Assembly: GCA_001787205.1 (NCBI GenBank)
Contig: MFWB01000008.1
Span: 101,644 to 165,643, forward strand
DNA length: 64,000 nt
DNA from: Candidatus Nomurabacteria bacterium RIFOXYB1_FULL_39_16
GTDB lineage: Bacteria; Patescibacteriota; Minisyncoccia; Phycocordibacterales; UBA9973
Reading direction: 5' to 3'
Program-made: the position numbers and the translations under genes
Part shown: positions 1 through 64,000 of the stretch, piece by piece
Numbering within the stretch: the stretch's first letter is position 1
Layout of the letters: every line of letters starts with the position of its first letter
The notes under the pieces: generated by a model
The model's input: only the letters and a program-made list of their open reading frames with translations
What the model was told of the DNA's origin: nothing
The model's database searches: none

Positions 1-104
1 TATTTTAGAGAAGGGTGATAAATTTAAAGATTTTAATGGAACTGAATATAAAATAGTAAAAGGTGAAGACGGAGAACTTTCTATTCATAAGCACCATTAA
101 ATAA

Positions 105-815
105 ATGAACGAAGAAAATCAAAAAGGCAAAGAACATCCACTTTCTATAGTAATAAACTCGGCTGTAATGATTTTTACCGACCTGGGATTTGAAGTTGTG
201 GTGGGTCCCGAACTGGAAGATGTTTGGCATAATTTTGATGCGTTAAATGTTCCCAAAGACCATCCGGCGCGAGATATGCAAGATACTTTTTATATAAAGG
301 GAGAAGAAGGAAAAGTGCTAAGAACTCACACTTCCAATGTACAGATCAGATATATGGAGGACTTTGCAAAATCGGGCAAAAAACCACCGTTTGCGATTAT
401 TTCAGTTGGTAAGTGTTTTCGCAATGAAGCAACTGATGCGACTCACGAAATGCAATTTTATCAGATTGAGGGACTAATGATTGGAGAAAATATCTCAATG
501 GCAAATCTAAAAGGAGTACTTTCTCATTTTTATAAAGAAGTGCTTGGGGAAGACACCAATCTTCGTTTCCGTCCGAGTTTTTTCCCCTTCGTTGAACCCG
601 CGATAGAATTTGATTTAACTTATAAAGGTAAATGGATTGAAATGGGTGGGGCGGGCATGGTGCATCCGAAAGTTTTAGAAAATTGCGGAATTGACTCAGA
701 AAAATACCAAGGTTTTGCCTTTGGTCCGGGGCTTGAAAGACTTATGGTCATAAAGTACGTAATGCCTGACATTCGGGATGCTTATCATGGCGATTTGAGG
801 TTTAATCAATTTTAA
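105..815 (+). CDS. pheS: Phenylalanyl-tRNA synthetase alpha subunit, short form (class II core only; no N-terminal tRNA-binding arm)
   Basis: Translation contains the class II PheS catalytic motifs (FRNEATDATHEMQFYQIEGL, GAGMVHP, FAFGPGLERL). An in-frame stop lies just upstream of the ATG. It is followed 5 nt later by pheT. Confidence 0.85.
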   Translation: MNEENQKGKEHPLSIVINSAVMIFTDLGFEVVVGPELEDVWHNFDALNVPKDHPARDMQDTFYIKGEEGKVLRTHTSNVQIRYMEDFAKSGKKPPFAIISVGKCFRNEATDATHEMQFYQIEGLMIGENISMANLKGVLSHFYKEVLGEDTNLRFRPSFFPFVEPAIEFDLTYKGKWIEMGGAGMVHPKVLENCGIDSEKYQGFAFGPGLERLMVIKYVMPDIRDAYHGDLRFNQF

Positions 816-819
816 ATAT

Positions 820-2652
820 ATGAAAGTTTCTTATAGTTGGCTACAAAATTATTTTGAAGAAAAATTACCGGAATCAGAAAAAATTTCTGAAGGTATTATT
901 TTTCATTCTTTTGAAATAGAGGAAACTGAAAAGATGGGAAACGATGTAGTTTTTGATATTAAAGTTCTTCCGGATAGAGCACATGACTGTCTTTCGCATT
1001 GGGGAATTGCCAAAGAAATTTCAGCTATTTTTGATTTAAAAATTAAAGATAAAAAATATAAAATTTTTGAACCAAAGCCAACTGAGCTTGAAATTAAAAT
1101 AGAAGATGAAAAATGTCTTCGCTATATGGGGCGAATGGTGAAAAATGTGGAAGTCAGCGAGAGCCCCGCTTGGCTTAAAGAAAAATTAAACGCGATAGGA
1201 CAGAAGTCTATAAATAATATCGTGGATGCCGCTAATTTTATGATGTTTGATTTAGGGCAGCCGATTCACTGTTTTGACCTAGACAAATTAGAAAGTGCAA
1301 AAATTATTGTCCGAAATGCAATTGCAGGAGAAGAAATTAATTTATTAGGAATTGAAAAAATTGGTAATTTGCAAAAGTCTAGATCGGTTTTATTGAGTCA
1401 AAACGATTTGGTTATCGCAGACGAAAAGGGCCCACTAGCTATTGCTGGGATAAAAGGAGGGACCAAGGCGGAAGTGGATAATAATACAAAAAATATAGTT
1501 ATAGAGGTGGCCAATTTCAATTCTGTTACCACTAGAAAAACCGCTAAAAAATTAAATATTTTGACAGATGCGGTAAAGAGATATGAAAACGAGATATCTC
1601 CAGAACTTTGTACAAAAGTTATGGATGCTATTACTGACTTGGTTTTTGAGTTAGGGGGAGGAGAAGTGGAAGACACTATTGATAAATATCCCAAGAAAGT
1701 TGAACAAAAAAAAGTTTCCGTTTCAATAAATTATATAAACAAGCGTTTGGGCGCGAGTTTCTCTAAGGCGGAAATGGAGAGTGTTTGGAAGAAATTGAAT
1801 TTTACATATATAGTCAAAGATGGTGACTTTGAAATTGAAATTCCTTATTTGAGAATTGACCTTACTGGGCCACACGATTTAGTAGAGGAAGTGATTAGGA
1901 TTTTGGGATATGACAGACTTGAAGAAAAATTACCTGAAATTAAATTAGAATCAAAAATGAATGAAACATATTCTAAAATGTTCTTGGCTCGCAACAAGCT
2001 TCTAGGAGAAGGATATTCCGAAGTGATGACTTATACTTTTCGTGATAAGGGAGAGGTGGAAGTCTTAGCCTCCGCTTCCGACAAAAAATTTCTCAGGACA
2101 AATTTGAGTGATGGTTTGAGGGAGAGCCTAAAATTAAACCAGCTTAATGCGCCACTTCTCGGAATGAAAGAAATAAAGATTTTTGAAATTGGAACAATAT
2201 TCAAAAAGGGCGGGGAGGAAATGTGCGTGGCTTACGGAGACAAAAAGGGAATAAAAGAAATGAAACTTAATGAGTATGCGGAATCGGCAAAGTTATTTTT
2301 GAATGGTCTGGCTGGGGTAGGGGACCCAGAGAACCGAGGACCTGAAAAAATGACTTTGCCGATGAAGTTCAAAATGTGGTCTCTGTTTCCATTCATCGCG
2401 CGAGATATTGCTGTATGGGTTCCAGAGAATATTTTGAGTGAAGAAGTAGAAAAGATTATAAAAGAAAATGCAGGAGATATGGTGGTACGAGGCCCGGAGC
2501 TTTTTGATGAGTTCAAAAAGGAAGGACAAATATCGTATGCCTTCAGGTTAGTTTTCCAATCTTTTGAAAGTACTCTTACGGATCAAGAGATAAATGATGT
2601 TATGACTAAAGTATCTGATAAATTAAAAGAAAGAGATTGGCAGGTTAGATAA
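820..2652 (+). CDS. pheT: Phenylalanyl-tRNA synthetase beta subunit (shortened, 610 aa)
   Basis: B3/4 and B5-like regions and a C-terminal FDX-like region are recognisable in translation. Position immediately after pheS fits the operon. Confidence 0.8.
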   Translation: MKVSYSWLQNYFEEKLPESEKISEGIIFHSFEIEETEKMGNDVVFDIKVLPDRAHDCLSHWGIAKEISAIFDLKIKDKKYKIFEPKPTELEIKIEDEKCLRYMGRMVKNVEVSESPAWLKEKLNAIGQKSINNIVDAANFMMFDLGQPIHCFDLDKLESAKIIVRNAIAGEEINLLGIEKIGNLQKSRSVLLSQNDLVIADEKGPLAIAGIKGGTKAEVDNNTKNIVIEVANFNSVTTRKTAKKLNILTDAVKRYENEISPELCTKVMDAITDLVFELGGGEVEDTIDKYPKKVEQKKVSVSINYINKRLGASFSKAEMESVWKKLNFTYIVKDGDFEIEIPYLRIDLTGPHDLVEEVIRILGYDRLEEKLPEIKLESKMNETYSKMFLARNKLLGEGYSEVMTYTFRDKGEVEVLASASDKKFLRTNLSDGLRESLKLNQLNAPLLGMKEIKIFEIGTIFKKGGEEMCVAYGDKKGIKEMKLNEYAESAKLFLNGLAGVGDPENRGPEKMTLPMKFKMWSLFPFIARDIAVWVPENILSEEVEKIIKENAGDMVVRGPELFDEFKKEGQISYAFRLVFQSFESTLTDQEINDVMTKVSDKLKERDWQVR

Positions 2653-2829
2653 ATTTACTTTTATCAAATATATGCTACAATACCCTCGTGAATAATTCAC
2701 AAACAAACAAGCCAAATTTCTTTATTATTAAACTTCTCTCTAAATTAGAAGGCTGATGTTTGCGCTGTAAAAACTCTCAAAACAAAATTACAACCCAAAC
2801 ACTAGCCTTCTAAAGAAAAGGCTATTTTG

Positions 2830-3145
2830 TTCCTTGCGTGCTCCCGGCATTACGGGGGAGAAAGAGAAGAGACGATCATGCCACAAACCGATAGTGCTCA
2901 CTGGCGGAGCAATCCCTGTCTCGTGGACAACTGCCCGACCCCTCCTCTCAAAAGTCGCAGGAAAGGACCACCCAGCTCTTTCCTCTCCCAATCCCCTCAA
3001 GATGAGAGGGAGCAGGAAATCGTCGTCGCCCCCCTTCCTGACGACGTTCACCGTAACTGCAACCACGTCGGCGAGTAGCCGGCTGCAACATCAGGGGAAT
3101 CAGGCCGTCGCGTTCGCGCGACGGCTTTCTCTATTTTTATCCCCA
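2830..3145 (+). other. GC-rich micro-island 1: compositionally foreign segment ending in an intrinsic terminator; may encode a ~66 aa peptide (ATG 2878..3078) or a small RNA
   Basis: GC content jumps sharply relative to the flanks. A perfect 9-bp GC stem (ggccgtcgcg ttcg cgcgacggc, about 3102-3124) is followed by a T-run. Overlapping ORFs sit in two frames. No tmRNA, SRP or 6S signature was recognised. Confidence 0.4.
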
Positions 3146-3193
3146 AAAACTCAATAAATTTTGACTAGTAAATGCAGTAAATATTTGCTATAA

Positions 3194-5287
<2,094 letters not shown>

Positions 5288-5289
5288 AG

Positions 5290-5745
5290 ATGGAACTTAG
5301 TAAAAAAACAAAAGAATACTGGGAAGACCGTGATTGGAAAGACTTGGAAAAAGTGGAAAGTGCGGCAGATTTGTACGCCATTGCCGAAAGAATTATTGCT
5401 CATATGGAAAAGCCATTAGTTCAAGTTTGTGGTCCGGTGGGAACCGGAGGGTTGGGCTCGGTAGAAAAAAATCTAGAAGTTTTCAACGATACGATAATAC
5501 AATTGCAGGGAAAGAGGCTGAATGTTTTTGATCAAATGCCTTTCGAAGATCAAATGCAAAATTTAAAAAAGAAATTTTCAACCGAAAAAGTTGTAAACGA
5601 TATTTTAAATGATTTTTATTTACCTATATTTAAATCCGGAGCTATTTCTGCATTTTATTTTATGCCCAATTGGCAAACATCTTTTGGTGCAAGATGGGAA
5701 CACGAAGAAGCTAAAAAACTCGGTATAAAAATAGTTTATTTGTAA
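5290..5745 (+). CDS. Hypothetical protein (151 aa)
   Basis: Clean ORF that starts 3 nt after the gyrB stop. No family recognised. Confidence 0.45.
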   Translation: MELSKKTKEYWEDRDWKDLEKVESAADLYAIAERIIAHMEKPLVQVCGPVGTGGLGSVEKNLEVFNDTIIQLQGKRLNVFDQMPFEDQMQNLKKKFSTEKVVNDILNDFYLPIFKSGAISAFYFMPNWQTSFGARWEHEEAKKLGIKIVYL

Positions 5746-5754
5746 ATAGAAAAA

Positions 5755-5949
5755 TTATTGAGCTATCTTTTTAGGAACAATAATAGCGGCGATGATATAC
5801 CCGATGATTGCTGGGATGAAGGCTGTCAGGATTGCTATCAATACATAAGCGAGACGTAGCAAGGTGGGGTCTACTTCAAAGTATTCTCCAGTTCCACCGA
5901 GTACCCCAGAAATGATTTTGTTTGTGTCACTTTTATATAATCTTTTCAT
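5755..5949 (-). CDS. PspC-domain small membrane protein
   Basis: ISGVLGGTGEYFEVDPTLLRLAYVL followed by a transmembrane helix matches the PspC domain pattern. Confidence 0.6.
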   Translation of the reverse strand: MKRLYKSDTNKIISGVLGGTGEYFEVDPTLLRLAYVLIAILTAFIPAIIGYIIAAIIVPKKIAQ

Positions 5950-5953
5950 AAAA

Positions 5954-7702
5954 TTATTTTTTATTTTTAATTTCTTCTAAAAACTTTGAGAGTAGTTCTT
6001 CTTTTGACATCTGTCCGAGTTGTCCGGCATCGCGAGATTCTAATGTAACTTTATTAGCTTCTATTTCCTTATCTCCAATGACTATCCAGTAGGGGAGCTT
6101 GTTATTTTTCGCATCACGAACTTTTCCACCCAAATTTGCTTCCTCGTCGTCTAATTCTACTCTGATATTATTTTCTTTTAACAAATTAAATATTTCTTTT
6201 GCGTATTCGTTATGATTTTCTCGCACAGGAATAACTTTCACTTGTACCGGTGAAAGCCAGAGAGGGAAGTTGCCGGCAAGGTGTTCAATTAAAACCGCGA
6301 GAAACCTTTCTATTGATCCCATGATAGCTGCATGAACCATCACAATACGTTCTTGTTCTCCTTTTTCATTAATACAATATAAATTAAATCTCTCTGGCAT
6401 ATTCATATCAAGCTGAATCGTGGCTACTTGATGGTCTCTTCCTATAGCATCTTTGGCTAAGAAGTCTATTTTGGGCCCATAAAATGCGGCTTCCCCAAGT
6501 GCTTCAATGGCTTTTTCTCCATTTTCTTCAATAATTTTTCTTAAAGCATTTTCTGAATTTTGCCACACCTCTTCTGTTCCCAAATAAGCTTGCATGTTTT
6601 TTGGGTCATGGAGAGATAAACGAGGTTTTAATATAAAACCGAAGGACCCATAAAATGTTTTTACTATTTTATAAATTTTTCTCATTTCTTCTCCGGATTG
6701 ATTTAATCTGCAAAATACATGTGCATCATCTTGCGTAATAGAACGCACCCTGGATAATCCTCCAAGTTCACCAGTTTGTTCATCACGATACACTTTTGTA
6801 GTTTCAGCATATGCTTGGGGAAGCTCCTTGTAACTCCATTGTTTACGGTTATAAATTTGCGTATGGTGTGGGCAGTTCATCGGCTTCATAGCAAATACAT
6901 GTTCTTCGCGAGTATTTATTTTAAATAAATCATCCTTAAATTTTTCCCAGTGTCCAGAAGTTTCATAAAGTTCTTTTTTGGTTATGTGTGGAATATCTAC
7001 TTTTACATATCCTGCAGCTTTGCGTAATTCCCACACAAAACCATCCAATAAATCTCTTAATATTGTTCCGTTGGGCGTAAAAAGAGGAAGACCGGCTCCC
7101 ACTAAATCAGAAAAAGTAAATAAATCTAATTCCTTTCCCAATTTCTTATGATCTCTTTTTTCTGCCTCCTCTCTTTGTTTAAGATAAGCATCCAATTCTT
7201 CTTTATTTTCAAAAGCGAGTCCATAAATACGCGTGAGCATTTTATTTTTCTCGTCTCCTCGCCAGTACGCTCCGGCGACACGGTCTAGTTTAAAGGAATC
7301 AGGATTTATTTCCTTGCTTGGATTTTCCAAGTGTCCTCCACGACACAAATCCGTGAATCCTCCGCAGGTGTATACAGTGATTTTTTCTCCACGGTCGGCT
7401 ATTTCATTTATTAATTCTACCTTGTATTCATTCTTGAAAAAGTTTGTAGCTTCTTCTTTAGAAATTTCTTTGTGTTCAAATTCCGTCCATTTGGGCAAAA
7501 TTTTACGCATTCTGTCTTCAATTTTCTTTAAATCGCTGTCCGCCACCTTTTCACCGCAAAAATCAATATCGTAATAAAAACCGTTATCTATTGAGGGGCC
7601 GAGGGTGAGTTTAATTTTATCAAATTTATAAATTTCTCCCACAGCCGCTGCGAGCAGGTGAGCCAAGGTATGCCTTAAATTGTTTAATTTGTCTTTTTCC
7701 AT
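5954..7702 (-). CDS. thrS: Threonyl-tRNA synthetase (582 aa, lacks N-terminal TGS domain)
   Basis: Second additional domain with an HxxxH-type editing motif (LRHTLAHLLAAAV), a class II catalytic core and a C-terminal anticodon-binding domain. Confidence 0.9.
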   Translation of the reverse strand: MEKDKLNNLRHTLAHLLAAAVGEIYKFDKIKLTLGPSIDNGFYYDIDFCGEKVADSDLKKIEDRMRKILPKWTEFEHKEISKEEATNFFKNEYKVELINEIADRGEKITVYTCGGFTDLCRGGHLENPSKEINPDSFKLDRVAGAYWRGDEKNKMLTRIYGLAFENKEELDAYLKQREEAEKRDHKKLGKELDLFTFSDLVGAGLPLFTPNGTILRDLLDGFVWELRKAAGYVKVDIPHITKKELYETSGHWEKFKDDLFKINTREEHVFAMKPMNCPHHTQIYNRKQWSYKELPQAYAETTKVYRDEQTGELGGLSRVRSITQDDAHVFCRLNQSGEEMRKIYKIVKTFYGSFGFILKPRLSLHDPKNMQAYLGTEEVWQNSENALRKIIEENGEKAIEALGEAAFYGPKIDFLAKDAIGRDHQVATIQLDMNMPERFNLYCINEKGEQERIVMVHAAIMGSIERFLAVLIEHLAGNFPLWLSPVQVKVIPVRENHNEYAKEIFNLLKENNIRVELDDEEANLGGKVRDAKNNKLPYWIVIGDKEIEANKVTLESRDAGQLGQMSKEELLSKFLEEIKNKK

Positions 7703-7733
7703 ATATTTTAAAAATTATTAATAAAATTAAAAT

Positions 7734-7990
7734 CGCCCCGACAAAAATGAATGATTTTTCATTTTTGTCGGGGCGAGTCTACTTCGCGGTTCCACCCAAC
7801 TTTGTTCTTTTTATTAAATATTTACAGATTAGCCGTTTTGGTTCTGTTTTAAACAGAATTATGGTTGGTAGCCACAACAATCTCTATATATCCTAATAAT
7901 ATCAAAGACAATTTTTTTGTCAAAGGTTTCGCATAGGTCCAAGTTCTCGTATAGTTTAATTGTATTATTTTCCCAATATCCCCATTTCAG
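7734..7990 (-). promoter_or_regulatory. T-box-like leader or attenuator upstream of thrS
   Basis: On the minus strand, GTTGGGTGGAACCGCG (7785-7800) matches the T-box consensus AGGGTGGNACCGCG. It is followed immediately by an 18-bp perfect hairpin (7734-7775) and a U-rich tract that ends about 10 nt before the thrS ATG. Confidence 0.55.
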
Positions 7991-8007
7991 CCATGGCGTA
8001 AATGGGG
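7980..8007. repeat. Palindromic element copy A (ccccatttcagccatggcgtaaatgggg)
   Basis: Near-perfect 28-bp palindrome. Copy B at 8411-8440 is a perfect 30-bp palindrome with the same arms. The two copies bracket the ORF 8023..8400. Confidence 0.8.
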
Positions 8008-8022
8008 TAACGGTAGTATTAT

Positions 8023-8400
8023 TTGTGTATGAGTCCTAGATTCTATAAAGGTATGCAAGTAAACGCTTTTGGCTTGCCAGTTTTTAAAAATGGTAGAAAA
8101 AGTCGCGCAAAGACAAAAAACAGGAAAAAATCTTTTTATTACACTACCTTCTCTTCACCTTTTGAGAAAAATTCTTCTAAAAATTTAATCGTTATGTATG
8201 ATGTTCCCCATGTACAGAAAAAAGAGCGTGACTGGTTTCGCAGGCATTTAATAAAATTTGAATATATTATGATTCAAAAAAGTGTGTGGGTCGGACCGTC
8301 GCCATTGCCCAAGGAGTTCTTGAATTATTTAGAAGAAATAAAGATAGGGGACAAGTTTAGAACGTTTAAATTGGCGAAGTCTTATACAGGGAAGCTTTAA
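8023..8400 (+). CDS. Cas2-like or VapD-fold small protein (N-terminal extension; the true start may be the internal ATG at 8053)
   Basis: LIVMYDV ... ERDWFRRHLIKFEY-IMIQKSVW ... FRTFKL matches the Cas2 pattern: beta1 YD(I/V), a basic helix, G-R-(V/I)-Q-x-S-V-F, and a C-terminal R-I-Y-K-L strand. Confidence 0.45.
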   Translation: MCMSPRFYKGMQVNAFGLPVFKNGRKSRAKTKNRKKSFYYTTFSSPFEKNSSKNLIVMYDVPHVQKKERDWFRRHLIKFEYIMIQKSVWVGPSPLPKEFLNYLEEIKIGDKFRTFKLAKSYTGKL

Positions 8401-8410
8401 TTTTGATAAA

Positions 8411-8440
8411 GCCCCATTTACGCCATGGCGTAAATGGGGC
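8411..8440. repeat. Palindromic element copy B (gccccatttacgccatggcgtaaatggggc)
   Basis: Perfect 30-bp palindrome centred on CATG. Confidence 0.8.
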
Positions 8441-8541
8441 TAATGAGGTTAATAGAGAAGATTTCATTTTTGTTTATAAACCAACGATTATTTTGCTCAG
8501 TATTTTGCATTTCATCTTTAATATGCTAGGATAAGTCTATT

Positions 8542-8772
8542 ATGGTAGTACGAATGAGACATACAAAATCGCATACGAAAAACAGGCGTTCTCACCATGC
8601 ATTGGAGAGTACGAGTTTTACAAAGTGCGAAAATTGCAAAGCTTTAAAGAGACGCCACACAGTCTGCATTTCTTGCGGTTTCTATCGGGGTAAGAAAGTC
8701 ATAGATTTGATTAAAAAGACTGAAAAAAAGCAGAAAAAGCAAAAGGCGAAAAAAGTGGAAGCAGGTAAATAG
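8542..8772 (+). CDS. rpmF: Ribosomal protein L32 with a Lys-rich C-terminal tail (likely start at 8554, MRHTK...)
   Basis: RRSHHALE ... CENC ... RRHTVCISCGFYRGKKV matches the L32 zinc-ribbon core. Confidence 0.8.
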   Translation: MVVRMRHTKSHTKNRRSHHALESTSFTKCENCKALKRRHTVCISCGFYRGKKVIDLIKKTEKKQKKQKAKKVEAGK

Positions 8773-8849
8773 CGATTAGGCCTTAGGCCCTAGGCACTAG
8801 CATTTTAGAAAAGCTAAAGCCTAAAGCCTAGAGCTTAGCGCCTAAACAA

Positions 8850-9776
8850 ATGGCAAATAGGCACCTTTCAAGATCAATAGTACTTCAGACGCTTTTTGAG
8901 TGGGATTTTAAATCTGACACAAAAAAAGAGGATATTTCCGTGGAAAGCGAGATTAAAGACGCGCTGAAAAGAAATCTAAAAGAGTTTGCCCCCGGTTTTG
9001 AAGACGATGCTTTCGTTTTTTCTCTGATGGACAAGGTGCTAAAAAAGCGCGCGACGATTGACGAGATTATAGAAAAAGCCGCGCCAGATTGGCCTATAGA
9101 TAAAATTTCCGTTATTGACAGGAATATCCTAAGAATAGGATTGACCGAGCTTCTTTTTGGCGACAGAAATGAAGTTCCTCCGAAGGTGGCCATCAATGAA
9201 GCGATAGAATTAGCAAAAACTTTCGGCGGAGAAAATTCGGGGAAATTCATCAATGGCGTCTTGGGCGCGGTTTATAAAGAAATAGGCGAACCTGGCAAAG
9301 AGCAAGTCAGTAAAACAAAAAAGCATGAAGAACCGGTGGACATCACAAAATTGCCGGTTGAGGCGTTGGGTGGCGCTTTGGTTTATACACAAAAAGAAGG
9401 AAATATTTTATTCGCCTTCGTGCATGATGTTTTCGGTTACTGGACTTTATCCAAGGGGAAAATTGAGCCGGGCGAAGACGTGAAAGATGGTACCAAGAGG
9501 GCCATTAAAAAAGAAATTGGACTTGATATTGAGATAGAGATGGAATTGGGGAAGAATGAATATGTGGCGACTCATCCAGAAAAAGGTAAAAGTTTAAAGA
9601 AAGTCGTTTACTTTTTGGCGAAAAGCGAAGACAAGGAGCTAGAGCTTGAAAAGTCCGGTGGATTGGATGGGGCTCGCTGGTTTGAACTGTCAGCCATTCC
9701 GGAGCTTCGCATTTACAATGACATTATTCCGCTTATCAGCAAGGCTATTGAAATATTAAGCGGTAAAAATTTATAA
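8850..9776 (+). CDS. NusB (N-terminal) fused to a Nudix hydrolase domain (C-terminal)
   Basis: Residues 1-140 match the NusB fold (SIVLQTLFEWDF ... DRNILRIGLTELLF ... KVAINEAIELAKTFGGENSGKFINGVLG). The C-terminus carries a Nudix box, GKIEPGEDVKDGTKRAIKKEIGL, which is degenerate: REuxEE becomes RAIKKE. Confidence 0.8.
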   Translation: MANRHLSRSIVLQTLFEWDFKSDTKKEDISVESEIKDALKRNLKEFAPGFEDDAFVFSLMDKVLKKRATIDEIIEKAAPDWPIDKISVIDRNILRIGLTELLFGDRNEVPPKVAINEAIELAKTFGGENSGKFINGVLGAVYKEIGEPGKEQVSKTKKHEEPVDITKLPVEALGGALVYTQKEGNILFAFVHDVFGYWTLSKGKIEPGEDVKDGTKRAIKKEIGLDIEIEMELGKNEYVATHPEKGKSLKKVVYFLAKSEDKELELEKSGGLDGARWFELSAIPELRIYNDIIPLISKAIEILSGKNL

Positions 9777-9793
9777 AATATAAAATAAAACTT

Positions 9794-10489
9794 ATGATTC
9801 AATTTTTAGATTTTGAGAAAAAAACCAAGGTAATTTTTAAAGACAAAAATTTATTAAAACAGGCTTTTATCCACCGTTCATATATAAATGAGAACGGTGC
9901 ATCCTCTCTTTCACACAATGAACGACTGGAATTTCTGGGCGATGCGGTGCTTGAACTCGTTGTAACCGATTTTCTTTATAAAAAATATCCAAACTATACG
10001 GAAGGCGAGCTTACGGCGGTGCGTTCCGCCTTGGTCAATGCCATCATCATTTCGGAAATTGCGGGAGATGTCGGGATGAACGATTATTTGCTTTTGTCTA
10101 AAGGAGAAGCGAAAGATTTCGGCAAGGCCAGGCAATATATCCTAGCGAATACCTTTGAAGCGTTCATCGGAGCGATGTATCTGGATCAGGGGTATGAAGT
10201 GGTGGATAAATTCATCGCGAAGACTCTTTTGCCCAAGACGGAAGAAATAGTAAAGAAAAAGCTTTGGCGTGATGCAAAGTCCCTGGTGCAAGAAAAAGCG
10301 CAAGAATTCGTGTCTGTCACTCCTTTATATAAAGTTTTACACGAATCAGGTCCGGACCACGACAAGCACTTTACCGTCGGCGTTTATTTCGGCGGGGAAT
10401 TAATCACTGAAGGCAAAGGCAAATCAAAACAAGAGGCCGAACAAAGCGCCGCCCTGGCAGCCCTAAAGCTGAAAAATTGGCTGGATTAA
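9794..10489 (+). CDS. rnc: Ribonuclease III
   Basis: RNase III signature ERLEFLGDAVLELVV plus a C-terminal dsRBD (FTVGVYFGGELITEGKGKSKQEAEQSAA). Confidence 0.95.
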   Translation: MIQFLDFEKKTKVIFKDKNLLKQAFIHRSYINENGASSLSHNERLEFLGDAVLELVVTDFLYKKYPNYTEGELTAVRSALVNAIIISEIAGDVGMNDYLLLSKGEAKDFGKARQYILANTFEAFIGAMYLDQGYEVVDKFIAKTLLPKTEEIVKKKLWRDAKSLVQEKAQEFVSVTPLYKVLHESGPDHDKHFTVGVYFGGELITEGKGKSKQEAEQSAALAALKLKNWLD

Positions 10490-10501
10490 ATATAAAATAT
10501 T

Positions 10502-12643
10502 ATGCGACTCAAATCACTTCTCTTGAATGGTTTCAAATCTTTCGCCCAGAAAACTGTTTTGGAGTTTGAGAGTCCTATCGTCTCCATCGTGGGGCCGAAC
10601 GGGTCCGGCAAGTCAAATGTCGTAGAGGCTATTCGTTTCGTCTTGGGTGAACAATCCATGAAATCTATGCGCGGGAAGGGAGGTTCTGACCTCGTTTTCA
10701 AGGGGTCTAAAGACTTACCGAAAGGTTCGCGCGCGGCAGTGACTATTTATTTTAATAACACGGACAAAGTTTTCAAATTATCCAATGATGGGGGAGAAGA
10801 TATAAATTTGGATTACGACGTCATTTCTATTTCTCGCGAAGTTTATTCGGATGGATTGAATAAATATATTTTAAACGGCACCGAAGTCAGGCTCAAAGAC
10901 ATCCACAACTTGCTGTCTTCGGTTAATATCGGTTCTTCCGGACATCATATAATTTCTCAAGGTGAAGCGGATAGAATTTTGAATGCCAGCGCCAGAGACA
11001 GAAAAGAAATGGTGGAAGACGCGCTAGGATTGCGGATTTATCAATACAAAATAAAAGAATCCGAAAGAAAACTGGAAAGAACGAACGAAAATATGAAGGA
11101 AGTGGTGATGTTGAGACGAGAAAATGCTCCGCATCTTAATTTTTTGAAGAAACAAGTTGAGAAATTTGAAAAGACCAAAGAAATGCAGGTGGAATTGGGA
11201 CTTCTTTATAGGGGATATCTCAACAAAGAGAGCGTTTATCTAGAACAAGAGAAAAATAATTTATCATCCGAAAGGAATAAACTTAAAAATGAACTCGATG
11301 TTGTGGCAGGCAAGATTTCTCTCACCGAAGATAACACTTCTGTTAGCGGTAATAAGAAAATAGAAGAATTAAGAATCGTTGAACAACAAATAAATAGAGT
11401 TCGTGGAACCAAGAACGAGCTTGAGCGTAAGCTTGGGCGCATTGAAGGAATTCTGGAGTCAAGAGAAAATAAAGTTAAAATTTCCGGTAGATGTCCTTTG
11501 TGTGGAAGTGAAATAAAAGATGGAGAAGCTGGACAGATAGAAAAACAGCATAATGAAGAAAAGGAATTGGAGGAATTGAAGATTTCTCAAACCAATGTTC
11601 TTTCGGAAATCCAAAAATTGCGAGAAGAGGAGGAAAAATTGGCTCAAAATGCGGAAATTTTGAAACAAGATTTGAATAAAGAGATGGAAGCGTTGCGCGA
11701 CCTTGAAAGAGAGAAGTTTGCTTTTAAGGTCAGGCACCAGGAAATAACTTCTGCGCTTGAGCTTGTGTTTATAAAAGAAACAAATTTGAAAAATAGGAGA
11801 GAAACTTTTGAAAATGAGTTAAAAGAGGGGACAGCCTTAATAGGCGCGGATATTTTGTCCTACAAAGAGTTTAAAATAGAAGAAGGGGAAGATAATCAGA
11901 CCCAAGAAGAACTGAAGAAAAAGATTGAACGCATAAAAATAAAATTAGAGGATGCGGGACTCGGCAATGGGGCGGAGCTCTTGAAGGAGTTCAAGGAGGT
12001 TTCCGACAGGGATGACTTCCTGGCTAGAGAGATGGAGGATTTGGAGAAGAGTATCGCTTCATTACAGAAGCTCATTGTGGATTTGAAAGAAAAAATTGAT
12101 ATAGAATTCAAAGAAGGGGTGAAAAAAATAAATGTTGAGTTCCAGGAATTCTTCTCTCTGATGTTTGGCGGTGGACACGGTTCGCTCGCTGTCGTAGAAA
12201 ATAAAAAAAGAAGAAATATTAAAGACTCTGAGGAATTAGAAGGTGAAGAATTAGAATCTGGAGTTGATGAAGAAGAAGCAGTGATAGAACAGGGGATAGA
12301 GATAAATGTTTCTCTTCCGCACAAAAAGGTGAAAGAACTTCATGCTTTCTCCGGAGGAGAGAGGTCTCTCACTTCCATCGCGCTTCTGTTCGCTATGTCG
12401 CAAGTCAACCCGCCTCCTTTCCTAGTGCTAGATGAGACGGATGCCGCCCTAGATGAAGCAAATTCGCGCAAATACGGAGATATGTTGGAGAAACTATCCA
12501 AGCATTCACAGCTCATCGTCGTCACCCACAATCGTGAGACGATGTCCCGTGCCGGTATACTCTACGGTGTCACGATAGGCTCAAACGAGGCTTCCAAGCT
12601 CCTATCCGTAAAATTTGAAGAAGCTACCCAGATTGCGAAATAA
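10502..12643 (+). CDS. SMC/Rad50-family ATPase, miniaturised (713 aa) with a CxxC zinc hook at the coiled-coil apex
   Basis: SMC-type head at the N-terminus (FKSF, GPNGSGKSN, AIRFVLGEQSMKSMRG). C-terminal signature and Walker B (LSGGERSLTSIALLFAM ... FLVLDETDAALD). In the middle sits RCPLCGSEI, a Rad50/SbcC-like hook, where an SMC hinge would be. The rnc-smc synteny is conserved. Confidence 0.8.
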   Translation: MRLKSLLLNGFKSFAQKTVLEFESPIVSIVGPNGSGKSNVVEAIRFVLGEQSMKSMRGKGGSDLVFKGSKDLPKGSRAAVTIYFNNTDKVFKLSNDGGEDINLDYDVISISREVYSDGLNKYILNGTEVRLKDIHNLLSSVNIGSSGHHIISQGEADRILNASARDRKEMVEDALGLRIYQYKIKESERKLERTNENMKEVVMLRRENAPHLNFLKKQVEKFEKTKEMQVELGLLYRGYLNKESVYLEQEKNNLSSERNKLKNELDVVAGKISLTEDNTSVSGNKKIEELRIVEQQINRVRGTKNELERKLGRIEGILESRENKVKISGRCPLCGSEIKDGEAGQIEKQHNEEKELEELKISQTNVLSEIQKLREEEEKLAQNAEILKQDLNKEMEALRDLEREKFAFKVRHQEITSALELVFIKETNLKNRRETFENELKEGTALIGADILSYKEFKIEEGEDNQTQEELKKKIERIKIKLEDAGLGNGAELLKEFKEVSDRDDFLAREMEDLEKSIASLQKLIVDLKEKIDIEFKEGVKKINVEFQEFFSLMFGGGHGSLAVVENKKRRNIKDSEELEGEELESGVDEEEAVIEQGIEINVSLPHKKVKELHAFSGGERSLTSIALLFAMSQVNPPPFLVLDETDAALDEANSRKYGDMLEKLSKHSQLIVVTHNRETMSRAGILYGVTIGSNEASKLLSVKFEEATQIAK

Positions 12644-12690
12644 AATTGATTTGTGTCTTTTTTATTATAAATTTTGTATAATATTCAATA

Positions 12691-13212
12691 ATGAAAAGCA
12701 ACAATAAAAAAGGCTTTACTCTGATAGAACTATTGGTTGTTGTTGCTATTATTGGCCTTTTAGCCTCAGTTGTTATATCATCATTGAATTCGGCCAGGAA
12801 AAAGGCGCGAGATGCGCAAAGAAAGTCCGATGTTCATCAACTTGTTATCGCTTTGGAATTATATTATGACGCATATGGTGTTTATCCCACCGCAACAGGG
12901 GCGACAGCTCCCGGCGCAGCCTGGGCAAACAGCGCTGATGGTTCTTGGACAACCCTTGCTACCGCGCTAAGCCCGTTTCTCCCCAGTTTGGCTAAAGACC
13001 CGTTGCAAACCACAAACCCGAGTGTATGGGCGTATAACGGATTTGCTTATTCTTATCTTCGTTGTAGCACCAATAACTCATATATGTTCATATATCACTT
13101 GGAAGAGGCTAAAGGTCCCGATTTCGGTACTTTTTGTAATTCTACATTTTATAAATATGGCGGAGCGGGAGCAAATACTTATGTAAAGACAATAGGAGGC
13201 AAGCCTTCCTAG
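12691..13212 (+). CDS. Type IV pilin or pseudopilin (prepilin-type N-terminal methylation motif)
   Basis: KGFTLIELLVVVAIIGLLAS class III signal, with paired cysteines near the C-terminus. Paralog of the gene at 39125..39646. Confidence 0.85.
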   Translation: MKSNNKKGFTLIELLVVVAIIGLLASVVISSLNSARKKARDAQRKSDVHQLVIALELYYDAYGVYPTATGATAPGAAWANSADGSWTTLATALSPFLPSLAKDPLQTTNPSVWAYNGFAYSYLRCSTNNSYMFIYHLEEAKGPDFGTFCNSTFYKYGGAGANTYVKTIGGKPS

Positions 13213-15146
13213 ACTTCTTTATTGGGTTTTATCTCCTCTAGTTTTATCTGTTCCTCTTTACCAGGAGTTATTTTTTCCAATTGAAAAACGGAATTTAATT
13301 GTGTAGCATTTTTCCGTACTGCCATAGAACCGTCTCTGTTTAATTTTATTTCCAAAATCATTCCTTGCATTGTGGGTTTACTCCAAGATTGATCAAAAAT
13401 GAAGTTGCCGAGCGAGTAAGCGATGAAACCGTTTTTATAAATTTCCGTGTCTTCCGTGACGTGTGGGTGGTGTCCTATCACTATCTTCGCTCCGTCATCT
13501 ATGGCTTTATGCGCCAGGTACTCTTGCCTTGCATTATGCTTTTCTTTATATTCGTCGCCGAAGTGGAAAGAAACTACCAAGTAGTCTACCTGTTTGGACG
13601 CGGTAAATATTATTTCATCAAAGCGAGGATTGTTTGTTAAGAGTAGGCCGGCTTTATCAACTCCTGCTTCCATCCAGTTTGGTCCGACGTCTGAGAAAGC
13701 CAGATAGCCTATTTTCATTCCATATTTTTCAATAATAACTGGAGTTTCGGATTCTTCTTTATTCTGTCCGCCACCCGTATAGAAAATCTCGTTTTCTTTC
13801 AAGCGGGCCAAGGTGTCGGCATAGGCGAGTCTGCCCCAGTCCCCGACGTGATTGTTGGCAACCGACAAGATGCTTATTCCCGCTCCTTTTAAAGCTGGAA
13901 TCACGGAAGGATCCATCCTAAAAGAATATAAATTTTTCTGGTCAGCCCCTTGGTCAGAAGCAGGACCTTCTAAGTTTGCGAAAGCTATGTCTGCTTTTTT
14001 AAATATTTCCGACAGTTTCTTTTCTTTTTCAAAAAGCGCGGAATAGTTGCCTCCGAAATTTCTAATAACCGAACTTTCCACCCCGCGATCAAGCATAATG
14101 TCTCCCGCGAAGGCGAGCATTACGAAATTAGGGTCTTTAATGTCCGGTGTTCCGACTTTCTCCTCCACCCAGTTTGTGTTTGCGTCGGCCTTACCACCGT
14201 AATATATATTTTTTCTCAAGTACTTTAAAATACTTTCCACATCTCTCTCCCTGTCGGAGCTTCCAAGCAAGGTAATGGCGATGGGGCGGTTGCTGTTTTG
14301 TCCCAAGGGGAGGGAGAAAAGAGAGACAACTGTTTGTTTGGCGGCATCGGTATATCCGCTTTTCCCTCCGATGTAACCGTCTTTACCCAAAAATTGGCTT
14401 ATGTTTGACCAGCTGTGTTTTTTATTTGAATAGCTTTGCTTGGTTGTGATTTCAAGCAGTTCGGGTTGTTGTTTCGTAATATATCCGGTCAGTTTAAACA
14501 TATCGGCAACAGTGGATTGATTGTTGGGGGATAGTCCGCTCGGGTCTTGGTAAACAGTCTCGGACATTTTCAATTTATCTGCCTTTTGATTCATTTTAGA
14601 AATGAAATCCTCTCTGCCGAAATATAAAGCGAGCGCTTCCGCCGCGTCATTGCTTGATTCTAAGAGAAGGGGATAGATTAAGTCGGAAACTTTTATTTTT
14701 TCTCCCAGTCGCAACTCGCCGTTTTTGCCGTAGGTGGCTAACGCCTCTTTGCTTATCGTTGTCGTGTTTTCGGGTTTGGTTATTTCTGTGGTGACTACCG
14801 CGGTCATTAGTTTAGAAACGGAAGCGATCGGTAATTTCTTGTCCTGATTTTTCGCTACGATAACTTCACCGGTATCTAAATCTCCGACTAGAAATGCTCT
14901 GGCGGAAACCTTCGGCCCCACGGAGGCTTCTTTGTTGGTGTAAAAGTACTGAAATCCTTCTTCCGAGGGCGCGGTAATTTCCATCACGGAAGCTTGACCC
15001 GCTTGCGCAGATAGACGGCCTTTTGATTCTATTAAATTTCCATTTTCAAATATTGAAAACAAAAAAGACGAAAAAAGTATTCCGGCTGCTACCGAAAATA
15101 TTACAAAAAATACTAATTTAATTTTTGCTTTGGCGACTGCTTTCAT
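13209..15146 (-). CDS. Fusion protein: serine-type D-Ala-D-Ala carboxypeptidase (S11) N-terminal domain plus a CapA/PGA_cap-like metallophosphatase C-terminal domain
   Basis: Signal peptide or TM at the N-terminus. SxxK (SVSKLM), SxN (ESSNDAA) and KSG motifs mark the peptidase. The C-terminal half carries CapA-like motifs (FAGDIMLDRG, VANNHVGDWG, GHHPHVTEDTE, SLGNFIFDQ). Confidence 0.75.
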   Translation of the reverse strand: MKAVAKAKIKLVFFVIFSVAAGILFSSFLFSIFENGNLIESKGRLSAQAGQASVMEITAPSEEGFQYFYTNKEASVGPKVSARAFLVGDLDTGEVIVAKNQDKKLPIASVSKLMTAVVTTEITKPENTTTISKEALATYGKNGELRLGEKIKVSDLIYPLLLESSNDAAEALALYFGREDFISKMNQKADKLKMSETVYQDPSGLSPNNQSTVADMFKLTGYITKQQPELLEITTKQSYSNKKHSWSNISQFLGKDGYIGGKSGYTDAAKQTVVSLFSLPLGQNSNRPIAITLLGSSDRERDVESILKYLRKNIYYGGKADANTNWVEEKVGTPDIKDPNFVMLAFAGDIMLDRGVESSVIRNFGGNYSALFEKEKKLSEIFKKADIAFANLEGPASDQGADQKNLYSFRMDPSVIPALKGAGISILSVANNHVGDWGRLAYADTLARLKENEIFYTGGGQNKEESETPVIIEKYGMKIGYLAFSDVGPNWMEAGVDKAGLLLTNNPRFDEIIFTASKQVDYLVVSFHFGDEYKEKHNARQEYLAHKAIDDGAKIVIGHHPHVTEDTEIYKNGFIAYSLGNFIFDQSWSKPTMQGMILEIKLNRDGSMAVRKNATQLNSVFQLEKITPGKEEQIKLEEIKPNKEV

Positions 15147-17134
15147 ACTAAGACATAATCAATTGTTTTTCTTTCTAAATCAACCCCTCTGACTTTTATT
15201 TTAATGCGGTGCCCAAGTCTATACACCTTTTTCTTTTTTTGTCCGACTAATTCCAATTTCTTTTCATTGAAGACATAAAAGTCGTCTTCCATATCCCGCA
15301 TCCGCACGAGTCCTTCACATTTTGTCTCTATTTCCTCAACATACATACCCCACTCTGTCATTCCACTGATTACTCCGTCAAAGATTTTTCCCAAACGATG
15401 ACCCATATATTCCACTTGTTTGTATTTTATAGAAGCTCGTTCGGCGTCAGAGGCGCGTTTCTCTTGTTCGGAAGCTACCAACGCCATTTTTTCGTATTCA
15501 ACCAATCTTTCTTTTCCTATTTTTTTCTTTGCCAAGTAATTAGATAGAAGTCTGTGAATCATAATGTCGGGGTAGCGCCTGATAGGAGAGGTGAAGTGAG
15601 TGTAATACTTAAAAGCAAGTCCGTAATGCCCGATATTTTTTGTTGAATAAATAGCTTTGGCCATAGACCGAATTACCGCTCGGTTTACAGTGTCTTCTTC
15701 ATTTTTTCCCTCTATACTATTTAATAGATTGTTTATCTCATGGCTGGGAATAATTCCATCTCTGAGAGATACTTTATGCCCCAATCCTCGCAGGAAAAAT
15801 GCCAAATCAGCCATCTTTTCCTTAGAGGGCTCATCATGAACTCTGTAAATAGACACCCCCTCGTTGTCCGCCGCGCTCTTTATTCCTTTGCTGTTCTTGG
15901 GTGACAGAACCTCTGCCACTTTTTTATTAGCCAGGAGCATAAATTCTTCAATTAATTTATTTGAATCTCCTCGCTCTTTTTTTATCACTTTTATCGGCGC
16001 CCCATCCTTGTCCAAGACGAACTTCACCTCTTCTTGTTCGAGCGATATTGCGCCCTGCGCGAATCTTTCTTTGGTTAATTTTTTCGCTAGGTTGTTTAAA
16101 ATGGCGAGCTCTTTGTGAAGGGGAGAGGTGGCCTTTTTAATTGATTCTTCCGCTTCTTCATAAGTAAATCTTTTTTGCGAATGTATTACCGTGGGGCCGA
16201 ACCACTCACTCTTTACCTTGGCATTTTTATCAATTACAAAGATAGCACTCATAGTGAGTCGGTCCTTGTGGGGGACAAGACTACACAAATCATTAGAAAG
16301 AACTTCTGGGAGCATCGGTATCGTCCTGTCCACCAGATATACCGAAGTTCCGCGTTCTCTGGCTTCAGCATCGAGCGCGCTACCGGGCTTCACATAATGT
16401 GATACGTCGGCGATGTGTATGCCAACCTCGTAGAGGTCCGTCTCCCCCTGCGAAGGGGGAGTGCCCGAAGGGCGAGGGGGTCTAATTACACAAAATGAAA
16501 TAGCGTCATCAAAGTCTTTTGCATCCGAGGGGTCAATAGTGAAGGTTAAAGTCTTTCTCATATCTCGGCGTCCTTCATAATCAGCGCTCTTTATTCCGTC
16601 TTGTTTTATTTTTCTCGCTTCAAGCTCCACCTTCTCTGGGAGTTCCGAGTCAAAGCCCTTCTCTATCGCTATCGCGTGCATCTCGGCGTTGTTGTCACCC
16701 GGTCTGCCTAATATTTTTATTATTTTACCCTCCGGCGCCTTGCGAGCGTCTTTCCAAGAAACTATTTCCACGAATATTTTCTGTCCTACCTTAGCGTTGT
16801 TAAGATACTCCTTCGGAATCAGAATATCGGTGTACATTTTCGTATCGTCAGGTTTCAGGAAAAATAGTTTGTTCTCTGTTTCCAGCACTCCAGTAAAACG
16901 AGTTTTCCCGCGAGAAATAATTTTTGAAACTTCGGCTGTCTGTCGTCCGTATTTTTTCGGGTGCAAAATTATCTCCACCATATCCCCGTGCAGAGCAGTA
17001 TGGAGATGTTTGAAGTCAATTTCCGGGTCTTGCCCCTTTTCTTTTACCCCTTCAATGGCCACATATCCCGTGCCTTTTGCAGAGATAGATATAATACCTT
17101 GCAATTTGTTTACCTTTCTTCCCTTATGTTTCAT
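15143..17134 (-). CDS. rnr: Ribonuclease R (RNB family 3'-5' exoribonuclease)
   Basis: Cold-shock/S1-like N-terminus, RNB catalytic motif FTIDPSDAKDFDDAIS, C-terminal S1 domain. A GC-rich 15-aa Pro/Gly insertion sits at about 16436-16485. Confidence 0.9.
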   Translation of the reverse strand: MKHKGRKVNKLQGIISISAKGTGYVAIEGVKEKGQDPEIDFKHLHTALHGDMVEIILHPKKYGRQTAEVSKIISRGKTRFTGVLETENKLFFLKPDDTKMYTDILIPKEYLNNAKVGQKIFVEIVSWKDARKAPEGKIIKILGRPGDNNAEMHAIAIEKGFDSELPEKVELEARKIKQDGIKSADYEGRRDMRKTLTFTIDPSDAKDFDDAISFCVIRPPRPSGTPPSQGETDLYEVGIHIADVSHYVKPGSALDAEARERGTSVYLVDRTIPMLPEVLSNDLCSLVPHKDRLTMSAIFVIDKNAKVKSEWFGPTVIHSQKRFTYEEAEESIKKATSPLHKELAILNNLAKKLTKERFAQGAISLEQEEVKFVLDKDGAPIKVIKKERGDSNKLIEEFMLLANKKVAEVLSPKNSKGIKSAADNEGVSIYRVHDEPSKEKMADLAFFLRGLGHKVSLRDGIIPSHEINNLLNSIEGKNEEDTVNRAVIRSMAKAIYSTKNIGHYGLAFKYYTHFTSPIRRYPDIMIHRLLSNYLAKKKIGKERLVEYEKMALVASEQEKRASDAERASIKYKQVEYMGHRLGKIFDGVISGMTEWGMYVEEIETKCEGLVRMRDMEDDFYVFNEKKLELVGQKKKKVYRLGHRIKIKVRGVDLERKTIDYVLV

Positions 17135-17201
17135 TTCTCTTAATATAACACAAATATTGAAAATACATTGCTTTTTTAAGTTTTTATGTTAAACTCTTTC
17201 T

Positions 17202-17510
17202 ATGTTAAAAATAAGACTTCAGAGAATTGGTAGGAAGAACGACCCGTCGTTTCGGGCTGTTTTAACTGACTCAAAAAATAGCACCAAGAGCGGAAAATTC
17301 TTGGAAATTTTAGGCACCTACAATCCGAAGGCCGGAGAGAAAAATTTACTCTCGGACAGGATAAAATATTGGATGAGCAAGGGAGCAAAATGTTCAGACA
17401 CGATGCACAATTTCTTAGTGCAGGATAAAGTCATTTCTGGCAAGAAAATAAACGTTTTACCTAAAAAGAAGCCCACAGTGAAGAGGAAGGAGTTGAAAGC
17501 GAAAAAGTAA
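17202..17510 (+). CDS. rpsP: Ribosomal protein S16 with a basic C-terminal extension
   Basis: MLKIRLQRIGRKNDPSFRAV is the typical S16 N-terminus. Confidence 0.9.
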   Translation: MLKIRLQRIGRKNDPSFRAVLTDSKNSTKSGKFLEILGTYNPKAGEKNLLSDRIKYWMSKGAKCSDTMHNFLVQDKVISGKKINVLPKKKPTVKRKELKAKK

Positions 17511-17594
17511 TATCCTATAATTACAGCAAAGCAGTGTCGGTCGTAAACTGCCAAGAAAATTTTAAATTAAAAATATAAATAATTCTGAAACACC

Positions 17595-17954
17595 ATGGAA
17601 GAACATGATAAGATATTTCTAGAATATGTGGTGAAGGCTCTCGTAGATAATCCGAACGATGTGAAAATTGATCGTACGGTGGACGAGATGGGTGTGCTCA
17701 TTACTCTTACCGTCAATCCTGCCGATATGGGCAAGATCATCGGAAGAATGGGTAACACTGCGAAAGCTATCCGCACCTTGCTCCGCATCATTGGTATGAA
17801 GAACAATGCTCGCGTTAATCTGAAGATCAATGAACCTGCAGGAAGTATGAGACCGGAGAGACCTATGATAGGTTCAACCGGTAGCGGGATGGGCGCTGCT
17901 CCAGCAACTCTAAAAACAGTTGATGAAGCAATGGAAGAATTGAAAGGAATCTAG
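17595..17954 (+). CDS. KH-domain RNA-binding protein (YlqC/KhpA-like)
   Basis: GKIIGRMGNTAKAIRTLL is a KH GXXG loop. The position after rpsP is conserved. Confidence 0.75.
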   Translation: MEEHDKIFLEYVVKALVDNPNDVKIDRTVDEMGVLITLTVNPADMGKIIGRMGNTAKAIRTLLRIIGMKNNARVNLKINEPAGSMRPERPMIGSTGSGMGAAPATLKTVDEAMEELKGI

Positions 17955-18082
17955 TTTCAATAAAAAACAAGCAAAAAACACTCTCGCAAGGGGGTGTTTT
18001 TTGATTTTGACTTTTGTCGCGAAATATGATGTACTGAGAAAAGAATTCACGAGCTCTTCGAGAAAAGAGAGGGAGGTGAGAC

Positions 18083-18304
18083 GTGAGAATGGACGGATTC
18101 AAGATCCCAATCTTGAAAACCAAGGCATCTCAGCGTGTGGAGGGCCTTGAGGTGTATAACGTTCTCGGATATTACCAAGTTGGAGAAGTCCTTCTTGAGA
18201 TTGACGAGAACGATCCCGAAGTTCAGCGGATAGTATCTGAGTTCCTCGCGAAAATTCTTCCACACGTCAAAACGACCAAGCCACAGGACTTGGTCACTAG
18301 CTAG
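18083..18304 (+). CDS. Small hypothetical protein (73 aa) in GC-rich micro-island 2
   Basis: GAGGGAGG Shine-Dalgarno 8 nt before the ATG. Local GC content is far above the flanks. Confidence 0.45.
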   Translation: MRMDGFKIPILKTKASQRVEGLEVYNVLGYYQVGEVLLEIDENDPEVQRIVSEFLAKILPHVKTTKPQDLVTS

Positions 18305-18315
18305 GAGGAGTACTC

Positions 18316-18663
18316 ATGAACCAGGTCGTGAACCCTGAGTGTGATACTCGGGTCATCTATCCTGGCGTCCTTCGGGGCGACAGGATGGAACCCAAGATTG
18401 TCACTATCACCCACAAGCCGAAGCTGACGTTGTCGGGGTGTCGGAAGTGTGGCAGCTTCCGTTACCTCGTAAACGCGCAGCTCGTGTGCTGTCAGACTCA
18501 GACGTCTTGCCCAGACTGTGGATGGACGACGACGGGGTGCGCCGTGTGGGTTGGGTCTCGCGCAGGTCAACCCGTCGAAAGGTCCATCTTCTCCGTGGAG
18601 ATACCCGAGGCCCTGAAGAGGAATATCAGGGAGCGGGAAGAGCAGAAACAGAAGGAGGGGTGA
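18316..18663 (+). CDS. Small Cys-rich (zinc-ribbon-like) protein, 115 aa, in GC-rich island 2
   Basis: AGGAGG immediately upstream. CRKCG ... CC ... CPDCG ... GC cysteine cluster. Confidence 0.5.
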   Translation: MNQVVNPECDTRVIYPGVLRGDRMEPKIVTITHKPKLTLSGCRKCGSFRYLVNAQLVCCQTQTSCPDCGWTTTGCAVWVGSRAGQPVERSIFSVEIPEALKRNIREREEQKQKEG

Positions 18664-18665
18664 GG

Positions 18666-18980
18666 ATGAAGTGTCCTCATGATGGATGTGGGAGTCTTGA
18701 CCTTATCCCCAACCATAAGAACGGGGCGGTCACATGTCTTACGTGTGGGTTCACGTCCTTCCATCCCAACCCCCAGCAGGAGACGATGATGTGCGAAGCT
18801 GCCGAAGTTAGGAACTCTGGAAACCTGTCAGTGGGCGTTCCGGAAGAGCCGACCGGATACGTCGACCTCCCGCCAGGGTTCGGGGCTCTCGGGTACGACG
18901 ACCCGGGGGCCAAGGTGAAAAAGAAGGAGCCCGAACCCCCGATCTTCTACGACGATCTACCCCGCGTTCTCGCGGGGTGA
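18666..18980 (+). CDS. Small zinc-ribbon protein (about 105 aa) in GC-rich island 2
   Basis: GAAGGAGGGG Shine-Dalgarno. KCPHDGCG ... CLTCGF. The track ORF 18438..18980 is the same frame extended upstream; the ATG at 18666 has the ribosome-binding site. Downstream terminator hairpin ggccggc ... gccggcc plus T-run at about 19018-19062. Confidence 0.45.
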   Translation: MKCPHDGCGSLDLIPNHKNGAVTCLTCGFTSFHPNPQQETMMCEAAEVRNSGNLSVGVPEEPTGYVDLPPGFGALGYDDPGAKVKKKEPEPPIFYDDLPRVLAG

Positions 18981-19091
18981 CAATCAGGGCCCGAGAGAGC
19001 CCCATATAATCTCTCGCACGGCCGGCTTCGCTTTCTGAGCGTCGCCGGCCTTCCCATTTTTAATAGAAAATTTTCGTGCCATAATACATAT

Positions 19092-19763
19092 ATGCATTTT
19101 CATATAATCACAATTTTTCCCGAGATGTTTGATTCTTACTTAAAAGAATCTATTCTTGGGCGCGCAACGAGAAACAAGATAATTTCTTTCAATTTTTATA
19201 ATCCTAGAGATTTTATTAAGGCACCCAAGAACAACTATAGACCAGTAGATGATAAGCCCTACGGCGGAGGTCCGGGAATGGTCATGCGAGCCGAACCAAT
19301 TTTGAAAGCGGTAGAAGCCTCCTTAAAAAAAATTAAGGGCAAGAAAGTGTTGATTATTAATTTTATTCCTAGCGCTCCAAAATTCACTACTCCTTTCGCT
19401 AAAATATTTTCTAAAAAATATACGGATATTATTTTAATCTGTGGGAGATATGAGGGGATAGATTCGCGGGTAGAAAAAGTAATTAAAAATTTAAAATTTA
19501 AAATTATAAATTTGTCCATTGGGGATTATGTCCTGACGGGTGGGGAATTGCCAGCGATGGTTTTAGTAGACTCCATCTCTCGCCAGATTCCCGGGGTTTT
19601 GGGCAAATATGAATCCCTAGAAGAAGAACGCGTCTCAAGCAGTGAAGTTTACACTCGTCCCGAGATTTTAAAATATGGCGGGAAAAACTACAAAGTACCG
19701 AAAGTCTTACTTTCCGGCAACCATAAGAAGATAGAAGAGTGGAAAAATTTGACAAAAAAGTAA
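19092..19763 (+). CDS. trmD: tRNA (guanine37-N1)-methyltransferase
   Basis: MHFHIITIFPEMFDSYL, SPOUT knot motifs and GDYVLTGGELPAMV. Confidence 0.9.
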   Translation: MHFHIITIFPEMFDSYLKESILGRATRNKIISFNFYNPRDFIKAPKNNYRPVDDKPYGGGPGMVMRAEPILKAVEASLKKIKGKKVLIINFIPSAPKFTTPFAKIFSKKYTDIILICGRYEGIDSRVEKVIKNLKFKIINLSIGDYVLTGGELPAMVLVDSISRQIPGVLGKYESLEEERVSSSEVYTRPEILKYGGKNYKVPKVLLSGNHKKIEEWKNLTKK

Positions 19764-19972
19764 AAAAGGAGTAAGGTGTTCTGGATTCATTGATTGAGTA
19801 TCGGATGCAATCCTGTGTATATTCTGTTTTTTGTTTTGGGGTATATTAATAGGGTTTTAGCTTAATCATCTAAATAAACCAAGAAGATTTATAGAGAAGC
19901 TAGAGAAAAGCATTTTTCGTCTGTTTTTCCCTGTCATCTCTTTGTTTTTTTCTTTTATTTGGAAAAATAACT

Positions 19973-22900
19973 ATGCAAAAAAGCACAAAGCGTCCGAAGA
20001 AGTTCTTTGGAAGATACAAGAAACCTCTTGTAGAATTTCCAAATTTAATAGAAGCTCAAGTCAAGAGTTTCAAATGGCTCGTAGAGACTGGTATTGGAGA
20101 AGTCTTTAAAGAATTCTCTCCGATTATAGATTACTCTGGAAAAAAGTTTCAATTGGAATTCACTTCTTTTTCTTTAAGTGAGTCCAAAGTAGACGAAAAT
20201 GATTCCAAAATAAACAAACTCTCTTACCAAGGGCTACTGAAAGCGCGGGTAAAATTGACGAACAAAATTTTAGGTACAGTTAAAGAACAAGAAATTTTCA
20301 TGTCGGAAGTTCCTCTAATGACTCCGCACGGTACTTTCATCATCAACGGAGTGGAGCGCGTCATCGTGCCACAGCTAGCGAGAAGTTTCGGAGTTTTCTT
20401 TACAGAGGCGGAGAGCAAGGGTACTAAATATTTCGGCGCGAAAGTTATTCCGGCTCGCGGAGTCTGGATTGAGATAGCTTCTGAAGCGGACGGCGCAATT
20501 TATATAAGAATAGACAAGAAAAGAAAGTTTCCAGCCACCGCGCTCTTGCGCGCTATGGGTTATGAGACGGATGAGGCGATTCTGAAAGCATTTGAAGCTG
20601 ATTCAACCATCAAGGAAACCATTAAAGCATCTCTGGCAAAAGACGGGATAAAAACTCAAAGTGACGCGTACGTTGAGATTTATAAGCGTCTTCGGGACGG
20701 GGATATGGCTACCGCCGATAACGCCAAGGAATTCATTAATTCTTTGTTTACCGCGGAACGCTATGACCTTTCCCCTGTAGGACGATTCAGATTTAATCAA
20801 CGTTTCGGTAAGCCTATGGACGAGACGGAGATGGCTCGTCGTACTATAAATAAAGAAGATTTAGTGACGGTAATTTCCAATATTATAACCTTAAACAATA
20901 CACCGCTTGCCAAGGCTGATGATATAGATCACCTGGGTCAGAGGCGCGTGCGTTTCGTCGGAGAAATACTTCAACAGAAAATTCGCACCGGTATGATGCA
21001 AATCAAGAGAAACATTCAAGACAGGATGTCTATTATTGATGTGGACACTGCGATGCCTATCGCCATCATCAACCAGCGTCCGCTTCAAGCTCGTATTAAA
21101 GAATTTTTCACTACGAACCAACTTTCACAATTTATGGCGCAAGAGAATGTACTCTACGAGATGGAGCACTTACGTACGCTCTCCGCACTCGGACCCGGAG
21201 GTCTCACTCGCGAGCGCGCAGGGCTGGAAGTTCGCGACGTGCATCCTTCACACTACGGCAGAGTCTGTCCTATTCACACCCCGGAAGGCCCGAACATCGG
21301 ACTTATCTTGCACCTTTCAACTTATGCGAAGATAAACGATTTTGGAATTATTGAAACTCCTTATGTAAAAGTTAAAAATGGCAAAATTACTGGCGAGGTG
21401 GTTTATTTAAACGCGCTTGAAGAAGAAAAGTACAACATTGCGCATGCCGGTATTCCTTACGACGAAGATGGGAAAATAACGAAAGATAAAGTGGAAGCCA
21501 GAATTAAGACAGAGCCCGGTATGGTTTCCAAAGACGAAGTTGATTTTATTGACGTGGCCCCCAACCAGGCATTCTCTATAGCGACATCAATGATTCCATT
21601 TCTGGAACACAACGATGCCAACCGCTCACTCATGGGAAGTAACATGCAGAAGCAGGCAGTGCCTTGCGTCTTGCCAGAAATGCCTATAGTGGCAACGGGT
21701 ATTGAAGAGTTGGCATCAAGAGATTCTGGTAGGCTAATTATCTCGGAAGAAGAAGGAGTCGTCTCTTATTTGGATGCTAAGAAAATTGTGGTTAAAGGAA
21801 AAAAGGAAGTCACTTACACTCTGGTTAATTTCTTAAGAAACAACAACTTTGCAGTGTTTCATCAACGTCCGCTAGTAAACGTTGGTGACAAGGTTAAAAA
21901 GGGCGAAGTTCTGGCGGATACTTCCAGTACCGTTAACGGACAGATTTCTCTCGGGCAGAATATTTTCGTGGCCTTTTTGTCTTGGTCTGGTTCAACTTAC
22001 GAAGACGCCATCATTGTCTCAGAACGTTTGGTAAAAAAGAGCAAATTCACATCCGTTTATGTTGAAGAATTTACTTGTGTAGTTCGCGATACCAAGCTCG
22101 GACCCGAAATCACCACTCGCGATATTCCAAATGTCGGAGAACTTAAATTAAAAGATTTGGATGAAGACGGTGTCGTTCGTATCGGGGCCGAGGTTCGTGA
22201 AAACGATATCCTAGTTGGTAAAATTACTCCTAAGGGTGAGACTGAGCTTACTCCGGAAGAAAGACTTTTGCGTTCAATTTTTGCCGAGAAAGCGCGCGAT
22301 GTGAAAGACACATCTTTGCGTATGGAACACGGTAAACGTGGACGCATCATCGGTGTTAAAATTTTCTCCCGTGATTTGGGTCATACACTAGAAGCCGGAA
22401 TCATCAAGAAAATCGTGATTGAAATCGCGCAAATCAGAAACATTTCAGTGGGAGACAAGCTTTCCGGCCGACACGGAAACAAGGGAGTTATTTCTATGAT
22501 TCTTCCAGAAGAGGATATGCCTTACACTGCAGATGGTACACCTATTGATATCATTCTTTCACCTCTCGGCGTTCCTTCTCGTATGAACCTGGGACAGATT
22601 TTGGAAATGCATCTCGGTATGGCGGCTAACAGTCTCGGTTATCAAGCCATTGTGCCTCCATTCTTGGGAGCCAAGAGCGAAGAAATCAAAGAAGAATTAA
22701 AAAAGGCAGGATTGCCGGAAAATGGTAAATTGAAACTTTTTGACGGACGCACTGGAGAAGCTTTCCAGCAAGATATCGCTGTGGGTTATATGTATATGCT
22801 CAAGCTTCACCATATGGTAGAAGACAAGATTCATATGCGTTCTATTGGACCGTACTCTCTCATTACTCAGCAACCGCTCGGAGGAAAGGCTCAAGGTGGA

Positions 22901-23140
22901 GGACAGAGATTCGGAGAAATGGAAGTCTGGGCGTTGGAGGGTTACGGCGCGGCTTACACGCTTCGCGAAATGCTTACCATCAAGTCCGACGATATATTGG
23001 GTAGATCCGCCACTTTTGACTCTATTATCAAAAACGAAACAATCAGGCCGCCAAATTCTCCTGCTTCCTTCAACGTACTCTTAAACTATCTGCGTGGGTT
23101 GGCGCTAGATGTGGATTTAAAAAAATCCGGAGATAAATAA
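19973..23140 (+). CDS. rpoB: DNA-directed RNA polymerase beta subunit (compact, 1055 aa)
   Basis: Conserved beta-subunit blocks throughout, for example GRHGNKGVIS and NMQKQAVP. Confidence 0.97.
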   Translation: MQKSTKRPKKFFGRYKKPLVEFPNLIEAQVKSFKWLVETGIGEVFKEFSPIIDYSGKKFQLEFTSFSLSESKVDENDSKINKLSYQGLLKARVKLTNKILGTVKEQEIFMSEVPLMTPHGTFIINGVERVIVPQLARSFGVFFTEAESKGTKYFGAKVIPARGVWIEIASEADGAIYIRIDKKRKFPATALLRAMGYETDEAILKAFEADSTIKETIKASLAKDGIKTQSDAYVEIYKRLRDGDMATADNAKEFINSLFTAERYDLSPVGRFRFNQRFGKPMDETEMARRTINKEDLVTVISNIITLNNTPLAKADDIDHLGQRRVRFVGEILQQKIRTGMMQIKRNIQDRMSIIDVDTAMPIAIINQRPLQARIKEFFTTNQLSQFMAQENVLYEMEHLRTLSALGPGGLTRERAGLEVRDVHPSHYGRVCPIHTPEGPNIGLILHLSTYAKINDFGIIETPYVKVKNGKITGEVVYLNALEEEKYNIAHAGIPYDEDGKITKDKVEARIKTEPGMVSKDEVDFIDVAPNQAFSIATSMIPFLEHNDANRSLMGSNMQKQAVPCVLPEMPIVATGIEELASRDSGRLIISEEEGVVSYLDAKKIVVKGKKEVTYTLVNFLRNNNFAVFHQRPLVNVGDKVKKGEVLADTSSTVNGQISLGQNIFVAFLSWSGSTYEDAIIVSERLVKKSKFTSVYVEEFTCVVRDTKLGPEITTRDIPNVGELKLKDLDEDGVVRIGAEVRENDILVGKITPKGETELTPEERLLRSIFAEKARDVKDTSLRMEHGKRGRIIGVKIFSRDLGHTLEAGIIKKIVIEIAQIRNISVGDKLSGRHGNKGVISMILPEEDMPYTADGTPIDIILSPLGVPSRMNLGQILEMHLGMAANSLGYQAIVPPFLGAKSEEIKEELKKAGLPENGKLKLFDGRTGEAFQQDIAVGYMYMLKLHHMVEDKIHMRSIGPYSLITQQPLGGKAQGGGQRFGEMEVWALEGYGAAYTLREMLTIKSDDILGRSATFDSIIKNETIRPPNSPASFNVLLNYLRGLALDVDLKKSGDK

Positions 23141-23149
23141 AAAAAACAT

Positions 23150-26100
23150 ATGAAAACCTTAAACACAACTGAATTTGATCAAATTGGGCTTAGGCTTGCA
23201 TCTCCGGAACAAATAAAAGAGTGGTCCTTTGGAGAAGTCACTAAACCGGAAACGATAAATTACCGCACGGGCAGATCCGAGCGCGGAGGTCTCTTTGATG
23301 AGAAAATTTTCGGTCCGGAAAAAGACTATGAATGTTACTGCGGAAAATATCGCCGAATTCGTTACAAGGACATCATCTGCGAGAAGTGTGGCGTGGAAGT
23401 TACTCGTTCAATAGTACGTAGAGAGCGCATGGGACACATAGAACTCTCTACTCCAGTTTCCCACATTTGGTTCTTGCGCGGAGTGCCTTCTCGGATGAGT
23501 ATTCTCCTCAATATTTCCGTTTCGGATTTAGAGAAAGTAATTTACTTTGCTGGATACATCATCACTAAAGTGCATGAAGACGAGAAGGAAATCATTCTTT
23601 CCGGTTTGGATAAAGAATATAAAATGAAGCTGAAAAATTCAGCCGACGAGGAGACCAGAGAGAAATTGAAAAATTTGCTTTCAGTTACCAAGAAAGAAAT
23701 AGGAGAAATTTATGAAGGAAAAGTTTTGAATGAAATTTCTTTCCATCATTATTCCTTAAAGTACGGAACTTGTTTTGAGGCGAATATCGGCGCTGAAGCC
23801 ATATATTCCATCTTTAAAAACCTGGATTTAAACAAACTCAAAGTTCTCACCGAAAAGATGCTGGAGAAGACGAGCGCGGCGGAGAAAGAAAAACTACAGA
23901 AGAGGCTGTCACTTATCCGAGCGATGACTTATGCGGATATTCGTCCAGAGTGGATGTTCCTTACGGTCATTCCGGTTATTCCTCCAGTGCTTCGCCCGAT
24001 GGTGGCGTTAGACGGGGGACGTCATGCCACCTCTGATTTGAACGACTTGTATCGTAGAGTGATAAACAGAAACAATCGTTTGAAAAAGTTGAAGGAAATC
24101 AATGCTCCGGACGTTATTTTAAGAAATGAAAAACGCATTATTCAGGAAGCTGTTGACGCCTTGATAGACAACTCCATAGCCAAGCAGAATGATTCTGCCG
24201 CAATGAGTCAGTCTCAGAAGCGTCCACTTAAATCTCTGTCTGATAACCTGAAATCCAAACAAGGACTTTTCCGCCAGAACTTGCTCGGTAAGCGTGTGGA
24301 CTATTCAGGCCGCAGTGTTATCGTTGTCGGTCCGGAATTAAAGCTAAATCAATGCGGATTACCGAAGCATATGGCGTTGGAACTTTTCCGACCGTTTGTA
24401 ATTTCCAAGATTCTCCAAGCGGAACTTGCATTCAATATTCGCGGGGCAAACAAGCTCATAGAAGAACGCTCTCCGGAAGTTTGGGCGATGTTGGAGGAAG
24501 TGATTTTAGGCAAATACGTGCTCTTGAACCGCGCTCCAACCCTGCACCGCTTGGGTATTCAGGCTTTCAATCCTATTTTGATTGAAGGAAATGCTATCCA
24601 AGTGCACCCTCTCGTTTGTCAGGCTTTCAACGCGGACTTCGACGGAGACCAGATGGCGGTATATGTGCCTCTATTGGAAGAGGCGCAATGGGAAGCGAAG
24701 GAATTAATGGCAGCCAATAAAAATTTGCTCAAGCCGCAAAACGGAGATCCTATCGTGCATCCAAGTAAAGATATAGTGCTCGGAAGTTACTGGATGACCA
24801 AGTCAATGGATGGGGAAGAGGGAGAAGGAAAGTATTTCTCCAATCCCAATACGGCCATTACCGCTTACGACTACGGCATCGTAACTCTACGAGCGAAAAT
24901 AAAAGTACTTGCAACCGATTCACACAAATACAGGAAATTTGACGGAGGAATTTTTGAAACTTCCGTGGGCAAACTGTTGTTTAACAGTATTCTTCCCAAC
25001 GATTTTGCTTATGTGAACGACGAAATGAATCAGAAGAGATTGTCTTCTCTTTTAGATGAGCTTATCGTGCATGTGGGTATTGACAATACTCCGGCGTTCT
25101 TGGACAAGATAAAGGAATTCGGGTTTAAATATTCAACCGTTTCTGGAACCACTTGGGGATTGGACAATGTTAGGCTTCCTGTAGAAAAACCAAAAATCAT
25201 AGAAGACGCCAGAAAACTTGAAGAAGAAGTTGTTTCCCAGTGGGAAGAAGGTCTCCTTTCTGAGGAGGAGAGATACCAAAAAATTATAGAAATATGGACC
25301 TATGCAAAGAAAGATTTAGAAAAAATATTACCGGCCACACTAGATAAAAAGGGTTCTGCTTATGATTTGTTTATTTCTGGAGCCAGAGGTTCTCTCGGCC
25401 AGCTTACACAAATGACTGGAATGAAGGGTCTGATTCAAAACAATGTTGGAAAGATTTTTGAATACCCAATTATTCCTTCATACCTTGAAGGTCTTTCTCC
25501 TATTGAATATTTCGTTATTACTCACGGCGCCCGTAAAGGAGCATCTGACACTGCGCTTAACACCGCCAAGGCCGGATACCTGACGCGCAGATTGGTGGAT
25601 GTGGCGCAAGACGTGGTGATAACAGAAGAAGATTGTGGTACGAAAGAAGGTAAGGTGGTTACCAGAGAAAATATTTCCGGAATTGAAATTCCTCTTTCCA
25701 AAAACATTCGCGGAAGAGTCTTAGCTTCCGACCTGAAAGATAAAGATGGAAAAGTGGTTTACAAAAAAGGATTCTTGGTTACCAAGGAAGAGGCTTACAA
25801 TATTGAAGGAGCGGGTTTCACTGAAGTATTCGTGCGTTCTCCTCTTACTTGTAAGACAGCCCACGGTCTGTGCGTTCAGTGCTATGGATTGGATCTTGGA
25901 AGAAACCATTTGGCGGAACAAGGTGAAGCTGTCGGCATCATAGCCGCTCAAGCTATCGGTGAGCCGGGAACTCAGCTGACGCTCCGTACATTCCACGCCG
26001 GAGGAGTAGCAGGAACCGACATTACCACAGGTCTTCCTCGTATTGAAGAAATCTTCGAAAGGAGAATTCCTAAAAATCCAGCCATTATTTCTGAGACGGA

Positions 26101-26758
26101 CGGAGAAGTGCTTGAAGTGAAAGTCAAAGAGAATAAAGAGAAGGTGATTAAAGTTCTATCTGATAGCCTTGCTGATGGCAAGAAAAATGAAATGGAATAC
26201 GCAGTAGCCTTCCGCCGAACACCTATCGTTAAAGCGGGGGATAAAGTAAAGAAAGGAGAGCTCTTGACCGACGGTTCGGCCGATATCGCCGAAATGTTCA
26301 GACTGGGAAGCAAAGAATTGGTTGAAGAATACATTATTGGTGAAATAAATAAAGTTTATGAGCTTCAGAGCGCTTCAATTTCTAGAAAGCATACGGAAAT
26401 TATTATCCGCCAAATGTTCTCTCGCCGAAAGATAAAGGATGCGGGAGAAACCAATTTCTCTGCCGGAGACATCGTGGAAAACACCGCCCTTATAGAAGAA
26501 AATATAAGAATAACCGGACTTGGTGGAAAAGAAGCAAAAGCGGAAATAGTGGTTCTCGGTATTACCGAAGTCTCACTCCGCACCAAGAGCTGGCTCTCGG
26601 CCGCCTCCTTCCAAAATACCAACCGTGTTCTCATTGAAAACGCCATCAAGGGCGGAGTAGATTCTCTCAGAGGCTTGAAAGAAAATGTCATCATTGGACG
26701 ATTGATTCCAGCCGGAACCGGGTTCAAAAATAAGTTTGCTGAGGCTAAAGAAGAATAG
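23150..26758 (+). CDS. rpoC: DNA-directed RNA polymerase beta' subunit
   Basis: Zinc finger CYCGKYRRIRYKDIICEKCGVEV, active-site NADFDGDQMAV and trigger loop. Confidence 0.97.
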   Translation: MKTLNTTEFDQIGLRLASPEQIKEWSFGEVTKPETINYRTGRSERGGLFDEKIFGPEKDYECYCGKYRRIRYKDIICEKCGVEVTRSIVRRERMGHIELSTPVSHIWFLRGVPSRMSILLNISVSDLEKVIYFAGYIITKVHEDEKEIILSGLDKEYKMKLKNSADEETREKLKNLLSVTKKEIGEIYEGKVLNEISFHHYSLKYGTCFEANIGAEAIYSIFKNLDLNKLKVLTEKMLEKTSAAEKEKLQKRLSLIRAMTYADIRPEWMFLTVIPVIPPVLRPMVALDGGRHATSDLNDLYRRVINRNNRLKKLKEINAPDVILRNEKRIIQEAVDALIDNSIAKQNDSAAMSQSQKRPLKSLSDNLKSKQGLFRQNLLGKRVDYSGRSVIVVGPELKLNQCGLPKHMALELFRPFVISKILQAELAFNIRGANKLIEERSPEVWAMLEEVILGKYVLLNRAPTLHRLGIQAFNPILIEGNAIQVHPLVCQAFNADFDGDQMAVYVPLLEEAQWEAKELMAANKNLLKPQNGDPIVHPSKDIVLGSYWMTKSMDGEEGEGKYFSNPNTAITAYDYGIVTLRAKIKVLATDSHKYRKFDGGIFETSVGKLLFNSILPNDFAYVNDEMNQKRLSSLLDELIVHVGIDNTPAFLDKIKEFGFKYSTVSGTTWGLDNVRLPVEKPKIIEDARKLEEEVVSQWEEGLLSEEERYQKIIEIWTYAKKDLEKILPATLDKKGSAYDLFISGARGSLGQLTQMTGMKGLIQNNVGKIFEYPIIPSYLEGLSPIEYFVITHGARKGASDTALNTAKAGYLTRRLVDVAQDVVITEEDCGTKEGKVVTRENISGIEIPLSKNIRGRVLASDLKDKDGKVVYKKGFLVTKEEAYNIEGAGFTEVFVRSPLTCKTAHGLCVQCYGLDLGRNHLAEQGEAVGIIAAQAIGEPGTQLTLRTFHAGGVAGTDITTGLPRIEEIFERRIPKNPAIISETDGEVLEVKVKENKEKVIKVLSDSLADGKKNEMEYAVAFRRTPIVKAGDKVKKGELLTDGSADIAEMFRLGSKELVEEYIIGEINKVYELQSASISRKHTEIIIRQMFSRRKIKDAGETNFSAGDIVENTALIEENIRITGLGGKEAKAEIVVLGITEVSLRTKSWLSAASFQNTNRVLIENAIKGGVDSLRGLKENVIIGRLIPAGTGFKNKFAEAKEE

Positions 26759-26765
26759 AATAATC

Positions 26766-28502
26766 ATGAACTCTCCCGTTCTAAAAATTAAGGAGAGGCT
26801 ATCAATTGAAGAAGTAGTCTCTTCTTATATAAAGCTTGAGAAGGCGGGCACAAATTTGAAAGCCAGGTGTCCTTTTCATAACGAAAAGACTCCTTCGTTT
26901 TTCGTCTCGGCTGACCGCGGAACCTATTACTGCTTTGGTTGTGGTGCCTCGGGGGATATTTTCACTTTTGTGGAAGAATTTGAAGGACTTGATTTTAAGG
27001 GCGCACTCCAAATGCTCGCGGATAGAGCGGGAGTGCAACTTGAACCTCTCAGTAAAGAAGCCAAAGAAAATAAGAGTGAAAAGGAAAAATTATATGAGGC
27101 AATGCAAGAAGCTTGTTTGTATTTTGAGAATAATTTAGAAAAAAACCAAGAAGCCCTGGAGTACTTGAAATCTCGCGGACTGAATGAAAAAAGCATAAAA
27201 GATTTTAGAATTGGATTTGCCCTATTAGACTGGCGACTACTCTATTCATATCTTAAAGACAAAGGTTTTTCCGATGTTGAGATAGAGCGCGCCGGTCTGG
27301 CAAAAAAGCCCGATGATGCCAACAAAGCGATGTATGACAGATTTCGCGGGCGGATAATGTTCCCGATTGCCGATTCAAGCGGGCGCATAGTCGCTTTTTC
27401 TGGGAGAATCTTTGTAGATGATGGCAAATCCGCTAAATACCTAAACAGTCCGGAGACTCCAATTTTCAGCAAAAATGCGGTGCTCTACGGCATTGATAAA
27501 GCCAAAGATTCAATCCGTAAAAACAATTTTTCTATTTTAGTGGAGGGTCAGATGGATTTGATTTTATCGCACCAGGCGGGGTACAGGAACACCATAGCCA
27601 CTTCTGGTACGGCTCTGTCCGATTCTACCGTTTCTAAAGAGAATGTTGTAAGCAACCTCGGGCTCGTACGTCGTTTATCATCGAACATCGTGCTTTCCTT
27701 TGATGCCGATAAAGCGGGGGCAAATGCCACTATCCGCGCTGGGAAAATAGCCCTTTCGCTCAATATGGATGTGAAGGTGGTGGAAATGCTGGAAGGTGTT
27801 GACCCAGCGGACTTAATTTCTAAAACGGGAATTCCTGCTTGGCGCGAAGCCATTAAAAATTCAAAACACATCATAGAGTTCTTGTTGAACAAAGTCTTGA
27901 AAAATTACGAAAACGATGGACGCAAAGCTGGCAGGGAAATAAAAGAAAAGATACTGCCCTTTGTAAACGCTGTGGGGAGCTCAATCGAAAAGATGTATTT
28001 CTTGAAAAAAATTAGCGACGCATCTTCCATACCGCTCGACGCCTTGCAAGATGATTTAAAGAAAATTGAACAAGAATTTAAATACGAAACGGAGGAAATA
28101 AAAGAAGCCGGAGAAATACTGACGAAAATATATAGAAAAGACCGCATAGAACGAAATCTTTTAGGTATTGCGCTTTGGCAGCAAACTCTGCCGGAGCCTG
28201 TAGTGGATTTTAAAACTATTTTTGAAAAGTTAGGCGATATCGGGGAGAAATATAAAGATACCAAGGAAGACCTTATTTTTGAAGCAGAGGTGTCGCATAC
28301 AGACAATGACAATTTAGAGAAGGATGTAGCGGAAATGTTTCTTAATTTTGAAGAAGAAAATATTAATGAAGAGTTAAATAAAAAAATGTCAGAATTAAAG
28401 CGGGAGCCAGAAGGAGAAAAGGGGAAGAAGATACTGCAAGAGATAAATGAATTGATTAAAAAAAAGGAAGAGATTAAAAATGGTCGTTTAAATAAAAAAT
28501 AA
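26766..28502 (+). CDS. dnaG: DNA primase
   Basis: CHC2 zinc finger ([13 protein letters not shown]) and TOPRIM (EGQMD ... SFDADKAG). The track ORF begins at 26736 and overlaps rpoC; the ATG at 26766 is preferred. Confidence 0.85.
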
Positions 28503-28512
28503 TCAATATTTT

Positions 28513-29724
28513 ATGAAAAAGAAAAAAATAAACAAAAAAAGAAAAGTTATTAAAAAAGTAAAAAAGGCTAAAGTAAAGAAAAATATCAAAAAACAGAAAA
28601 AGGCGGTAAAAAAGATCATAAAAAAAGACGGGGTCAAAAAAATGTCTTCTTTAGAGAAAAAAGCGGAAGTTTTAAATCATTTGGCGGAAGGAATAATTGA
28701 AAAGGGAAGAAAGCGCGGGTTTATCACTTATGACGAAATTTTAAAAACTTTTCCCGATATAGAAAATAATATTTTATTTTTAGATGAACTTTATGAAAAG
28801 TTTGCGACAGCTTCTATTGATGTGCTTGAAGGCGGAAATTTACTAAACCTGGATATTGATTTGAATGACAAAGATTTGAACAAGGGGAGTATGCACGACT
28901 CCATCCAGATGTATTTGAAAGAAATTGGACAGTATCCGCTTATCCACGCGAGCGATGAAAAGGTGCTTGCCAAGCGCATTGAACACGGAGACTTGGAAGC
29001 TAAAAACTTGCTCGCGCGCGCCAACTTACGTTTGGTGGTTTCTATTGCAAAAAAGTATGTCGGTAGGTCAGCCAACCTGACTCTGCTTGATTTGATTCAA
29101 GAAGGGAATCTGGGTCTATTTAAAGCTGTGGAGAAGTTTGATTGGACTAAAGGATATAAGTTTTCCACTTATGCCACCTGGTGGATTCGCCAATCCATAA
29201 CCCGCGCTTTGGCCGACCAATCCAGAACCATTCGCATTCCGGTGCATATGGTTGAGACGATTTCAAAATATAAACAAACTCACCGCAGATTGAGTCAGGA
29301 CTTGGGTAGGGAACCGCTTGCTGAGGAGATTGCGACGGAGATGGGTGTGCCGGTTGAAAAAATCCACGTTATTGAAAATATCAGTCAAGAGACCGTTTCC
29401 CTGGAACAGCCAGTCGGAGATGATGACGATAAGTCAACACTGGAAAACTTTATTCCCGACGATAAAATTCTGCGTCCAGACCAAGAATCTTCTCGTAGAA
29501 TTCTTTCCGACCAAATTCGGGAAGTTCTGAATGAATTAAATCCTAAAGAGCGCAGAATCTTGGAGATGCGTTACGGATTGCTAGACGGCATCCAGCATAC
29601 TCTGGAGAGAGTGGGGGAAGAGTTCGGTGTGACCCGTGAGCGCATCCGCCAGATTGAAGCGAAAGTCCACGAAAAGCTCCGCCAGCACGACAAGATTTCA
29701 AGATTGAAAAACTATTTCGATTAA
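28513..29724 (+). CDS. rpoD: RNA polymerase sigma-70 factor with a Lys-rich N-terminal region
   Basis: Regions 1.2 through 4 are present ([53 protein letters not shown]). dnaG-rpoD synteny. Confidence 0.92.
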
Positions 29725-29732
29725 TTGAAATA

Positions 29733-29766
29733 AAAAAGCTCTCGCATTATGCGAGGGCTTTTTTAT
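29733..29766. terminator. Bidirectional intrinsic terminator (rpoD on plus, dsbA-like gene on minus)
   Basis: aaaaaagctctcgca tta tgcgagggc ttttttat: GC stem flanked by A and T runs. Confidence 0.6.
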
Positions 29767-29785
29767 AAAGAGTGGTTTGAAATTA

Positions 29786-30481
29786 TTATAATTGTTCCGA
29801 TACGGGAACTTCTACAGGATCCATCAGTCCAAATACTAAATCAGTATATTTCCAAAATGCGTCATTGCCTTTTATCTGTGCGACACATTCAGCAGCCCCA
29901 GCTTTTGGCAGGGCGCCTGGGTGAACTACCCAGTGACGATAAACCCAAGCAACATTTCCATTTGATTCAGTCATTACTTCTTTCATTATTTCACTGAATT
30001 TTTTGCAGTAAGGACATTCAAGGTCGGAGTATTCTATAATTACAATTTCGGCGTCAGGATTGCCTAATATATGGTCTCCTTCTTCATACCCATTTATTTC
30101 ACCAGTATAAACGTCTGTCACTTTTCCTGTGAGTACTTCATCTATTAGTTTTTGTACATTTTCTTTTGGATAGGCTCCACGAATTTGAGCTTTCGTTCCA
30201 TTTTTACCAATGATGACACTGTATGGAGTACCCCTTTCATTGGCTGGGATACCTTTCATTGCTTTTTCCGCATTAGCATTTATTTTTTCCGACAACGTCT
30301 CTAGGTCGGTATTTTCCATACATTGTGTAAATTCTTTTTTATTTACTCCAACTTGCTCCGACAATGTTTTTTGAGGACTTTTCCCCATTGGGCCATTACC
30401 TCTTAATAAAATAGCTCCCGCTATCATTACTCCCACGATGATAATTGCGCTTATTATTGGTTTTTGGTTGTTATTTTGCAT
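29786..30481 (-). CDS. DsbA-like thiol:disulfide oxidoreductase (membrane-anchored)
   Basis: N-terminal TM segment, CPYC active site, thioredoxin fold length. Confidence 0.75.
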   Translation of the reverse strand: MQNNNQKPIISAIIIVGVMIAGAILLRGNGPMGKSPQKTLSEQVGVNKKEFTQCMENTDLETLSEKINANAEKAMKGIPANERGTPYSVIIGKNGTKAQIRGAYPKENVQKLIDEVLTGKVTDVYTGEINGYEEGDHILGNPDAEIVIIEYSDLECPYCKKFSEIMKEVMTESNGNVAWVYRHWVVHPGALPKAGAAECVAQIKGNDAFWKYTDLVFGLMDPVEVPVSEQL

Positions 30482-30580
30482 GTCTATATTGTTTATTTAT
30501 AATACGCTATTATATCATATTTCTCTAATATGATATAATAAGAGTATTAGTATAAAGGTCCTTTATTAATTAATTGCCTT

Positions 30581-30886
30581 ATGAAAATAGGGCTAAGTAA
30601 AAGTAAATATATGCACAATGCAAAATGTTGTGGTTGGGGTCACAAGCTCGCTAAAATTTTATTGGTAATCGGTGGACTTAACTGGGGATTGGTTGGCGTG
30701 GGAATGTTACTAAGCAGTAACTGGAATGTTATCAATCTGCTTTTGGGTTCTATCCCTACTTTAGAGGCAATCGTTTATATATTGGTTGGTGTTGTAGCGA
30801 TAATGAAACTTTTCAACTGCAAGTGTAAAACGTGCGCAGTGGGGAATTCTTCTGGCGCTAATCCTGGGACGGATCAAAATATGTAG
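30581..30886 (+). CDS. DUF378-family small membrane protein
   Basis: IGGLNWGLVGV motif, two TM helices, and a Cys-rich tail (CKCKTC). Confidence 0.55.
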   Translation: MKIGLSKSKYMHNAKCCGWGHKLAKILLVIGGLNWGLVGVGMLLSSNWNVINLLLGSIPTLEAIVYILVGVVAIMKLFNCKCKTCAVGNSSGANPGTDQNM

Positions 30887-30982
30887 TTTTTTAAATATAC
30901 TTTTGTTCTGAAAAAAGCTCTTCGAAAAGGAGCTTTTTTCGTTTACTTTTTACCCCTAAAATGCTATACTTAACACCAAGGT

Positions 30983-32227
30983 ATGACTTCAATTTTGAAT
31001 GTGATATTATATATCCTGACTTTTTTATCTGTCTACGTGCAGGTGTTTTTCTTCGTTACTTTTCTGGAAAATAGGAAAAAAATAATCATTCGTAATAGCA
31101 AGACTAAACTGATCTCTTATCCGTCCGTGACTATCGTCGTGCCTTGCTGGAACGAAGAGGGTACTGTGGCGAAAACAGTGCATTCTCTTTTGGATCTGGA
31201 TTATCCTCAAGACAAAGTAAAAATATTTCTCATCAACGACGGGTCCACTGATGATACTAAAAATGTCATAGACAAATTCGCGGAAATTCCCAATATAAAA
31301 GTTTTTCATAAAGAAAACGGAGGCAAGTTTACCGCCCTCAACCTCGGGTTGGAAAAGTCGGAAACTGATTTCTTCGGATGTCTGGATGCTGATTCTTTTG
31401 TGGACCCGGAAGCCCTCGTCCGCATTATGAGTTATTTTGAAAAAGATTCTCTGACTATGGCGGTTGCTCCAGCAGTGGTGGTGCACAATCCAAGAAGCAT
31501 TGTCCAGTTCGCGCAACAGACGGATTATAGTATGGGTCTCTTCTTTAAAAAAATGCTCGGTTTTTTGGGGGCTATCAACGTTACTCCTGGACCATTTACC
31601 ATTTTTCGTAAAAAAGTTTTCAACGACCTTGGACCCTACAAACATGCGCACAGCACAGAAGATATGGAGATTGCTTATAGAATGCAAAAGCACAACTATA
31701 AGATAGAAAACTGCAATGACGCGTTTGTTTATACCAACACTCCGGAAACGATTAAAAAGCTTTATAAACAAAGGCTGCGCTGGATTTATGGTTTTCTAAA
31801 CAATACTCTAGATTACCGAGGCGTTCTATTTAGGAGAAAATACGGCAATTTCGCGCTTTTTACCTTGCCTATGGGGGTCATTTCCATATTTTCCGTCAGT
31901 TATCTCTTCGGCAAGATAGTCTATGACGTGGGGCATTTCTTTTATTTTAAAGTTCTGCAATTTAAAGCAGTCGGTTTCAATTTTAAAGTAAGTAATTTTA
32001 ATTTTGATCCATTTTTCATAAATACAGAATCTTTTATTTTCTTGATAATTGTCGTCTATTCCTTGGTGATGTTCGCCATTCTCTTCGGCAGGAAAATGGC
32101 GAAGGAAAAAAATATTTTCTCTCTTAATATGCTTTACTTCTTTCCGATTTTCGGCATTGTCGCTCCGCTGTGGTTTCTGAAAGCGATTTATAATACGATT
32201 TTATCAAGGAAGCCATCTTGGAGATAA
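30983..32227 (+). CDS. Family 2 glycosyltransferase, processive type (QxxRW)
   Basis: N-terminal TM, DGSTDDT, DAD, and QRLRW followed by additional C-terminal TM helices. Confidence 0.8.
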   Translation: MTSILNVILYILTFLSVYVQVFFFVTFLENRKKIIIRNSKTKLISYPSVTIVVPCWNEEGTVAKTVHSLLDLDYPQDKVKIFLINDGSTDDTKNVIDKFAEIPNIKVFHKENGGKFTALNLGLEKSETDFFGCLDADSFVDPEALVRIMSYFEKDSLTMAVAPAVVVHNPRSIVQFAQQTDYSMGLFFKKMLGFLGAINVTPGPFTIFRKKVFNDLGPYKHAHSTEDMEIAYRMQKHNYKIENCNDAFVYTNTPETIKKLYKQRLRWIYGFLNNTLDYRGVLFRRKYGNFALFTLPMGVISIFSVSYLFGKIVYDVGHFFYFKVLQFKAVGFNFKVSNFNFDPFFINTESFIFLIIVVYSLVMFAILFGRKMAKEKNIFSLNMLYFFPIFGIVAPLWFLKAIYNTILSRKPSWR

Positions 32228-32304
32228 AATAGACCTGTCCCGTACTAAATTTTTGATTACGGGACATAAAGATAAAGATTATTAATTAAAATTTTAGTAC
32301 TGGG

Positions 32305-33009
32305 ATGAACAACAACATTGATTGGAAAAAATACTTAATTGTGCTCTTGATAACCACGGGCCTTTTCTTTACTGCCATTTACTTGAGTAATTATTTCGGC
32401 GATAAAAAAATCAATCAATTGAAAACCATTCAGGACCAGATAGCCATAGACATTCTTTCTTCGGAAACTCAATTTTCCTTGCTTTCAGAGCTTTCTTGCA
32501 AGAACATCTCTGATGCCGTATTTTCCAGTGAGTTAGCGGAACTAGGCAATAAGCTTGAGTGGAGTCAAGAGAATCTGGGTGCTACTTCCGAGGTGTCTTA
32601 TCTGAAAAAGTATTATTCATTGTTGCAAATTAAAGACTATCTTTTAGCTAAAAGAATTTCCGCTCGCTGTGGAGTGAAATCTGCGTTTATTCTTTATTTC
32701 TATACAACGGCTGTCAACTGCACTTTGTGTCAAGAGGAGAGTCTCGTGCTCTCCACCTTGCGCGCGAAATATCCGGAACTTCGCGTGTATTCTTTTGATT
32801 ACAGTACCGACCTCTCGGCCGTTACCTCTATGCTCCAAATTTATAAAATAAAAGATACAGCGCTACCTGCAATGGTGATAGATGATAGTGTATTTTCCGG
32901 GTTTCAAACCTTGGAAAATCTTGAGGCTTACATAAAAGGATCCTTTAAGCTTCAAGAATCGGCAACGCCGGCAGGGAACAGTAAAAGCAGTCCCGCAAAA
33001 AGTTTGTAA
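32305..33009 (+). CDS. Hypothetical membrane-anchored protein with a CxxC motif (NCTLCQ)
   Basis: N-terminal TM. Possibly a thioredoxin-like fold. No family assigned. Confidence 0.45.
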   Translation: MNNNIDWKKYLIVLLITTGLFFTAIYLSNYFGDKKINQLKTIQDQIAIDILSSETQFSLLSELSCKNISDAVFSSELAELGNKLEWSQENLGATSEVSYLKKYYSLLQIKDYLLAKRISARCGVKSAFILYFYTTAVNCTLCQEESLVLSTLRAKYPELRVYSFDYSTDLSAVTSMLQIYKIKDTALPAMVIDDSVFSGFQTLENLEAYIKGSFKLQESATPAGNSKSSPAKSL

Positions 33010-33086
33010 TTTAGAATACGGGTCGGGCAGGGCACATCGTTGTCCCGCCCGTTTTCTTTTTTATATAAAATTTAAACCGAGAGAAT

Positions 33087-33506
33087 TTAATTTTTAATAT
33101 ATTTTTTCATTCTCCACTTTCTACCTTTTCCTTTATTCATATTTTTATAAAAAGGAGTGAGCGCGTGACAATTGGGACAGAGTAACCTCAAATTATTTTC
33201 CAGATTGTTTTCAGAATTACCGTCTATGTGATCAACTTCAAGTGGTATCACTCCGGTTAGAGGATGTTTTTTGTGCCAGCCACAAAAGGAACACTTATTA
33301 GCATATTTTTCAAATAAATACTTTTTAAGCCAATTTGCCAAATTTCTTGCGGTTATTCCAATTTCACCACTTAATTTTCCCTTTTTCCATAAATCAACAT
33401 TTGTTCTGTATTCTAAATTACGCTGACACTTATTAGAGCAAAATTTTATTTTATGTCTAACTAAAAGTTTGGTTCCACATCCGGCGCAAAATCTTAAGTT
33501 TTTCAT
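33087..33506 (-). CDS. HNH endonuclease with an N-terminal zinc ribbon
   Basis: CAGCGTKL ... C ... C followed by the HNH core EVDHIDGNSENN ... NLRLLCPNCHA. Confidence 0.75.
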   Translation of the reverse strand: MKNLRFCAGCGTKLLVRHKIKFCSNKCQRNLEYRTNVDLWKKGKLSGEIGITARNLANWLKKYLFEKYANKCSFCGWHKKHPLTGVIPLEVDHIDGNSENNLENNLRLLCPNCHALTPFYKNMNKGKGRKWRMKKYIKN

Positions 33507-33695
33507 TCCTTAAGTATACCATAACCAATAGGTATATGGTGGTCTACATGGCATAAAATCAACTCAATCTTTTTAAAATAATATTTTGATTTTAGGAGAA
33601 TATATGCTATCGTGGAAAGACGGTAAGCCAGTATAGCTGTTTTAGTAGGTATCATTAGAGAAAAAAAGAAGTCGGTTTTTAAAAAATAAATAGTT

Positions 33696-33768
33696 GCCGG
33701 CATAGCTCAGTTGGTAGAGCATTCGCTTTGTAAGCGAAATGTCCGGGGTTCGATCCCTCGTGCCGGCT
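33696..33768 (+). tRNA. tRNA-Thr (anticodon UGU)
   Basis: gccggcatagctcagttggtagagc ... ttcgc-tttgtaa-gcgaa ... ggggttcgatccc ... tgccggc is a cloverleaf with anticodon TGT. CCA is not encoded. Confidence 0.9.
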
Positions 33769-33779
33769 CAATTTTTTTC

Positions 33780-34184
33780 TTACGAATTTCTTTCCTCCTC
33801 CTCTTCCGCTACTCTATGCTTTATTTCTCTGACTTTACGCTTATAGTCTGACACAGTCTTTAAAAATCTGGAAACCTCTTTCTTGCCTCTTTTTATTATG
33901 TGCTCTTTTCGTTTGTTTTCTATTTCTGTCAGTATTTTCTCGTATTTGTCTTTTATGAAGTTAGAAGAACGGACATAGAGTCTGATGGTTGCCACCAATG
34001 CCAAGTAGCTGTGTCTCTTGGCACCCCTTACGGTCAGGTGCTTCCATTCTTCTATGTAGGGGACTTCCAAGAAAATTTCCTTCCCTTGTTCTATTTGCGC
34101 ATCTTGAAGCACCAGCATTTTCCTGCCAATCATGAAGGCTATCCCGGATAGTGATATAAAAAATAAAGCTAAAAGAAAATACAT
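33780..34184 (-). CDS. Hypothetical membrane protein with a charged coiled C-terminus
   Basis: ORF with N-terminal TM. No family assigned. Confidence 0.4.
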   Translation of the reverse strand: MYFLLALFFISLSGIAFMIGRKMLVLQDAQIEQGKEIFLEVPYIEEWKHLTVRGAKRHSYLALVATIRLYVRSSNFIKDKYEKILTEIENKRKEHIIKRGKKEVSRFLKTVSDYKRKVREIKHRVAEEEEERNS

Positions 34185-34198
34185 ATTTTTTTTGTTTT

Positions 34199-34978
34199 TT
34201 ATATTGAGTAACGCTTTACTTCTTTGATTTTTGCTCCAGCTTTCTCTAAAAGTTTACCCACAGTCTGTTCTCCATCTTTAATGAATGACTGGTCCAAGAG
34301 AGTCTTTTCTTTGAAATAAGTCGCCATTTTCCCGAGCAACATTTTCTCTTTTATCTCTGCAGGCTTATCTACACCCGCAACCTCCTTTTCAAAGATTTCT
34401 CTCATTGTTTTTTTGACATCTTCGGTTATTTCCTCTTGTGAGATGTATTCCGGCCTCATGGCGGTCACATGCATAGCTATATCACGAGCGAGCTCTGTGG
34501 AGCCTCCTGTCAGGCTTACAATGACGCCTGTCTTGTTGTTGTGGACATAACTGCCGATAACTTCTCCAGATACTAGAAAGGCCTCTCCTAGCTGGATATT
34601 CTCTCCGGTTTTCTGGATTATCGGGTCTATCATATCTTTCGCTTCAGCCGTCATCTTCTCTATGCCTTCCAGGAAGGCTTTTTCTGTCAGTCCATCAAGC
34701 AGTTTGGTAAAATCTTCATTCCTAGCCACGAAATCAGTTTCACAATGCAAAGACACCAAGACTGCCTTTTTACCGTCTGTCTTAATGGAGACTCTTCCGT
34801 CTTTCACCTCACGGCTCACTTTTTTCAAAGCGATATCCGAACTGGTTTTCTTTAAAATTGCTAACGCTTTGTTCATATCGCCCTCTGCTTCTTCCAGGGC
34901 GCGCTTGCACTGCATCACAGAAATGCCGGTTGTATCGCGGAGCTCTTTAATTTGTTCTGTTGTTATTTGTGTTGACAT
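34199..34978 (-). CDS. tsf: Elongation factor Ts
   Basis: UBA-like N-terminus (ITTEQIKELRDTTGISVMQCKRALEEAEGDMNKA). The track ORF extends to 35137 and overlaps rpsB; the internal Met (MSTQITTEQ) is the likely start. The 34978 coordinate could be off by 1. Confidence 0.85.
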   Translation of the reverse strand: MSTQITTEQIKELRDTTGISVMQCKRALEEAEGDMNKALAILKKTSSDIALKKVSREVKDGRVSIKTDGKKAVLVSLHCETDFVARNEDFTKLLDGLTEKAFLEGIEKMTAEAKDMIDPIIQKTGENIQLGEAFLVSGEVIGSYVHNNKTGVIVSLTGGSTELARDIAMHVTAMRPEYISQEEITEDVKKTMREIFEKEVAGVDKPAEIKEKMLLGKMATYFKEKTLLDQSFIKDGEQTVGKLLEKAGAKIKEVKRYSI

Positions 34979-35024
34979 TGATTTTGCGAAATCACGTCGC
35001 GCAAGTCGATTAGGCGCGACGCTC

Positions 35025-35750
35025 TTATTTTTTCTCTGGTAAAGATGTTTGACCTTCTTTGTAAGCGTTACCGATGGCGGTAACGAAAAATTTAATGGAT
35101 GGGATGCCGGCGTCGTTTGCCACGATAGGGTAGTCAAGGCTTTTAATGTTTGAATCAGAATTTACTAAAGCGATTACCGGAATGCCGGATTTTCTAGCTT
35201 CAGTGGAGGCAATGTGTTCGCTTCTGGCATCTATGACGAATAATGCGTCCGGAGCTTTTTTCAAGCCAATCAATCCGGAATAGTACCTGGTGAGCTTCTC
35301 CATTTTCTTAGCCATTACCACACGTTCTTTCTTAGTGTATTTATCCAGTCCGCCAGTGGTGCTGTCTTTGCGATAATTTTCCAGTTCGGTTATTCTCTTT
35401 TTTATTTCAGTGAAATTAGAAAGCGTACCCCCGATCCATCTCTCCGTGACGTAAGGCATATTCAAGGATTCTGCCATATCTTTGGTGGTTACTTTCGCTT
35501 CCGGTTTGGTACCTACGAAAAGGACGGTTTTATTCTGGGCTCCGAGATTTTTTACAAATAGAAGAGCGGATTCCAACATTATGGTGGTCTTTTCCAGGTT
35601 GATTATATCCACTTTATTTTTGGTAGCGTATATGTACTTTGAGACAGAAGGGTGTCTTCTGGTCTTGCTGTAGCCGTAATGCGCCCCGGCCTTAAACATC
35701 TTTTCTACGATTGTATCGTTACTTTCCTGCGTGTTTTTTACTTTTTGCAT
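35025..35750 (-). CDS. rpsB: Ribosomal protein S2
   Basis: MFKAGAHYGYSKTRRHPSVSKYIY ... and the S2 fold. The track ORF starts at 35804; the likely start is MQKVKN or MFKAG. Confidence 0.88.
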   Translation of the reverse strand: MQKVKNTQESNDTIVEKMFKAGAHYGYSKTRRHPSVSKYIYATKNKVDIINLEKTTIMLESALLFVKNLGAQNKTVLFVGTKPEAKVTTKDMAESLNMPYVTERWIGGTLSNFTEIKKRITELENYRKDSTTGGLDKYTKKERVVMAKKMEKLTRYYSGLIGLKKAPDALFVIDARSEHIASTEARKSGIPVIALVNSDSNIKSLDYPIVANDAGIPSIKFFVTAIGNAYKEGQTSLPEKK

Positions 35751-35806
35751 ATGAATTAATATAGCAGAAGACCCATGCTTTTGCAACCGCGCCCACCAAC
35801 CCAAAA

Positions 35807-35827
35807 TTGCTAGGTCTTGCCTAGCAA
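35807..35827. repeat. REP-like palindromic element copy 1 (ttgctaggtcttgcctagcaa)
   Basis: 8-bp arms ttgctagg and cctagcaa around tcttg. Identical to copy 2 at 39701-39721 and an inverted match to copy 3 at 40399-40419. Confidence 0.8.
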
Positions 35828-35862
35828 TTTTGCAATTTAGTTTTCCCTTGCCAAAGTCCTGC

Positions 35863-35872
35863 GGGGGGGGGG
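35863..35872. repeat. Homopolymeric G10 tract upstream of the surface-protein gene
   Basis: gcgggggggggg read directly, about 67 bp upstream of the ATG at 35940, in otherwise AT-rich DNA. A TATTAT hexamer lies immediately downstream. Confidence 0.7.
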
Positions 35873-35939
35873 TATTATTAGTTGGATTGATATTATCAAC
35901 TCAACTTTTTTTCTTTTTAAATTAACAAGAATTTTAAGC

Positions 35940-38900
35940 ATGAATTACATATATCGCGCAATGGAGAACTTCCGTTTTAAATATCTTAGTGTTCTTGTTT
36001 TTATTGCCATCGGAGCATTCTTCTTCGGTTTTATTAAACCTGCAAGCGCAACTACTTTTTATGTTTCTCCTTCTGGATCAAACACATCCCCATATGATAC
36101 ATGGGCAAAGGCCGCCAATTTACCCTCCACAGTGATTACTGCCGGTAATTCATTAGCAGGACCTCACACAGCTTATATCGCTCCCGGTACATATGTTGGT
36201 AGTATTGCAATAACGGGGGTGAACTGGGCTGGGGGAACAATTTTTGGCACCTCTGCGCATGGTTCCACTAGTCCTGCAACTTTCGGCCAAGTAAATATAA
36301 GTCCAACTACGGGAGTAGCATTGACGTCTGGAAGAGCTGACCAAACAATTGAATATATATCAGCGACAAGTCCAGATAACGCTGTATTAAGTATAGGGTC
36401 TACTAATTTTTATGGAAAGGGTTTGTATTTACACGATGGAACAAATTTGGTTTTTCTTCCTTATTTGGCTACTAGTGCAACAATAGAATATTCAAAAATA
36501 TTAGGGAACAGTGATAATTTGGGTGTTGTGAGTTCTTCAAGTAATAACTTAACATTTAATTATTGTTTATTTGGAAATAGTGAAACTAATCTTTTTGGGA
36601 AAGGCACGGCTTCATCAAGGAATGGAATCGTACAATTAGGAAGTGGTATTTTGACTGTTAATAACAGTAGTCTTTTAGAGGCCAGGGCAAGCAATTTAGT
36701 GAATGAAGGTGCTGGATCTGTTGTTGCCAATAACAATATTATTGTTCCTGGTAGTGACTTCAATAACTACTATGGCATAAGTAGAATCAGTGGAACTATG
36801 AGTGTTAATAATAGTGCCCTTATAGGTAATATGCAGTATCCATCGTCTATACGAGGTGGAACAATAACAGAACAAAACAATTTAGATAACCCAAAAATAA
36901 ATTTTGTTCATTATCCAAGACAGGCGTTTGTTGTCCCGTCAGTGGATGACACATCGGGTGCTCCTTATGCAAAGGATTTGTCGGATGAATTATTAAGTCG
37001 TGGACAAGGAGGGACATTTTATGTAAATAATACTGGGCTTTCTACTTATCAAAGTACTATACAAGAAATCATAAATGACGGAGCTGTGGAGATTCAGGGA
37101 CACAGTAGGAGTCATGATAAAATGACTTATTCAGGTCCGCTTTATACCATAACTAAAGCGGGAGAAACAATAAATATAGACAGGAGTGGTGACACAATTA
37201 GTATTTCTAATACCGGAACAGTATCAGGGTTTAAATCAAAAACGTTACAAGTCATTTCAGCTGAGCTGGTCGCCATGGGAGCCACAGTCAGTGCATTAGC
37301 TTCTTCTGACATTACAGTTAATTCTTTGGGAGAAATTATTGCCGATAGTTCTGGCGCCCAAGCATCTCCTTACATTTCCCAAGTTCTGATTGACCCGACT
37401 GGGGATACTGGTTTCTATTACTCAGAAATAGTTTCTGCTGCAAGTGAATTAGCAACGGCGCTCGGGGTTCCCATAGATATTTTTGCTCCTCCCTATGGAA
37501 GCACAAATGATAATGTAAAAAATATTTGCCAGGCGAAAGGATTTAGAGCTTGCAGAGCTGGTAGTGATTGGGAACTGAAGAGTTTAGATTTACAAAGCTT
37601 AAGATATTTTTTAGTTTCAAACATTGTTGGAGTTGACGATGCAGAGACTGCTGCAAAAACTCGTTCTTTTGCTCATACGGCATTAAAAGTAGGAGGGTTA
37701 ATTAGTTTGTTGGGGCACAGTACATCTGAAGCGACCATTCAGCAATGGTCAGTTGTTTTAGATACTCTTAAAAATGAATTTCCCCAAATTCAAGTAACCA
37801 AGATGAGCACAGCTATAGATGAAATTAGAGACGGCGCTACTTGGGCCACTTCCGACAATAGAACGTATACTCGTTCTTGGAATGATTCTTCAGCTAACTA
37901 TAATCTCTCTTATAACTCTGAATTAATTGATGTCGGAATAGATGTTGGACTTACCGGCGATCTCGCAGGCAACCCTATTTACGGCACTCCTGACATCGGA
38001 GCATACGAATACCAACCACCACACGATATAACTTTAGCAACTCCAGACACTATAGACATAGGAGCGGGTGCGAGAATCTATGCTAACGGAAAATTTCGGG
38101 ATCTAGGAACAACGAATGCAACACCAGCCAGCTTAAAAATAACTCCAGCTAGTGGAAGTTTCACTGTTTATGGTGCAATCGATACAAAACCCGCTTGGCT
38201 TGATGTGACAAATATTTTAAACTGGACCAATACTCACAAAACCTGGACTGAGGGGAATGCCGTTGCGGGTCTAACCAACACGTTACATGTTGTAGGAGAT
38301 TTGAATGCCGACAAATATTATAATGTCAAATTAGATGATGTTTTAGGACAAAATATTACAGGAAATGATTGTACTGGAGGAATTTGTAAAGCGAACTCCT
38401 CGGGTGAAATTACCTTTACCTATACTGGCACTTATTCTGATCACATCTTTGATGTGACAGAAGAAGCGATCGCCCCCACCAACGTCGGCATCTCTTCTGT
38501 GGTAGTTGACTCAACCTCCAAATTAACCATTACAGCCCAAACAGCCGTGGATTCTGGCTCAGGTCTACACACTACTCCATATTGGTTTTCTGAAACATCA
38601 GGCAATGCAGGAAGTTCTTCTTCCTCTGATTGGCAAGCTTCAACCACATTCATTGACGATGACTTGTCTTGCAGTACGCAATATACATACAAGGTTAAAG
38701 TAAGAGATGCAAATGGAAACGAGTCCGCTTTCTCTGATCCAGTCTCTGTTTCAACTGACGGTTGTTCTAGCAGTGGTTCTCGCACTACCAGAAGAGTAAC
38801 CATTCCTTCCACTCCTGTTGCTCCTACCATTACCCCCAATCCTTTGCTAAGCTCTGAACCATCGGTCTACAATTTCGGTCCCGTAGTCCTTAAACAAAAG

Positions 38901-39095
38901 AGTAGGGGAGAAGCGGTAAAAGAATTACAGAGATTTTTAAATGCTAACCTAAACCTAGGTTTAATAGTAGATGGTATTTTCGGTCCGAAAACTCTGGCTG
39001 TGATAAAACAATGGCAAAAAGATAACGGACTAGTGGTAGATGGATTGGTGGGTCCGAAGACGAAAGTGAAGATGAATTTAGTTAATAAGAATTAG
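35940..39095 (+). CDS. Large secreted or cell-surface protein (1051 aa) with FN3-like and C-terminal peptidoglycan-binding (PG_binding_1-like) repeats
   Basis: Signal peptide. Ser/Thr/Asn/Gly-rich beta-helix-like body. YTYKVKVRDANGNESAFSDPVSV is FN3-like. Twin C-terminal repeats DGIFGPKTLAVIKQWQKDNGLVVDGLVGPKT. Confidence 0.7.
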   Translation: MNYIYRAMENFRFKYLSVLVFIAIGAFFFGFIKPASATTFYVSPSGSNTSPYDTWAKAANLPSTVITAGNSLAGPHTAYIAPGTYVGSIAITGVNWAGGTIFGTSAHGSTSPATFGQVNISPTTGVALTSGRADQTIEYISATSPDNAVLSIGSTNFYGKGLYLHDGTNLVFLPYLATSATIEYSKILGNSDNLGVVSSSSNNLTFNYCLFGNSETNLFGKGTASSRNGIVQLGSGILTVNNSSLLEARASNLVNEGAGSVVANNNIIVPGSDFNNYYGISRISGTMSVNNSALIGNMQYPSSIRGGTITEQNNLDNPKINFVHYPRQAFVVPSVDDTSGAPYAKDLSDELLSRGQGGTFYVNNTGLSTYQSTIQEIINDGAVEIQGHSRSHDKMTYSGPLYTITKAGETINIDRSGDTISISNTGTVSGFKSKTLQVISAELVAMGATVSALASSDITVNSLGEIIADSSGAQASPYISQVLIDPTGDTGFYYSEIVSAASELATALGVPIDIFAPPYGSTNDNVKNICQAKGFRACRAGSDWELKSLDLQSLRYFLVSNIVGVDDAETAAKTRSFAHTALKVGGLISLLGHSTSEATIQQWSVVLDTLKNEFPQIQVTKMSTAIDEIRDGATWATSDNRTYTRSWNDSSANYNLSYNSELIDVGIDVGLTGDLAGNPIYGTPDIGAYEYQPPHDITLATPDTIDIGAGARIYANGKFRDLGTTNATPASLKITPASGSFTVYGAIDTKPAWLDVTNILNWTNTHKTWTEGNAVAGLTNTLHVVGDLNADKYYNVKLDDVLGQNITGNDCTGGICKANSSGEITFTYTGTYSDHIFDVTEEAIAPTNVGISSVVVDSTSKLTITAQTAVDSGSGLHTTPYWFSETSGNAGSSSSSDWQASTTFIDDDLSCSTQYTYKVKVRDANGNESAFSDPVSVSTDGCSSSGSRTTRRVTIPSTPVAPTITPNPLLSSEPSVYNFGPVVLKQKSRGEAVKELQRFLNANLNLGLIVDGIFGPKTLAVIKQWQKDNGLVVDGLVGPKTKVKMNLVNKN

Positions 39096-39124
39096 TTGAT
39101 TTTGTGTTATAAGTCAGCACTTAA

Positions 39125-39646
39125 TTGATGATGAAAATAAAACAAAAAGGTTTTACCCTAATAGAGTTGTTGGTGGTCGTGGCAATCATCGGGCTTTTGT
39201 CGTCTATTGTTTTAACTTCTGTTAATTCCGCAAGGAAAAAAGCTCGTGATGCTAGAACCTTAGAGGATGTGCGTCAGATTACCCTTGCTCTTAATATGGT
39301 GCGTGATGCGAGTCCAACTTATAGCTGGCCGGGAGTATCAGGCTGGCAGTGTCTAAAAGCGAGTGGAAGCTGTTGGAGGAATTCATATGCGGGGAACAGT
39401 ACAATAGGAAATGCTCTTTTGCCTTTTATGCCCGAGATTCCCAAAACACAAAATCCGAATGCTGGTTATTATGCTTATGATTCATATTTGTATAATCGAG
39501 CTTTTCCTGGCGCGGCAGGCAGTCCTGCGGGGGCGTATATCATATATGCTCTTGAAGGGGGTGATTTTTCTACTAAATGCAATGGATTTTATGCTGGGCA
39601 ATTAGAGACAGGTTACTGGTATTGTTATTTTTGGATAGGGAATTAA
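39125..39646 (+). CDS. Type IV pilin or pseudopilin, paralog 2
   Basis: KGFTLIELLVVVAIIGLLSS prepilin motif and a Cys-rich C-terminus. Followed by a terminator hairpin (cctgacaa ... ttgtcagg plus T-run, about 39657-39693). Confidence 0.85.
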   Translation: MMMKIKQKGFTLIELLVVVAIIGLLSSIVLTSVNSARKKARDARTLEDVRQITLALNMVRDASPTYSWPGVSGWQCLKASGSCWRNSYAGNSTIGNALLPFMPEIPKTQNPNAGYYAYDSYLYNRAFPGAAGSPAGAYIIYALEGGDFSTKCNGFYAGQLETGYWYCYFWIGN

Positions 39647-39700
39647 TTTTTTAATCCTGACAAGGTTTAACTTTGTCAGGAAATATGTTTTTTACTGATA

Positions 39701-39721
39701 TTGCTAGGTCTTGCCTAGCAA
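39701..39721. repeat. REP-like palindromic element copy 2
   Basis: Identical to copy 1. Lies at the 3' flank of the RAYT-like gene. Confidence 0.8.
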
Positions 39722-40374
39722 GTTTTATAGTTCAGCCATTCAAAAATTTCTTTTTGAAATGATTTGTTGTTTGGGAAATACTCCGGGAAATTTTCTGCGT
39801 TTAATATTTTATTTTGGATTCTTTTTATGCCTAAATAATCAAAGTAGCTTGAGTATTTATAGTTTTGTAAATATTCTAAAGCTTCTTTTTTATTTTTAAT
39901 TCCAACCTCCCTCCAATTTTTCTGGATTAGTTTTATTGGGTTCAAATGAATATATGAGAATAAATATTTTAAATATCTATCATTACTCAAGTGTTGAGAT
40001 TTAAACTTACCCTCAAATAATCCACCGGTTCTTTTGTATTTTTTGTTGTAGTACATAGAATATGCAGTACCTAATTTTTGCATAAATTTACTGATACCTT
40101 TTTCCTCTGTTGGGGTGATAAGGATATGAAAATGATTTGGCATCAGACAATAAGCTCCGATGGATACAATTTTTTTACCCCCTTCAAAATCATACGGACT
40201 CTCATTTTTTGCTAGAGTAAAAATTCTAAAACTATTTGTGGAGTTACAGGCATATAAAAGACTTACAAAGCGAGAGTAGTCTTCGTTGTCGTGGAAAATT
40301 TTCTGTTTACTATTGCCACGGTTGTATATGTGGTAATACTCTCCATCGACTAAATTTGCTTCCCTAATAGACAT
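39715..40374 (-). CDS. IS200/IS605-like HUH tyrosine transposase, REP-associated (RAYT-like)
   Basis: HUH motif MPNHFHILI, a Tyr-rich catalytic helix (YSMYYNKKY) and the conserved IHLNPIK block. Flanked by inverted REP-like copies. The track ORF extends to 40575 and overlaps proS; the start MSIREANL at 40374 is preferred. Confidence 0.6.
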   Translation of the reverse strand: MSIREANLVDGEYYHIYNRGNSKQKIFHDNEDYSRFVSLLYACNSTNSFRIFTLAKNESPYDFEGGKKIVSIGAYCLMPNHFHILITPTEEKGISKFMQKLGTAYSMYYNKKYKRTGGLFEGKFKSQHLSNDRYLKYLFSYIHLNPIKLIQKNWREVGIKNKKEALEYLQNYKYSSYFDYLGIKRIQNKILNAENFPEYFPNNKSFQKEIFEWLNYKTC

Positions 40375-40398
40375 ATAGGCTATTATATACCGGGGAAA

Positions 40399-40419
40399 TT
40401 GCCAGGCAAGACCTAGCAA
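40399..40419. repeat. REP-like palindromic element copy 3 (inverted, 1 mismatch)
   Basis: ttgccaggcaagacctagcaa is the reverse complement of copies 1 and 2 with one substitution. Lies between the RAYT start and proS. Confidence 0.75.
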
Positions 40420-40464
40420 CTTTTTATCTTTGACCAAAAGACTTTTTTCGGGTAAGATGCAAGT

Positions 40465-41733
40465 ATGACTAACAGTATGAAGCAATCGCAACTTTTCACT
40501 AAAACCAGGAAAGAAGCGCCGGCAGACGAGACATCCAAGAATGCTGAGCTTTTGACTCGGGGCGGTTTTATTCATAAGGAAATGGCAGGAGTGTATTCTT
40601 TTTTACCACTCGGCTTGCGCGTTATAAACAAAGTAGAAAATATAATCAGGGAAGAAATGGATAAAATCGGGGGAACAGAAATGAGGACATCTGTGCTCCA
40701 AAATAAAGAAGTCTGGGAGAAGTCAGGTAGATGGGATGATGAAGTTGTAGACAATTGGTTTAAAACAAAATTAAAAAACGGAGGAGACGTCGGTTTGTCG
40801 TTTACGAATGAAGAAGCTTATTCAAATATTTTAAAACAATATGTGAGCTCGTATAAAGACTTGCCGATTTATCCGTACGATTTCAAAAGTATTTTCAGAA
40901 ACGAGACGAGAAGCAAATCCGGAATTATGAGAGGGAGAGAGTTTTACTGGAAAGCGCTCTATTCATTTTCTAAGAACGAAGAAGAACATAATGCTTTTTA
41001 TGAAAAGGCGAAAGTAGCTTACCAAAATATTTTTAAAAGAGCCGGAATTGGTCATCTGACTTATGTAACTTTCGCCTCGGGAGGAACTTTCTCTAAGTTT
41101 TCACACGAATTTCAAACCATAACTTCTGTCGGGGAGGACACTGTTTATTTGGATGAAGCTTCAAATGTCGCAATAAATGAAGAAGTTTACAATGACGAAG
41201 TTATCGCGGAACTCAAACTCAAAAAAGAAAATTTGATTGAAAAAAAGGCGATTGAGGTGGGAAACATTTTTTCGTTAGGAACGAAGTTTTCGGCTCCTTT
41301 TGACCTTAAATATAAAGACGAAAATGGGGAAGAGAAATTAGTGATAATGGGCAGTTATGGTATTGGTTTGGGGCGGTTGATGGGCACAGTAGTAGAGGTT
41401 CTCTCGGACGACAAGGGGATAGTTTGGCCCGAATCTATTGCTCCGTTTACTATTCATCTACTTGCCTTAGGCGACGATGAAGTGGTTATGAAAGAAGCGA
41501 ACAAAGTTTACGAGAGTCTATCTCAAGCGGGAGTGGAAGTTTTATTTGACGACCGCTCTGGGATGTCTGCCGGAGAAAAGTTTTCCGATGCGGATTTGCT
41601 TGGGATGCCTTACCGGGCCGTAGTTTCTCCAAGGAGCATCAAGGAAGGAGGGATAGAACTAAAAAAGCGCACAGAAGAAAAAGGTAAAATTGTTTCTGTC
41701 GATGAGTTGTTAACTTTATTTAAGCCTATTTAA
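40465..41733 (+). CDS. proS: Prolyl-tRNA synthetase, compact form without the editing insertion
   Basis: MKQSQLFTKTRKEAPADETSKNAELL ... and a class II core, plus a C-terminal anticodon-binding domain. 422 aa. Confidence 0.88.
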   Translation: MTNSMKQSQLFTKTRKEAPADETSKNAELLTRGGFIHKEMAGVYSFLPLGLRVINKVENIIREEMDKIGGTEMRTSVLQNKEVWEKSGRWDDEVVDNWFKTKLKNGGDVGLSFTNEEAYSNILKQYVSSYKDLPIYPYDFKSIFRNETRSKSGIMRGREFYWKALYSFSKNEEEHNAFYEKAKVAYQNIFKRAGIGHLTYVTFASGGTFSKFSHEFQTITSVGEDTVYLDEASNVAINEEVYNDEVIAELKLKKENLIEKKAIEVGNIFSLGTKFSAPFDLKYKDENGEEKLVIMGSYGIGLGRLMGTVVEVLSDDKGIVWPESIAPFTIHLLALGDDEVVMKEANKVYESLSQAGVEVLFDDRSGMSAGEKFSDADLLGMPYRAVVSPRSIKEGGIELKKRTEEKGKIVSVDELLTLFKPI

Positions 41734-41735
41734 AA

Positions 41736-42782
41736 ATGTTTGAAAAAATTTACAAATTAATTTCTAATGATATTGGCATAGACTTAGGTACTAGTAATAC
41801 CTTGGTATATTTGAAAGGTCACGGCATCGTAATCAACGAGCCTTCGGTCGTCGCGGTAAATATCAAAACCAACCAAATTCTGGCAGTGGGCACACAGGCT
41901 AAAGAAATGCTTGGTCGTACCCCAGGACATATTAAAGCCGTTCGCCCGTTGGTGGAGGGTGTTATCTCTGACTTTGAAGTCACAGAAGAAATGCTTTCTT
42001 ACTTGATAAACAAAGCGGACAAAATTTCTAAAAAGATTGCTCGACCGAGAGTCCTAGTTGGAGTACCTTCTGGCACCACGAACGTTGAGACACGCGCAGT
42101 GTACGATGCGGCTAGGTCAGCCGGTGCCAGAGAAGTTTTCTTAGTAGAGGAACCGATGGCGGCCGCTATTGGTATTCGTCTTCCGATAAATGACCCTGTC
42201 GGTTCTATGATTATAGATGTAGGTGGGGGGACTACTGATATCGCGGTTATTTCTCTGGGAGGAATCGTTAAATCAAAAAATTTGAAAATTGCCGGAGACC
42301 AACTGAATAATGACATCATTGGTTATATGCGTGATGAGTTTAAAATTCTCATCGGAGAGAGAACAGCGGAAATGGTAAAAATAGCCATCGGTTCTGCCAT
42401 TCCAGGTGAGTATATGGAGACAGAAGTGCACGGACGCGATATTTTGACGGGATTGCCCCGAGAAGTGGTGGTTACAGATTCCGATGTCAGAGAAGCGCTT
42501 GCAAGCTCCGTAAGGGGGTTGGTGGAAGGCGTAAAGGATATGTTGGAAACGACACCCCCGGAAATTTTATCCGATATTATGCACAGAGGTATTACTCTAT
42601 CGGGCGGTGGGGCTTTGCTCCCGGGACTTGACCAGCTTTTGCAAAAAGTTCTGAAAATTCCGGTTTATGTGGTAGAAGACCCTCTTTCGGCGGTAGCCCG
42701 CGGGACGGGAGTAATACTAGATGACATTCCGCTTTATAAAGATGTTTTGATTGGTAATCAAGATGAGTTACCTCCTAGATAA
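41736..42782 (+). CDS. mreB: Rod shape-determining protein MreB
   Basis: Actin-fold motifs IGIDLGTSNTLVY, VGVPSGTT and DVGGGTTDIAVIS. Confidence 0.95.
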   Translation: MFEKIYKLISNDIGIDLGTSNTLVYLKGHGIVINEPSVVAVNIKTNQILAVGTQAKEMLGRTPGHIKAVRPLVEGVISDFEVTEEMLSYLINKADKISKKIARPRVLVGVPSGTTNVETRAVYDAARSAGAREVFLVEEPMAAAIGIRLPINDPVGSMIIDVGGGTTDIAVISLGGIVKSKNLKIAGDQLNNDIIGYMRDEFKILIGERTAEMVKIAIGSAIPGEYMETEVHGRDILTGLPREVVVTDSDVREALASSVRGLVEGVKDMLETTPPEILSDIMHRGITLSGGGALLPGLDQLLQKVLKIPVYVVEDPLSAVARGTGVILDDIPLYKDVLIGNQDELPPR

Positions 42783-43575
42783 AAAAGAAAAAAGAAAAAG
42801 GTTTTTAAGAATTACGATTGGCGTGATTACTTTTCTCATACTATTTTATTTCCGGTCGGGTATTTTCGGCGGATTTTCTTCTGTTAGCCAGGGATTTTTC
42901 CGTCCTGTCTTGGTTCTGGGGAATGGCGTTGGGGGAAGGTTCAAGAATCTTGGCGCCTATTTTGCATGGAAGAATTCTCTCTCTTTGCAAAATGAAAGTT
43001 TGCAATCCCAATTAAAAGACGAAGAAACCCGAATCTTAAATTACAATGCCGTGTTGGCAGAAAATGAATCCTTAAAAGAAACTTTGGGGAGAATGAATAC
43101 AGAAAAAAGTCTGGTTTTGGCGGCGATTTTATCTAAGCCAAACCAAAGTCCCCACGATACGTTAGTGCTTGATGTGGGCACCGCGAGAGGGATAAAGGCG
43201 CGGGATATGGTTTTCGCTTTTGGCAACATCCCGATGGGACGCATCGCGGAAGTTTACGAGAATTCCTCCAAAGTGATTTTATTTTCAAATGCCGGAGAGA
43301 AAACGCAAGCAATAGTCACCACCGCCACGGCGGGGCAAGCAGACAAAAATATTTTTTTTGAATTAGTAGGACGAGGTGGAGGGAATTTTGAGATGATTTT
43401 ACCTAGAGACATTACTCTGCAAAAAGGAGATTTGGTGACAATTCCCGGGATTAACCCGTATACTTTAGCTGTCGTAGAGACAGTGATTTCTGACCCGCGC
43501 GATCCCTTTACCAAGGCCTTGCTTTCTAGTCCGGTGAATGTGCAAGAGTTGAAATTTGTAGAAGTGGAAATTTAA
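42751..43575 (+). CDS. mreC: Rod shape-determining protein MreC
   Basis: N-terminal TM, a coiled coil and a beta-rich C-terminal domain. Sits immediately after mreB. The start could be 42763. Confidence 0.7.
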   Translation: MVIKMSYLLDKKEKRKRFLRITIGVITFLILFYFRSGIFGGFSSVSQGFFRPVLVLGNGVGGRFKNLGAYFAWKNSLSLQNESLQSQLKDEETRILNYNAVLAENESLKETLGRMNTEKSLVLAAILSKPNQSPHDTLVLDVGTARGIKARDMVFAFGNIPMGRIAEVYENSSKVILFSNAGEKTQAIVTTATAGQADKNIFFELVGRGGGNFEMILPRDITLQKGDLVTIPGINPYTLAVVETVISDPRDPFTKALLSSPVNVQELKFVEVEI

Positions 43576-43576
43576 A

Positions 43577-44776
43577 GTGATTTTTAAAATTGAGAAAAAA
43601 TTAAAAGGAAGTTTGGGCAGAGTGGGAGTTTTGAGTACTCCTCATGGAGATATTTTGACTCCGGCTTTTGTGGCGGTGGGGACGAAAGCGACGGTAAAGT
43701 CTCTGAATCCTGAACAAGTAAAAGACGCTGGGACACAAGTAGTTCTTGGTAATACTTATCACTTATATCTACAACCAGGAGATGAGATAGTCCGTGAGGC
43801 GGGTGGTATTGGTAAATTTATGAATTGGTCGGGGCCTACTATGACCGACTCTGGAGGTTTCCAAGTCTTTTCTCTTGGTGCTGCTTATGGGAAAGATATT
43901 TCTAAAGTTACGAAAGTTACCGATCCATCCCTTTTAATACCCGAAAGATTTGACGATAGCGACGCGCCGAGACTGGCGAAAATAGGGCAAGACGGAGTTT
44001 CTTTCAAATCACATCTGGACGGATCCATCCACTATATTACTCCAGAGAAATCAATTCAGATTCAACACAATCTGGGTGCGGATATTATTTTCGCTTTTGA
44101 TGAATGTACCAGTCCCGCAGAGGATTTACGCTATCAAGAAGAAGCGCTGGAGCGGACGCATCGTTGGGCGGAGAGGAGTTTAGTAGAACACAAAAAATTA
44201 AATACAGAAAATAAAATTAGTTTATTTGGAATAGTGCAAGGGGGAAGAGAAGAGAGCTTGAGAAAGAAATCAGCGGAATTTATAAAAAGTTTAGATTTTG
44301 ATGGTTTTGGAATTGGGGGGAGTTTCGCGAAAGAAGATATGTCTTCCGCGGTAAAATGGGTGAATGAAATTTTGCCGGAAGAAAAGCCTCGCCACTTACT
44401 CGGGATAGGGGAGCCGGAAGATTTATTTATGGGGGTAGAAAACGGAGTGGACCTTTTTGACTGTGTGGCGCCGACAAGGCTCGGGAGAAACGGAACTATT
44501 TATACCAAGACGGGTAAAATAATAATTATGAATACGAAATTCCGAAACGATTTCAAGCCGATTGAAGAAGATTGTGAATGTTATACATGTAAAAATTATT
44601 CTCGCGCATATATCGCACATCTTTTTCATGGGAAAGAAATGTTGGCAGGCACACTGGCTTCAATTCATAACTTATATTTTATTGTTAATTTAGTTAAAAA
44701 AATAAGACAGTCAATAATGGATGACACATTCTATGAATATAAAAAAGAATTTTTGCTAAACTATAAATCCCGTTAG
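43577..44776 (+). CDS. tgt: Queuine tRNA-ribosyltransferase
   Basis: GNTYHL, FAFDEC, LLGIGEPEDL, and the zinc site CECYTCKNYSRAYIAHLF. Confidence 0.9.
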   Translation: MIFKIEKKLKGSLGRVGVLSTPHGDILTPAFVAVGTKATVKSLNPEQVKDAGTQVVLGNTYHLYLQPGDEIVREAGGIGKFMNWSGPTMTDSGGFQVFSLGAAYGKDISKVTKVTDPSLLIPERFDDSDAPRLAKIGQDGVSFKSHLDGSIHYITPEKSIQIQHNLGADIIFAFDECTSPAEDLRYQEEALERTHRWAERSLVEHKKLNTENKISLFGIVQGGREESLRKKSAEFIKSLDFDGFGIGGSFAKEDMSSAVKWVNEILPEEKPRHLLGIGEPEDLFMGVENGVDLFDCVAPTRLGRNGTIYTKTGKIIIMNTKFRNDFKPIEEDCECYTCKNYSRAYIAHLFHGKEMLAGTLASIHNLYFIVNLVKKIRQSIMDDTFYEYKKEFLLNYKSR

Positions 44777-44891
44777 AAGTACTCTTCTAATCGGGATGAA
44801 TTTAAAGATGAGTTTCTAAAAGGGTATGATAAATAATCATTGACTTTATTTTAAATATTGGTATAGTTTTGAACGGAAAGAGGAGGTTCTC

Positions 44892-45089
44892 ATGCCCAAA
44901 AGACTCGATGGTTCGTTGGTGGATGATTCACACATTCACCTTACCCCTGAAGACCTCAGGGTCATCCATCACCGGAGGGCGGTTCCGAAAAGGACCCTTC
45001 CGAAGGTTCCAACGGATGTCCCCGATCTCTCGTCTTTCGGCCCCAAGGTCGAGGACGAGTTCGGTTTCCCTGGTCCCGAGCGGGACTGA
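44892..45089 (+). CDS. Small hypothetical protein (65 aa) in GC-rich micro-island 3
   Basis: AGAGGAGG Shine-Dalgarno 6 nt upstream of the ATG. GC-rich segment about 44870-45135 in an AT-rich context. Antisense and overlapping ORFs there are probably GC-driven artefacts. Confidence 0.4.
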   Translation: MPKRLDGSLVDDSHIHLTPEDLRVIHHRRAVPKRTLPKVPTDVPDLSSFGPKVEDEFGFPGPERD

Positions 45090-45190
45090 TCTGCCACCGG
45101 GCGCGTTCGCCACCAGCGACGCGCCCAAATCCTTTTATACACTAAATTCATTGCATTTTTGAAGACACTTGTTATACTAATTTTACTTAG

Positions 45191-46585
45191 ATGCCACACA
45201 GAAAAATAAAAAAGCAGGGAAAGAATTGGAGAAAATTTTGGAAGCTCGGAGTAGATGGGTGGAATACCCAGTTTTTCGATGTGAACAAAGATGGAGAACT
45301 TGTGGCAAATGAAGGCAACCATGTTTACAACTTAAACGATCTTGCGGAAAAATATGGCACACCTCTACAAATTACTTTTCCTTTTATTATTGAAGATTTG
45401 TTAAAAGATTTGATTGGATATTTCCAAGCGTATATGAAAATATACGGATATAAAGGAAAGTTTTTTTATCATTATCCAATGAAGGTAAATCAGAATAAAG
45501 AGTTTGTTTTGCCTATTATTTCGGAAGGTGGCAATCTAGAAGTTACTTCTGCAAATGAACTTTGGATAGTTAAAAAACTTTGGGAAGATGAAAAGTTTAA
45601 CAGTAAGATTCGTGTGCTTTGTAATGGTCCAAAAACAGATCAATATCTTGATTTAATAGAAGAATTGCGCACTAAGGGTATGAATATTGTACCTATTATT
45701 GAATCCACAATGGAGATGGAAAGAATCTCTAAATATAAAGGAGATATAGGAGTAAGAGTAAATCTAGAAATAAAGACAGACACACACTGGGATAAGAAAT
45801 TTGATCTTTTTGGTCTATCTGAAAAAGATGTTTTAGATCTTTCAAAAATTAAGAATCTAAAAATCATGCATTATCATGCTGGGTCACAGATGAAATCTCA
45901 AAAAAGTATTCTTGATGCTATCAAATACGCTTTTAGTATCTATGTAAAATTACAAAAGATTCATCCTTCTTTGGACACTCTTGATATTGGCGGAGGCTTT
46001 GGTATTCCATACGAAAGAAAGAATTTTTATACAGCTAAATCTGTTTCAAGTAAAATAGTAAAAATGTTAAAAACTTTGTCAGACAAAGCAGGTGTAAAAC
46101 ATCCAAATTTAGCTATTGAATGGGGGAGATACATCGCTGCCCCAGCTCAACTTGTTATTTACAAAGTTATTTCTGAAAAAAGTATACCAAAAGCCAATGC
46201 CAGTTCGTGGTATGTTCTTGACGGTAGTTTTATGAATGATTTGAAAGATACTTGGGCTATTCACCAAAAATGGCATGTGATTCCAGTAAACAATATGCAC
46301 AATTCTTTGAAGGCTGTGTGGCTTGCTGGTAGTACTTGTGATTCTGATGATAAATATACCGATGGTGGTAATTATATTCTTATGCCAAGACTTCATGAGG
46401 ATAAAAATCAGTTTGTAGCAGTTATGGATACAGGCGCCTATCAAGAAGGATTAGCTTCACATCATTGTTTGCTTTCTGCGCCAATGAAAATTATTGTTCA
46501 AGATAGTACAGTAAAAATAATTCGTAAACACGAAACACCTGATACCATAGGCAAGCTCTTTGGTTGGAACGGGGATCATAAATAA
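45191..46585 (+). CDS. PLP-dependent decarboxylase, fold-type III (Orn/DAP/Arg decarboxylase family; arginine-decarboxylase-like)
   Basis: PLP-lysine region (YHYPMKVNQNKEFV), Gly-rich DIGGGFGIPYE and C-terminal GSTCDSDD. Confidence 0.6.
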   Translation: MPHRKIKKQGKNWRKFWKLGVDGWNTQFFDVNKDGELVANEGNHVYNLNDLAEKYGTPLQITFPFIIEDLLKDLIGYFQAYMKIYGYKGKFFYHYPMKVNQNKEFVLPIISEGGNLEVTSANELWIVKKLWEDEKFNSKIRVLCNGPKTDQYLDLIEELRTKGMNIVPIIESTMEMERISKYKGDIGVRVNLEIKTDTHWDKKFDLFGLSEKDVLDLSKIKNLKIMHYHAGSQMKSQKSILDAIKYAFSIYVKLQKIHPSLDTLDIGGGFGIPYERKNFYTAKSVSSKIVKMLKTLSDKAGVKHPNLAIEWGRYIAAPAQLVIYKVISEKSIPKANASSWYVLDGSFMNDLKDTWAIHQKWHVIPVNNMHNSLKAVWLAGSTCDSDDKYTDGGNYILMPRLHEDKNQFVAVMDTGAYQEGLASHHCLLSAPMKIIVQDSTVKIIRKHETPDTIGKLFGWNGDHK

Positions 46586-46588
46586 TCT

Positions 46589-47032
46589 ATGAAAAATTAC
46601 CTTTTGGGTTCTATTGCGCTCCTTATTTTATTTTTCTTGGGTTATCACTTTTGGACGGCCGTCAGTTTTGATAACATCAAAAATATAAAAATCGCGGGGC
46701 AGGAGATTGGAGTAGAGTTGGCCTCAACTACGACAGAGCAAAATAAAGGATTGAGTGGCAGAAGTGAGCTCCTGGAAAACTCGGGGATGCTTTTTGTTTT
46801 TGCGGAACCCGGGGAACACAGTTTCTGGATGAAGGATATGAATTTTCCGATTGACATCATCTGGCTCTCTTCAGATATGAAGGTCGTTTATATAAAAAAG
46901 AATGCGACTCCCGAGACATATCCGGAGGCTTTCACCCCCGACGTTGATGCGAAATATGTTTTAGAAATCTCTGCCGGTTTCTCCGACAAAAATGGTTTAA
47001 AGGCGGGAGATGATGCTCTATTTACTTACTAA
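46589..47032 (+). CDS. DUF192-family protein
   Basis: N-terminal TM, and the GLSGR ... MLFVF ... FWMKDMNFPIDIIWL pattern. Confidence 0.5.
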   Translation: MKNYLLGSIALLILFFLGYHFWTAVSFDNIKNIKIAGQEIGVELASTTTEQNKGLSGRSELLENSGMLFVFAEPGEHSFWMKDMNFPIDIIWLSSDMKVVYIKKNATPETYPEAFTPDVDAKYVLEISAGFSDKNGLKAGDDALFTY

Positions 47033-47057
47033 AAATTTATAGTATAATTGTCTTCAG

Positions 47058-47405
47058 TCCTGCGTTGGATAGCTACCCCGTGGTGAAAGCCATAGGGAGG
47101 AAAGTCCGAACACAGCGAGTCCCGTAAGGGATGGGAATGGTAGCGGGTAACCCCCGTGTGCAGCAATGTATAGGTGCGAGCAGAGACGCCGACGCCGAAA
47201 GGCTAGGGCCCCCTTGTTGGGGCAGTCTGATGGAGACATCAGGGTGAAACGGCTAAATCCTTACCTCTGTGCAAGATCGTGTTCCCCGACACCTGGTGTC
47301 GGGGGAAGAATCGCTTGACCCTGAGGGCAACCGAAGGGCTAGACAAATTGCTATCTCTCTTGCTTCGGCAAAAGACACAGAATTCGGCTTATAGGCGCAA
47401 GACAA
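47058..47405 (+). ncRNA. rnpB: RNase P RNA (bacterial type)
   Basis: GAGGAAAGTCCGAACACAG (P4 5' strand), GGTGAAACGGCTAAATCC and ACAGAATTCGGCTTATAG (P4 3' strand) match universally conserved RNase P blocks. GC-rich structured RNA. Boundaries are approximate. Confidence 0.85.
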
Positions 47406-47412
47406 AAACATG

Positions 47413-47441
47413 AAAAATCCTCTCGCAAGAGAGGATTTTTC
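47413..47441 (+). terminator. Intrinsic terminator after rnpB
   Basis: atcctctc gcaa gagaggat followed by ttttt. Confidence 0.8.
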
Positions 47442-47540
47442 TGCTATATAACCCTCCCACTTGCATTATTTTTAGAAGTATGCTATACTTGTGTTGTGAG
47501 TGTGAGGTTGTTTCTCACATTTTTATATAGACAACATAAG

Positions 47541-47575
47541 TGCCGCAAAAACGCCCTTCGGGGCGTTTTTGTTTT
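47541..47575. terminator. Intrinsic terminator (3' end of minus-strand gene 47594..47941; bidirectional)
   Basis: aaaacgccc ttcg gggcgtttt with flanking A and T runs. Confidence 0.7.
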
Positions 47576-47593
47576 GTGCTTTATTCAGTTTGA

Positions 47594-47941
47594 TTAGGCT
47601 GCCTTCTCTTGTTTTTTATCCTCTTTTTGGTAGTTTTTAAAACTATTCCATAAATCGATACTATCCGGAACGCGATTATTTTTTGCAAATAGTTCCATAG
47701 CCAGAATGGTTATATCACTTTTTATGTCTCTTTCCGCATTTTTTTCTTCGTTCTCACGAGCACTTATTTCAGATAATTCTTGGTGAGTCTCTCTGGTAAT
47801 TTCTCCTGTATAGTGATGACTTAATTGTTTTTTCTTTGCCGAATTGGCATGTAAACTAAATACCTCATCCACAACCCTGTTTATAGCTTTTTGTTCTTGC
47901 TCGGTGGGAGTTCTTTTAAATTTATTTTCAAATTTGTTCAT
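47594..47941 (-). CDS. Hypothetical charged protein (115 aa)
   Basis: ORF with a terminator at its 3' end. No family assigned. Confidence 0.4.
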   Translation of the reverse strand: MNKFENKFKRTPTEQEQKAINRVVDEVFSLHANSAKKKQLSHHYTGEITRETHQELSEISARENEEKNAERDIKSDITILAMELFAKNNRVPDSIDLWNSFKNYQKEDKKQEKAA

Positions 47942-47983
47942 ACATTTTAATAGCTTTTATAAAATAAACGACCTTTTTAGTTT

Positions 47984-48059
47984 TGGTGGACCCTAGGAGA
48001 CTCGAACTCCTTACCTCCTCTTTGCAAAAGAGGCGCTCTACCAGATGAGCTAAGGGCCC
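47984..48059 (-). tRNA. tRNA-Ala (anticodon UGC), CCA encoded
   Basis: Minus-strand read: gggcccttagctcatctggtagagcg cctct-tttgcaa-agagg ... ggagttcgagtctcc tagggtccacca. A G3:U70 pair is present and the anticodon is TGC. Confidence 0.9.
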
Positions 48060-48141
48060 AGATATTGATTTTTCGATAATCTCAAACCTTCTATTTACAC
48101 AAGGATATTCTATCTTATTTTACCAATAATGCAAATTTTTA

Positions 48142-49194
48142 GTGTACAATGGTCTTATGGTTTATAAATTTTTTACTAACTCGGAGAGGGCTTGGCGGGC
48201 TATGTTTGAGGCTATAAAAGATGCCGAAGAATCGGTTTATCTGGAAATGTATATTTTCACCAACGATATGATTCAATATGATTTCCTGCAACTATTGAAA
48301 AGAAAAGCAAAGAAGGGACTCCGGGTTAAAATAATCTTGGATTCTCTGGGTAGTAGGGAACTGAGCGACGACGCTATCGCAGAACTGCGAGAGGCCGGGG
48401 TAGAGCTGATTTTCTTGAGTCATTTCTTTCACCGTGCTCACCGGAAAATTCTAGTTGTGGACGAGAAGAGGGCTTTCGTTGGAGGAGTGAATATGAGCCA
48501 GAAATTCAGATTTTGGAATGACTTGGTGGCGGAAGTGAGGGGCAACAAGGGGCTCGTGCGCCACCTCATCCGGTCCTTCGCGAAAGTATACGAAGAGGGT
48601 GGAGGTAAAGATAAGGTTGTCCTGGCGAAAAATGAGCCGATTGTTCTCGACAAGACACGTACTTGGCTGGTGGAACATTTCCCGATTAAGAAAAAATTTA
48701 TTTTGAAAAAGATTTACAAGAAGCACCTCCGTGACGCGGAGAGGGAGATTATTCTTGTCACGCCATATTTTATACCCAAGCGCTGGTTATCTGGAGCGCT
48801 CCACCAGGCCGTCCTGCGGGGGGTGAGGGTGGATATATTGGTGCCGAGACACACGGACATTTTTTTCACCGAACGGGTGAACTATTTCTATATGTTCAAA
48901 CTCTCCAAGCTTGGTGTCAACTTTTATCTTGAATCGCATATGAATCACGCCAAGACCACCATCATAGATGGGAAAGAGGGAATAGTGGGCTCCAATAATT
49001 TGGATTTTTTGTCCTTTGAATTGAATTCCGAAGTGGGGATTTTCTTCAAAGATGCTAGCGCGGTGCGCAGGCTTTCGGATATTGTGAAAGAGTGGAAAAG
49101 GGGAGCGGTCCTCTTTGATTTTCGCCACCACAAGCCGAAAGTATTGGACTATATTTTGTCTCCCTTCATCAGTATTTTTACCAAAATTTTCTAA
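48142..49194 (+). CDS. Phospholipase D-family protein with two HKD motifs (ClsB/Nuc-like)
   Basis: HRKILVVDEKRAFVGGVNMS and HMNHAKTTIIDGKEGIVGSNNLD are two HxKx4D(x6)G(S/G)xN motifs. Confidence 0.7.
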   Translation: MYNGLMVYKFFTNSERAWRAMFEAIKDAEESVYLEMYIFTNDMIQYDFLQLLKRKAKKGLRVKIILDSLGSRELSDDAIAELREAGVELIFLSHFFHRAHRKILVVDEKRAFVGGVNMSQKFRFWNDLVAEVRGNKGLVRHLIRSFAKVYEEGGGKDKVVLAKNEPIVLDKTRTWLVEHFPIKKKFILKKIYKKHLRDAEREIILVTPYFIPKRWLSGALHQAVLRGVRVDILVPRHTDIFFTERVNYFYMFKLSKLGVNFYLESHMNHAKTTIIDGKEGIVGSNNLDFLSFELNSEVGIFFKDASAVRRLSDIVKEWKRGAVLFDFRHHKPKVLDYILSPFISIFTKIF

Positions 49195-49290
49195 AAAACA
49201 TTGCTCCGAACCTGGGATGATGTTCGTAAGGCCATTATAGACGAAAAATGACAACAAAGTCAATAAATTATTGTATTAATTGCTTTTTTA

Positions 49291-49614
49291 TTAAAATACC
49301 AAAATTTTATCTGAACTCTCAATCATCGCAAGTAAATCAGACATAGTGGAAATTGGACATACATTACTTTCTTCTTTTCCTCGCAACTTCATACAAGAAC
49401 CACAGGCATAGATATTGCCTTTTAAATTTTTAAACTCGGCTACTTTTACAGAAATATCAAAATCTTTAGTATCGGAGATGGTGTCTAATTCTGAACCCTC
49501 ACTCATTAAAAAAACTTCAGCTTGATGACCAGCCTTTAATGTTGTAATACCAAGACGAAATGTATTCCATACATGCTCTGGTTTATTTGATTGCAAGATA
49601 ATACCAAGTTTCAT
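49291..49614 (-). CDS. DsrE/DsrF-like small protein
   Basis: About 107 aa with a conserved Cys region (YACGSC), consistent with the DsrE/F fold. Confidence 0.4.
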   Translation of the reverse strand: MKLGIILQSNKPEHVWNTFRLGITTLKAGHQAEVFLMSEGSELDTISDTKDFDISVKVAEFKNLKGNIYACGSCMKLRGKEESNVCPISTMSDLLAMIESSDKILVF

Positions 49615-50132
49615 AAATTTATTATATCACAATTCTTTCTCATTATTTATTATTTTAGGCACAAACTCGACTTACCCCTTGATAAAGATTTAGATGTGTT
49701 TTTCTAGCTTCTCGTTATTTGAAACACCGTGATTTAGAATATTTATAATGCGTAGATAATAGGTGTTAAAATAATTTTTGTCCAAAAAAGATTTATATGC
49801 AATTAACAGTTGATTTAAATAGCGAACCCCCTTCATAAAGCATAACCCATGATACACCATTGCCTTACTTGATAATTCCTATATCAATCAGTGAAGCTCC
49901 GATACTGATCACAAGGCTGGGTGCAAGTCGAACAACATTTTCCCAGCGCTCTTTCATCAATACCTGAACCTCTCATTATTAGCCCTTACTCAAGGCCGTT
50001 TGCCTTATACACGGATATCAGTAGCGATATAAGGTTTCGTTGGAGTTTTTGATTTGAGATCCCCAAAAACAAAGATTTGTTAATGTTTTCCGTAACTTAA
50101 CCTAACTTAACGCAACATAACTTAACATAACT

Positions 50133-50351
50133 TTATTTTGAGAGAGAAGTGAATTGTCTTTCAACAACTAACTTTTCCACCTGTTGAATATATTTTAGCA
50201 TAAAAATAAACAAAAAACAAGCGAAGTTTTTTACATCAGAAATATATTGACGATTTGTATTAAATTTTTCCGCAGCTTTTTCGGATGCTTTACCTTCATT
50301 TTTATCTTTAAGGTAGTCAACTTTTTGACTACCTTTACTACCTTCTGACAT
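50133..50351 (-). CDS. Small hypothetical protein (72 aa)
   Basis: ORF in AT-rich spacer between island and flank. Confidence 0.25.
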   Translation of the reverse strand: MSEGSKGSQKVDYLKDKNEGKASEKAAEKFNTNRQYISDVKNFACFLFIFMLKYIQQVEKLVVERQFTSLSK

Positions 50352-50440
50352 ACGTTTTTTGGTTTCTTTTTCTAGTTCTACCTCTAGACGAATAGGCCAT
50401 GATTTAGCTTACCCAAAAAGTTGGGGAAGCTTTGTGGACC

Positions 50441-50719
50441 TTAAGGGAATATCCTTTTAAATAAATCTGGGTAACCCTCACTAAGTTCATTGCTTAAGCT
50501 TCTATAAAAATCATTCCATTCGTTTTCCGTCATTTTATTTGTAGACTTACCTGTTTTTACAGATATAGCAAAACCACTCCTACAATCAATTGAAATATTT
50601 AATTCCTTCTCTTTATTCATTCGTCTTACCATTGAGAAAAGACGACCTGCGTGGGTATGTGGCACTAAAGGATATTCTTGTTCTATTTTTTTAAGTTGTT
50701 CTTTAAGTTCTTCGTTCAT
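50441..50719 (-). CDS. Small hypothetical protein (92 aa), second gene of a two-gene cassette
   Basis: ORF begins 8 nt after the upstream ORF's stop. No family recognised. Confidence 0.35.
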   Translation of the reverse strand: MNEELKEQLKKIEQEYPLVPHTHAGRLFSMVRRMNKEKELNISIDCRSGFAISVKTGKSTNKMTENEWNDFYRSLSNELSEGYPDLFKRIFP

Positions 50720-50727
50720 AAATTTTT

Positions 50728-50997
50728 TTAATTAAAGTTTCTAATATAATTAGGATCATCTTTTTTACGTTGTATTTCCAAATGTAACCATAGTGCAGTA
50801 GAAAAATAATAAAGACGTGGATTTTTTATAACACGCTTAGCTTCAAGTGGTGTTATATGCATGATCACATTATCAACACGATAATAATATTTTCCTTCGT
50901 CTCTGATAACCTCAGCTTTATATCTAAAAAGGTCTCGACTATGAATCCTAGAAAGATTACCTTCAATTAACCTAATGTTTAAGTTAACTATATGCAT
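50728..50997 (-). CDS. Small hypothetical protein (89 aa), first gene of a two-gene cassette
   Basis: ORF only. Possible toxin-antitoxin-like pair, by size and arrangement alone. Confidence 0.35.
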   Translation of the reverse strand: MHIVNLNIRLIEGNLSRIHSRDLFRYKAEVIRDEGKYYYRVDNVIMHITPLEAKRVIKNPRLYYFSTALWLHLEIQRKKDDPNYIRNFN

Positions 50998-51244
50998 AAA
51001 AAAAATTCCTACATTAACTTAATAATGAAGGAAAGATTTCTTGTGTGGACTAAACACAAAACTCATCTTTCCTGACACTTGCGTGTCTGGTTGGATTTAG
51101 CACCTTACAATTGCAGGTTGCTGTGGGGTCATCGAGCCAATTCTCTACCACCACTCTTGATACAAACTATTCAATTGTACATACATTATAGCACTATTTT
51201 ATAAATTTTGCTAAATTTCCTAACACTTTATCTCCGCCCTCACA

Positions 51245-52597
51245 TTATTTTTTTATTCTTACTGTAACTAAATATTTAATAGGATCTATTGTTACACCTG
51301 GTATCTTGTTTGCGAATGGATTTGGCATTTTATATATAAATGGTGTTTCAGATAGATAATCAAAGACAATATATAAATGATAATTTTTGTCCTTCCTAGC
51401 AATTGTTATTTCATTTTCAGAGATAAAAAATCTAAAGGTAATAGCTGGAATATTTCTAACAGCTTTAACTTCTATGTGTTTTTCTGACCCATCAAAATCA
51501 AAAGATAATACATCATAGCCCAAAGTGTCATCCTTGAGAGAAACTTGTTCAACTTTATTTACCATCTTAGAATAATTTTTATTTAACTCTCCAATTTCAT
51601 GTTTTATAACAATTTTTTCAGCAAAATCTCCAGCTGTTCTGTTATTGCTATCTCGGAGTTCAAAATCAATTTTTTGTAGCCTAGGGGATATTTTTCTTCT
51701 TGTTTTTACACCTAGATCAGCATCTTCATCAATTTCCATTTCAATTATCTGAGGTTTTATATTTGAGATATCGGGAAGTTTTAACCCTCCAGTTATAGTA
51801 TTAACTATTTCTTCTTGTTCTTCTGTCGTTTTTTTCTCTAAGCTTTCGATAACCCTTAGATAGTTAGGGTTAATGGTATAAATCTGCCACCCATTGTTTG
51901 TATTTAAATAATTAAAATATCCACTATCACTAAAATCTCGTAGAGAAAAACTCTCTAAAATAATCTCAATGTCTTTTTTCGATAAATTAGATGTAATTTT
52001 TTCACCTTCCTTTTTAATATAAGAAGAAATTAGAAGCATGTCAAAAAATCTCTTAACGTTATCTGAGAAATCATCAATACTTAACTCTTTACTTTTTTTA
52101 TCTAAAATATCTGCATAAGTAGTTTTGTTTTTAGAATTTCTGTATTCATGTATTAAATCTACAACAAAAGAGATTTCATTTTTATCATTTATCCAGCACA
52201 CAAATAACTTATATTCATCAAAAGATATATATTCTAAAGAGTGCAAAAGAGTTAACAACACCTCCATCGGAGCAATTTTAATTGATAAATTATCGTTTAA
52301 TTTTGGACAATCCAAATATACTTTCATTATCTGCTCATCTAAAATCTTTTGTTTATAAAGAGAATTTAAAAAAGTTTCTCCAGCGTTTGAAATTTGTAAA
52401 TTGTCCCCACCAAGATTAACTATCAATCCAAGATATCTCAAAGTAATACTATTACGCGTCGTAAGTTCGTGAAAATCATTAGTCAAATCATTATAGATTT
52501 TATTTACGGCATCAATTGTATATTCTTTCTGTTTAGCTTTCTTCCAGAAATTCTTAGTTCCTTTGTTATTTAAATATTTTTTATATTCTTCAATCAT
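51245..52597 (-). CDS. Putative restriction endonuclease with a C-terminal DUF3883-like PD-(D/E)xK domain (450 aa)
   Basis: C-terminal block DFAEKIVIKHEIGE ... LGYDVLSFDFDGSEKHIEVKAV ... FFISENEITIARKDKNYHLYIVFDY matches the DUF3883 pattern (D ... E-V-K). The start overlaps the C5-MTase stop by 4 nt. Confidence 0.6.
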   Translation of the reverse strand: MIEEYKKYLNNKGTKNFWKKAKQKEYTIDAVNKIYNDLTNDFHELTTRNSITLRYLGLIVNLGGDNLQISNAGETFLNSLYKQKILDEQIMKVYLDCPKLNDNLSIKIAPMEVLLTLLHSLEYISFDEYKLFVCWINDKNEISFVVDLIHEYRNSKNKTTYADILDKKSKELSIDDFSDNVKRFFDMLLISSYIKKEGEKITSNLSKKDIEIILESFSLRDFSDSGYFNYLNTNNGWQIYTINPNYLRVIESLEKKTTEEQEEIVNTITGGLKLPDISNIKPQIIEMEIDEDADLGVKTRRKISPRLQKIDFELRDSNNRTAGDFAEKIVIKHEIGELNKNYSKMVNKVEQVSLKDDTLGYDVLSFDFDGSEKHIEVKAVRNIPAITFRFFISENEITIARKDKNYHLYIVFDYLSETPFIYKMPNPFANKIPGVTIDPIKYLVTVRIKK

Positions 52598-53706
52598 AGT
52601 TTTAAAACTTTGCGAATCTTTAACGCAATAGATTGTGCTAATAATGGAGGTACTGAATTTCCAATTTGTATACCAACTGAACCCCTACTACCGTAAAAAA
52701 TAAAATCATCATTAAAAGATTGTATCCGAGCTGCTTCACGAGGTGTTAGCGCTCGATGTTGTAGTGGATGAGTTACGCGACCCACAGAAGGAGTATCGAA
52801 CCTTGTGGTTATTGTATATGCAGGTTTATTCCTATTAATTCTTCCAAATGCTCCACTATGTATAGACTTTGTTTGTAGCGCTAATGGTAAACTTGATCTT
52901 CCTTCACCTTCTTTAATGCTTTTAAGTATCTTAATTATTCTAGGATCATGTTTAGTGGCTTGGTGGTTATATAGCTTTTTACTTTTTCCTCGTCTTTCTT
53001 TTTGATATTGAGTAAGATTTTTATTAAAAGCATACTCAGATTCAAACTGTCCTAAGCCTGCTGATACCTTTGGTAAATCTAAAATCGTTTCTGCAACAGT
53101 TACGTATGGTCTTTGTTTTTGAGGACCATGTGTCTTGTCTGGAAAAAAATCTTCGGGGTCTATCCCTATCCTATTACCTATAAATACTGCTCTTCTTCTT
53201 AATTGAGGAACACCATAATCTGCAGCAAGTAAAACATGGACCTTGGTTTCATATCCAATTTCTTTAAACTTTTTTATTATTTCATTTTTTACAGTTCCTC
53301 CGTGGATATTTAGCATCGCTGCTACATTTTCCATAACAAATATTTTAGGCTTGACGTCTTTTACTACCCGAATAAATTCCTTAAAAAGTTCATTACGTGG
53401 ATCATTTAAAAACGCACCATCATTACGTATTCTGCGACCTGCCATACTAAAACCCTGGCAAGGTGGCCCCCCAACAACAACACAAATATCTTTTTCTCCA
53501 TTCAATAATTCTTTCGAATCTACTTTGGTTATGTCTTCAACGATCATTTTTGTTCCAGGATGATTTTTTATGTAAGTATTAGCAATTTCTGCATTATATT
53601 CATTCGCAGACACTACATCAAAACCAGCTTTCTTAAAACCCACAGAAATACCACCCACTCCTGCGAACAGATCTATTATTTTTAGTTTACTTTTCTTGCC
53701 AGCCAT
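52594..53706 (-). CDS. DNA (cytosine-5)-methyltransferase
   Basis: Motif I DLFAGVGG, motif IV GGPPCQGFS, ENV, QLRRRAVFIG and C-terminal GNSVPP. Confidence 0.92.
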   Translation of the reverse strand: MAGKKSKLKIIDLFAGVGGISVGFKKAGFDVVSANEYNAEIANTYIKNHPGTKMIVEDITKVDSKELLNGEKDICVVVGGPPCQGFSMAGRRIRNDGAFLNDPRNELFKEFIRVVKDVKPKIFVMENVAAMLNIHGGTVKNEIIKKFKEIGYETKVHVLLAADYGVPQLRRRAVFIGNRIGIDPEDFFPDKTHGPQKQRPYVTVAETILDLPKVSAGLGQFESEYAFNKNLTQYQKERRGKSKKLYNHQATKHDPRIIKILKSIKEGEGRSSLPLALQTKSIHSGAFGRINRNKPAYTITTRFDTPSVGRVTHPLQHRALTPREAARIQSFNDDFIFYGSRGSVGIQIGNSVPPLLAQSIALKIRKVLKL

Positions 53707-55294
53707 ACTCTTGTGATTTATTTTTTTTATAATTAAAGTTGTTTTTTAATAAATTTTCTATATTTGTAACTTCACCTTCTTTATTAGAATACAAATTATT
53801 TTCAACAATAAAAGGTATCAGTTTCTCATACAAAGAATCAGAAGTCAGATAACCATTATTTTTTTCTATCCAAGATTGAACCTTTCTTGCAATATACTTC
53901 TCACCACCCTCGTTGTTTAATTTTTTTTCCTTTGCTTTTACTTTCGTGTTTTTTATAAAATTATAAACAAAATCACCCCTCAGTGTATTGTTTCTATTGA
54001 GTCCCTGTGTACCAGATGCAACAGCCTGTTCCTGATAAACAACGTTTACAAGATGAAAACCAGCACTAGTCACGGCATCCATTACAGCCTTCCAAATATT
54101 TAGATTTCTATTATGGAAAGTAAACGAGAGATATTTTTCATCTTTTAAAACTCTATATAATTCAGCATAGACTTTTTTCATTCTTGATGAATAATCTTCG
54201 TATTTTTTATTACGATATGGATCATAAATGATTTCACTTTCATAATTTACCTTATTCCTAAGCCACCCATTCCAAAACATACTTAACCCAAAATAAGCAA
54301 TGCTATCACCATAAGGTGGATCGGTAAATATATATGAAACGGATTCCGATTTAACGTTTTTTAGATTAGTAGCATCAATGTTAAAGATTTGAGCATCCTT
54401 TGAGTTAAATATTCCCGCTACTTCTTGTTTACCTTTTTTAATTTTATGGAATCGATGCTTAAAGCTATTAAAAATATTTTTTTCTGTATGAATTTTTGGA
54501 GCCCATAATTTACTAATAACCCACCCTGACTTGCCATTAACTGATTCGAGATTACCAGGTATCATTTTAGAAACGTTTGGCAACATAGAAGTAAAACATA
54601 AAAGTATTAGATTTTTAACTTTCTGGTCATTAATTTCATCTATATCTTTAATTATTGAACCGAGCACCACCAATGCACGATCTGTAAAAAATTCATTCAA
54701 CCTACTTTTTCCATTTCTCTTAACAAATTTTAAAATTTCATCTTTTGGATAGAAGATTTTATTTTCCTTATCTAATTTATGGAAAACCTCTGTTGCTTTT
54801 TTAAAAACTTTCTGGTCATACAAGTCTACATTCTTTATGAACTTACCACAGCTATGACATAATGCTCTAATTTTTGAAAATTCTTCGTGATCCCAAATCG
54901 AATTTTCAAAGGCTGTAATTCCTCCACACTTAGGACATTTAGTATTATATAATTCAATAAATTTTTTATGATTCTTTTCGTATATATAATCAAATACTTT
55001 TTCAAATTCTTCTAAGTTAACGTCATTTATCGTATTTTCAGTAATAAAACAAGCCATAGGATTTAAATCTATCCCTATCGCTTTACGATTATTTTTAATT
55101 GATTCAATTATCACGACCCCACTTCCCATAAATGGATCAAGAATCGTCTCTCCTGGCTTTGAAAAATTCAAAATATAGTCACTCACCACATTGTGTGGTT
55201 TTCTCCCCCAGTATTTATGCATCATGTAGTGAGTTGGGTGAGTTTTTGCGGTAATGTTTTTATTTATTTTATTCATACGAATTAAACGTAACAA
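53687..55294 (-). CDS. DNA amino-methyltransferase (N6-adenine or N4-cytosine; DPPY family) with an internal Cys4 zinc ribbon
   Basis: N-terminal SAM-binding block HPT ... ILDPFMGSGVVIIESIKNNRKAIGIDLNP. Catalytic TDPPYGD at about residue 325. CPKCGG ... CHSCGK in between. Overlaps the C5-MTase start by 20 nt. Confidence 0.85.
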   Translation of the reverse strand: MLRLIRMNKINKNITAKTHPTHYMMHKYWGRKPHNVVSDYILNFSKPGETILDPFMGSGVVIIESIKNNRKAIGIDLNPMACFITENTINDVNLEEFEKVFDYIYEKNHKKFIELYNTKCPKCGGITAFENSIWDHEEFSKIRALCHSCGKFIKNVDLYDQKVFKKATEVFHKLDKENKIFYPKDEILKFVKRNGKSRLNEFFTDRALVVLGSIIKDIDEINDQKVKNLILLCFTSMLPNVSKMIPGNLESVNGKSGWVISKLWAPKIHTEKNIFNSFKHRFHKIKKGKQEVAGIFNSKDAQIFNIDATNLKNVKSESVSYIFTDPPYGDSIAYFGLSMFWNGWLRNKVNYESEIIYDPYRNKKYEDYSSRMKKVYAELYRVLKDEKYLSFTFHNRNLNIWKAVMDAVTSAGFHLVNVVYQEQAVASGTQGLNRNNTLRGDFVYNFIKNTKVKAKEKKLNNEGGEKYIARKVQSWIEKNNGYLTSDSLYEKLIPFIVENNLYSNKEGEVTNIENLLKNNFNYKKNKSQEYGWQEK

Positions 55295-55337
55295 TATTTG
55301 TTATCACACAATAGATAAAAAATTGATTCAATATCAA

Positions 55338-57812
55338 TTACCGCTCTTGTTCATGATAACTTAAAATATCCTTATCTGAGTATAACATATTTAAGTACAA
55401 TTCTGGAGCATTTTCTGTATAAAGAATGAGTTTTCCTGAATAATAAAGCTCCTTAAACTTTTTCACCCTTCCCCTAACTTCAGTTATATATTCTGGCCTA
55501 ATTTTTATACCGTTTTTGTCTTTTTCGAGATATTTATTATAATGAACGATTCCATAAAATCTTGGGTCAATATGATTCTTTGTTTCAAGAAGTTTTTGGA
55601 CCTGATGTCTTTCTTCGTCTTCTCTAAATCGTAATATTCTTTCTACAACTTCCTTTGATTCAGTGTGCTCTTTTGTGATTGCTAAAAAAGTATTAAATTC
55701 AAATTTGCTAATAAATGAGTCCGAACCATAATCATCTAGTAATTGTATTAAAACATCATATATAAATAAAAATGGATATACTTTAAAATCTTTAAAAGAA
55801 ACACGTTTTGTTGATTCAATATATTTATTATAAGAACCATAAATTGGATTCCAATACAATATTTTTTCAAGTTGTAACGTAAGAATGTCTTGATAAATAT
55901 CCACATCTGAGAAATCTTTTGTCTTTTTACAAATTTCTTCAAATGAAATTGTCGGCTTGAGTGGAGATTCAGCTGATATAAAACCACTGATCTTGCTTAA
56001 CATTAAAGCACGAAAACCTGCTGTCATATTTTTACCAGGATATTTATTATTAACAATCTTTTGTATTTTTTCTATAAATTCTTTTTCACCTATATTTGGA
56101 TTATCTTTAATAATTTTAATACCCTCAAAATTAACTTGAAAATACTGATTCTGTTGCCCACGTTTCCAATATAAATTATCTTTTGTCCACTTATCTAAGT
56201 ATGTTGAATACTCTCTCCATTCTTTTGCAATTACATCATTTCTTATATCTTTCGAATATACAACTTCATTGCTTTTAAATATCTCAACAACTTCAGAATC
56301 AAAAATGACTTCACAACCATTTAAATCATAGACAAAAAGATCTTTCCCATCTTTGTGAATCTTTTTAAGTCCTCTAACCCCATTTTTTATATCAAGTCCT
56401 TCAAGAATTAAATTTGCAGTACGATAATTCCCTATGAAATCAAGAATCAAAACATTTTCTTTTTTAGGAGCAACACGTAAACCACGACCCATATGTTGAA
56501 TAAATATTGTTTTTGATTCTGTGGGCCTTAAAAATAATAAACAAGAAACATCGGGAATGTCGACACCTTCGTTGAACATATCTACAACAAAAGCCACCTG
56601 ACATTTGCCATCTCTAAAATGTTTTATTAATAAAGTTTTATCTTTATCTTCAACTCCTTCAAGCCCTAGGCTACGAGAATGTACGGCAATCGCATTAATA
56701 CCTGCAGCCTTAAATTTAGTAGCGCATCTTTCAGCATGTTCTATAGATGCACAAAAACCTATAGTTTTTCTATCACCAACAACTTCTTTGAATTTTTTTA
56801 AAATGGCTTGATCTCGTTCATCAATCAAAAGATGCTTATTAAGGTCCTTAGTATCATACTTAAATCCATTAAAATATATGTCGGAATAATCAATACTATC
56901 TTTAAATCCAAAATATTGGAAAGGTACTAAATAACCTTGCTCTATGGCCTGTTCCTGTCCCATCTCAAATACAACATTATTGTTATAAAATCCTAATATA
57001 TCTTTTCGATCCATTCGATCTGGTGTTGCTGTTAATCCTAGAAAAAATTTTGGTTTAAAATAGGAAAATATTAATCCATAAGTAGGTGCAGCAGTATGGT
57101 GTGTCTCGTCTATAATTATGTAATCAAAATAATCTGGAGAAAAACTTTCAATATGTTTCTTTTTACCCAATGTTTGTATAGACGCAAATAATATTTTTTT
57201 ATCTTTCTCTTTCTGTTTTCCATTATAAAAACCAAGGTCATTTTTTCTATCAGGAAACACTCGCTCGAATGATTCTTTGGTTTGCTTAAGAATTTCATTG
57301 ATATGGACAACAAAAAGTATCTTTGAGGCTTTAGTATCTTTTGCATCTAAAGCAGACAATATCGTTTTACCTAAACCTGTTGCAAGTATTGCGACAGCTC
57401 TATCTGATCCGTTTTCCCTTGTTTTATTAAGATTAACAAGTGCCTTTTCTTGAGCTTCGTGTGGTTTAATTTCTTTTCCTCTCTTTAAATAAAGATTAAA
57501 AAGCTCTTCGTCTGCTATAAATTGTCTTCGTAAAAAGTATTTTACTTTTTCTTTATCTTTTGCAATTAAGTCACTACCAATAGTTATTGTTTTAAGTAAT
57601 AATTGATTTGTGCTTATTAATTGACCAGTCCCTTCTTTACTTTCGTTGAAATTTATTAAATAACTGGCATAATCTGTTTTTATCTCTAACAATGCAACAT
57701 CACCGTCGGTGATGTTTGTAATGTGTTTTTTAAAATTTGTACTTAAATCGTCAAAAAGAATCTTGAGGAGATTTTTTAAATTTATATTTTTAATATCAAA
57801 AAGTGAATTCAT
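55338..57812 (-). CDS. SF2 DEAH-box helicase or translocase with a possible N-terminal PD-(D/E)xK-like module and a 330-aa C-terminal domain of unknown function
   Basis: Motif I ATGLGKT, II IIIDETHH, III GLTATP, V VDMFNEGVDIP, VI QHMGRGLR. N-terminal DGDVALLEIKT is a nuclease-like motif at low confidence. Confidence 0.85.
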   Translation of the reverse strand: MNSLFDIKNINLKNLLKILFDDLSTNFKKHITNITDGDVALLEIKTDYASYLINFNESKEGTGQLISTNQLLLKTITIGSDLIAKDKEKVKYFLRRQFIADEELFNLYLKRGKEIKPHEAQEKALVNLNKTRENGSDRAVAILATGLGKTILSALDAKDTKASKILFVVHINEILKQTKESFERVFPDRKNDLGFYNGKQKEKDKKILFASIQTLGKKKHIESFSPDYFDYIIIDETHHTAAPTYGLIFSYFKPKFFLGLTATPDRMDRKDILGFYNNNVVFEMGQEQAIEQGYLVPFQYFGFKDSIDYSDIYFNGFKYDTKDLNKHLLIDERDQAILKKFKEVVGDRKTIGFCASIEHAERCATKFKAAGINAIAVHSRSLGLEGVEDKDKTLLIKHFRDGKCQVAFVVDMFNEGVDIPDVSCLLFLRPTESKTIFIQHMGRGLRVAPKKENVLILDFIGNYRTANLILEGLDIKNGVRGLKKIHKDGKDLFVYDLNGCEVIFDSEVVEIFKSNEVVYSKDIRNDVIAKEWREYSTYLDKWTKDNLYWKRGQQNQYFQVNFEGIKIIKDNPNIGEKEFIEKIQKIVNNKYPGKNMTAGFRALMLSKISGFISAESPLKPTISFEEICKKTKDFSDVDIYQDILTLQLEKILYWNPIYGSYNKYIESTKRVSFKDFKVYPFLFIYDVLIQLLDDYGSDSFISKFEFNTFLAITKEHTESKEVVERILRFREDEERHQVQKLLETKNHIDPRFYGIVHYNKYLEKDKNGIKIRPEYITEVRGRVKKFKELYYSGKLILYTENAPELYLNMLYSDKDILSYHEQER

Positions 57813-57815
57813 GGA

Positions 57816-60002
57816 TTATTTATTATCCAGGGTCTCACTAGCAAAAATTGCAGTGTGCATATTTTTAGGAGTAAGAATTACTGGCCACCAGAATGGTGAA
57901 CCCATCCACCCTTGTTCTTCTTTGCCATTTACTCTAATTAACATTAATACTGGAATGTCATCTGCTATCCTTTTAGCAATAGTAAGAGCCACTTCTCCAG
58001 TACCAGATCCAGCATCATCTGTAAATCTGCCATCTGATTTACAACGAGATAAATTACTATCAGTTCTCACCACAACTCCAACTTTCCCGTTTTGTGAAAT
58101 ACTGGCCGAATTTTTTGATAAATGTTCTATACTTGCTTTGAAAGCCTTAACATCCCATTCATACCCATTTTGTTCAGAAATAAAAGTTTTTTTTATTTTA
58201 TCTAAAATAGAAAGGGATTGTTCAACTGAAATCAAAAAATAATCCGATGTTGATTCAGCTTGTAAGCCTAAAATTTCTTTATCTAAATCCTCTATATCTT
58301 TTTTTATGTTACTTTTATAACCTGTCTGGAAACCAATAGGTAAAAGTCTTTTGTGGGGTTTAAGAGTAGTTATGCTAGAAAGCATTATTTTATTAGGCGA
58401 ACAAGGTACCAGTTTATCACTCGTGTCTTTGCGTATAAAATAAATACCATTATTATGTGAACCATTTAGAAAAGCCTCCCTTAGTGCATTATCAAATTCA
58501 TGTATGCGTTTCATTACTTCATAAATACTACGAGTCGTATATAAACGAGTTACTGCTAAATCCTCTTTAGATCTAGCTCCATACATGCGACAGTGCTGTA
58601 AGACAGTGTCTTGCTGAAATTTTTTAGGATTTCTACCATAGTAAAAACCTATCATGTTTTTAATCGTAATCCCACGATCCAAAATTTGACCTCCTATAAA
58701 AATATTTAGTGGAGTTCTTAATCTAAGCTGTCCCTTACTATCCAAGAGCGCTTTTACATCTTTATCTGAATTAACTTTTTCTACTACAAGCATTCCTTTT
58801 GTTAAAACATCTGATACTTCATGCAATACAACAGAAAAAATTGGTAACTGCAATCCAGAAAGTTCCACGGAAGGTTTTAAATCATTGTATGCTTCCTCAA
58901 CTAGAACATTAAATAATGCTTGGTCCTCTTTTGCAATCCTAACTAGCTCTTCGTTAAGTTTATTTACAACTTCCTCTTGCCAATTATGAGAATTTCTAGA
59001 TTGTTCAGTGTGAATTAGAAAACTGTAATTTTCTTGCTTTTCTCCTTTATTTTCTTGTTGAATGCGACGGATACTACCACCAACAATAAAATTCATTATC
59101 GAATTTCTAATTGTTCTTGTAGATGGACTAGTAAAAACTTCTTCTATTTTAAATGACCTGCGATCTGCCCGCTTAAGAGTCTTTCTTACTTTCAAAATTT
59201 CCAACTCTTCAATTGGAACCTCTTTATAAACGTGAAACGCAGTCGTTCCTTCTTCCTCACTTTCAATAAAATAATAATCACCTCCTACATAATCTTTATG
59301 AATAGGGACCAACACAGTGAAAGCTGGTCGTTTCGGTAGAAAAAGCGATTCTGAGTCTTCACTATCATCTGATTGTAAATATAACGAATATGGAGTGGCT
59401 GTGACCTGTAATAAATCAGATCGTTTAACTGTGTTTCGTATATCGTCTATTTGTTGAGCAATTTTTCCTTGTTCAATTGAGCCACTTTCTTTTTCTTTAT
59501 GAAAGCTAATACTTGCAAAATCTGCTTCGTCGTCAATTATAAGAATCTTTTTATTTTTTAAATCGGGATAAGTAGTAGTAAGTGTGCTTAATACATGTCT
59601 AAGATTATTAGTTTCTTTCTTTGCAACAATAATCAACTTTTGACTTAACTCATATGGCACCATATTTTTGGGGAAAAGCATGATGTCATGTATTTGAACT
59701 TTACTATCCTCCTCAAATACTTGAAAATCTTCATGTAGTCGTTTTAGTGTCTGTTCAGTAAGTGGCTTAGTGCCTTTTGTAAGTATTATTGTAATATCGT
59801 AATCATTATCAAATGCCAAAGCCATTACACCTAAAAAAGCACGGGTTTTCCCACTCTGCACCTTCCCAAGCAAAATACCAGGCTTTTTCAAGTTTGTATC
59901 AGAATCAATCAGTTTAACAACAGTTTCTTCTATACAACTTTTTAAAGAGTCGTCATCTTTGCGGTTATTAGTTAGAGTATTATAAAAATATCCTTTTTCC
60001 AT
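57816..60002 (-). CDS. SF2-like P-loop ATPase (Z1-domain-like), 728 aa
   Basis: Walker A GKVQSGKT, DEAD-like IIDDEADFAS, TATP, and motif-VI-like QHCRMYGAR. The stop lies 4 nt before the helicase start. Confidence 0.7.
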   Translation of the reverse strand: MEKGYFYNTLTNNRKDDDSLKSCIEETVVKLIDSDTNLKKPGILLGKVQSGKTRAFLGVMALAFDNDYDITIILTKGTKPLTEQTLKRLHEDFQVFEEDSKVQIHDIMLFPKNMVPYELSQKLIIVAKKETNNLRHVLSTLTTTYPDLKNKKILIIDDEADFASISFHKEKESGSIEQGKIAQQIDDIRNTVKRSDLLQVTATPYSLYLQSDDSEDSESLFLPKRPAFTVLVPIHKDYVGGDYYFIESEEEGTTAFHVYKEVPIEELEILKVRKTLKRADRRSFKIEEVFTSPSTRTIRNSIMNFIVGGSIRRIQQENKGEKQENYSFLIHTEQSRNSHNWQEEVVNKLNEELVRIAKEDQALFNVLVEEAYNDLKPSVELSGLQLPIFSVVLHEVSDVLTKGMLVVEKVNSDKDVKALLDSKGQLRLRTPLNIFIGGQILDRGITIKNMIGFYYGRNPKKFQQDTVLQHCRMYGARSKEDLAVTRLYTTRSIYEVMKRIHEFDNALREAFLNGSHNNGIYFIRKDTSDKLVPCSPNKIMLSSITTLKPHKRLLPIGFQTGYKSNIKKDIEDLDKEILGLQAESTSDYFLISVEQSLSILDKIKKTFISEQNGYEWDVKAFKASIEHLSKNSASISQNGKVGVVVRTDSNLSRCKSDGRFTDDAGSGTGEVALTIAKRIADDIPVLMLIRVNGKEEQGWMGSPFWWPVILTPKNMHTAIFASETLDNK

Positions 60003-60206
60003 AATTTATATCATAATTAGTAAAACCTTATTATTCAAAAACTCTAAAAATCATAGCATTTTCAGCTTAATTTTGAAAGAGATTCTGGAATTGATTTTTT
60101 CAGCGTCTGCGGGGCGCAAACCGCAAGAACAAAAGCATTTGCACCCATAGGACAAACCACAAGGAAACGTATATCAAAACATATACATACTCACACAATA
60201 TAAAAA

Positions 60207-60384
60207 AGGATATTAGTTACTCTTCAAAATTCACACCCTCTCTCATCTTCTGCAAGATCAGCATTACTTCTGGGTTGTCTGGAATATCTATCTCACCGCA
60301 TTTAGGACACTTAGTCTCACAGCAAGGGCAATAGTTAAAACTACACTTCTTACAGTCCACAGGTTTTATTTCAATAGGAGGCAT
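60207..60384 (-). CDS. Small zinc-ribbon protein (about 55 aa; MPPIEIKPVDCKKCSFNYCPCCETKCPKCGEIDIP...). Coordinates approximate to within about 10 nt
   Basis: GGAGG 6 nt upstream of the ATG. Cysteine pattern CxxC ... CPCC ... CPKC. Sits directly upstream of the defence operon on the same strand. Confidence 0.35.
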
Positions 60385-60472
60385 ACGATTTATTATACTT
60401 ATTTTTTATAAACAGGGAAACAAAAAACGGTGAGCCCAGAGATTTGGACCCACCGCTTAATGTTTATATATT

Positions 60473-60709
60473 CTACCAAATTGAATTTTCCAGCTCCTTT
60501 ATCCAAATGGAGGCCTCATCCTCCGAGACATAAGGAATTTGGTTTATATTTACCTCTCTGCCTTCTCCGTCCTCCATATTTTCGCAAAGAAGACGATAGA
60601 TAGTTCTTTTCTGATAGCTTGTTGCCATCCCTGGCTCGTCACTATCCTCTAGAAAGAAGCTACTCCTTTGCCGAGGTGCTTCAAAGGCAGATATTGTGTT
60701 TGTAATCAT
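60473..60709 (-). CDS. Small acidic hypothetical protein (78 aa)
   Basis: ORF only. Confidence 0.3.
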   Translation of the reverse strand: MITNTISAFEAPRQRSSFFLEDSDEPGMATSYQKRTIYRLLCENMEDGEGREVNINQIPYVSEDEASIWIKELENSIW

Positions 60710-60730
60710 AATTTTAGATTAATTAATAAT

Positions 60731-61300
60731 TTACTTTACTGGCATTAATTTTTTGATTAGCTCAGAACAATCGAACTTCGACAAGTACGGAGATGCTAAA
60801 GCAGACAAGTATTCTTCTTTATCTTCTTCGTCACATTTTTCCACTAGCTTAGATAAAAAATTGCGTTGTTTTTCTGTAGCTGTCTGTGGTAAATCTTCTG
60901 TATAGGATGCTTGGAAATCTCGACCTTCCGTATCTCTGTCTTCGGTATCTTTTTGATTAGGCATGATCGATAATGCATCAAGAATTTTGGTGGACCTCAC
61001 CATGGCATCTATCAAGCTAGAATTTTTTGCGAATAAAACGGTTCTTTCCACAAATTTATTTAACCTATTCAGGACCGCTGACCCGTAACCAATAGAAAGT
61101 AATTGATTTTCTTTACTAAGAGTAGTCTTGAATGCCACAAAACCAGGAATATTTTTAAATAATTTCATAGTTTCAAAATCTTGTTCTGTTACTATGGTTA
61201 AATTAAAACTTCCTGCATTCTTTGCAATCTCTTCTTGAATCGGATCTATTCTTTCTCTTGTTTTATAAGGAGAAGGAATATTGTTTTTATATGTGTTCAT
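60731..61300 (-). CDS. Hypothetical protein (189 aa)
   Basis: ORF only. No family recognised. Confidence 0.4.
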   Translation of the reverse strand: MNTYKNNIPSPYKTRERIDPIQEEIAKNAGSFNLTIVTEQDFETMKLFKNIPGFVAFKTTLSKENQLLSIGYGSAVLNRLNKFVERTVLFAKNSSLIDAMVRSTKILDALSIMPNQKDTEDRDTEGRDFQASYTEDLPQTATEKQRNFLSKLVEKCDEEDKEEYLSALASPYLSKFDCSELIKKLMPVK

Positions 61301-61309
61301 AATGTTTAA

Positions 61310-61811
61310 TTAGATTTTACTTATAATGATTTTGTCTTTTAAGTATTCGACACTTACCTTACTTGAAATATCAAACTTTGAAATATTTTTAAGATAGAAA
61401 TTAGCCAGCATTAGCTTTGGTGCGGTGGGTCTGATATTTCTTGTTCCATATCTATTTTGGTAAGATATTGTATTTATTTTTTTCATTTTATCTTTTAGCC
61501 AATTCAGTGACCTGGCGATAATGGAAGAGATAAACACTTTTAATACGCTTAACAATTTTTGTTGGATCTTTTTTGTCACGTGTTTCTAATACCACAAAAG
61601 AACGGATAGCTTTTTCACCTTTCTTTGGAATCATCCCGAATTTCATGATCCAGTTTTTTGCTGTGAGTGTTGATCTCAGTGGATCAAAATTTTTTAATTC
61701 TTGCCTACCCCAACGAGAAATAATTTCGCTCTCAACGATCGAGCGAGTTTTTTCGCTTCCCGAAAAATTGCTTATCTCAGGGCCTTCTAATATTTCTTTT
61801 ATTGATTTCAT
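61310..61811 (-). pseudogene. Two overlapping same-strand ORFs (61488..61811 and 61310..61579): possible frameshifted gene or a genuine overlap
   Basis: The track shows a 92-nt overlap in different frames. Neither piece has a recognisable family. Confidence 0.25.
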
Positions 61812-62433
61812 AACGTTAAATATAATTAGTTAATAATCATGACGACCAACATGTGTGAAGCGTTGTAGTTATTTATAATTCGCTTCACTTAAATAGTTTT
61901 TATTTGTTATTATTTATATTTAAATAAGGGGTATGGGGTGGTGGTCTTGAATTGTTGCAGTGAGGTATTCTGGATCCAAGGTGATACATCCATACAGGGT
62001 TCCGCGAGCCTAAAACTAGAAAGGTACACAATTGACCACATTGAGGTTACTGGTACGAGTAACCAATTTCAAGATGTTATTTTAAAAGGGTTATTCGGGA
62101 TCGTGTTTTGCGCAAAGGCACATAGGGGTTGTCTTGAATCAAATCTAATATATAAATTCAATGTGAGTAAAAAATTTCTAATTTTCCACAGCTTTTTTGG
62201 GTTGTATAATTAGCTCAATGAGTGCTATCATATATGTACAATCCTAAACCAGAAATGGCATGGTATATAAGAAATCCCACGCGAGTAAAAACGGCTACAG
62301 AAGTCGCAACTACTCGCGTGGGTCTGTGCATCGAAAGGTGCATAGGATAGTCTCGAAAGAGATTATCGCGATCTTATGTAGCCTTTTTTGCTACCTCTTT
62401 GATTATATTATTAGTTAAAACCCACGCGAAAAT

Positions 62434-63333
62434 ATGAAAAATAAAATAGTTTTAGTGTTCTTGTTTTCTTTGTTAGTTCCTGTAAGTTTTTCTTCTGCAT
62501 ATATTCCACTTCCAAGTTCTACTGATCTTGGTGGTGCATCAAATCCAATTAATATACAAATATTACCTGATCTAAATTCTCAAAAACGTCAAGAAAATTT
62601 ATTGCGTGAATCACAACTGAAAGCTCAATACGGATATTCTGTTTATTCATCATGTAAACCATCAGCTTGTGGTAACTATAATGCAATTGATCCATTTTCC
62701 GAATCATCTTGTTTATCTATGTTAGAAGCGTGGCTGGGTGGTGGTCGCTGTTTAGCACAACGACAAAAATCTAATGAAAACATTCAATGCGTTACTGGGT
62801 ACACAAAAGTTTTAAGTAATGGTTGGTATGTGTGTAGTCCAGTTGTTGCACCTACTGCACCTATAAAAACAAATGATCAAGTTTGTATTGATAAATTTGG
62901 AGCACATATTAAGTGGGACGGTACGAAAGACTCTGAGGGGTTACTCAATTGTGGATGTGAGTCTGGTTATCAAGCAAACAGTGATGGATCTGAGTGTGTT
63001 CTTGTTTCAAATGTTCCAGTAAAAACGAATGATCAAATATGCCAAGATAATTTTGGATTAAAAAGTAACTGGGACGGTACTAAAAATAATGCGGGTGGTT
63101 TAAGTTGTGGCTGTCAAAATGGTTATCAATTTAATCAAGGACAAACTCAATGTATTTCTATTCCTAAAGCAGAGACAAAGACAATAGCTCCTGTAATCAA
63201 AAAAGTTTTAGAAGTAAAAGAGAACACTACTATCAATAAGCCAGATCCTATAGATAAAGTGGTTGTCACCAATACGGAAGAAGTAAAACCTAAAAGCTTT
63301 TGGGCCAAGATTAAGAATTGGTTAGGCTTTTAA
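62434..63333 (+). CDS. Secreted Cys-rich protein with two tandem about 50-aa modules
   Basis: Signal peptide. Repeats VKTNDQ(V/I)C(I/Q)D(K/N)FG ... WDGTK ... L(N/S)CGC(E/Q)(S/N)GYQ(A/F)N ... (E/Q)C. C-terminal Lys/Thr-rich tail. Confidence 0.6.
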   Translation: MKNKIVLVFLFSLLVPVSFSSAYIPLPSSTDLGGASNPINIQILPDLNSQKRQENLLRESQLKAQYGYSVYSSCKPSACGNYNAIDPFSESSCLSMLEAWLGGGRCLAQRQKSNENIQCVTGYTKVLSNGWYVCSPVVAPTAPIKTNDQVCIDKFGAHIKWDGTKDSEGLLNCGCESGYQANSDGSECVLVSNVPVKTNDQICQDNFGLKSNWDGTKNNAGGLSCGCQNGYQFNQGQTQCISIPKAETKTIAPVIKKVLEVKENTTINKPDPIDKVVVTNTEEVKPKSFWAKIKNWLGF

Positions 63334-63514
63334 ATATATGAAAACAACAACGATAATCATAACCTTACTTATTATTTTAGTTATCTATTTAGGATTACGT
63401 ACACCAAAATATGTTAGTCCAGAAGAAAAAGCTACTTGTTTAAAAGAAACTGGAAATATATATTGTAATGGACCTATGGGAGATTAAGAGTAAATAATAT
63501 GATAAAATATAATA

Positions 63515-64000
63515 AATGAAAAAACTTTTTAACAAAATAAACAACTTATGGTTAAGCTTTAGGAAATGGAGTGACGTTAATATCTTTGGCTACCTAATTG
63601 GTGCCATAGTAAAACTTATATTAATAATTGCATTTGCAGTATTGTTATATTTAGCCTTTGAATCAATTTGGCCTAATAATGAAAAATCTTCTTTGAGCGA
63701 TTCTAGTAACGAACAAAATGATTGTAATGTTATAGGTATAAACCTCCATGGTGAACTCAAAACTTACTTACCTAATCATGCAGAAAATGATTCGTTTTTC
63801 AATTATGATTCTGTTTCTAGTGAAGATATAACAGGTAAGATTAAATTAGCCAATGAAGATTCAAACATAAAAGCTATTATTGTAGAAGTCGATAGTTTTG
63901 GTGGATCCATTGTTGGTGGAGAGGAAATTGATAATGCGGTAAAGAATAGTGACAAACCCGTAATAGCTCTTATACGAGATATAGGTGCCTCAGCATCACT
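63515..64000 (+). CDS. sppA: Signal peptide peptidase SppA (S49 family), 5' partial; continues beyond the window
   Basis: N-terminal TM, then IAVIEVDSFGGSIVGGEEI ... KPVIALI matches the ClpP/crotonase-fold S49 pattern. No stop before 64000. Confidence 0.7.

Follow-up and report, generated by a model that had tools for sequence, protein, structure and literature searches.

The locus described here raises the question of why a gene for a small Cas2-like protein should stand by itself between two copies of a palindrome. In the 64-kb stretch of DNA analysed (the window), the gene, on the + strand at 8029..8400, encodes a 123-aa protein (MSPRFYKG...), here called X, and has thrS and rpmF as neighbours. 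The upstream palindrome, copy A, occupies positions 7980..8007 (CCCCATTTCAGCCATGGCGTAAATGGGG) and contains two internal mismatches; the downstream one, copy B, occupies positions 8410..8441 (AGCCCCATTTACGCCATGGCGTAAATGGGGCT) and starts 10 nt past the stop codon (neither is assigned a strand). With up to 3 mismatches allowed, a search of the 64 kb yielded these two matches, against an expectation of 0 from 100 shuffles, and no further copy in the other 63 kb. The two copies bracket the gene as the original prediction had it; the measured distance, 432 nt from start to start, agrees with the roughly 430 bp then given. Copy B is indeed a perfect palindrome, and its 28-nt match (8412-8439) is perfect as well, but its length is 32 nt (arms of 16+16) and not 30. 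The open reading frame initially drawn from 8023 to 8400 is real; however, translation almost certainly begins with the ATG at 8029, the start shared by all homologues. Cas2-like motifs are present as proposed (LIVMYDVP, KKERDWFRRHLIKF, IQKSVWVGP and RTFKL), except that the G of the G-x-I-Q block, found in most homologues, is an E here. The reported absence of cas1 and of an array was borne out, no CRISPR-like array being detected in the window, nor any second family of direct repeats of this type.

Family profiles placed X closer to the PaaX repressor than to Cas2. The PaaX_M profile matched at 3e-12 (46.9 bits, cutoff 24), as compared to 5.1e-7 and 30.2 bits (cutoff 23.8) for Pfam CRISPR_Cas2 and 26.6 bits (cutoff 24.5; residues 55-91 only) for TIGR01573. 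The matches to Cas2 are limited to beta1-beta3, about half of the domain. PaaX_M and Cas2 were the sole family matches, neither the profiles nor the homologue alignment revealed a HUH or tyrosine motif, and X showed no similarity to any transposase or recombinase. The protein is made of an N-terminal beta-hairpin (YKGMQVN, residues 4-11), a disordered basic linker (residues ~20-50) and a Cas2-like/PaaX_M ferredoxin domain (residues 52-114), directly after which the chain stops, at residue 123. Likeness to Cas2 comprises the ferredoxin-like fold, a YD(I/V)P beta1 strand with a conserved Asp, a basic helix alpha1 and the QxSVW strand. The Asp, Asp58 in X, is of the Cas2 type and unchanged in 86/86 homologues; His61 lies three residues on. 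The invariance of Asp58 could mean catalysis, not binding alone. In an AlphaFold model of moderate confidence only (pLDDT 67.7), the N-terminal part is predicted to contain just the beta-hairpin and the disordered basic linker; Foldseek gave Cas2 structures as top matches to this model, with the VapD fold matching too.

The PaaX family, represented by Escherichia coli PaaX (PDB 8a39), combines a winged helix-turn-helix (wHTH), a central Cas2-like PaaX_M dimerisation domain and a C-terminal domain. X shares the PaaX_M domain but, in contrast to PaaX, measures only 123 aa, lacks both the wHTH that binds DNA in PaaX and the C-terminal ligand domain (PaaX_C), and has no paa genes in its neighbourhood. 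No recognised DNA-binding motif was found in X. Its closest sister proteins, of about 160 aa, retain a wHTH ahead of the same domain; when aligned to these, X is seen to lack the N-terminal helix and a segment of ~26 residues corresponding to helix 3 and the wing. Conservation extends over the full length of X (67-91% identity in more than 1500 sequence clusters), and the small proteins that combine a wHTH with the Cas2-like domain and share the arrangement of a gene between two palindromes form a very large family (1653 clusters at 50% identity). X, a small relative of the PaaX repressor, is widespread among candidate-phyla-radiation bacteria. No relatives were found in viral contigs or in phage and plasmid collections, and the literature on Cas2-like/PaaX proteins, orphan Cas2 and palindromic Cas2 loci of Patescibacteria yielded no description of this system. 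Hundreds of public records name the X family "CRISPR-associated endonuclease Cas2", a misnomer, as the family has no tie to CRISPR loci; surveys that count Cas2 genes in candidate-phyla-radiation bacteria would be inflated by this annotation.

The palindrome-gene-palindrome module itself is conserved in about 100 homologous Paceibacterota loci. The upstream palindrome is present at 91 of 99 homologous genes and the downstream one at 77 or more of the 99, with its centre falling between -19 and +61 nt relative to the stop codon; in 13 genes it overlaps the stop codon (..ISAMA*). Palindromes and promoter take up the spacers around the X gene. The exact protein occurs in a single context, thrS-X-rpmF, in 10 assemblies. 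In different genera the cassette sits at differing positions within one conserved gene block. One locus (L045) carries two X paralogues side by side, differing in palindrome centres and arms. The wHTH paralogues, often encoded within a few kb of X, have the same layout with cores of their own (CACGGCCGTG, GACGGCCGTC, CCGCATATGCGG and TTGCGATAGCGAA).

These loci bear on two possibilities raised originally, namely that the gene is a degenerate or minimal CRISPR-Cas remnant or encodes the VapD/Cas2-type toxin of a toxin-antitoxin module. Either would accommodate the matches to the Cas2 and VapD folds and the CRISPR-repeat size of the palindromes. Nevertheless, cas1, an array and other cas genes were absent both from the window and from the 80 related loci compared, among which neither a recurrent cas-like cluster nor a conserved cas neighbour was seen; the repeats, 432 nt apart, enclose a gene; and the Cas2 matches are confined to beta1-beta3. 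For these reasons, and in view of the strong conservation of the entire protein in so many clusters and the retention of layout and promoter geometry in about 100 loci, a remnant is rejected. The toxin module is rejected because there is no conserved partner gene: a check of the 80 loci for an antitoxin-like partner found no conserved adjacent ORF, the neighbours being varied housekeeping genes. Both possibilities appear extremely improbable.

The -10 box of the X gene's own promoter, TATTAT, lies at 8017..8022 on the + strand (-12 to -7 relative to the ATG), leaving 6 nt between the end of the box and the ATG. The box is a good one; no -35 element was recognisable in this promoter, and no Shine-Dalgarno motif was found after the -10 box. 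Given this short interval and the lack of a Shine-Dalgarno motif, the mRNA is presumed, and probably is, leaderless. The pattern recurs among relatives: a TAnnnT hexamer, most commonly TATAAT, ends 5-10 nt (mode 6) 5' of the ATG in 88 of the 93 distinct regions compared, whereas an SD-like motif occurs in only 5 of the 93. Relative to the promoter, presumed leaderless, copy A extends from about -49 to about -22, its dyad axis falling between 7993 and 7994, ~35.5 nt 5' of the ATG. Among the homologous genes with an upstream palindrome, 80 of 91 have the dyad centre 34-36 nt 5' of the ATG. Such rigid spacing between palindrome and -10 box is indicative of regulation. The geometry, conserved in ~80-88 loci, fits a predicted operator over the gene's own promoter, the role proposed here for copy A. 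Of the three readings first put forward, the one invoking operator sites came closest to the evidence.

Comparison of the sites defined a palindrome of 15+15 nt, with symmetry reaching position 15 of each arm and none beyond position 16. Half-site positions 1, 3, 7 and 10 are invariant, and there is hardly any variation at 4 and 9. At positions 2, 8, 11, 12, 14 and 15 the bases differ between sites yet are complementary, being paired in 74-88% of cases versus 29-56% in shuffles. Variable positions tend to be common to both copies of a locus (0.73, versus 0.42 between loci). The central 4 nt are self-complementary in 76 of 86 upstream sites. As to the relative orientation of the flanking copies, no consistent rule emerged (13 direct, 11 inverted, 45 symmetric or ambiguous). 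The self-complementarity of the variable positions also fits a hairpin or cruciform requirement or self-templated repair of the palindrome.

Residue 61 of X varies in concert with the centre of the palindrome. Proteins with H, S, A, Q, N or F at this position are associated with the centre CCATGG (58/58), those with E or D with centres of the CTATAG (T.A) type (24/24). The correspondence is exception-free (Fisher p = 3e-21) and, on a neighbour-joining tree, involves at least eight independent switches; for example, protein L007 (E, CTATAG) is nested among 86%-identical proteins having H or S and CCATGG. Downstream copies obey the same rule. Since residue 61 covaries without exception with the centre pair and has switched repeatedly, we argue that X reads its own palindrome directly. 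When mutual information was used to look for additional specificity residues, the outer positions of the palindrome showed no more than weak signals (MI/H 0.3-0.4), which fell in the basic linker and are inseparable from shared ancestry. The pair of Asp residues corresponding to Asp58 is close to the two-fold axis of Cas2 dimers, with 7-11 A between the two (PMC5438308). Base pairs -2 and +2 are separated by ~10 A.

The same coupling makes it highly improbable that the palindromes are bound by some other factor, such as a wHTH-bearing paralogue, with the X gene as merely one of its targets. X does lack a classical DNA-binding domain, and wHTH paralogues are often close by; however, these have different cores of their own, and it is a residue of X that is coupled, repeatedly and with no exception, to the palindrome centre. 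Should direct contact underlie the covariation, the Cas2/PaaX-central fold would itself read DNA sequence, with no helix-turn-helix; X would then differ from PaaX in that its Cas2-like domain appears to recognise the operator centre. The rule of one residue to one base pair (His-type with G.C, Asp/Glu with A.T at position 2) might be usable for engineering.

Altogether, these data suggest that X is probably, though by no means certainly, a mini-PaaX devoid of helix-turn-helix that regulates its own gene via the predicted operator over the -35 region, with the flanking palindromes as cognate sites. X would be a small dimeric protein that binds a specific DNA sequence and is built on the Cas2-like fold, which in PaaX provides the dimerisation domain, the wHTH having been lost in X while its closest relatives kept theirs. 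The two-fold axis of the X dimer would be placed on the palindrome dyad so that the loop following beta1 (Y57-D58-x-P60-H61), which in Cas2 dimers lies beside the two-fold axis, could read the central base pairs; the basic N-terminal linker would probably run along each 15-nt arm. Cas2 dimers in Cas1-Cas2 complexes sit on duplex DNA, a further likeness. The central part of PaaX is a dimerisation motif, and PaaX acts as a repressor at the promoter of its own gene, where it hinders RNA polymerase (PMC9493321). The PaaX operator overlaps that promoter, an arrangement that the geometry of the X site would fit; by analogy, X bound to the upstream site, in the -35 region of the presumed leaderless promoter, would most likely hinder RNA polymerase and cause autorepression. 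Copy B, near the stop codon, would be a second X site and, once transcribed, a strong hairpin; it probably insulates or closes the small transcription unit. This second predicted operator copy, along with further copies past or inside unrelated genes, sets X apart from PaaX.

In size, site length and proposed autoregulation, X also resembles the replication terminator protein RTP of Bacillus subtilis, a ~120-aa autoregulating dimer. RTP binds ~30-bp sites that adjoin the gene encoding it, and a few more such sites lie elsewhere in the chromosome. RTP, however, is a winged-helix protein and its Ter sites are asymmetric and oriented, whereas X has no winged helix and its palindromes are symmetric. 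The layout seen here runs through a very large family in these reduced genomes.

Could the palindromes act in RNA rather than in DNA? They would then be transcript hairpins that X binds or cuts in the manner of Cas2 and VapD ribonucleases (relatives of both kinds include such enzymes), thereby processing, stabilising or terminating mRNAs, its own included. As RNA, copy B is predicted to fold into a hairpin of -25.6 kcal/mol, solo copies elsewhere concentrate 15-30 nt past stop codons and between convergent genes, and the variable stem positions covary. Copy A, however, with its two mismatches, folds weakly (-14.3 kcal/mol, z -1.6) and, as it lies 5' of a canonical -10 box, is most likely absent from the transcript of the gene. 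Furthermore, the central 4 nt, which would form the loop, are mostly self-complementary and covary symmetrically with a protein residue, as expected of a dimer on duplex DNA and unneeded in a hairpin loop. Termination is also hard to square with the sites inside ORFs. Copy B has no U-tract, being followed by AATGAGGTT; the downstream copy forms a stable hairpin, yet a T-run is present in only 5 of 71 cases. The usual terminators of these genomes, by contrast, have the form of A-run/stem/T-run hairpins. A terminator scan called neither copy A nor copy B, and Rfam gave no match to the palindromes at E <= 1. We rejected the notion that the palindromes are ordinary intrinsic terminators, the T-run being rare and the genuine terminators different, and consider a module operating at the RNA level very unlikely.

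An autoregulating X does not account for all palindromes. Among metagenome sites sharing the same 20-nt core exactly, 72 of 103 were solo in a first screen (73 on rescreening), as were 59 of 84 distinct contexts; a simple autoregulator leaves this predominance unexplained. The 59 solo contexts include 21 within ORFs and 9 between convergent genes, and many of the solo sites between tandem genes are 15-30 nt past a stop codon. A -10 box at operator distance accompanies 18 of the 59, which is chance level only, and the neighbouring genes, which represent 108 Pfam families, share no theme of function apart from synteny that recurs; on these two grounds, a regulon inferred from the solo sites was dropped. 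Some in-gene sites are in frame, in loops of UvrC, RNase HI and ComF. The idea that "chimeric" arms denote site-specific recombination was abandoned too, as a coding constraint acting on one arm accounts better for the asymmetry of the ComF site. Rickettsia palindromic elements offer a parallel, being palindromic DNA of ~100-150 nt found in frame within conserved protein genes, in surface loops. They are not known to have a dedicated adjacent protein gene, and one in-gene site of the X system is near length-neutral.

The solo copies invite comparison with REP/REPIN-RAYT systems, in which case the gene with its two palindromes would be autonomous and would have given rise to the solo palindromes as non-autonomous derivatives. 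Here X would be a metal-dependent Cas2-like nuclease or strand-transferase that nicks or cleaves the palindrome, maybe as a hairpin or cruciform, and copies, moves or maintains it, making the system selfish or domesticated. Like RAYTs with their REPs, a single small gene lies within its own class of palindrome, one type per paralogue (PMC3116915, PMC3337134); the flanking copies are found in ~75-90% of loci, the same palindromes are scattered past the 3' ends of genes, and inheritance is stable and apparently vertical. Also in line with such a system are the solo copies between convergent genes and in frame within the three protein genes, the tandem or clustered copies at L110, L083, L172 and L075, the complementarity reaching well past the 10-nt core (perfect in 44/59 solo sites), the varying position of the cassette by genus, and the invariant equivalent of the Cas2 catalytic Asp, since some Cas2 proteins are dsDNA nucleases (PMC5438308).

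Copy number, as judged from the window and from related genomic flanks, argues the other way. When 1.26 Mb of such flanks was scanned with an 8-mer core, 161 matches adjoined the gene and ~8 true palindromes lay elsewhere; extrapolated from the flanks, this would amount to a few per genome. The dozens of copies per genome that would mark a generic REP were seen neither in the window nor in the flanks; the solo copies in related metagenomic contigs do leave room for a REP-like side to the palindrome. Moreover, the fold of X is unrelated to the HUH/Y1, IS200-like transposase of RAYTs, and at the RNase HI site the palindrome takes the place of a loop, altering the length by one codon net instead of adding ~26 nt. 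No target-site duplications and no signs of transposition were seen. Recent mobility is disfavoured by the single thrS-X-rpmF context and by the lack of viral, phage or plasmid relatives; the single context and the absence of target-site duplications leave the proposal of a MITE that captured the gene unsupported as stated. Finally, the palindrome is fixed over the promoter, at a rigid distance from the -10 box that favours regulation. On balance, a REP/RAYT-like system is unlikely. Quite unlikely, in turn, is the related possibility that the X dimer is a stand-alone palindrome-specific enzyme, reading the dyad centre beside its pair of catalytic Asp residues, nicking or cleaving there, and so seeding, copying or homogenising palindromes past gene ends and within genes. 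Were it true, the Cas2/PaaX fold would here underlie a domesticated mobile system resembling REPIN-RAYT, and it would provide a concrete model of how a Cas2 ancestor might have become linked to palindromic repeats before CRISPR adaptation modules arose. The solo palindromes past stop codons and within conserved genes would be either an unrecognised kind of regulatory or architectural site or a new selfish element. A variant half-site, TCAGCC, shows a strong preference for the 5' arm as read on the coding strand (37 versus 5).

The small gene does stand between two palindromes, as originally predicted. Copy A, upstream, occupies positions 7980-8007 (CCCCATTTCAGCCATGGCGTAAATGGGG) and has two internal mismatches; copy B, downstream (8410-8441), is indeed perfect, its symmetry spanning 32 nt (arms of 16+16) rather than the 30 bp claimed. 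The difference between the copies, previously written ca/ac, is that between half-site variants TCAGCC and TACGCC. Allowing up to three mismatches, these are the only two palindrome matches in the 64 kb, and 100 shuffles gave none. The ORF predicted at 8023-8400 exists, but it opens with a TTG and its start has to be moved to the ATG at 8029, where all homologues begin. The gene thus defined (8029-8400, plus strand) encodes a 123-aa protein, X (MSPRFYKG...), with a -10 box, TATTAT (8017-8022, plus strand), between copy A and the ATG. The gene order is gyrB, thrS (minus strand), X, rpmF, nusB-nudix, rnc, smc, the neighbours all being housekeeping genes. Short ORFs at 7917-8039 (40 aa) and 8403-8534 (43 aa) are palindrome read-throughs (..PHFSHGVNG.. 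and ..PHLRHGVNG..) and almost certainly not genes.

Assigning X to the Cas2 fold was correct; the family, however, is PaaX-like. In Pfam, X matches PaaX_M best ('PaaX protein central Cas2-like domain'; 46.9 bits, the cutoff being 24; 3e-12) and CRISPR_Cas2 second (5e-7). X scores barely above the cutoff of the NCBIfam Cas2 model, with a match limited to residues 55-91; PADLOC returns partial matches to Cas2 only and PHROGs none. An identical sequence is on deposit as 'CRISPR-associated endonuclease Cas2 [Candidatus Nomurabacteria bacterium RIFOXYD1_FULL_39_12]'. The predicted structure includes, at the N-terminus, a short beta-hairpin (residues 4-11), as well as a basic linker that is disordered; a Foldseek search with this model returned Cas2, VapD and PaaX, every one with E > 1e-3. 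Asp58, which corresponds to the catalytic Asp of Cas2, is present in all 86 distinct proteins compared. More than 1500 Paceibacterota clusters are 67-91% identical to X over 88-100% of its length, N-terminal part included, which marks X as a conserved protein rather than a remnant. Since, moreover, the 64-kb window holds no CRISPR-like array, as already noted in the prediction, the idea of a CRISPR remnant is unsupported. So is that of a Cas2/VapD-type toxin.

A profile search of 1.8 billion representatives revealed a larger family around X (1653 clusters, ~160 aa) in which a wHTH stands ahead of the same domain. On sequence grounds, X is a short branch of this much larger wHTH + Cas2-like family. 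Alignment with the nearest wHTH-bearing sisters shows that X retains the YKGxxVNxFGxP motif; the first helix is missing, as are ~26 residues that make up the recognition helix and wing, whose place is taken by a basic linker. The central domain of PaaX is its dimerisation motif, and the protein obstructs RNA polymerase at the promoter of its own gene (PMC9493321). X appears to be an autoregulated PaaX-type DNA-binding protein minus the helix-turn-helix, its DNA apparently being read by the Cas2-like domain.

The arrangement recurs among relatives. We fetched 80 of the 258 genomic loci for relatives identified in GTDB species representatives, plus further metagenomic loci, and analysed 99 genes. 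Dyad-symmetric sites lie upstream of 91 of these and at the 3' end of at least 77. The upstream dyad is centred 34-36 nt 5' of the ATG in 80 of the 91 genes. Among 93 distinct upstream regions, 88 have a -10 hexamer, most commonly TATAAT, ending 5-10 nt (mode 6) 5' of the ATG. A -10 box so close to the ATG (~6 nt) and an SD-like motif in 5 of the 93 regions are the signature of a leaderless mRNA; its promoter has a good -10 but lacks a recognisable -35, and the palindrome covers roughly -50 to -21. The downstream copy is more loosely placed: measured from the stop, its centre ranges from -19 to +61 nt, and in 13 genes site and stop codon overlap, so that the core TCAGCCATGGCGTAA itself encodes the C-terminus ..ISAMA*. 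More distant wHTH paralogues have the same promoter and stop-codon layout with cores of their own (CACGGCCGTG, GACGGCCGTC, CCGCATATGCGG, TTGCTATAGCAA, GGACGATCGTCC and TTGCGATAGCGAA). The whole superfamily shares this layout.

Some wHTH + PaaX_M paralogues (~160-210 aa) are encoded a few kb or less from X genes or from solo palindromes, i.e., copies with no adjoining X gene (loci L003 156-692, L021 19323-19874, L034 6864-7343, L094 4706-5200, L116 3603-4085, L176 2136-2687 and L098 1001-1483). At the stop codon most of them carry a palindrome family of their own, which several repeat at the promoter.

Each half-site comprises 15 nt counted from the dyad, symmetry being absent past position 16. 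Upstream copies never vary at positions 1, 3, 7 and 10 and hardly ever at 4 and 9 (A.CG..T.TA). Positions 2, 8, 11, 12, 14 and 15 differ between loci yet stay complementary across the dyad (74-88% paired versus 29-56% when shuffled), and identity at variable positions is 0.73 between the two copies of one locus against 0.42 between loci. Palindrome similarity rises with protein identity. The TCAGCC variant (for TACGCC) is common and strongly favours the 5' arm on the coding strand, 37 to 5.

The centre of the dyad covaries with residue 61, a His in X, which follows the YD(I/V)P motif containing Asp58. In a set of 86 distinct X-type proteins, a non-acidic residue (H/S/A/Q/N/F) goes with a CCATGG centre (58/58) and an acidic one (E/D) with CTATAG or GATA/TATC variants (24/24); four half-changed centres (CCATAG, CTATGG) all accompany non-acidic proteins. 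There are no exceptions (Fisher p = 3e-21), and the residue class changed at least eight times on a neighbour-joining tree. One Glu-bearing protein with a CTATAG site (locus L007) is 86% identical to His/Ser neighbours that have CCATGG at the same chromosomal site. Downstream copies follow the rule too (46 and 14 cases, a few centres being uncertain). In Cas2 dimers the two Asp residues are close to the two-fold axis, with 7-11 Å between them (PMC5438308). In a duplex, base pairs -2 and +2 are separated by ~10 Å. The simplest reading is that an X dimer would place its two-fold axis on the dyad and its beta1-alpha1 loops on the central base pairs of duplex DNA. Correlations between the basic linker (residues 21-39) and outer positions 8-14 are weaker and inseparable from shared ancestry. 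Two side-by-side paralogues in locus L045 have clearly different sites; together with the separate cores of the wHTH paralogues, this shows specificity across the family.

These comparisons show the fold, the geometry and symmetry of the sites, and the coupling of residue 61 to the dyad centre. We infer that X, a wHTH-less mini-PaaX, sits as a dimer on a 30-bp operator in the promoter of its gene, with the centre at about -35.5, where, by analogy with PaaX at the Px promoter, it most likely represses rather than activates itself. Copy B, at the stop codon, would be bound by X as well and may close or insulate the small X unit between housekeeping genes. The copy B transcript is predicted to form a very stable hairpin (-25.6 kcal/mol). 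We discarded the possibility that the palindromes are ordinary terminators: a T-run follows only 5 of 71 downstream copies, and the real terminators in these genomes are A-run/stem/T-run hairpins.

Autoregulation does not account for the solo palindromes that lie past stop codons or within genes, potentially the more novel part. The 20-nt core ATTTACGCCATGGCGTAAAT has 103 exact sites in metagenome contigs, 72 without an adjoining X gene and 59 once duplicate contexts are removed. These 59 lie in ORFs (21), between tandem genes, typically 15-30 nt past the stop codon (17), between convergent (9) or divergent (3) genes, or at the end of a contig, with only one flanking gene in view (9). Complementarity extends perfectly past the 10-nt half-core in 44, and 18 have a -10 box at operator distance, about chance level. 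Neighbouring genes span 108 Pfam families with no common function. Sites inside genes (UvrC-like, RNase HI, ComF-like) translate in frame as ..HLRHGVN... In RNase HI the palindrome takes the place of a variable loop, for a net change of one codon; it is intact (..KTHLRHGVNVEI..) in L082 4231-4692, L159 11793-12257 and L161 166-630, and a 76% identical RNase HI (L024 56-514) has a decayed version, ATACAC-AG-GTGTAT, in the same loop. ComF palindromes lengthen the gene, one having two in tandem. Many solo sites separate tandem paralogues of a ~570-aa uncharacterised zinc-finger protein, centred 15-17 nt past the upstream stop. Solo copies are rare in the genomic flanks of X genes (~8 in 1.26 Mb; none in the remaining window), which suggests a few per genome.

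The ~570-aa family (N-terminus CQNCKKDFxIExxDFxFYEKIKVPPPTFCPECR, C-terminus YCExCYQQEVY) occurs at L002 10471-12213 and in L084, L086, L094, L100, L144, L156, L160, L163, L165, L170 and L173; its members often stand in tandem arrays, with the palindrome 15-17 nt past each stop codon, and the one member searched had no significant Pfam match. Two further arrangements were seen: a tandem array of 41-nt units with the palindrome in each (L172 ~2000-2128), and a larger palindrome, its arms perfect over ~50 nt, that encloses the same core (L149 ~2500-2613).

The main rival explanation is a REPIN-RAYT-like system. The resemblance is real, in that a lone stable gene is flanked by its own palindrome class, copies of which follow other genes (PMC3116915, PMC3337134, PMC5581495); however, the fold of X is unrelated and its palindromes are very few. 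Within the conserved block pheST-gyrB-thrS-rpmF-nusB-rnc-smc, the cassette position differs between genomes: between thrS and rpmF in the window, L001 and L130, and after smc in L003, L004 and L007-L011. Neither X gene nor palindrome is present between thrS and rpmF in L004, L007, L008, L010 and L011, relatives of similar identity occupy unrelated contexts in L002 and L176, and at least nine genomes have two or three copies. Over long periods, either the cassette has relocated or old paralogues have been lost differentially. An active transposon is countered by the identical context of the exact X protein in all 10 assemblies carrying it, the lack of relatives in viral, phage and plasmid collections and the absence of visible target duplications; the proposed MITE with a captured gene is likewise unsupported.

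Other elements were noticed in the window. The segment at 7725-7923 (minus strand) is a probable thrS T-box leader, with a strong promoter (TTGACA-16-TGnTATTAT, 7923-7896, minus strand), a T-box-like core (gggtggaaccgcg) and an intrinsic terminator with a T-run (7776-7733, minus strand). With an Rfam score far under threshold (26.6 bits versus 93, E = 1e-3), it may represent a T-box that is divergent or reduced. The segment is also conserved in L001, L008 and L010. A SAM riboswitch (51060-51166, minus strand, 61.4 bits) and a LOOT RNA (62241-62367, plus strand, 51.9 bits) exceed their Rfam gathering scores, and tRNA-Thr and tRNA-Ala genes lie at 33696 and 47987. Finally, ~40-100 nt past the X stop, promoters of the next gene contain 7-10 consecutive G separating the -10 from a TTGACA-like -35 (L030, L031, L032, L039, L045, L047, L057, L066), an unusual homopolymer for very AT-rich genomes and possibly phase-variable.

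What the first reader, a model, noticed from the sequence alone, without database searches (positions are those of the whole stretch)
8850..9776. NusB fused to a Nudix domain with a degenerate Nudix box
A complete NusB (antitermination factor) is translationally fused to a C-terminal Nudix fold. Its signature reads GKIEPGEDVKDGTKRAIKKEIGL, so REuxEE becomes RAIKKE and two catalytic glutamates are replaced. This suggests a non-catalytic or atypical nucleotide or RNA 5'-end-binding module attached to the rRNA antitermination machinery.
Basis: seen in the sequence. Interest (0 to 1): 0.5.

Follow-up and report, generated by a model that had tools for sequence, protein, structure and literature searches.

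The report
NusB fused to a mostly-dead Nudix domain
This gene from an uncultivated "candidate phyla radiation" bacterium joins the rRNA transcription factor NusB to a nucleotide-hydrolase-like (Nudix) domain. The domain has lost key catalytic residues but is strictly conserved, so it probably binds rather than cuts its ligand, and the literature searches run here found no paper describing it.

Summary
Window 8850-9776 (+) is one uninterrupted 308-aa ORF. It holds a complete NusB domain (aa 1-146, above NCBI's nusB equivalog cut-off), a low-confidence 20-25 aa linker, and a Nudix fold (aa 170-308). The Nudix box reads RAIKKE instead of REUXEE.

The fusion is not an artefact. At least 80 species-level Patescibacteria/Parcubacteria genomes and about 50 protein clusters at 50% identity carry it. 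It nearly always sits in the order rpmF, nusB-nudix, rnc (RNase III), smc.

The new point is that box degeneracy is family-wide and recurrent.
- Only 28 of 79 genome orthologues, and 9 of 49 diverse cluster representatives, keep all catalytic residues.
- The state changes at least 18 times on a tree of the orthologues.
- The domain is nevertheless under strong purifying selection.
- The most conserved residues are aromatic or basic. Four of them (K202, Y238, K250, Y289) align with, or lie next to, phosphate-binding or adenine-stacking positions of Ap4A hydrolases, the closest solved structures; W198 and W277 are not mapped.

Best reading: a working NusB carries a tethered, largely non-catalytic Nudix module that binds a nucleoside polyphosphate. 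The ligand could be a free nucleotide or an RNA 5' end; this was not resolved. I rate it a new variant of a known kind, of moderate interest.

The parts
8850..9776 (+). nusB-nudix fusion gene (308 aa plus stop)
   Evidence: Single ORF. Both Pfam domains lie in one polypeptide. Full-length orthologues occur in at least 80 genomes.
8850..9287 (+). NusB domain (aa 1-146), all-helical
   Evidence: PF01029 E 6e-35; TIGR01951 scores 125 bits against a cut-off of 88. Foldseek matches Aquifex NusB in the NusB-NusE-BoxA complex (3r2c/3r2d) with TM 0.85. The residues aligned to boxA-contacting Aquifex F122 and E81 and to E. coli Y18 are F133, D90 and F16, all invariant (PMC3177189).
9288..9356 (+). Linker (aa 147-169) with conserved GEPGK, a Lys-rich stretch and an (E)PxDIxKLP motif
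   Evidence: pLDDT is below 50 for aa 148-161 and pTM is 0.52, so no fixed arrangement between the domains is predicted. Linker length varies from 13 to 35 aa in orthologues while the motifs are conserved.
9357..9773 (+). Nudix-fold domain (aa 170-308), most similar to Ap4A/Ap6A hydrolases
   Evidence: PF00293 E 7e-12. Best PDB sequence hits are Ndx1 (1vc8) and human and C. elegans Ap4A hydrolases. Best Foldseek hit is Aquifex Ap4A hydrolase 3i7u with TM 0.90.
9456..9524 (+). Degenerate Nudix box GKIEPGEDVKDGTKRAIKKEIGL (aa 203-225); A218 at 9501-9503 and K221 at 9510-9512 replace catalytic Glu
   Evidence: Read directly from the sequence.
8542..8772 (+). rpmF (ribosomal protein L32), the conserved upstream neighbour
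   Evidence: PF01783. It lies directly upstream in 72 of 73 orthologous loci.
9794..10489 (+). rnc (RNase III), the conserved downstream neighbour, 17 nt after the stop codon
   Evidence: Ribonuclease_3 plus dsrm domains. It lies directly downstream, same strand and under 300 nt away, in 73 of 77 loci.
8772..8841 (+). Long imperfect hairpin in the rpmF/nusB-nudix spacer, with no U-tract
   Evidence: MFE -31.2 kcal/mol, z -2.8 against shuffles. It is not called as an intrinsic terminator. Its function is unknown.

Best explanation
The gene encodes a NusB with an extra module, in a Patescibacteria (Parcubacteria/Nomurabacteria-type) bacterium. Whether it is the genome's only NusB could not be checked. 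The N-terminal domain most likely works as ordinary NusB: it pairs with ribosomal protein S10 (NusE) and binds boxA in the nascent rRNA leader to nucleate the antitermination and rRNA-folding complex. This role is inferred from homology. A 20-25 residue linker, modelled with low confidence, connects it to an Ap4A/Ap6A-hydrolase-like Nudix domain. In this protein two of the three REUXEE glutamates are gone (RAIKKE), so the domain is most likely a very poor hydrolase or none at all. Positions aligned to the phosphate-clamping lysines (K202, K250) and adenine-stacking aromatics (Y289; probably Y238) of Ap4A hydrolases are kept. I therefore propose that the domain binds a nucleoside-5'-polyphosphate moiety without turning it over. 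The ligand would be either a free ApnA- or NTP-type nucleotide, as a regulatory input, or the 5'-(p)pp or Np4-capped end of the leader RNA held next to boxA. Either way it would add a nucleotide or 5'-end reading function to the Nus complex, upstream of RNase III processing encoded by the next gene. Orthologues that retain an intact box may still hydrolyse the same ligand (ApnA hydrolase- or RppH-like), so the family seems to need binding while catalysis is optional. Shown here: the architecture, conservation, synteny, residue pattern, selection and fold similarity. Inferred: NusB function, loss of activity, and the nature and role of the ligand.
For: Architecture and fold:
- Both domains score significantly and the nusB equivalog cut-off is passed.
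- The model shows two well-folded domains joined by a low-confidence linker.
- The closest solved Nudix structures are Ap4A/Ap6A hydrolases. The ADP-ribose-sensing NrtR Nudix domain (3gz8) is also among the top hits.

Catalytic positions:
- A218 aligns with the residue changed in the crystallised human Ap4A hydrolase E58A variant.
- E222 aligns with the residue changed in the Ndx1 E50Q variant, which was crystallised with intact ATP.
- In the family, the RE glutamate is present in 39/79 genome orthologues and 12/49 diverse cluster representatives.
- A fully intact box occurs in 28/79, 9/49 and 29/120 of the three data sets.
- The box state changes at least 18 times on a tree built without the box columns.

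Selection and conserved residues:
- Pairs in which both members have degenerate boxes show pN 0.04-0.19 against saturated pS 0.6-0.9. This matches intact-box pairs.
- In the 49 diverse representatives, W198 is kept in 46/49, K202 in 47 (plus 2 R), Y238 in 41 (plus 6 F), K250 in 38 (plus 7 R), W277 in 48 and Y289 in 48.
- By the HMMER alignment, K202, K250 and Y289 match human K42, K89 and F128. Those residues form the P1-phosphate site and the adenine-stacking site (PMC4734340).

Context and precedent:
- The order rpmF, fusion, rnc is conserved in more than 94% of loci.
- In L081 a degenerate fused domain (RKVPLE) sits next to a paralogous free Nudix gene with an intact REIKEE box.
- Non-catalytic Nudix folds that bind ligands are known: CFIm25 binds Ap4A without hydrolysing it (PMC2425470), and NrtR senses ADP-ribose (PMC2330246).
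Against: No binding or activity data exist, and the organism is uncultivated. E209 and E222 remain, and E237 and D273 are conserved among close relatives, so residual or atypical catalysis is not excluded. About a third of orthologues have a perfect box, so catalysis matters in at least some lineages. The domain is acidic (net charge -4; family mean -5.7, pI 5.4), which does not fit a general RNA-binding surface. The alignment around the loop-5 tyrosine is ambiguous, because human Y82 aligns to H242 rather than to the invariant Y238. Some of the invariant residues (W198, W277) may be purely structural. No model coordinates were available, so the pocket could not be inspected. Whether this is the only nusB in the genome could not be checked.
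Confidence: 0.55

Rival explanations
1. Protein-docking scaffold. The Nudix fold binds no nucleotide. It is a structural subunit of the Patescibacterial antitermination or rRNA-maturation complex, filling a role like that of SuhB in E. coli, or it recruits RNase III or another partner.
For: Catalytic residues are dispensable while the fold is under strong constraint. The domain is acidic, which suits protein-protein contacts better than RNA binding. SuhB is an inositol monophosphatase that is an integral part of the rrn antitermination complex (PMC6614797). The linkage with rnc is tight. The linker carries conserved short motifs.
Against: The best-conserved residues coincide with nucleotide-contacting positions of Ap4A hydrolases. 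Many orthologues keep a complete catalytic box, which would be unexpected for a pure scaffold. No partner was identified.
Confidence: 0.2
2. Still an enzyme. The domain hydrolyses a Nudix substrate (ApnA, NTP, 5'-ppp or capped RNA) using a non-canonical set of acidic residues (E206, E209, E222, E237, D273), so the 'degenerate' box is only atypical.
For: E209 and E222 are retained here and E222 is present in 73/79 orthologues. E237 and D273 are conserved in more than 90% of close relatives. Nudix enzymes are known to place catalytic bases outside the box (established knowledge of the superfamily). Intact-box orthologues are interspersed in the tree.
Against: A218 matches the position changed in the human E58A crystallographic variant. 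K221 puts a positive charge where a metal ligand normally sits. Across diverse representatives no acidic position is invariant: E222 38/49, E237 13/49, D273 16/49, and some boxes are obliterated, for example LQINK and GDGNE. CFIm25, which lacks two box glutamates, shows no hydrolysis (PMC2425470).
Confidence: 0.15
3. Evolutionary relic. A formerly useful enzyme domain is decaying neutrally after the fusion.
For: The substitutions at catalytic positions are diverse and recurrent.
Against: The reading frame is kept open across orthologues down to 34% identity. pN is far below pS in degenerate-box pairs. Many non-catalytic residues are invariant. Mean pairwise identity of the domain is 0.52 in degenerate members against 0.58 in intact ones.
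Confidence: 0.03
4. Assembly or annotation artefact. Two adjacent genes, nusB and a Nudix gene, were merged by a sequencing error.
For: Two related contigs (L018, L082) carry an in-frame stop at the domain boundary or in the linker.
Against: The window ORF is continuous. So are 79 of 80 independent genome assemblies and more than 120 protein clusters from independent metagenomes. L082 also has a split smc gene, which points to errors in that assembly rather than in the others.
Confidence: 0.01

Closest known systems
NusB (transcription antitermination factor; TIGR01951 / PF01029)
   Same: The N-terminal 146 aa are a complete NusB by sequence and by predicted fold. The residues aligned to boxA- and NusE-contacting positions are conserved (PMC3177189).
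   Different: Canonical NusB is a single-domain protein of about 140 aa. This one carries a 160-aa C-terminal linker plus Nudix domain. Database names ('NusB', 'N utilization substance protein B') ignore the extra domain.
Nudix Ap4A/Ap6A hydrolases (T. thermophilus Ndx1, Aquifex aq_158, human NUDT2, C. elegans Ap4A hydrolase, M. tuberculosis Rv2985)
   Same: These are the best sequence and structure matches to the C-terminal domain. The W-T-x-x-K-G lead-in to the box, the lysines aligned to human K42 and K89, and the aromatic aligned to F128 are all shared (PMC4734340).
   Different: Two of the three REUXEE glutamates are replaced here, and most family members are degenerate. Here the domain is fused to NusB; of these matches, Ndx1, aq_158, NUDT2 and the C. 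elegans enzyme are chains of roughly 125-155 aa, while Rv2985 is a longer chain (341 aa). No activity has been shown.
CFIm25 / NUDT21 (eukaryotic pre-mRNA 3'-processing factor)
   Same: [quoted passage not shown] It works inside an RNA-processing machine (PMC2425470).
   Different: It is eukaryotic and unrelated beyond the fold, and different glutamates are missing. It is not fused to a transcription factor and it binds UGUA RNA through other surfaces. This is an analogy only.
NrtR (Nudix-related transcriptional regulators)
   Same: A non-catalytic Nudix-like effector domain is fused to a nucleic-acid-binding transcription factor domain and senses ADP-ribose. The NrtR Nudix domain (3gz8) is among the top structural hits (PMC2330246).
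   Different: The partner domain is a winged-helix DNA binder, not NusB. NrtR regulates NAD genes at promoters, not transcription elongation.
RppH (bacterial RNA 5' pyrophosphohydrolase)
   Same: It is a Nudix enzyme acting on RNA 5' ends, and so a plausible functional model for the intact-box orthologues tethered next to the rRNA leader.
   Different: Only weak profile hits were found (PRK00714: 19.5 bits against a cut-off of 118). It is not among the top 50 structural hits. The window protein lacks the catalytic residues.
SuhB in the E. coli rrn antitermination complex
   Same: It is an enzyme-family protein (an inositol monophosphatase) that is an integral subunit of the Nus/boxA complex (PMC6614797).
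   Different: The fold is different, it is a separate polypeptide, and it binds NusA-AR2. No homology.

Membership tests
NusB | Sequence matches the NusB family or equivalog profile above the curated cut-off | tested here: met
   PF01029 scores 121 bits (GA 23.1). TIGR01951 scores 125.1 bits (cut-off 88.35).
NusB | All-alpha NusB fold | tested here: met
   The AF2 model has seven helices over aa 4-145. Foldseek gives TM 0.85-0.86 to Aquifex NusB (3r2c, 3r2d).
NusB | Residues that contact boxA RNA or NusE are conserved | tested here: met
   Aquifex F122 aligns to F133 and E81 to D90 (D also in T. maritima). E. coli Y18 and Aquifex Y16 align to F16. All are invariant in the family. Aquifex K118 and E. 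coli D118 align to N129 (PMC3177189).
NusB | Binds NusE (S10) and boxA RNA and supports rRNA antitermination | not testable with these tools
   This needs biochemistry or complementation of E. coli delta-nusB.
Nudix hydrolase superfamily | Nudix alpha/beta/alpha fold | tested here: met
   PF00293 scores 45.9 bits (GA 21.1). Foldseek gives TM 0.78-0.90 to several Nudix enzymes.
Nudix hydrolase superfamily | Nudix box GX5EX7REUXEEXGU with its catalytic, metal-binding glutamates | tested here: not met
   The box reads G203x5E209x7R217-A-I-K-K-E222-I-G-L, so the RE glutamate is Ala and the first EE glutamate is Lys. It is a member by fold, but not demonstrably a hydrolase.
Nudix hydrolase superfamily | Mg2+-dependent pyrophosphohydrolase activity | not testable with these tools
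The activity is inferred to be lost or very weak.
Ap4A/ApnA hydrolase subfamily | Closest relatives by sequence and structure are ApnA hydrolases | tested here: met
   The top hits are 1vc8, 1xsa, 3u53, 1kt9 and 3i7u.
Ap4A/ApnA hydrolase subfamily | Phosphate-binding lysines (human K42, K89) and the second adenine-stacking aromatic (human F128) | tested here: met
   These align to K202, K250 and Y289, which are near-invariant across the family (PMC4734340).
Ap4A/ApnA hydrolase subfamily | Stacking Tyr or Phe 17 residues after the box (human Y82) | tested here: inconclusive
   The position 17 residues after the box is H242, which is variable in distant members. The invariant Y238 lies 13 residues after the box, as in Ndx1. 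The alignment in this loop has a gap (PMC2425470).
Ap4A/ApnA hydrolase subfamily | Catalytic glutamates (human E58 and E62; Ndx1 E46 and E50) | tested here: not met
   The E58 equivalent is A218. The E62/E50 equivalent, E222, is kept.

The most novel reading that the evidence does not exclude
The tethered pseudo-Nudix domain is a dedicated reader of a nucleoside-polyphosphate signal. The signal would be either the alarmone Ap4A (or a related NpnN) or an Np4N/5'-triphosphate cap on the nascent rRNA leader. This would give the Nus antitermination complex of Patescibacteria a nucleotide-sensing or 5'-end-capturing input with no counterpart in model bacteria. It would couple rRNA transcription and RNase III processing to cellular state, with catalysis (signal removal) switched on or off in different lineages.
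Probability: 0.2. Interest if true: 0.75.

Novelty: new variant of a known kind. Interest (0 to 1): 0.5.

Why it matters
Patescibacteria (the candidate phyla radiation, CPR) make up a large share of bacterial diversity and have small genomes and unusual ribosomes. I know of no experimental work on how they control rRNA synthesis. A two-domain NusB, recurrent across many Parcubacteria-type genomes and under purifying selection, implies that their antitermination and rRNA-maturation machinery differs in composition from the E. coli model. The pattern of 'fold and binding residues obligatory, catalytic residues optional' is a clear natural example of an enzyme domain moving back and forth across the enzyme/pseudoenzyme boundary. 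Two proteins already known, NrtR and CFIm25, show that such domains can act as ligand sensors in gene expression. The proteins are small and soluble-looking, so the hypothesis can be tested in vitro without culturing the organism.

Tried and rejected
- Artefact. I looked for a stop or frameshift between the domains. There is none in the window or in 79 of 80 genome loci.
- Neutral decay. Rejected by pN/pS.
- A second NusB or a related Nudix gene in the 64-kb window. None was found with family HMMs.
- A fixed inter-domain arrangement. AF2 gave pTM 0.52 and a low-confidence linker. The alignment was shallow (at least 76% identity), so this is weak negative evidence.
- AFDB search for the architecture in other phyla. 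The library was not available.
- Taxonomy of the most divergent fusions through cluster look-up. No names are on record.
- A search with the Nudix domain alone for free-standing relatives. It returned mostly gene fragments from short contigs. The two followed up were a real adjacent paralogue (L081) and a fusion split by a stop codon in an error-prone contig (L082).
- Correlation between box loss and a nearby intact paralogue. Only L081 shows it.
- Literature. Searches for NusB with Nudix, and for NusB with 'Candidate Phyla Radiation', found nothing on this fusion.
- boxA. I tested whether the window's own 5' region carries the boxA-like motif seen in orthologues. It does not.

Full report
**1. 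The observation**

Window 8850-9776 (+) is a single ORF of 308 codons, from ATG to TAA, with no interruption.
- Pfam places NusB (PF01029) on aa 7-143 (E 6e-35) and NUDIX (PF00293) on aa 193-288 (E 7e-12).
- NCBIfam's nusB equivalog model TIGR01951 scores 125 bits against a cut-off of 88.
- The quoted signature is aa 203-225 and reads G-x5-E209-x7-R217-A218-I-K-K221-E222-I-G-L. The 'RE' glutamate is alanine and the first 'EE' glutamate is lysine. E209 and E222 remain.

**2. The fusion is real and conserved**

A search of 5.8 billion proteins returned at least 120 clusters at 77-99% identity. All are about 306 aa, all carry both Pfam domains, and those with names come from Nomurabacteria, Paceibacterota, Parcubacteria or Minisyncoccia. 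They are annotated simply as 'NusB'.

A scan of one genome per species found at least 595 matching loci.
- The best 80 all cover query residues 1 to about 305 at 56-82% identity.
- Most records with a specific name are titled as Patescibacteria lineages: Nomura-, Zambryski-, Kaiser-, Lloyd-, Vogel-, Niyogi- and Taylorbacteria. Many are labelled generically 'Saccharibacteria' and a few only 'bacterium' or 'uncultured bacterium'.
- One record is labelled Flavobacteriaceae. It has the same synteny and is probably mis-binned (lineage).

An exhaustive HMMER search of 1.84 billion representatives found about 50 full-length fusion clusters at the 50% identity level, reaching down to 34% identity. It also found single-domain NusB proteins of 140-180 aa at 50-57% identity, so the fusion is widespread in this group but not universal.

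The ORF is continuous in 79 of 80 genome loci. The artefact scenario is therefore excluded.

**3. Anatomy**

The AlphaFold2 model has mean pLDDT 81.
- It shows an all-helical NusB domain (aa 4-145) and an alpha/beta Nudix domain (aa 170-305).
- The linker has pLDDT below 50 for aa 148-161 and the overall pTM is 0.52, so no fixed arrangement of the two domains is predicted.
- The linker is 13-35 aa long in orthologues. It carries a conserved GEPGK motif, a lysine-rich stretch and an (E)PxDIxKLP motif.

Foldseek against the PDB gave clear matches for each domain.
- The NusB part matches Aquifex NusB in its NusE-BoxA complex (3r2c/3r2d, TM 0.85).
- The Nudix part matches best the Aquifex Ap4A hydrolase (3i7u, TM 0.90), C. 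elegans and human Ap4A hydrolases, T. thermophilus Ap6A hydrolase Ndx1, and M. tuberculosis Rv2985/MutT1.
- The ADP-ribose-binding Nudix domain of the regulator NrtR is also in the top dozen.
- Sequence searches of the PDB agree with this ranking.

The residues of Aquifex NusB that hold boxA have conserved counterparts, all invariant in the family (PMC3177189).
- Aquifex F122, which stacks on U8, aligns to F133.
- Aquifex E81 aligns to D90.
- The NusE-interface tyrosine, E. coli Y18, aligns to F16.

**4. The degenerate box is a family-wide, recurrent feature**

The three data sets give the following counts.

| Data set | Fully intact box | Main variants or per-site counts |
|---|---|---|
| 121 sequences (query plus 120 closest clusters) | 29 | REIKEE 27, REIKKE 23, RAIKKE 27, KAIKKE 11, and others |
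| 79 species-level genome orthologues | 28 | 51 degenerate in more than 30 different ways, e.g. RK..EE, RV..EE, RE..EK, AK..EE, KA..KE |
| 49 diverse cluster representatives | 9 | RE glutamate 12/49, first EE glutamate 24/49, last EE glutamate 38/49; some boxes obliterated |

On a neighbour-joining tree built without the box columns, the intact/degenerate state changes at least 18 times. If regain is disallowed, 29 independent losses are needed.

The window's own clade shows a stepwise path:
1. EREEE in L006.
2. EREKE in L002 and L005.
3. ERAKE in the window and L010.
4. EKIKE in L001.

**5. The domain is nevertheless under strong constraint**

- Pairs of orthologues that both have degenerate boxes show non-synonymous differences of 0.04-0.19 per site against saturated synonymous differences of 0.6-0.9. 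Intact-box pairs give 0.09-0.13, so the two classes are alike.
- Mean pairwise identity of the Nudix domain is 0.52 in degenerate members and 0.58 in intact ones. NusB is 0.68 in both.
- The best-conserved Nudix positions family-wide are not the catalytic glutamates. In the 49 representatives they are W198 (46/49), K202 (47, plus 2 R), Y238 (41, plus 6 F), K250 (38, plus 7 R), W277 (48) and Y289 (48).

The HMMER alignment to human Ap4A hydrolase gives these equivalences.

| Window residue | Human Ap4A hydrolase residue | Role in the human enzyme (PMC4734340) |
|---|---|---|
| K202 | K42 | P1-phosphate site |
| K250 | K89 | P1-phosphate site |
| Y289 | F128 | Adenine-stacking aromatic |
| A218 | E58 | Catalytic glutamate; the residue changed in the crystallised E58A variant |

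- E222 aligns to E50 of Ndx1, the residue changed in the E50Q variant that was crystallised with intact ATP.
- The equivalent of the loop-5 stacking tyrosine, human Y82, is ambiguous. It aligns to H242, but the invariant Y238 sits 13 residues after the box, as in Ndx1.

**6. Context**

- rpmF (L32) lies directly upstream in 72 of 73 loci.
- rnc (RNase III) lies directly downstream on the same strand in 73 of 77 loci, often with gaps of 5-30 nt. smc usually follows.
- In the window, rnc starts 17 nt after the fusion's stop codon.
- In one relative (L081) a degenerate fused domain (RKVPLE) is followed by a paralogous free-standing Nudix gene with an intact REIKEE box, and then by rnc. No other locus shows this.
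- No second NusB or related Nudix gene lies in the 64-kb window.

**7. Interpretation**

*What is shown.* This is a genuine, lineage-wide NusB::Nudix fusion. Its Nudix domain resembles ApnA hydrolases, is selectively maintained, and treats the canonical catalytic residues as optional.

*What is inferred.*
- The NusB half does the normal NusB job.
- The window's Nudix half is catalytically dead or nearly so.
- It keeps a nucleoside-polyphosphate binding site and works as a binding module. The ligand would be a free nucleotide, or the 5'-(p)pp or Np4-capped end of the rRNA leader emerging next to boxA.
- It sits in a gene cluster with RNase III, which in model bacteria processes pre-rRNA (established knowledge).

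*Precedents for ligand-binding, non-hydrolysing Nudix domains in gene expression.*
- CFIm25 lacks two box glutamates and binds Ap4A without hydrolysing it (PMC2425470).
- NrtR has a Nudix-like ADP-ribose sensor fused to a DNA-binding domain (PMC2330246).
- SuhB is a precedent for an enzyme-family protein serving as a subunit of the rrn antitermination complex (PMC6614797).

*Evidence against an RNA-binding reading.* The domain is acidic, with net charge -4 and a family mean pI of 5.4.

*Rivals.*
- A pure protein-docking scaffold (confidence about 0.2).
- Atypical residual catalysis (about 0.15).
- Neutral decay, effectively excluded.
- Artefact, effectively excluded.

**8. Novelty**

The proteins are in public databases but are named only 'NusB'. 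Full-text searches for NusB with Nudix, and for NusB with 'Candidate Phyla Radiation', found no description of the fusion. It is a new variant of known kinds: NusB, and pseudo-Nudix ligand-binding domains. It is not a categorically new system. I rate interest at 0.5. A transcription or CPR specialist would find the conserved architecture and the labile catalytic box notable, and the hypothesis can be tested with recombinant protein.

**9. Limits**

- No model coordinates were accessible, so the pocket could not be inspected.
- The AFDB library was unavailable.
- Whole-genome questions could not be addressed. These include whether this is the sole nusB, and the presence of suhB, rppH or apaH.
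- The trees are neighbour-joining only.
- Synonymous sites are saturated, so only pN/pS contrasts are reported, not calibrated dN/dS.

Noticed in passing
L002, L006, L009, L013-L015, L021, L057-L059, L064, L076 and others: 7-18 nt upstream of the nusB-nudix ATG. Absent from window 8790-8849.: A boxA-like motif, G[TC]TC[ATC]TT (often GTTCTTTAA or GTTCATTAA; GCTCTTTAA in L021), lies just upstream of the start codon in 30 of 78 orthologous loci, against 2.3 expected. It resembles the rrn boxA consensus UGCUCUUUA (PMC6614797). It may mean that NusB/S10 autoregulates this gene, as shown for suhB and proposed for nusE (PMC5725501). The window's own gene lacks it.
   Followed up: partly
window 8772-8841 (+): The rpmF/nusB-nudix spacer is built from short CTAGG/CCTAAAG-type repeats. 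It folds into a long imperfect hairpin (-31.2 kcal/mol, z -2.8) with no U-tract. The nearest relatives (L001, L004, L011, L003, L008) have different short tandem repeats at the same place. The next gene but one is RNase III, so this may be an RNase III processing or autoregulatory stem. Not tested.
   Followed up: partly
L018 (around the stop just before locus position 4475) and L082 3956-3958: Two related contigs have an in-frame stop codon exactly at the end of the NusB domain (L018...AVYK*LGEPGK) or inside the linker (L082...GKEQIS*KIKELEPVD). This splits the fusion into separate NusB and Nudix ORFs. L082 also has a split smc gene, so assembly error is plausible. Natural fission or read-through is not excluded.
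   Followed up: partly
L081 2936-4313: A fusion with a degenerate box (RKVPLE) is followed, with an 8-nt overlap, by a paralogous 156-aa free-standing Nudix gene with an intact REIKEE box, and then by rnc. A third, unrelated Nudix gene lies upstream of rpmF. It looks like duplication with a division of labour. This is the only case among 82 loci.
   Followed up: yes
window 8023-8400 (+): A small ORF between thrS and rpmF matches the PaaX central Cas2-like domain (PF20803, E 3e-12) and CRISPR_Cas2 (E 5e-7). A homologue sits at the same place in L082, and copies lie 3 kb downstream in L009 and L011. The listed TTG start is probably too far upstream.
   Followed up: no
window 51060-51166 (-) and 62241-62367 (+): Rfam finds a SAM riboswitch (S-box, 61 bits) and a LOOT RNA (RF03000, 52 bits), both above their gathering scores.
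   Followed up: no
L070 (JBLHIK010000014.1): A contig from a MAG titled 'Flavobacteriaceae bacterium' carries the Patescibacteria-type order thrS / rpmF / nusB-nudix / rnc / smc at 59% identity. It is probably a mis-binned Patescibacteria contig.
   Followed up: no
window aa N129 of the fusion (nt 9234-9236): The position aligned to E. coli NusB D118 and Aquifex K118 is asparagine. This is the same residue as in the E. coli nusB101 (D118N) allele, which is thought to raise boxA affinity (PMC3177189). The position is only moderately conserved in the family.
   Followed up: no

Follow-up and report, generated by a model that had tools for sequence, protein, structure and literature searches.

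The roughly 1-kb GC-rich segment that lies between the gene of a KhpA-type KH protein and trmD in this Candidatus Nomurabacteria (Parcubacteria/Patescibacteria) chromosome is probably a horizontally acquired, self-contained and moron-like accessory mini-operon occupying an intergenic cargo slot, a reading to which we give a probability of about 0.65. Both the architecture of this cassette and its origin are well supported; since the searches yielded no homologue in a donor, a phage or a plasmid, the case for horizontal origin is made solely from composition, Shine-Dalgarno (SD) usage and patchy distribution. In the proposed scheme, the slot would extend from the terminator of rpsP-KH to the promoter of trmD, the cassette would be transcribed alone, apart from the ribosome genes, and it would have arrived, and be exchanged, through recombination at conserved border sequences.

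Composition and authenticity of the island

The island (18010-19065) has a GC content of 0.551, compared with 0.385 for the window as a whole (the entire 64-kb stretch of DNA analysed), and its core (18300-19050) reaches 0.593. Among all 1056-nt windows of this DNA it ranks first (z = 3.5), the runner-up elsewhere having a GC content of 0.494, and the base composition changes sharply at both borders; the GC-rich kilobase described in the original prediction is thus real, and is the most GC-rich of the window. Codon usage follows the same trend, with third-position GC (GC3) reaching 0.74 and 0.69 in the second and third genes of the island (ORF2 and ORF3), compared with a host mean of 0.36 +/- 0.11 over 41 long window ORFs, and with a CAI-like index of 0.53 and 0.60, respectively, where the minimum over the 41 host ORFs is 0.61. 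The original prediction had attributed such a composition to a high-GC donor. Its first half stands, as GC, GC3 and the CAI-like index all fall beyond the host range; no homologue from a donor was found, and a high-GC source, for instance an episymbiont's host, has evidence neither for it nor against it.

A sharp compositional step at both borders is also what would be expected of an assembly chimera or contamination, in which GC-rich DNA of another organism had been mis-joined into an AT-rich CPR contig, and it fits this explanation that, beyond this species, no homologues link the ORFs to Patescibacteria. Against it, more than 20 contigs from independent assemblies contain the island at 99.4-100% identity and span both borders. 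The same joins were recovered in 17 contigs by an ORF2 look-up and in 22 by a KH look-up, in different samples, in the output of two assemblers (IDBA-type scaffolds and MEGAHIT k141) and in two NCBI genomes (GCA_000994345.1 and GCA_000995945.1). Moreover, a diverged variant of the cassette in a related locus (L007) opens with the same left-border sequence, and analogous inserts occupy the same site in other relatives. The possibility of a chimera, raised with the original prediction, is therefore effectively refuted. Within the species the island is fixed and almost invariant, its strain SNPs being chiefly synonymous, and no empty-site allele was seen among this species' contigs in the ORF2 and KH look-ups, so that recent mobility in this lineage is unsupported.

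Transcription signals and coding potential

The features of the locus, from rpsP to rpoB, are as follows:

17202-17510: rpsP (Pfam S16, 7e-16)
17595-17954: KhpA-type KH protein gene (Pfam, 7e-21)
17972-18003, plus strand: predicted intrinsic terminator of rpsP-KH, a 14-bp hairpin and a T-run, bounding the slot on its left
18001-18030, plus strand: cassette promoter-like site (TTGATT and TATGAT with an 18-nt spacer; 9/12 in a consensus scan)
18083 (GTG) or 18089 (ATG) to 18304, plus strand: ORF1, 73 or 71 aa, acidic, without cysteine
18316-18663, plus strand: ORF2, 115 aa, basic, with 8 cysteines and a charged C-terminal helix
18666-18980, plus strand: ORF3, 104 aa, acidic, starting 2 nt past the ORF2 stop
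19020-19060, plus strand: predicted cassette terminator, a hairpin at 19020-19050 (GGCCGGC-loop-GCCGGCC) followed by TTCCCATTTTTAAT; right border of the insert
19078-19091, plus strand: extended -10 of trmD (TGcCATAAT), 6 nt upstream of the ATG at 19092, without an SD
19092-19763: trmD (Pfam, 4e-38)
from 19973: rpoB

The order of elements is thus KH terminator, promoter-like site, a leader of ~50 nt, three SD-led ORFs, GC-stem terminator and trmD -10. The hairpin at 17972-18003 was identified by a terminator scan and by folding (dG -18.4 kcal/mol, z -5.8), with none of 200 shuffled sequences being equally stable, and an equivalent hairpin lies 3' of the KH gene in relatives whose site is empty. 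The site at 18001-18030, overlapped by a TTGACT at 18007-18012, may serve as the promoter of the cassette. At the other end, the GC-stem terminator that the original prediction had placed there was confirmed as a stable hairpin (19020-19050, dG -23.4 kcal/mol, z -3.7), 5 nt downstream of which a T-rich tract begins at 19056; the consensus scan missed the hairpin because of its 17-nt loop. The extended -10 of trmD is kept at both empty and occupied sites (junctions, 18 relatives), and empty sites in relatives run from terminator to TATAAT to ATG, as at the window locus; this element could well be the trmD promoter, in which case the trmD mRNA would be leaderless.

These signals speak against the claim that the segment interrupts an operon and is co-transcribed with its ribosome genes. 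Given the predicted KH terminator upstream, the cassette's own promoter-like site and terminator, and the separate -10 of trmD, such co-transcription is unlikely, and the island would instead form an autonomous transcription unit, as judged from its predicted promoter and terminators. A 49-aa ORF called by gene finders at 18001-18150 was discarded, as it overlaps the terminator and the promoter, has no SD and is broken in L007.

The three small ORFs of the original prediction were all recovered at 71/73, 115 and 104 aa, the "about 105" given for the third included, and a strong SD before each of them can be read directly from the sequence: GGGAGGTGA at 18071-18079 for ORF1, AGGAGG at 18303-18308 for ORF2 and AAGGAGG at 18651-18657 for ORF3. 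All three show a coding-type periodicity of GC over the codon positions (.59/.27/.57 in ORF1,.53/.48/.73 in ORF2, and.51/.47/.62 and.73/.44/.75 in the N- and C-terminal parts of ORF3). ORF2 and ORF3 carry two cysteine-pair knuckles spaced ~15-25 residues apart, as in zinc ribbons. In ORF2 these form a core of C42xxC45...C65xxC68, with C75 in addition, whereas ORF3 has an N-terminal C3x4C8...C24xxC27 motif followed by a tail rich in Pro, Gly, Asp and Glu. Thus, of the two CxxC...CxxC genes that had been proposed, ORF2 conforms to the pattern, and ORF3 only in its second knuckle, the first being Cx4C. Strain polymorphisms in ORF3 comprise two synonymous changes, Y65F and a stop-loss at 18978; the latter (T>G) creates an in-frame ORF3-trmD fusion in one contig (L004 = L090), on which we placed no weight, since the 111-nt spacer would be open by chance with a probability of ~0.17.

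GC-rich islands in AT-rich genomes commonly mark structured RNAs, and so the segment could instead be mainly a structured non-coding RNA or functional RNA element, with the ORFs as by-products of stop-poor GC-rich sequence. The 898-nt span folds at z -4.9 (20 shuffles), a score inflated by regions of mixed GC, and 200-nt windows over the 3' part of ORF1 and ORF2 fold at z -3.4, -3.7 and -2.9. L007 also retains a hairpin capped by C(UUCG)G (~18356-18387), one of whose pairs has changed in a compensatory way, though two sequences give such a comparison no statistical power; furthermore, ORF2 contains stretches of 18-30 nt that are identical at every codon position, and overlapping ORFs exist in other frames. 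Yet no Rfam 15 model matched at its gathering score (two matches, at E 0.6-0.8, were at chance level), the ORF3 region has no excess of structure (z +0.5 and +1.3), and the codon periodicity and the strong, well-placed SD of each ORF, found also in the non-homologous parts of the L007 cassette, are features of genes. The comparison of ORF2 with its relatives points the same way: all indels relative to L007 and to a second relative (P0001) are in frame, five of them in L007, where dN/dS is 0.46 and six cysteines are kept. We consider the RNA explanation very unlikely; the stable folding of the mRNA over the 3' part of ORF1 and ORF2 may nonetheless have some role at the RNA level.

The use of SD sequences sets the cassette apart from the genes around it. 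All three of its ORFs have a strong SD, compared with none of 43 long window ORFs having even an SD 4-mer core, and an SD 5-mer precedes only 4 of 223 ORFs in the related loci. According to PMC9297842, around half of the Parcubacteria are without the anti-SD motif. Should this be true of the ribosome of this host, it is questionable how, or whether, the island ORFs are translated, and the contrast bears on whether the ribosomes of anti-SD-less Parcubacteria still use SD-led messages. On the practical side, SD-less host genes next to SD-led, GC-rich cassette genes provide a simple marker of foreign DNA in these genomes.

The gap between the KH gene and trmD in relatives

The original prediction had placed the island where rimM should be. 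That rimM is missing between the KH gene and trmD in the window was borne out by a Pfam scan and by tblastn; the expectation that it belongs there was not, as the two genes are separated by 3-130 nt, without rimM, in ~40 of the 66 related Patescibacteria loci where both are present; none of the Patescibacteria relatives examined has rimM there. RimM has been reported missing from most CPR (PMC6744442) and has been described as almost absent from CPR bacteria (PMC12641178). As a positive control, RimM of a Firmicutes locus (L082) was readily recognized (Pfam RimM 1e-24, PRC barrel 1e-16); used as a tblastn query, it matched neither the window nor any of the Patescibacteria loci examined.

In two Firmicutes loci (L082 and L087) rimM does sit between the KH gene and trmD, and the island shares this position alone. 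One may still suppose that at least one of the small zinc-ribbon proteins replaces RimM functionally in 30S maturation, co-expressed with rpsP, KH and trmD, as the adjoining genes are ribosome-related and the zinc ribbon of ORF3 resembles S27e below threshold (E 0.08 in Pfam and 0.7 in PDB, with S27ae at E 0.15 in NCBIfam). However, these scores fall far short of the threshold and are what any zinc ribbon would give, and none of ORF1-3 matched RimM (PF01782) or a PRC barrel (PF05239/PF24986) by hmmscan at E <= 1. The island ORFs show no sequence similarity to RimM, differ from it in size and domain make-up, are orphans restricted to the species, and are uncoupled from rpsP-KH by a predicted terminator and a separate promoter-like site, forming a predicted transcription unit of their own; relatives with an empty site have no such gene at all. 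Because RimM is absent across CPR, including many relatives with an empty gap, there is nothing to replace at this site. We regard a RimM substitute as highly improbable, and with it the ribosome-biology angle drops out.

Rather, the gap is a recurrent cargo slot. The island is absent from most relatives, which is consistent with its acquisition, and occupied and empty sites are interleaved on a rough NJ tree. Where occupied, the slot holds a HicA toxin with DUF7387 (L045), an NYN protein (L032), a Bro-N protein (L062) or a TSCPD protein with two small zinc-ribbon ORFs (L022), and GC-rich SD-led cassettes are found in the window and in L007, L009, L011, L017, L022 and L023. Apart from a generic zinc-ribbon core, there is no relationship between the cargo ORFs of one genome and those of another.

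The cassettes of the window, L007 and L011 have border sequences in common. The promoter block of the window cassette runs TTTGACTTTT...TGATATAAT, and TTTGACTTTT followed by a -10 is present at these cassette starts. The L007 cassette start is 89% identical to this block over 66 nt; past it, L007 keeps the leader and ORF2, and has a different ORF1 and ORF3, with an unrelated 55-aa ORF in place of ORF1. L011 contains two cassettes in tandem, both of which have a copy of the promoter (35 nt; the two copies are 94% identical, and ~72% identical to the window block) and a GGCCGG...CCGGCC hairpin. The stem followed by TTTTAAT closes both L011 cassettes, as it does in the window, and of the 5 occurrences of this pattern in 873 kb of related DNA, 3 are at these cassette ends.

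No tRNA lies within 14 kb of the insert, no integrase-like gene is found among the genes called within +/-8 kb, and no convincing direct repeats flank it, just repeats of 10-11 nt at chance level. A putative target-site duplication, CTCTCGCA(A/C)GG at 17981 and 19011, did not stand out from the many chance repeats nearby and was rejected. As there is no integrase, tRNA or target duplication, and as the unrelated cargo of relatives has the same borders, we propose that exchange may take place by recombination at the borders, the left one made up of the KH gene with its terminator and of the promoter block, and the right one of the terminator block, the trmD promoter and trmD. ORF2 would represent the conserved core, and ORF1 and ORF3 exchangeable partners.

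Several of these observations would also fit an old locus that has evolved rapidly under vertical descent in a subclade of Nomurabacteria, with repeated losses and with its GC and SD richness kept by selection. The site is occupied both in the window species and in its sister (L009), each with a Cys-rich small protein, the promoter and terminator blocks are held in common with L011, and the island is fixed within the species. ORF2 has a CxxC...CPxC...C core in common with small proteins encoded in L009 and L022; at an hhalign probability of 53% and P 1.3e-4, this similarity is only suggestive of homology. Long residence, on the other hand, should bring drift toward host GC and loss of SDs that the host does not use. 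The unrelated cargo, the interleaving of empty and occupied sites, and the module replacement in L007 likewise argue against vertical descent, which we judge unlikely. A bolder version of the acquisition model, that the gap is a dedicated, integrase-free slot of Nomurabacteria in which GC-rich, SD-dependent mini-operons are swapped and stacked on a shared promoter/terminator chassis, is speculative and improbable at present. Were it true, the cassette genes would be nearly the only SD-led genes in an SD-less lineage, whose 16S rRNA possibly has no anti-SD, implying either repeated recent import into one site from SD-using donors (for instance the host of the episymbiont or that host's mobile elements) or a separate mode of translation reserved for small zinc-ribbon proteins of a class of their own.

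Orphan products and affinities to known systems

Homology searches with the three peptides returned neither a family nor a donor; they are orphans with one diverged relative, that of ORF2 in L007. Nothing significant was found in Pfam, PHROGs, PADLOC, NCBIfam or PDB sequences, and a word-indexed search of 5.8 billion protein clusters returned only the species itself and the L007 variant, with no homologue of ORF3. For ORF1, which has no Pfam, PHROG, NCBIfam or PDB match, the sole match is a 100% identical hypothetical protein (UU10_C0049G0006) of Parcubacteria group bacterium GW2011_GWF1_40_6; a resemblance to the designed repeat protein 7rdr was dismissed as spurious, no single stretch passing alone. 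ORF2 has only P0001 (98% identical, with a 2-codon in-frame deletion) and P0002 (64%, from L007), in which the C42xxC45/C65xxC68 core is retained, and a HMMER profile search run exhaustively over 1.84 billion representatives added no further real relative; two profile matches, P0004 and P0005, were tandem-repeat or eukaryotic zinc-finger proteins with many weak stretches, and were set aside. Neither tblastn nor blastn matched the cassette to a phage or plasmid in the collections searched, three scans of viral contigs were likewise empty, and scans of metagenome DNA gave 0 matches for the conserved left-border sequence and 0 for the conserved 3' end of ORF2.

Among curated zinc-ribbon families no model reached threshold (best Pfam E 0.08-0.22). 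Like the small zinc-ribbon proteins S27e, L32, those of the TFIIB/TFS type and MqsA-type antitoxins, ORF2 and ORF3 have two close cysteine pairs and show weak similarity; unlike them, they have regions outside the ribbon without a counterpart in any library. AlphaFold2 gave a pLDDT of 37 for ORF2 (from a 3-sequence alignment) and 46 for ORF1, values at which the models are meaningless, and so no function has support from the fold. That the three products bind zinc, with nucleic acid or another protein as their partner, is no more than a low-confidence guess.

Three small, translationally coupled genes with a promoter-like site of their own also bring to mind a toxin-antitoxin or phage-defence/anti-defence module, which would be a functional subtype of the mini-operon. 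The slot does host the HicA-toxin pair and the NYN and Bro-N proteins in relatives, and the compact, coupled and strain-variable operon, in which a conserved ORF2 is flanked by replaceable ORF1 and ORF3, would suit such a role. However, PADLOC gave a single weak match, that of ORF1 to HEC-01A at E 0.009 (13 bits), none was obtained from Pfam, PHROG or NCBIfam, and the low-confidence models show no recognisable toxin fold; we hold this assignment to be quite unlikely. Within the acquired mini-operon reading, the products would most plausibly have a regulatory role or one in conflict between mobile elements and host, and none in the maturation of ribosomes.

As described by Hendrix and colleagues, phage morons are autonomous promoter-gene-terminator units of deviant composition, located between genes that are adjacent in related genomes. 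The island's predicted layout is exactly theirs, a promoter-like site, genes and a terminator set between genes adjacent in relatives, and it further resembles them in a GC content unlike that of its neighbours and in cargo without a role in the functions of the flanking genes. It differs from them in lying in a CPR chromosome between core genes, in having three genes where morons usually have one, and in showing no sign of a nearby prophage and no phage homologue.

Similarly, like integration hotspots and genomic islets, the site bears varied accessory cargo, is often empty and has conserved core flanks able to support homologous recombination; in contrast to them, the insert is very small (1 kb), is without an integrase, tRNA or direct repeats, and belongs to one cargo class that shares promoter/terminator blocks and a GC-rich, SD-led style. 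Integron arrays, too, consist of small, mostly orphan ORFs in exchangeable units, and the tandem pair of L011, with its repeated junctions, recalls them. There is, however, no integrase gene in the sequence examined, each unit here has a predicted promoter and terminator of its own where integron cassettes are usually promoterless, and the repeated junction reads as terminator and promoter and is probably not an attC site.

With the island, a specific site flanked by two core genes is identified at which DNA of this kind collects and which is easy to survey; if the shared promoter/terminator borders do mediate exchange, it would be a recombination-based gene-capture site without an integrase. 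Its three proteins enlarge the pool of small orphan zinc-ribbon proteins that are candidates for CPR-host or CPR-phage interactions.

Composition, genes and transcription signals of the island

The window is AT-rich overall (GC 0.385), and the segment between the KH-protein gene and trmD at 18010-19065 exceeds every other 1056-nt stretch of it in GC content, reaching 0.551 (0.593 in its core, 18300-19050) against 0.494 for the runner-up elsewhere (z = 3.5). Three ORFs, all on one strand, fill the KH-trmD interval, and a strong Shine-Dalgarno (SD) sequence precedes each of them. The genes and predicted signals of the region, with the flanking genes assigned by Pfam up to trmD, are as follows:

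17202-17510, rpsP (ribosomal protein S16)
17595-17954, gene of a KhpA-type KH protein
17972-18003, rpsP-KH terminator, a 14-bp hairpin followed by a T-run (dG -18.4 kcal/mol, z -5.8)
18001-18030, promoter-like site of the island (TTGATT, 18 nt, TATGAT)
18083 (GTG) or 18089 (ATG) to 18304, ORF1, with SD GGGAGGTGA at 18071-18079
18316-18663, ORF2, with SD AGGAGG at 18303-18308
18666-18980, ORF3, with SD AAGGAGG at 18651-18657
19020-19050, island terminator, GGCCGGC...GCCGGCC (dG -23.4, z -3.7), followed by TTCCCATTTTTAAT
6 nt upstream of the trmD ATG, TGcCATAAT
19092-19763, trmD (TrmD)
from 19973, rpoB

Zinc-ribbon-type cysteines are found in ORF2 (C42xxC45...C65xxC68, plus C75) and in ORF3 (C3x4C8...C24xxC27, the first knuckle being Cx4C), the latter continuing into a Pro/Gly/acidic tail. 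All three ORFs display coding-type GC periodicity in the correct frames and a GC3 of 0.57-0.74, compared to a mean of 0.36 in 41 long ORFs of the window, and the codon-adaptation-like index of ORF2 and ORF3 is lower than that of all host ORFs. The GC peak, the SD-led ORFs, the cysteine patterns, the coding periodicity and the codon usage thus confirm what the original prediction had described, namely a GC-rich segment of about 1 kb that carries three consecutive small genes, two of them of zinc-ribbon type, and closes with a GC-stem terminator. Its further proposal, that these genes are co-transcribed with the ribosome biogenesis genes, is improbable, since the rpsP-KH message meets a predicted terminator that is followed by a separate promoter-like site. 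Given also the predicted terminator behind the island and the predicted -10 element of trmD, the island reads as a self-contained transcription unit, probably taking no part in the ribosome-gene message.

The possibility that the island arose from a misjoin or chimera was effectively refuted: exact-sequence look-up placed ORF2 on 17 contigs, and 22 contigs were read after the KH protein had been looked up. These contigs derive from separate samples and from assemblies of two kinds (including NCBI GCA_000994345.1 and GCA_000995945.1), and all have the identical order KH-island-trmD-rpoB at 99.4-100% identity. Polymorphisms within the island are few (three synonymous, one Y65F, one stop-loss and one 6-nt in-frame deletion in ORF2). 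In one contig (the L004/L090 allele), 18978 T>G alters the ORF3 stop codon, and the frame then stays open across the terminator and the promoter of trmD as far as trmD itself. The predicted product is an ORF3-TrmD fusion of 365 aa; either a minor allele or an error could account for it.

The absence of rimM and the cargo of the KH-trmD interval

The island had been thought to sit where rimM should be, and possibly to replace it. A trmD-based scan, taking one genome per species, yielded 80 loci, nearly all of Patescibacteria and the closest labelled Candidatus Nomurabacteria or Paceibacterota, on which S16, KH, TrmD and RpoB were mapped. The order rpsP-KH-trmD-rpoB is common in the closer relatives, and in about 40 of the 66 related loci that have both genes, KH and trmD lie 3-130 nt apart, the short spacers consisting of a terminator hairpin, then TATAAT, then the trmD ATG. 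Two Firmicutes loci in the set served as a positive control: one (L082) encodes a 180-aa RimM between KH and trmD (Pfam RimM 1e-24, PRC barrel 1e-16), and tblastn with this protein recovered the other (L087) but matched neither the window nor any Patescibacteria locus of the set. Published surveys likewise report RimM as missing from most CPR genomes (PMC6744442) and as nearly absent in CPR (PMC12641178). The missing rimM is therefore a phylum-wide trait, and the island is no stand-in for it.

In seventeen related loci the KH-trmD gap exceeds about 390 nt, and its contents fall into two classes. Host-like cargo, AT-rich and devoid of SD sequences, comprises a HicA toxin paired with a DUF7387 protein (L045), proteins with an NYN domain (L032) or of Bro-N type (L062), membrane proteins (L048, L081) and, in L024, a secreted protein of 709 aa. 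GC-rich, SD-led cargo occurs in Nomurabacteria-like genomes, namely in the window and in L007, L009, L011, L017, L022 and L023. L009 encodes a 106-aa multi-CxxC protein, and the L022 insert (4657-6001; 1.34 kb, GC 0.56 vs 0.42 for the locus) encodes a pair of small CxxC proteins as well as a stand-alone TSCPD-domain protein of 218 aa (Pfam 3e-13) with a C-terminal zinc ribbon and a gene GC3 of 0.86. In other settings, the TSCPD domain forms the C-terminal part of class II ribonucleotide reductases. In the 873 kb of related DNA, no site other than KH-trmD has small ORFs that combine raised GC with at least two CxxC motifs, once ribosomal proteins L32 and L33 and plain noise are set aside. When aligned to the small proteins of L009 and L022, the ribbon core of ORF2 shares five invariant cysteines with them (hhalign probability 53%, P 1.3e-4), which is no more than suggestive of kinship. 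Loci with and without cargo are intermixed in a rough NJ tree, in which the window species is sister to L009.

The trmD-rpoB spacer (19764-19972) is structured, with z -2.7 over its full length and z -4.5 at 19800-19999. In relatives it measures anything between about 110 nt and 3.9 kb, and this wide variation could mark another variable site or a leader of rpoB.

Shared cassette borders and orphan products

Two tandem GC-rich cassettes lie in L011 (5050-6003), each starting with a copy of a 35-nt promoter, TTTTGTTTGACTTTTTATA(C/T)AAAAGTGA(T/C)ATAATA (94% mutual identity), of which the predicted trmD promoter is a weaker third copy, and each ending in a GGCCGG...CCGGCC hairpin followed by TTTTAAT. 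The window island resembles these cassettes in its borders, having a homologue of the promoter block and, at the other end, the same stem and TTTTAAT, but not in its cargo: the L011 ORFs encode proteins of 130 aa (with a hydrophobic helix at the N-terminus) and about 75 aa that match no family and are not related to the island ORFs. Of only five occurrences of the hairpin pattern in the 873 kb, three lie at the cassette ends of L011 and the window. A variant cassette on L007, a contig of 751 nt, opens with 65 nt that correspond, at 89% identity, to the T-run, promoter block and leader of the window (17997-18062). Its first ORF (55 aa) is unrelated to ORF1 past the first eight codons, its second is an ORF2 homologue (P0002), its third is a different CxxC...CxxC protein, and a strong SD precedes all three, which points to module exchange around ORF2. 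Between the ORF2 homologues, dN/dS is 0.46, the five indels are all in frame and six cysteines are conserved, supporting ORF2 as a real, moderately constrained gene.

A minor alternative is that the island acts as a non-coding or dual-role RNA. Compared with dinucleotide shuffles, the ORF1-3'/ORF2 region has an excess of folding stability (z -3.4, -3.7 and -2.9), and a C(UUCG)G-capped hairpin inside ORF2 (about 18356-18387, encoding YPGVLRGDRM) is kept in L007, with 18 nt identical at all codon positions and one compensatory flanking base pair (U-A to C-G) in this comparison of two sequences; the ORF3 region, however, folds no better than shuffles, and Rfam has no match in the island.

In a word-indexed search of 5.8 billion protein clusters, ORF2 matched only P0001 (a 98% variant) and P0002 (a 64% relative), ORF1 only itself, deposited at NCBI as a hypothetical protein from 'Parcubacteria group bacterium GW2011_GWF1_40_6', and ORF3 nothing. 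An exhaustive HMMER profile search with ORF2 of 1.84 billion representatives gave two additional matches, rejected as repeat-rich false positives. Pfam, PHROGs, PADLOC, NCBIfam and PDB sequences returned nothing significant for the island ORFs, the best similarities being to generic zinc ribbons such as S27e (E 0.08-0.7); phage, plasmid and viral-contig searches gave no homologue, and the AlphaFold2 models were unusable (pLDDT 37 and 46). No integrase, tRNA or convincing target duplication was found at the island.

The island is best regarded as a moron-like accessory mini-operon, acquired horizontally, that encodes three small orphan proteins (two of zinc-ribbon type) and occupies a recurrent cargo slot of a Candidatus Nomurabacteria genome, between KH and trmD. 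With conserved borders and flanking genes, cassettes could be replaced or stacked via homologous recombination. As a guess, the products would be small zinc-dependent binders in mobile-element conflict or regulation.

Translation signals and other features of the window

With starts taken as the first ATG, which may be wrong in individual cases, not even a 4-mer SD core was present at -20 to -4 of any of the 43 long ORFs of the window, and in the related loci a 4-mer preceded 19 of 223 ORFs and a 5-mer 4 of 223, counts close to chance in our judgement rather than by a computed expectation. Many host ATGs lie 6-9 nt downstream of a TATAAT-like hexamer (e.g. 3203, 12691, 17134(-), 19092 and 35750(-), and in L009-L047), suggesting leaderless or SD-independent initiation. 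This scarcity fits the anti-SD loss reported in many Parcubacteria, the motif being undetectable in about half of them (Tsurumaki et al. 2022, PMC9297842). Every ORF of the GC-rich cassettes, in contrast, has a strong SD, also in the non-homologous parts of L007, so that SD usage is a third independent mark of foreignness besides GC and codon usage, and raises the question of whether and how cassette messages are translated. This contrast, together with the cassette slot and its shared borders, is the most interesting residue of the analysis.

Two RNAs scored above the Rfam gathering score, a SAM riboswitch (51060-51166(-), 61 bits) and a LOOT RNA (62241-62367(+), 52 bits). A 10-kb block on the minus strand (about 50000-60000) has a GC content of 0.29-0.33, distinctly below the rest of the window, and is possibly another compositionally distinct region. 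Within the RNase R gene, 16295-16751(-) has a GC content of about 0.50 and encodes a Pro/Ser/Gly-rich insertion (PPRPSGTPPSQGE), the same region being GC-enriched in many relatives. Two further small ORFs rich in cysteine have host-like composition: one of 139 aa (33087-33506(-)), with an HNH-like motif, HIDGN...CPNCH, recognized by eye, and a CxxC-rich one of 55 aa (60217-60384(-)).
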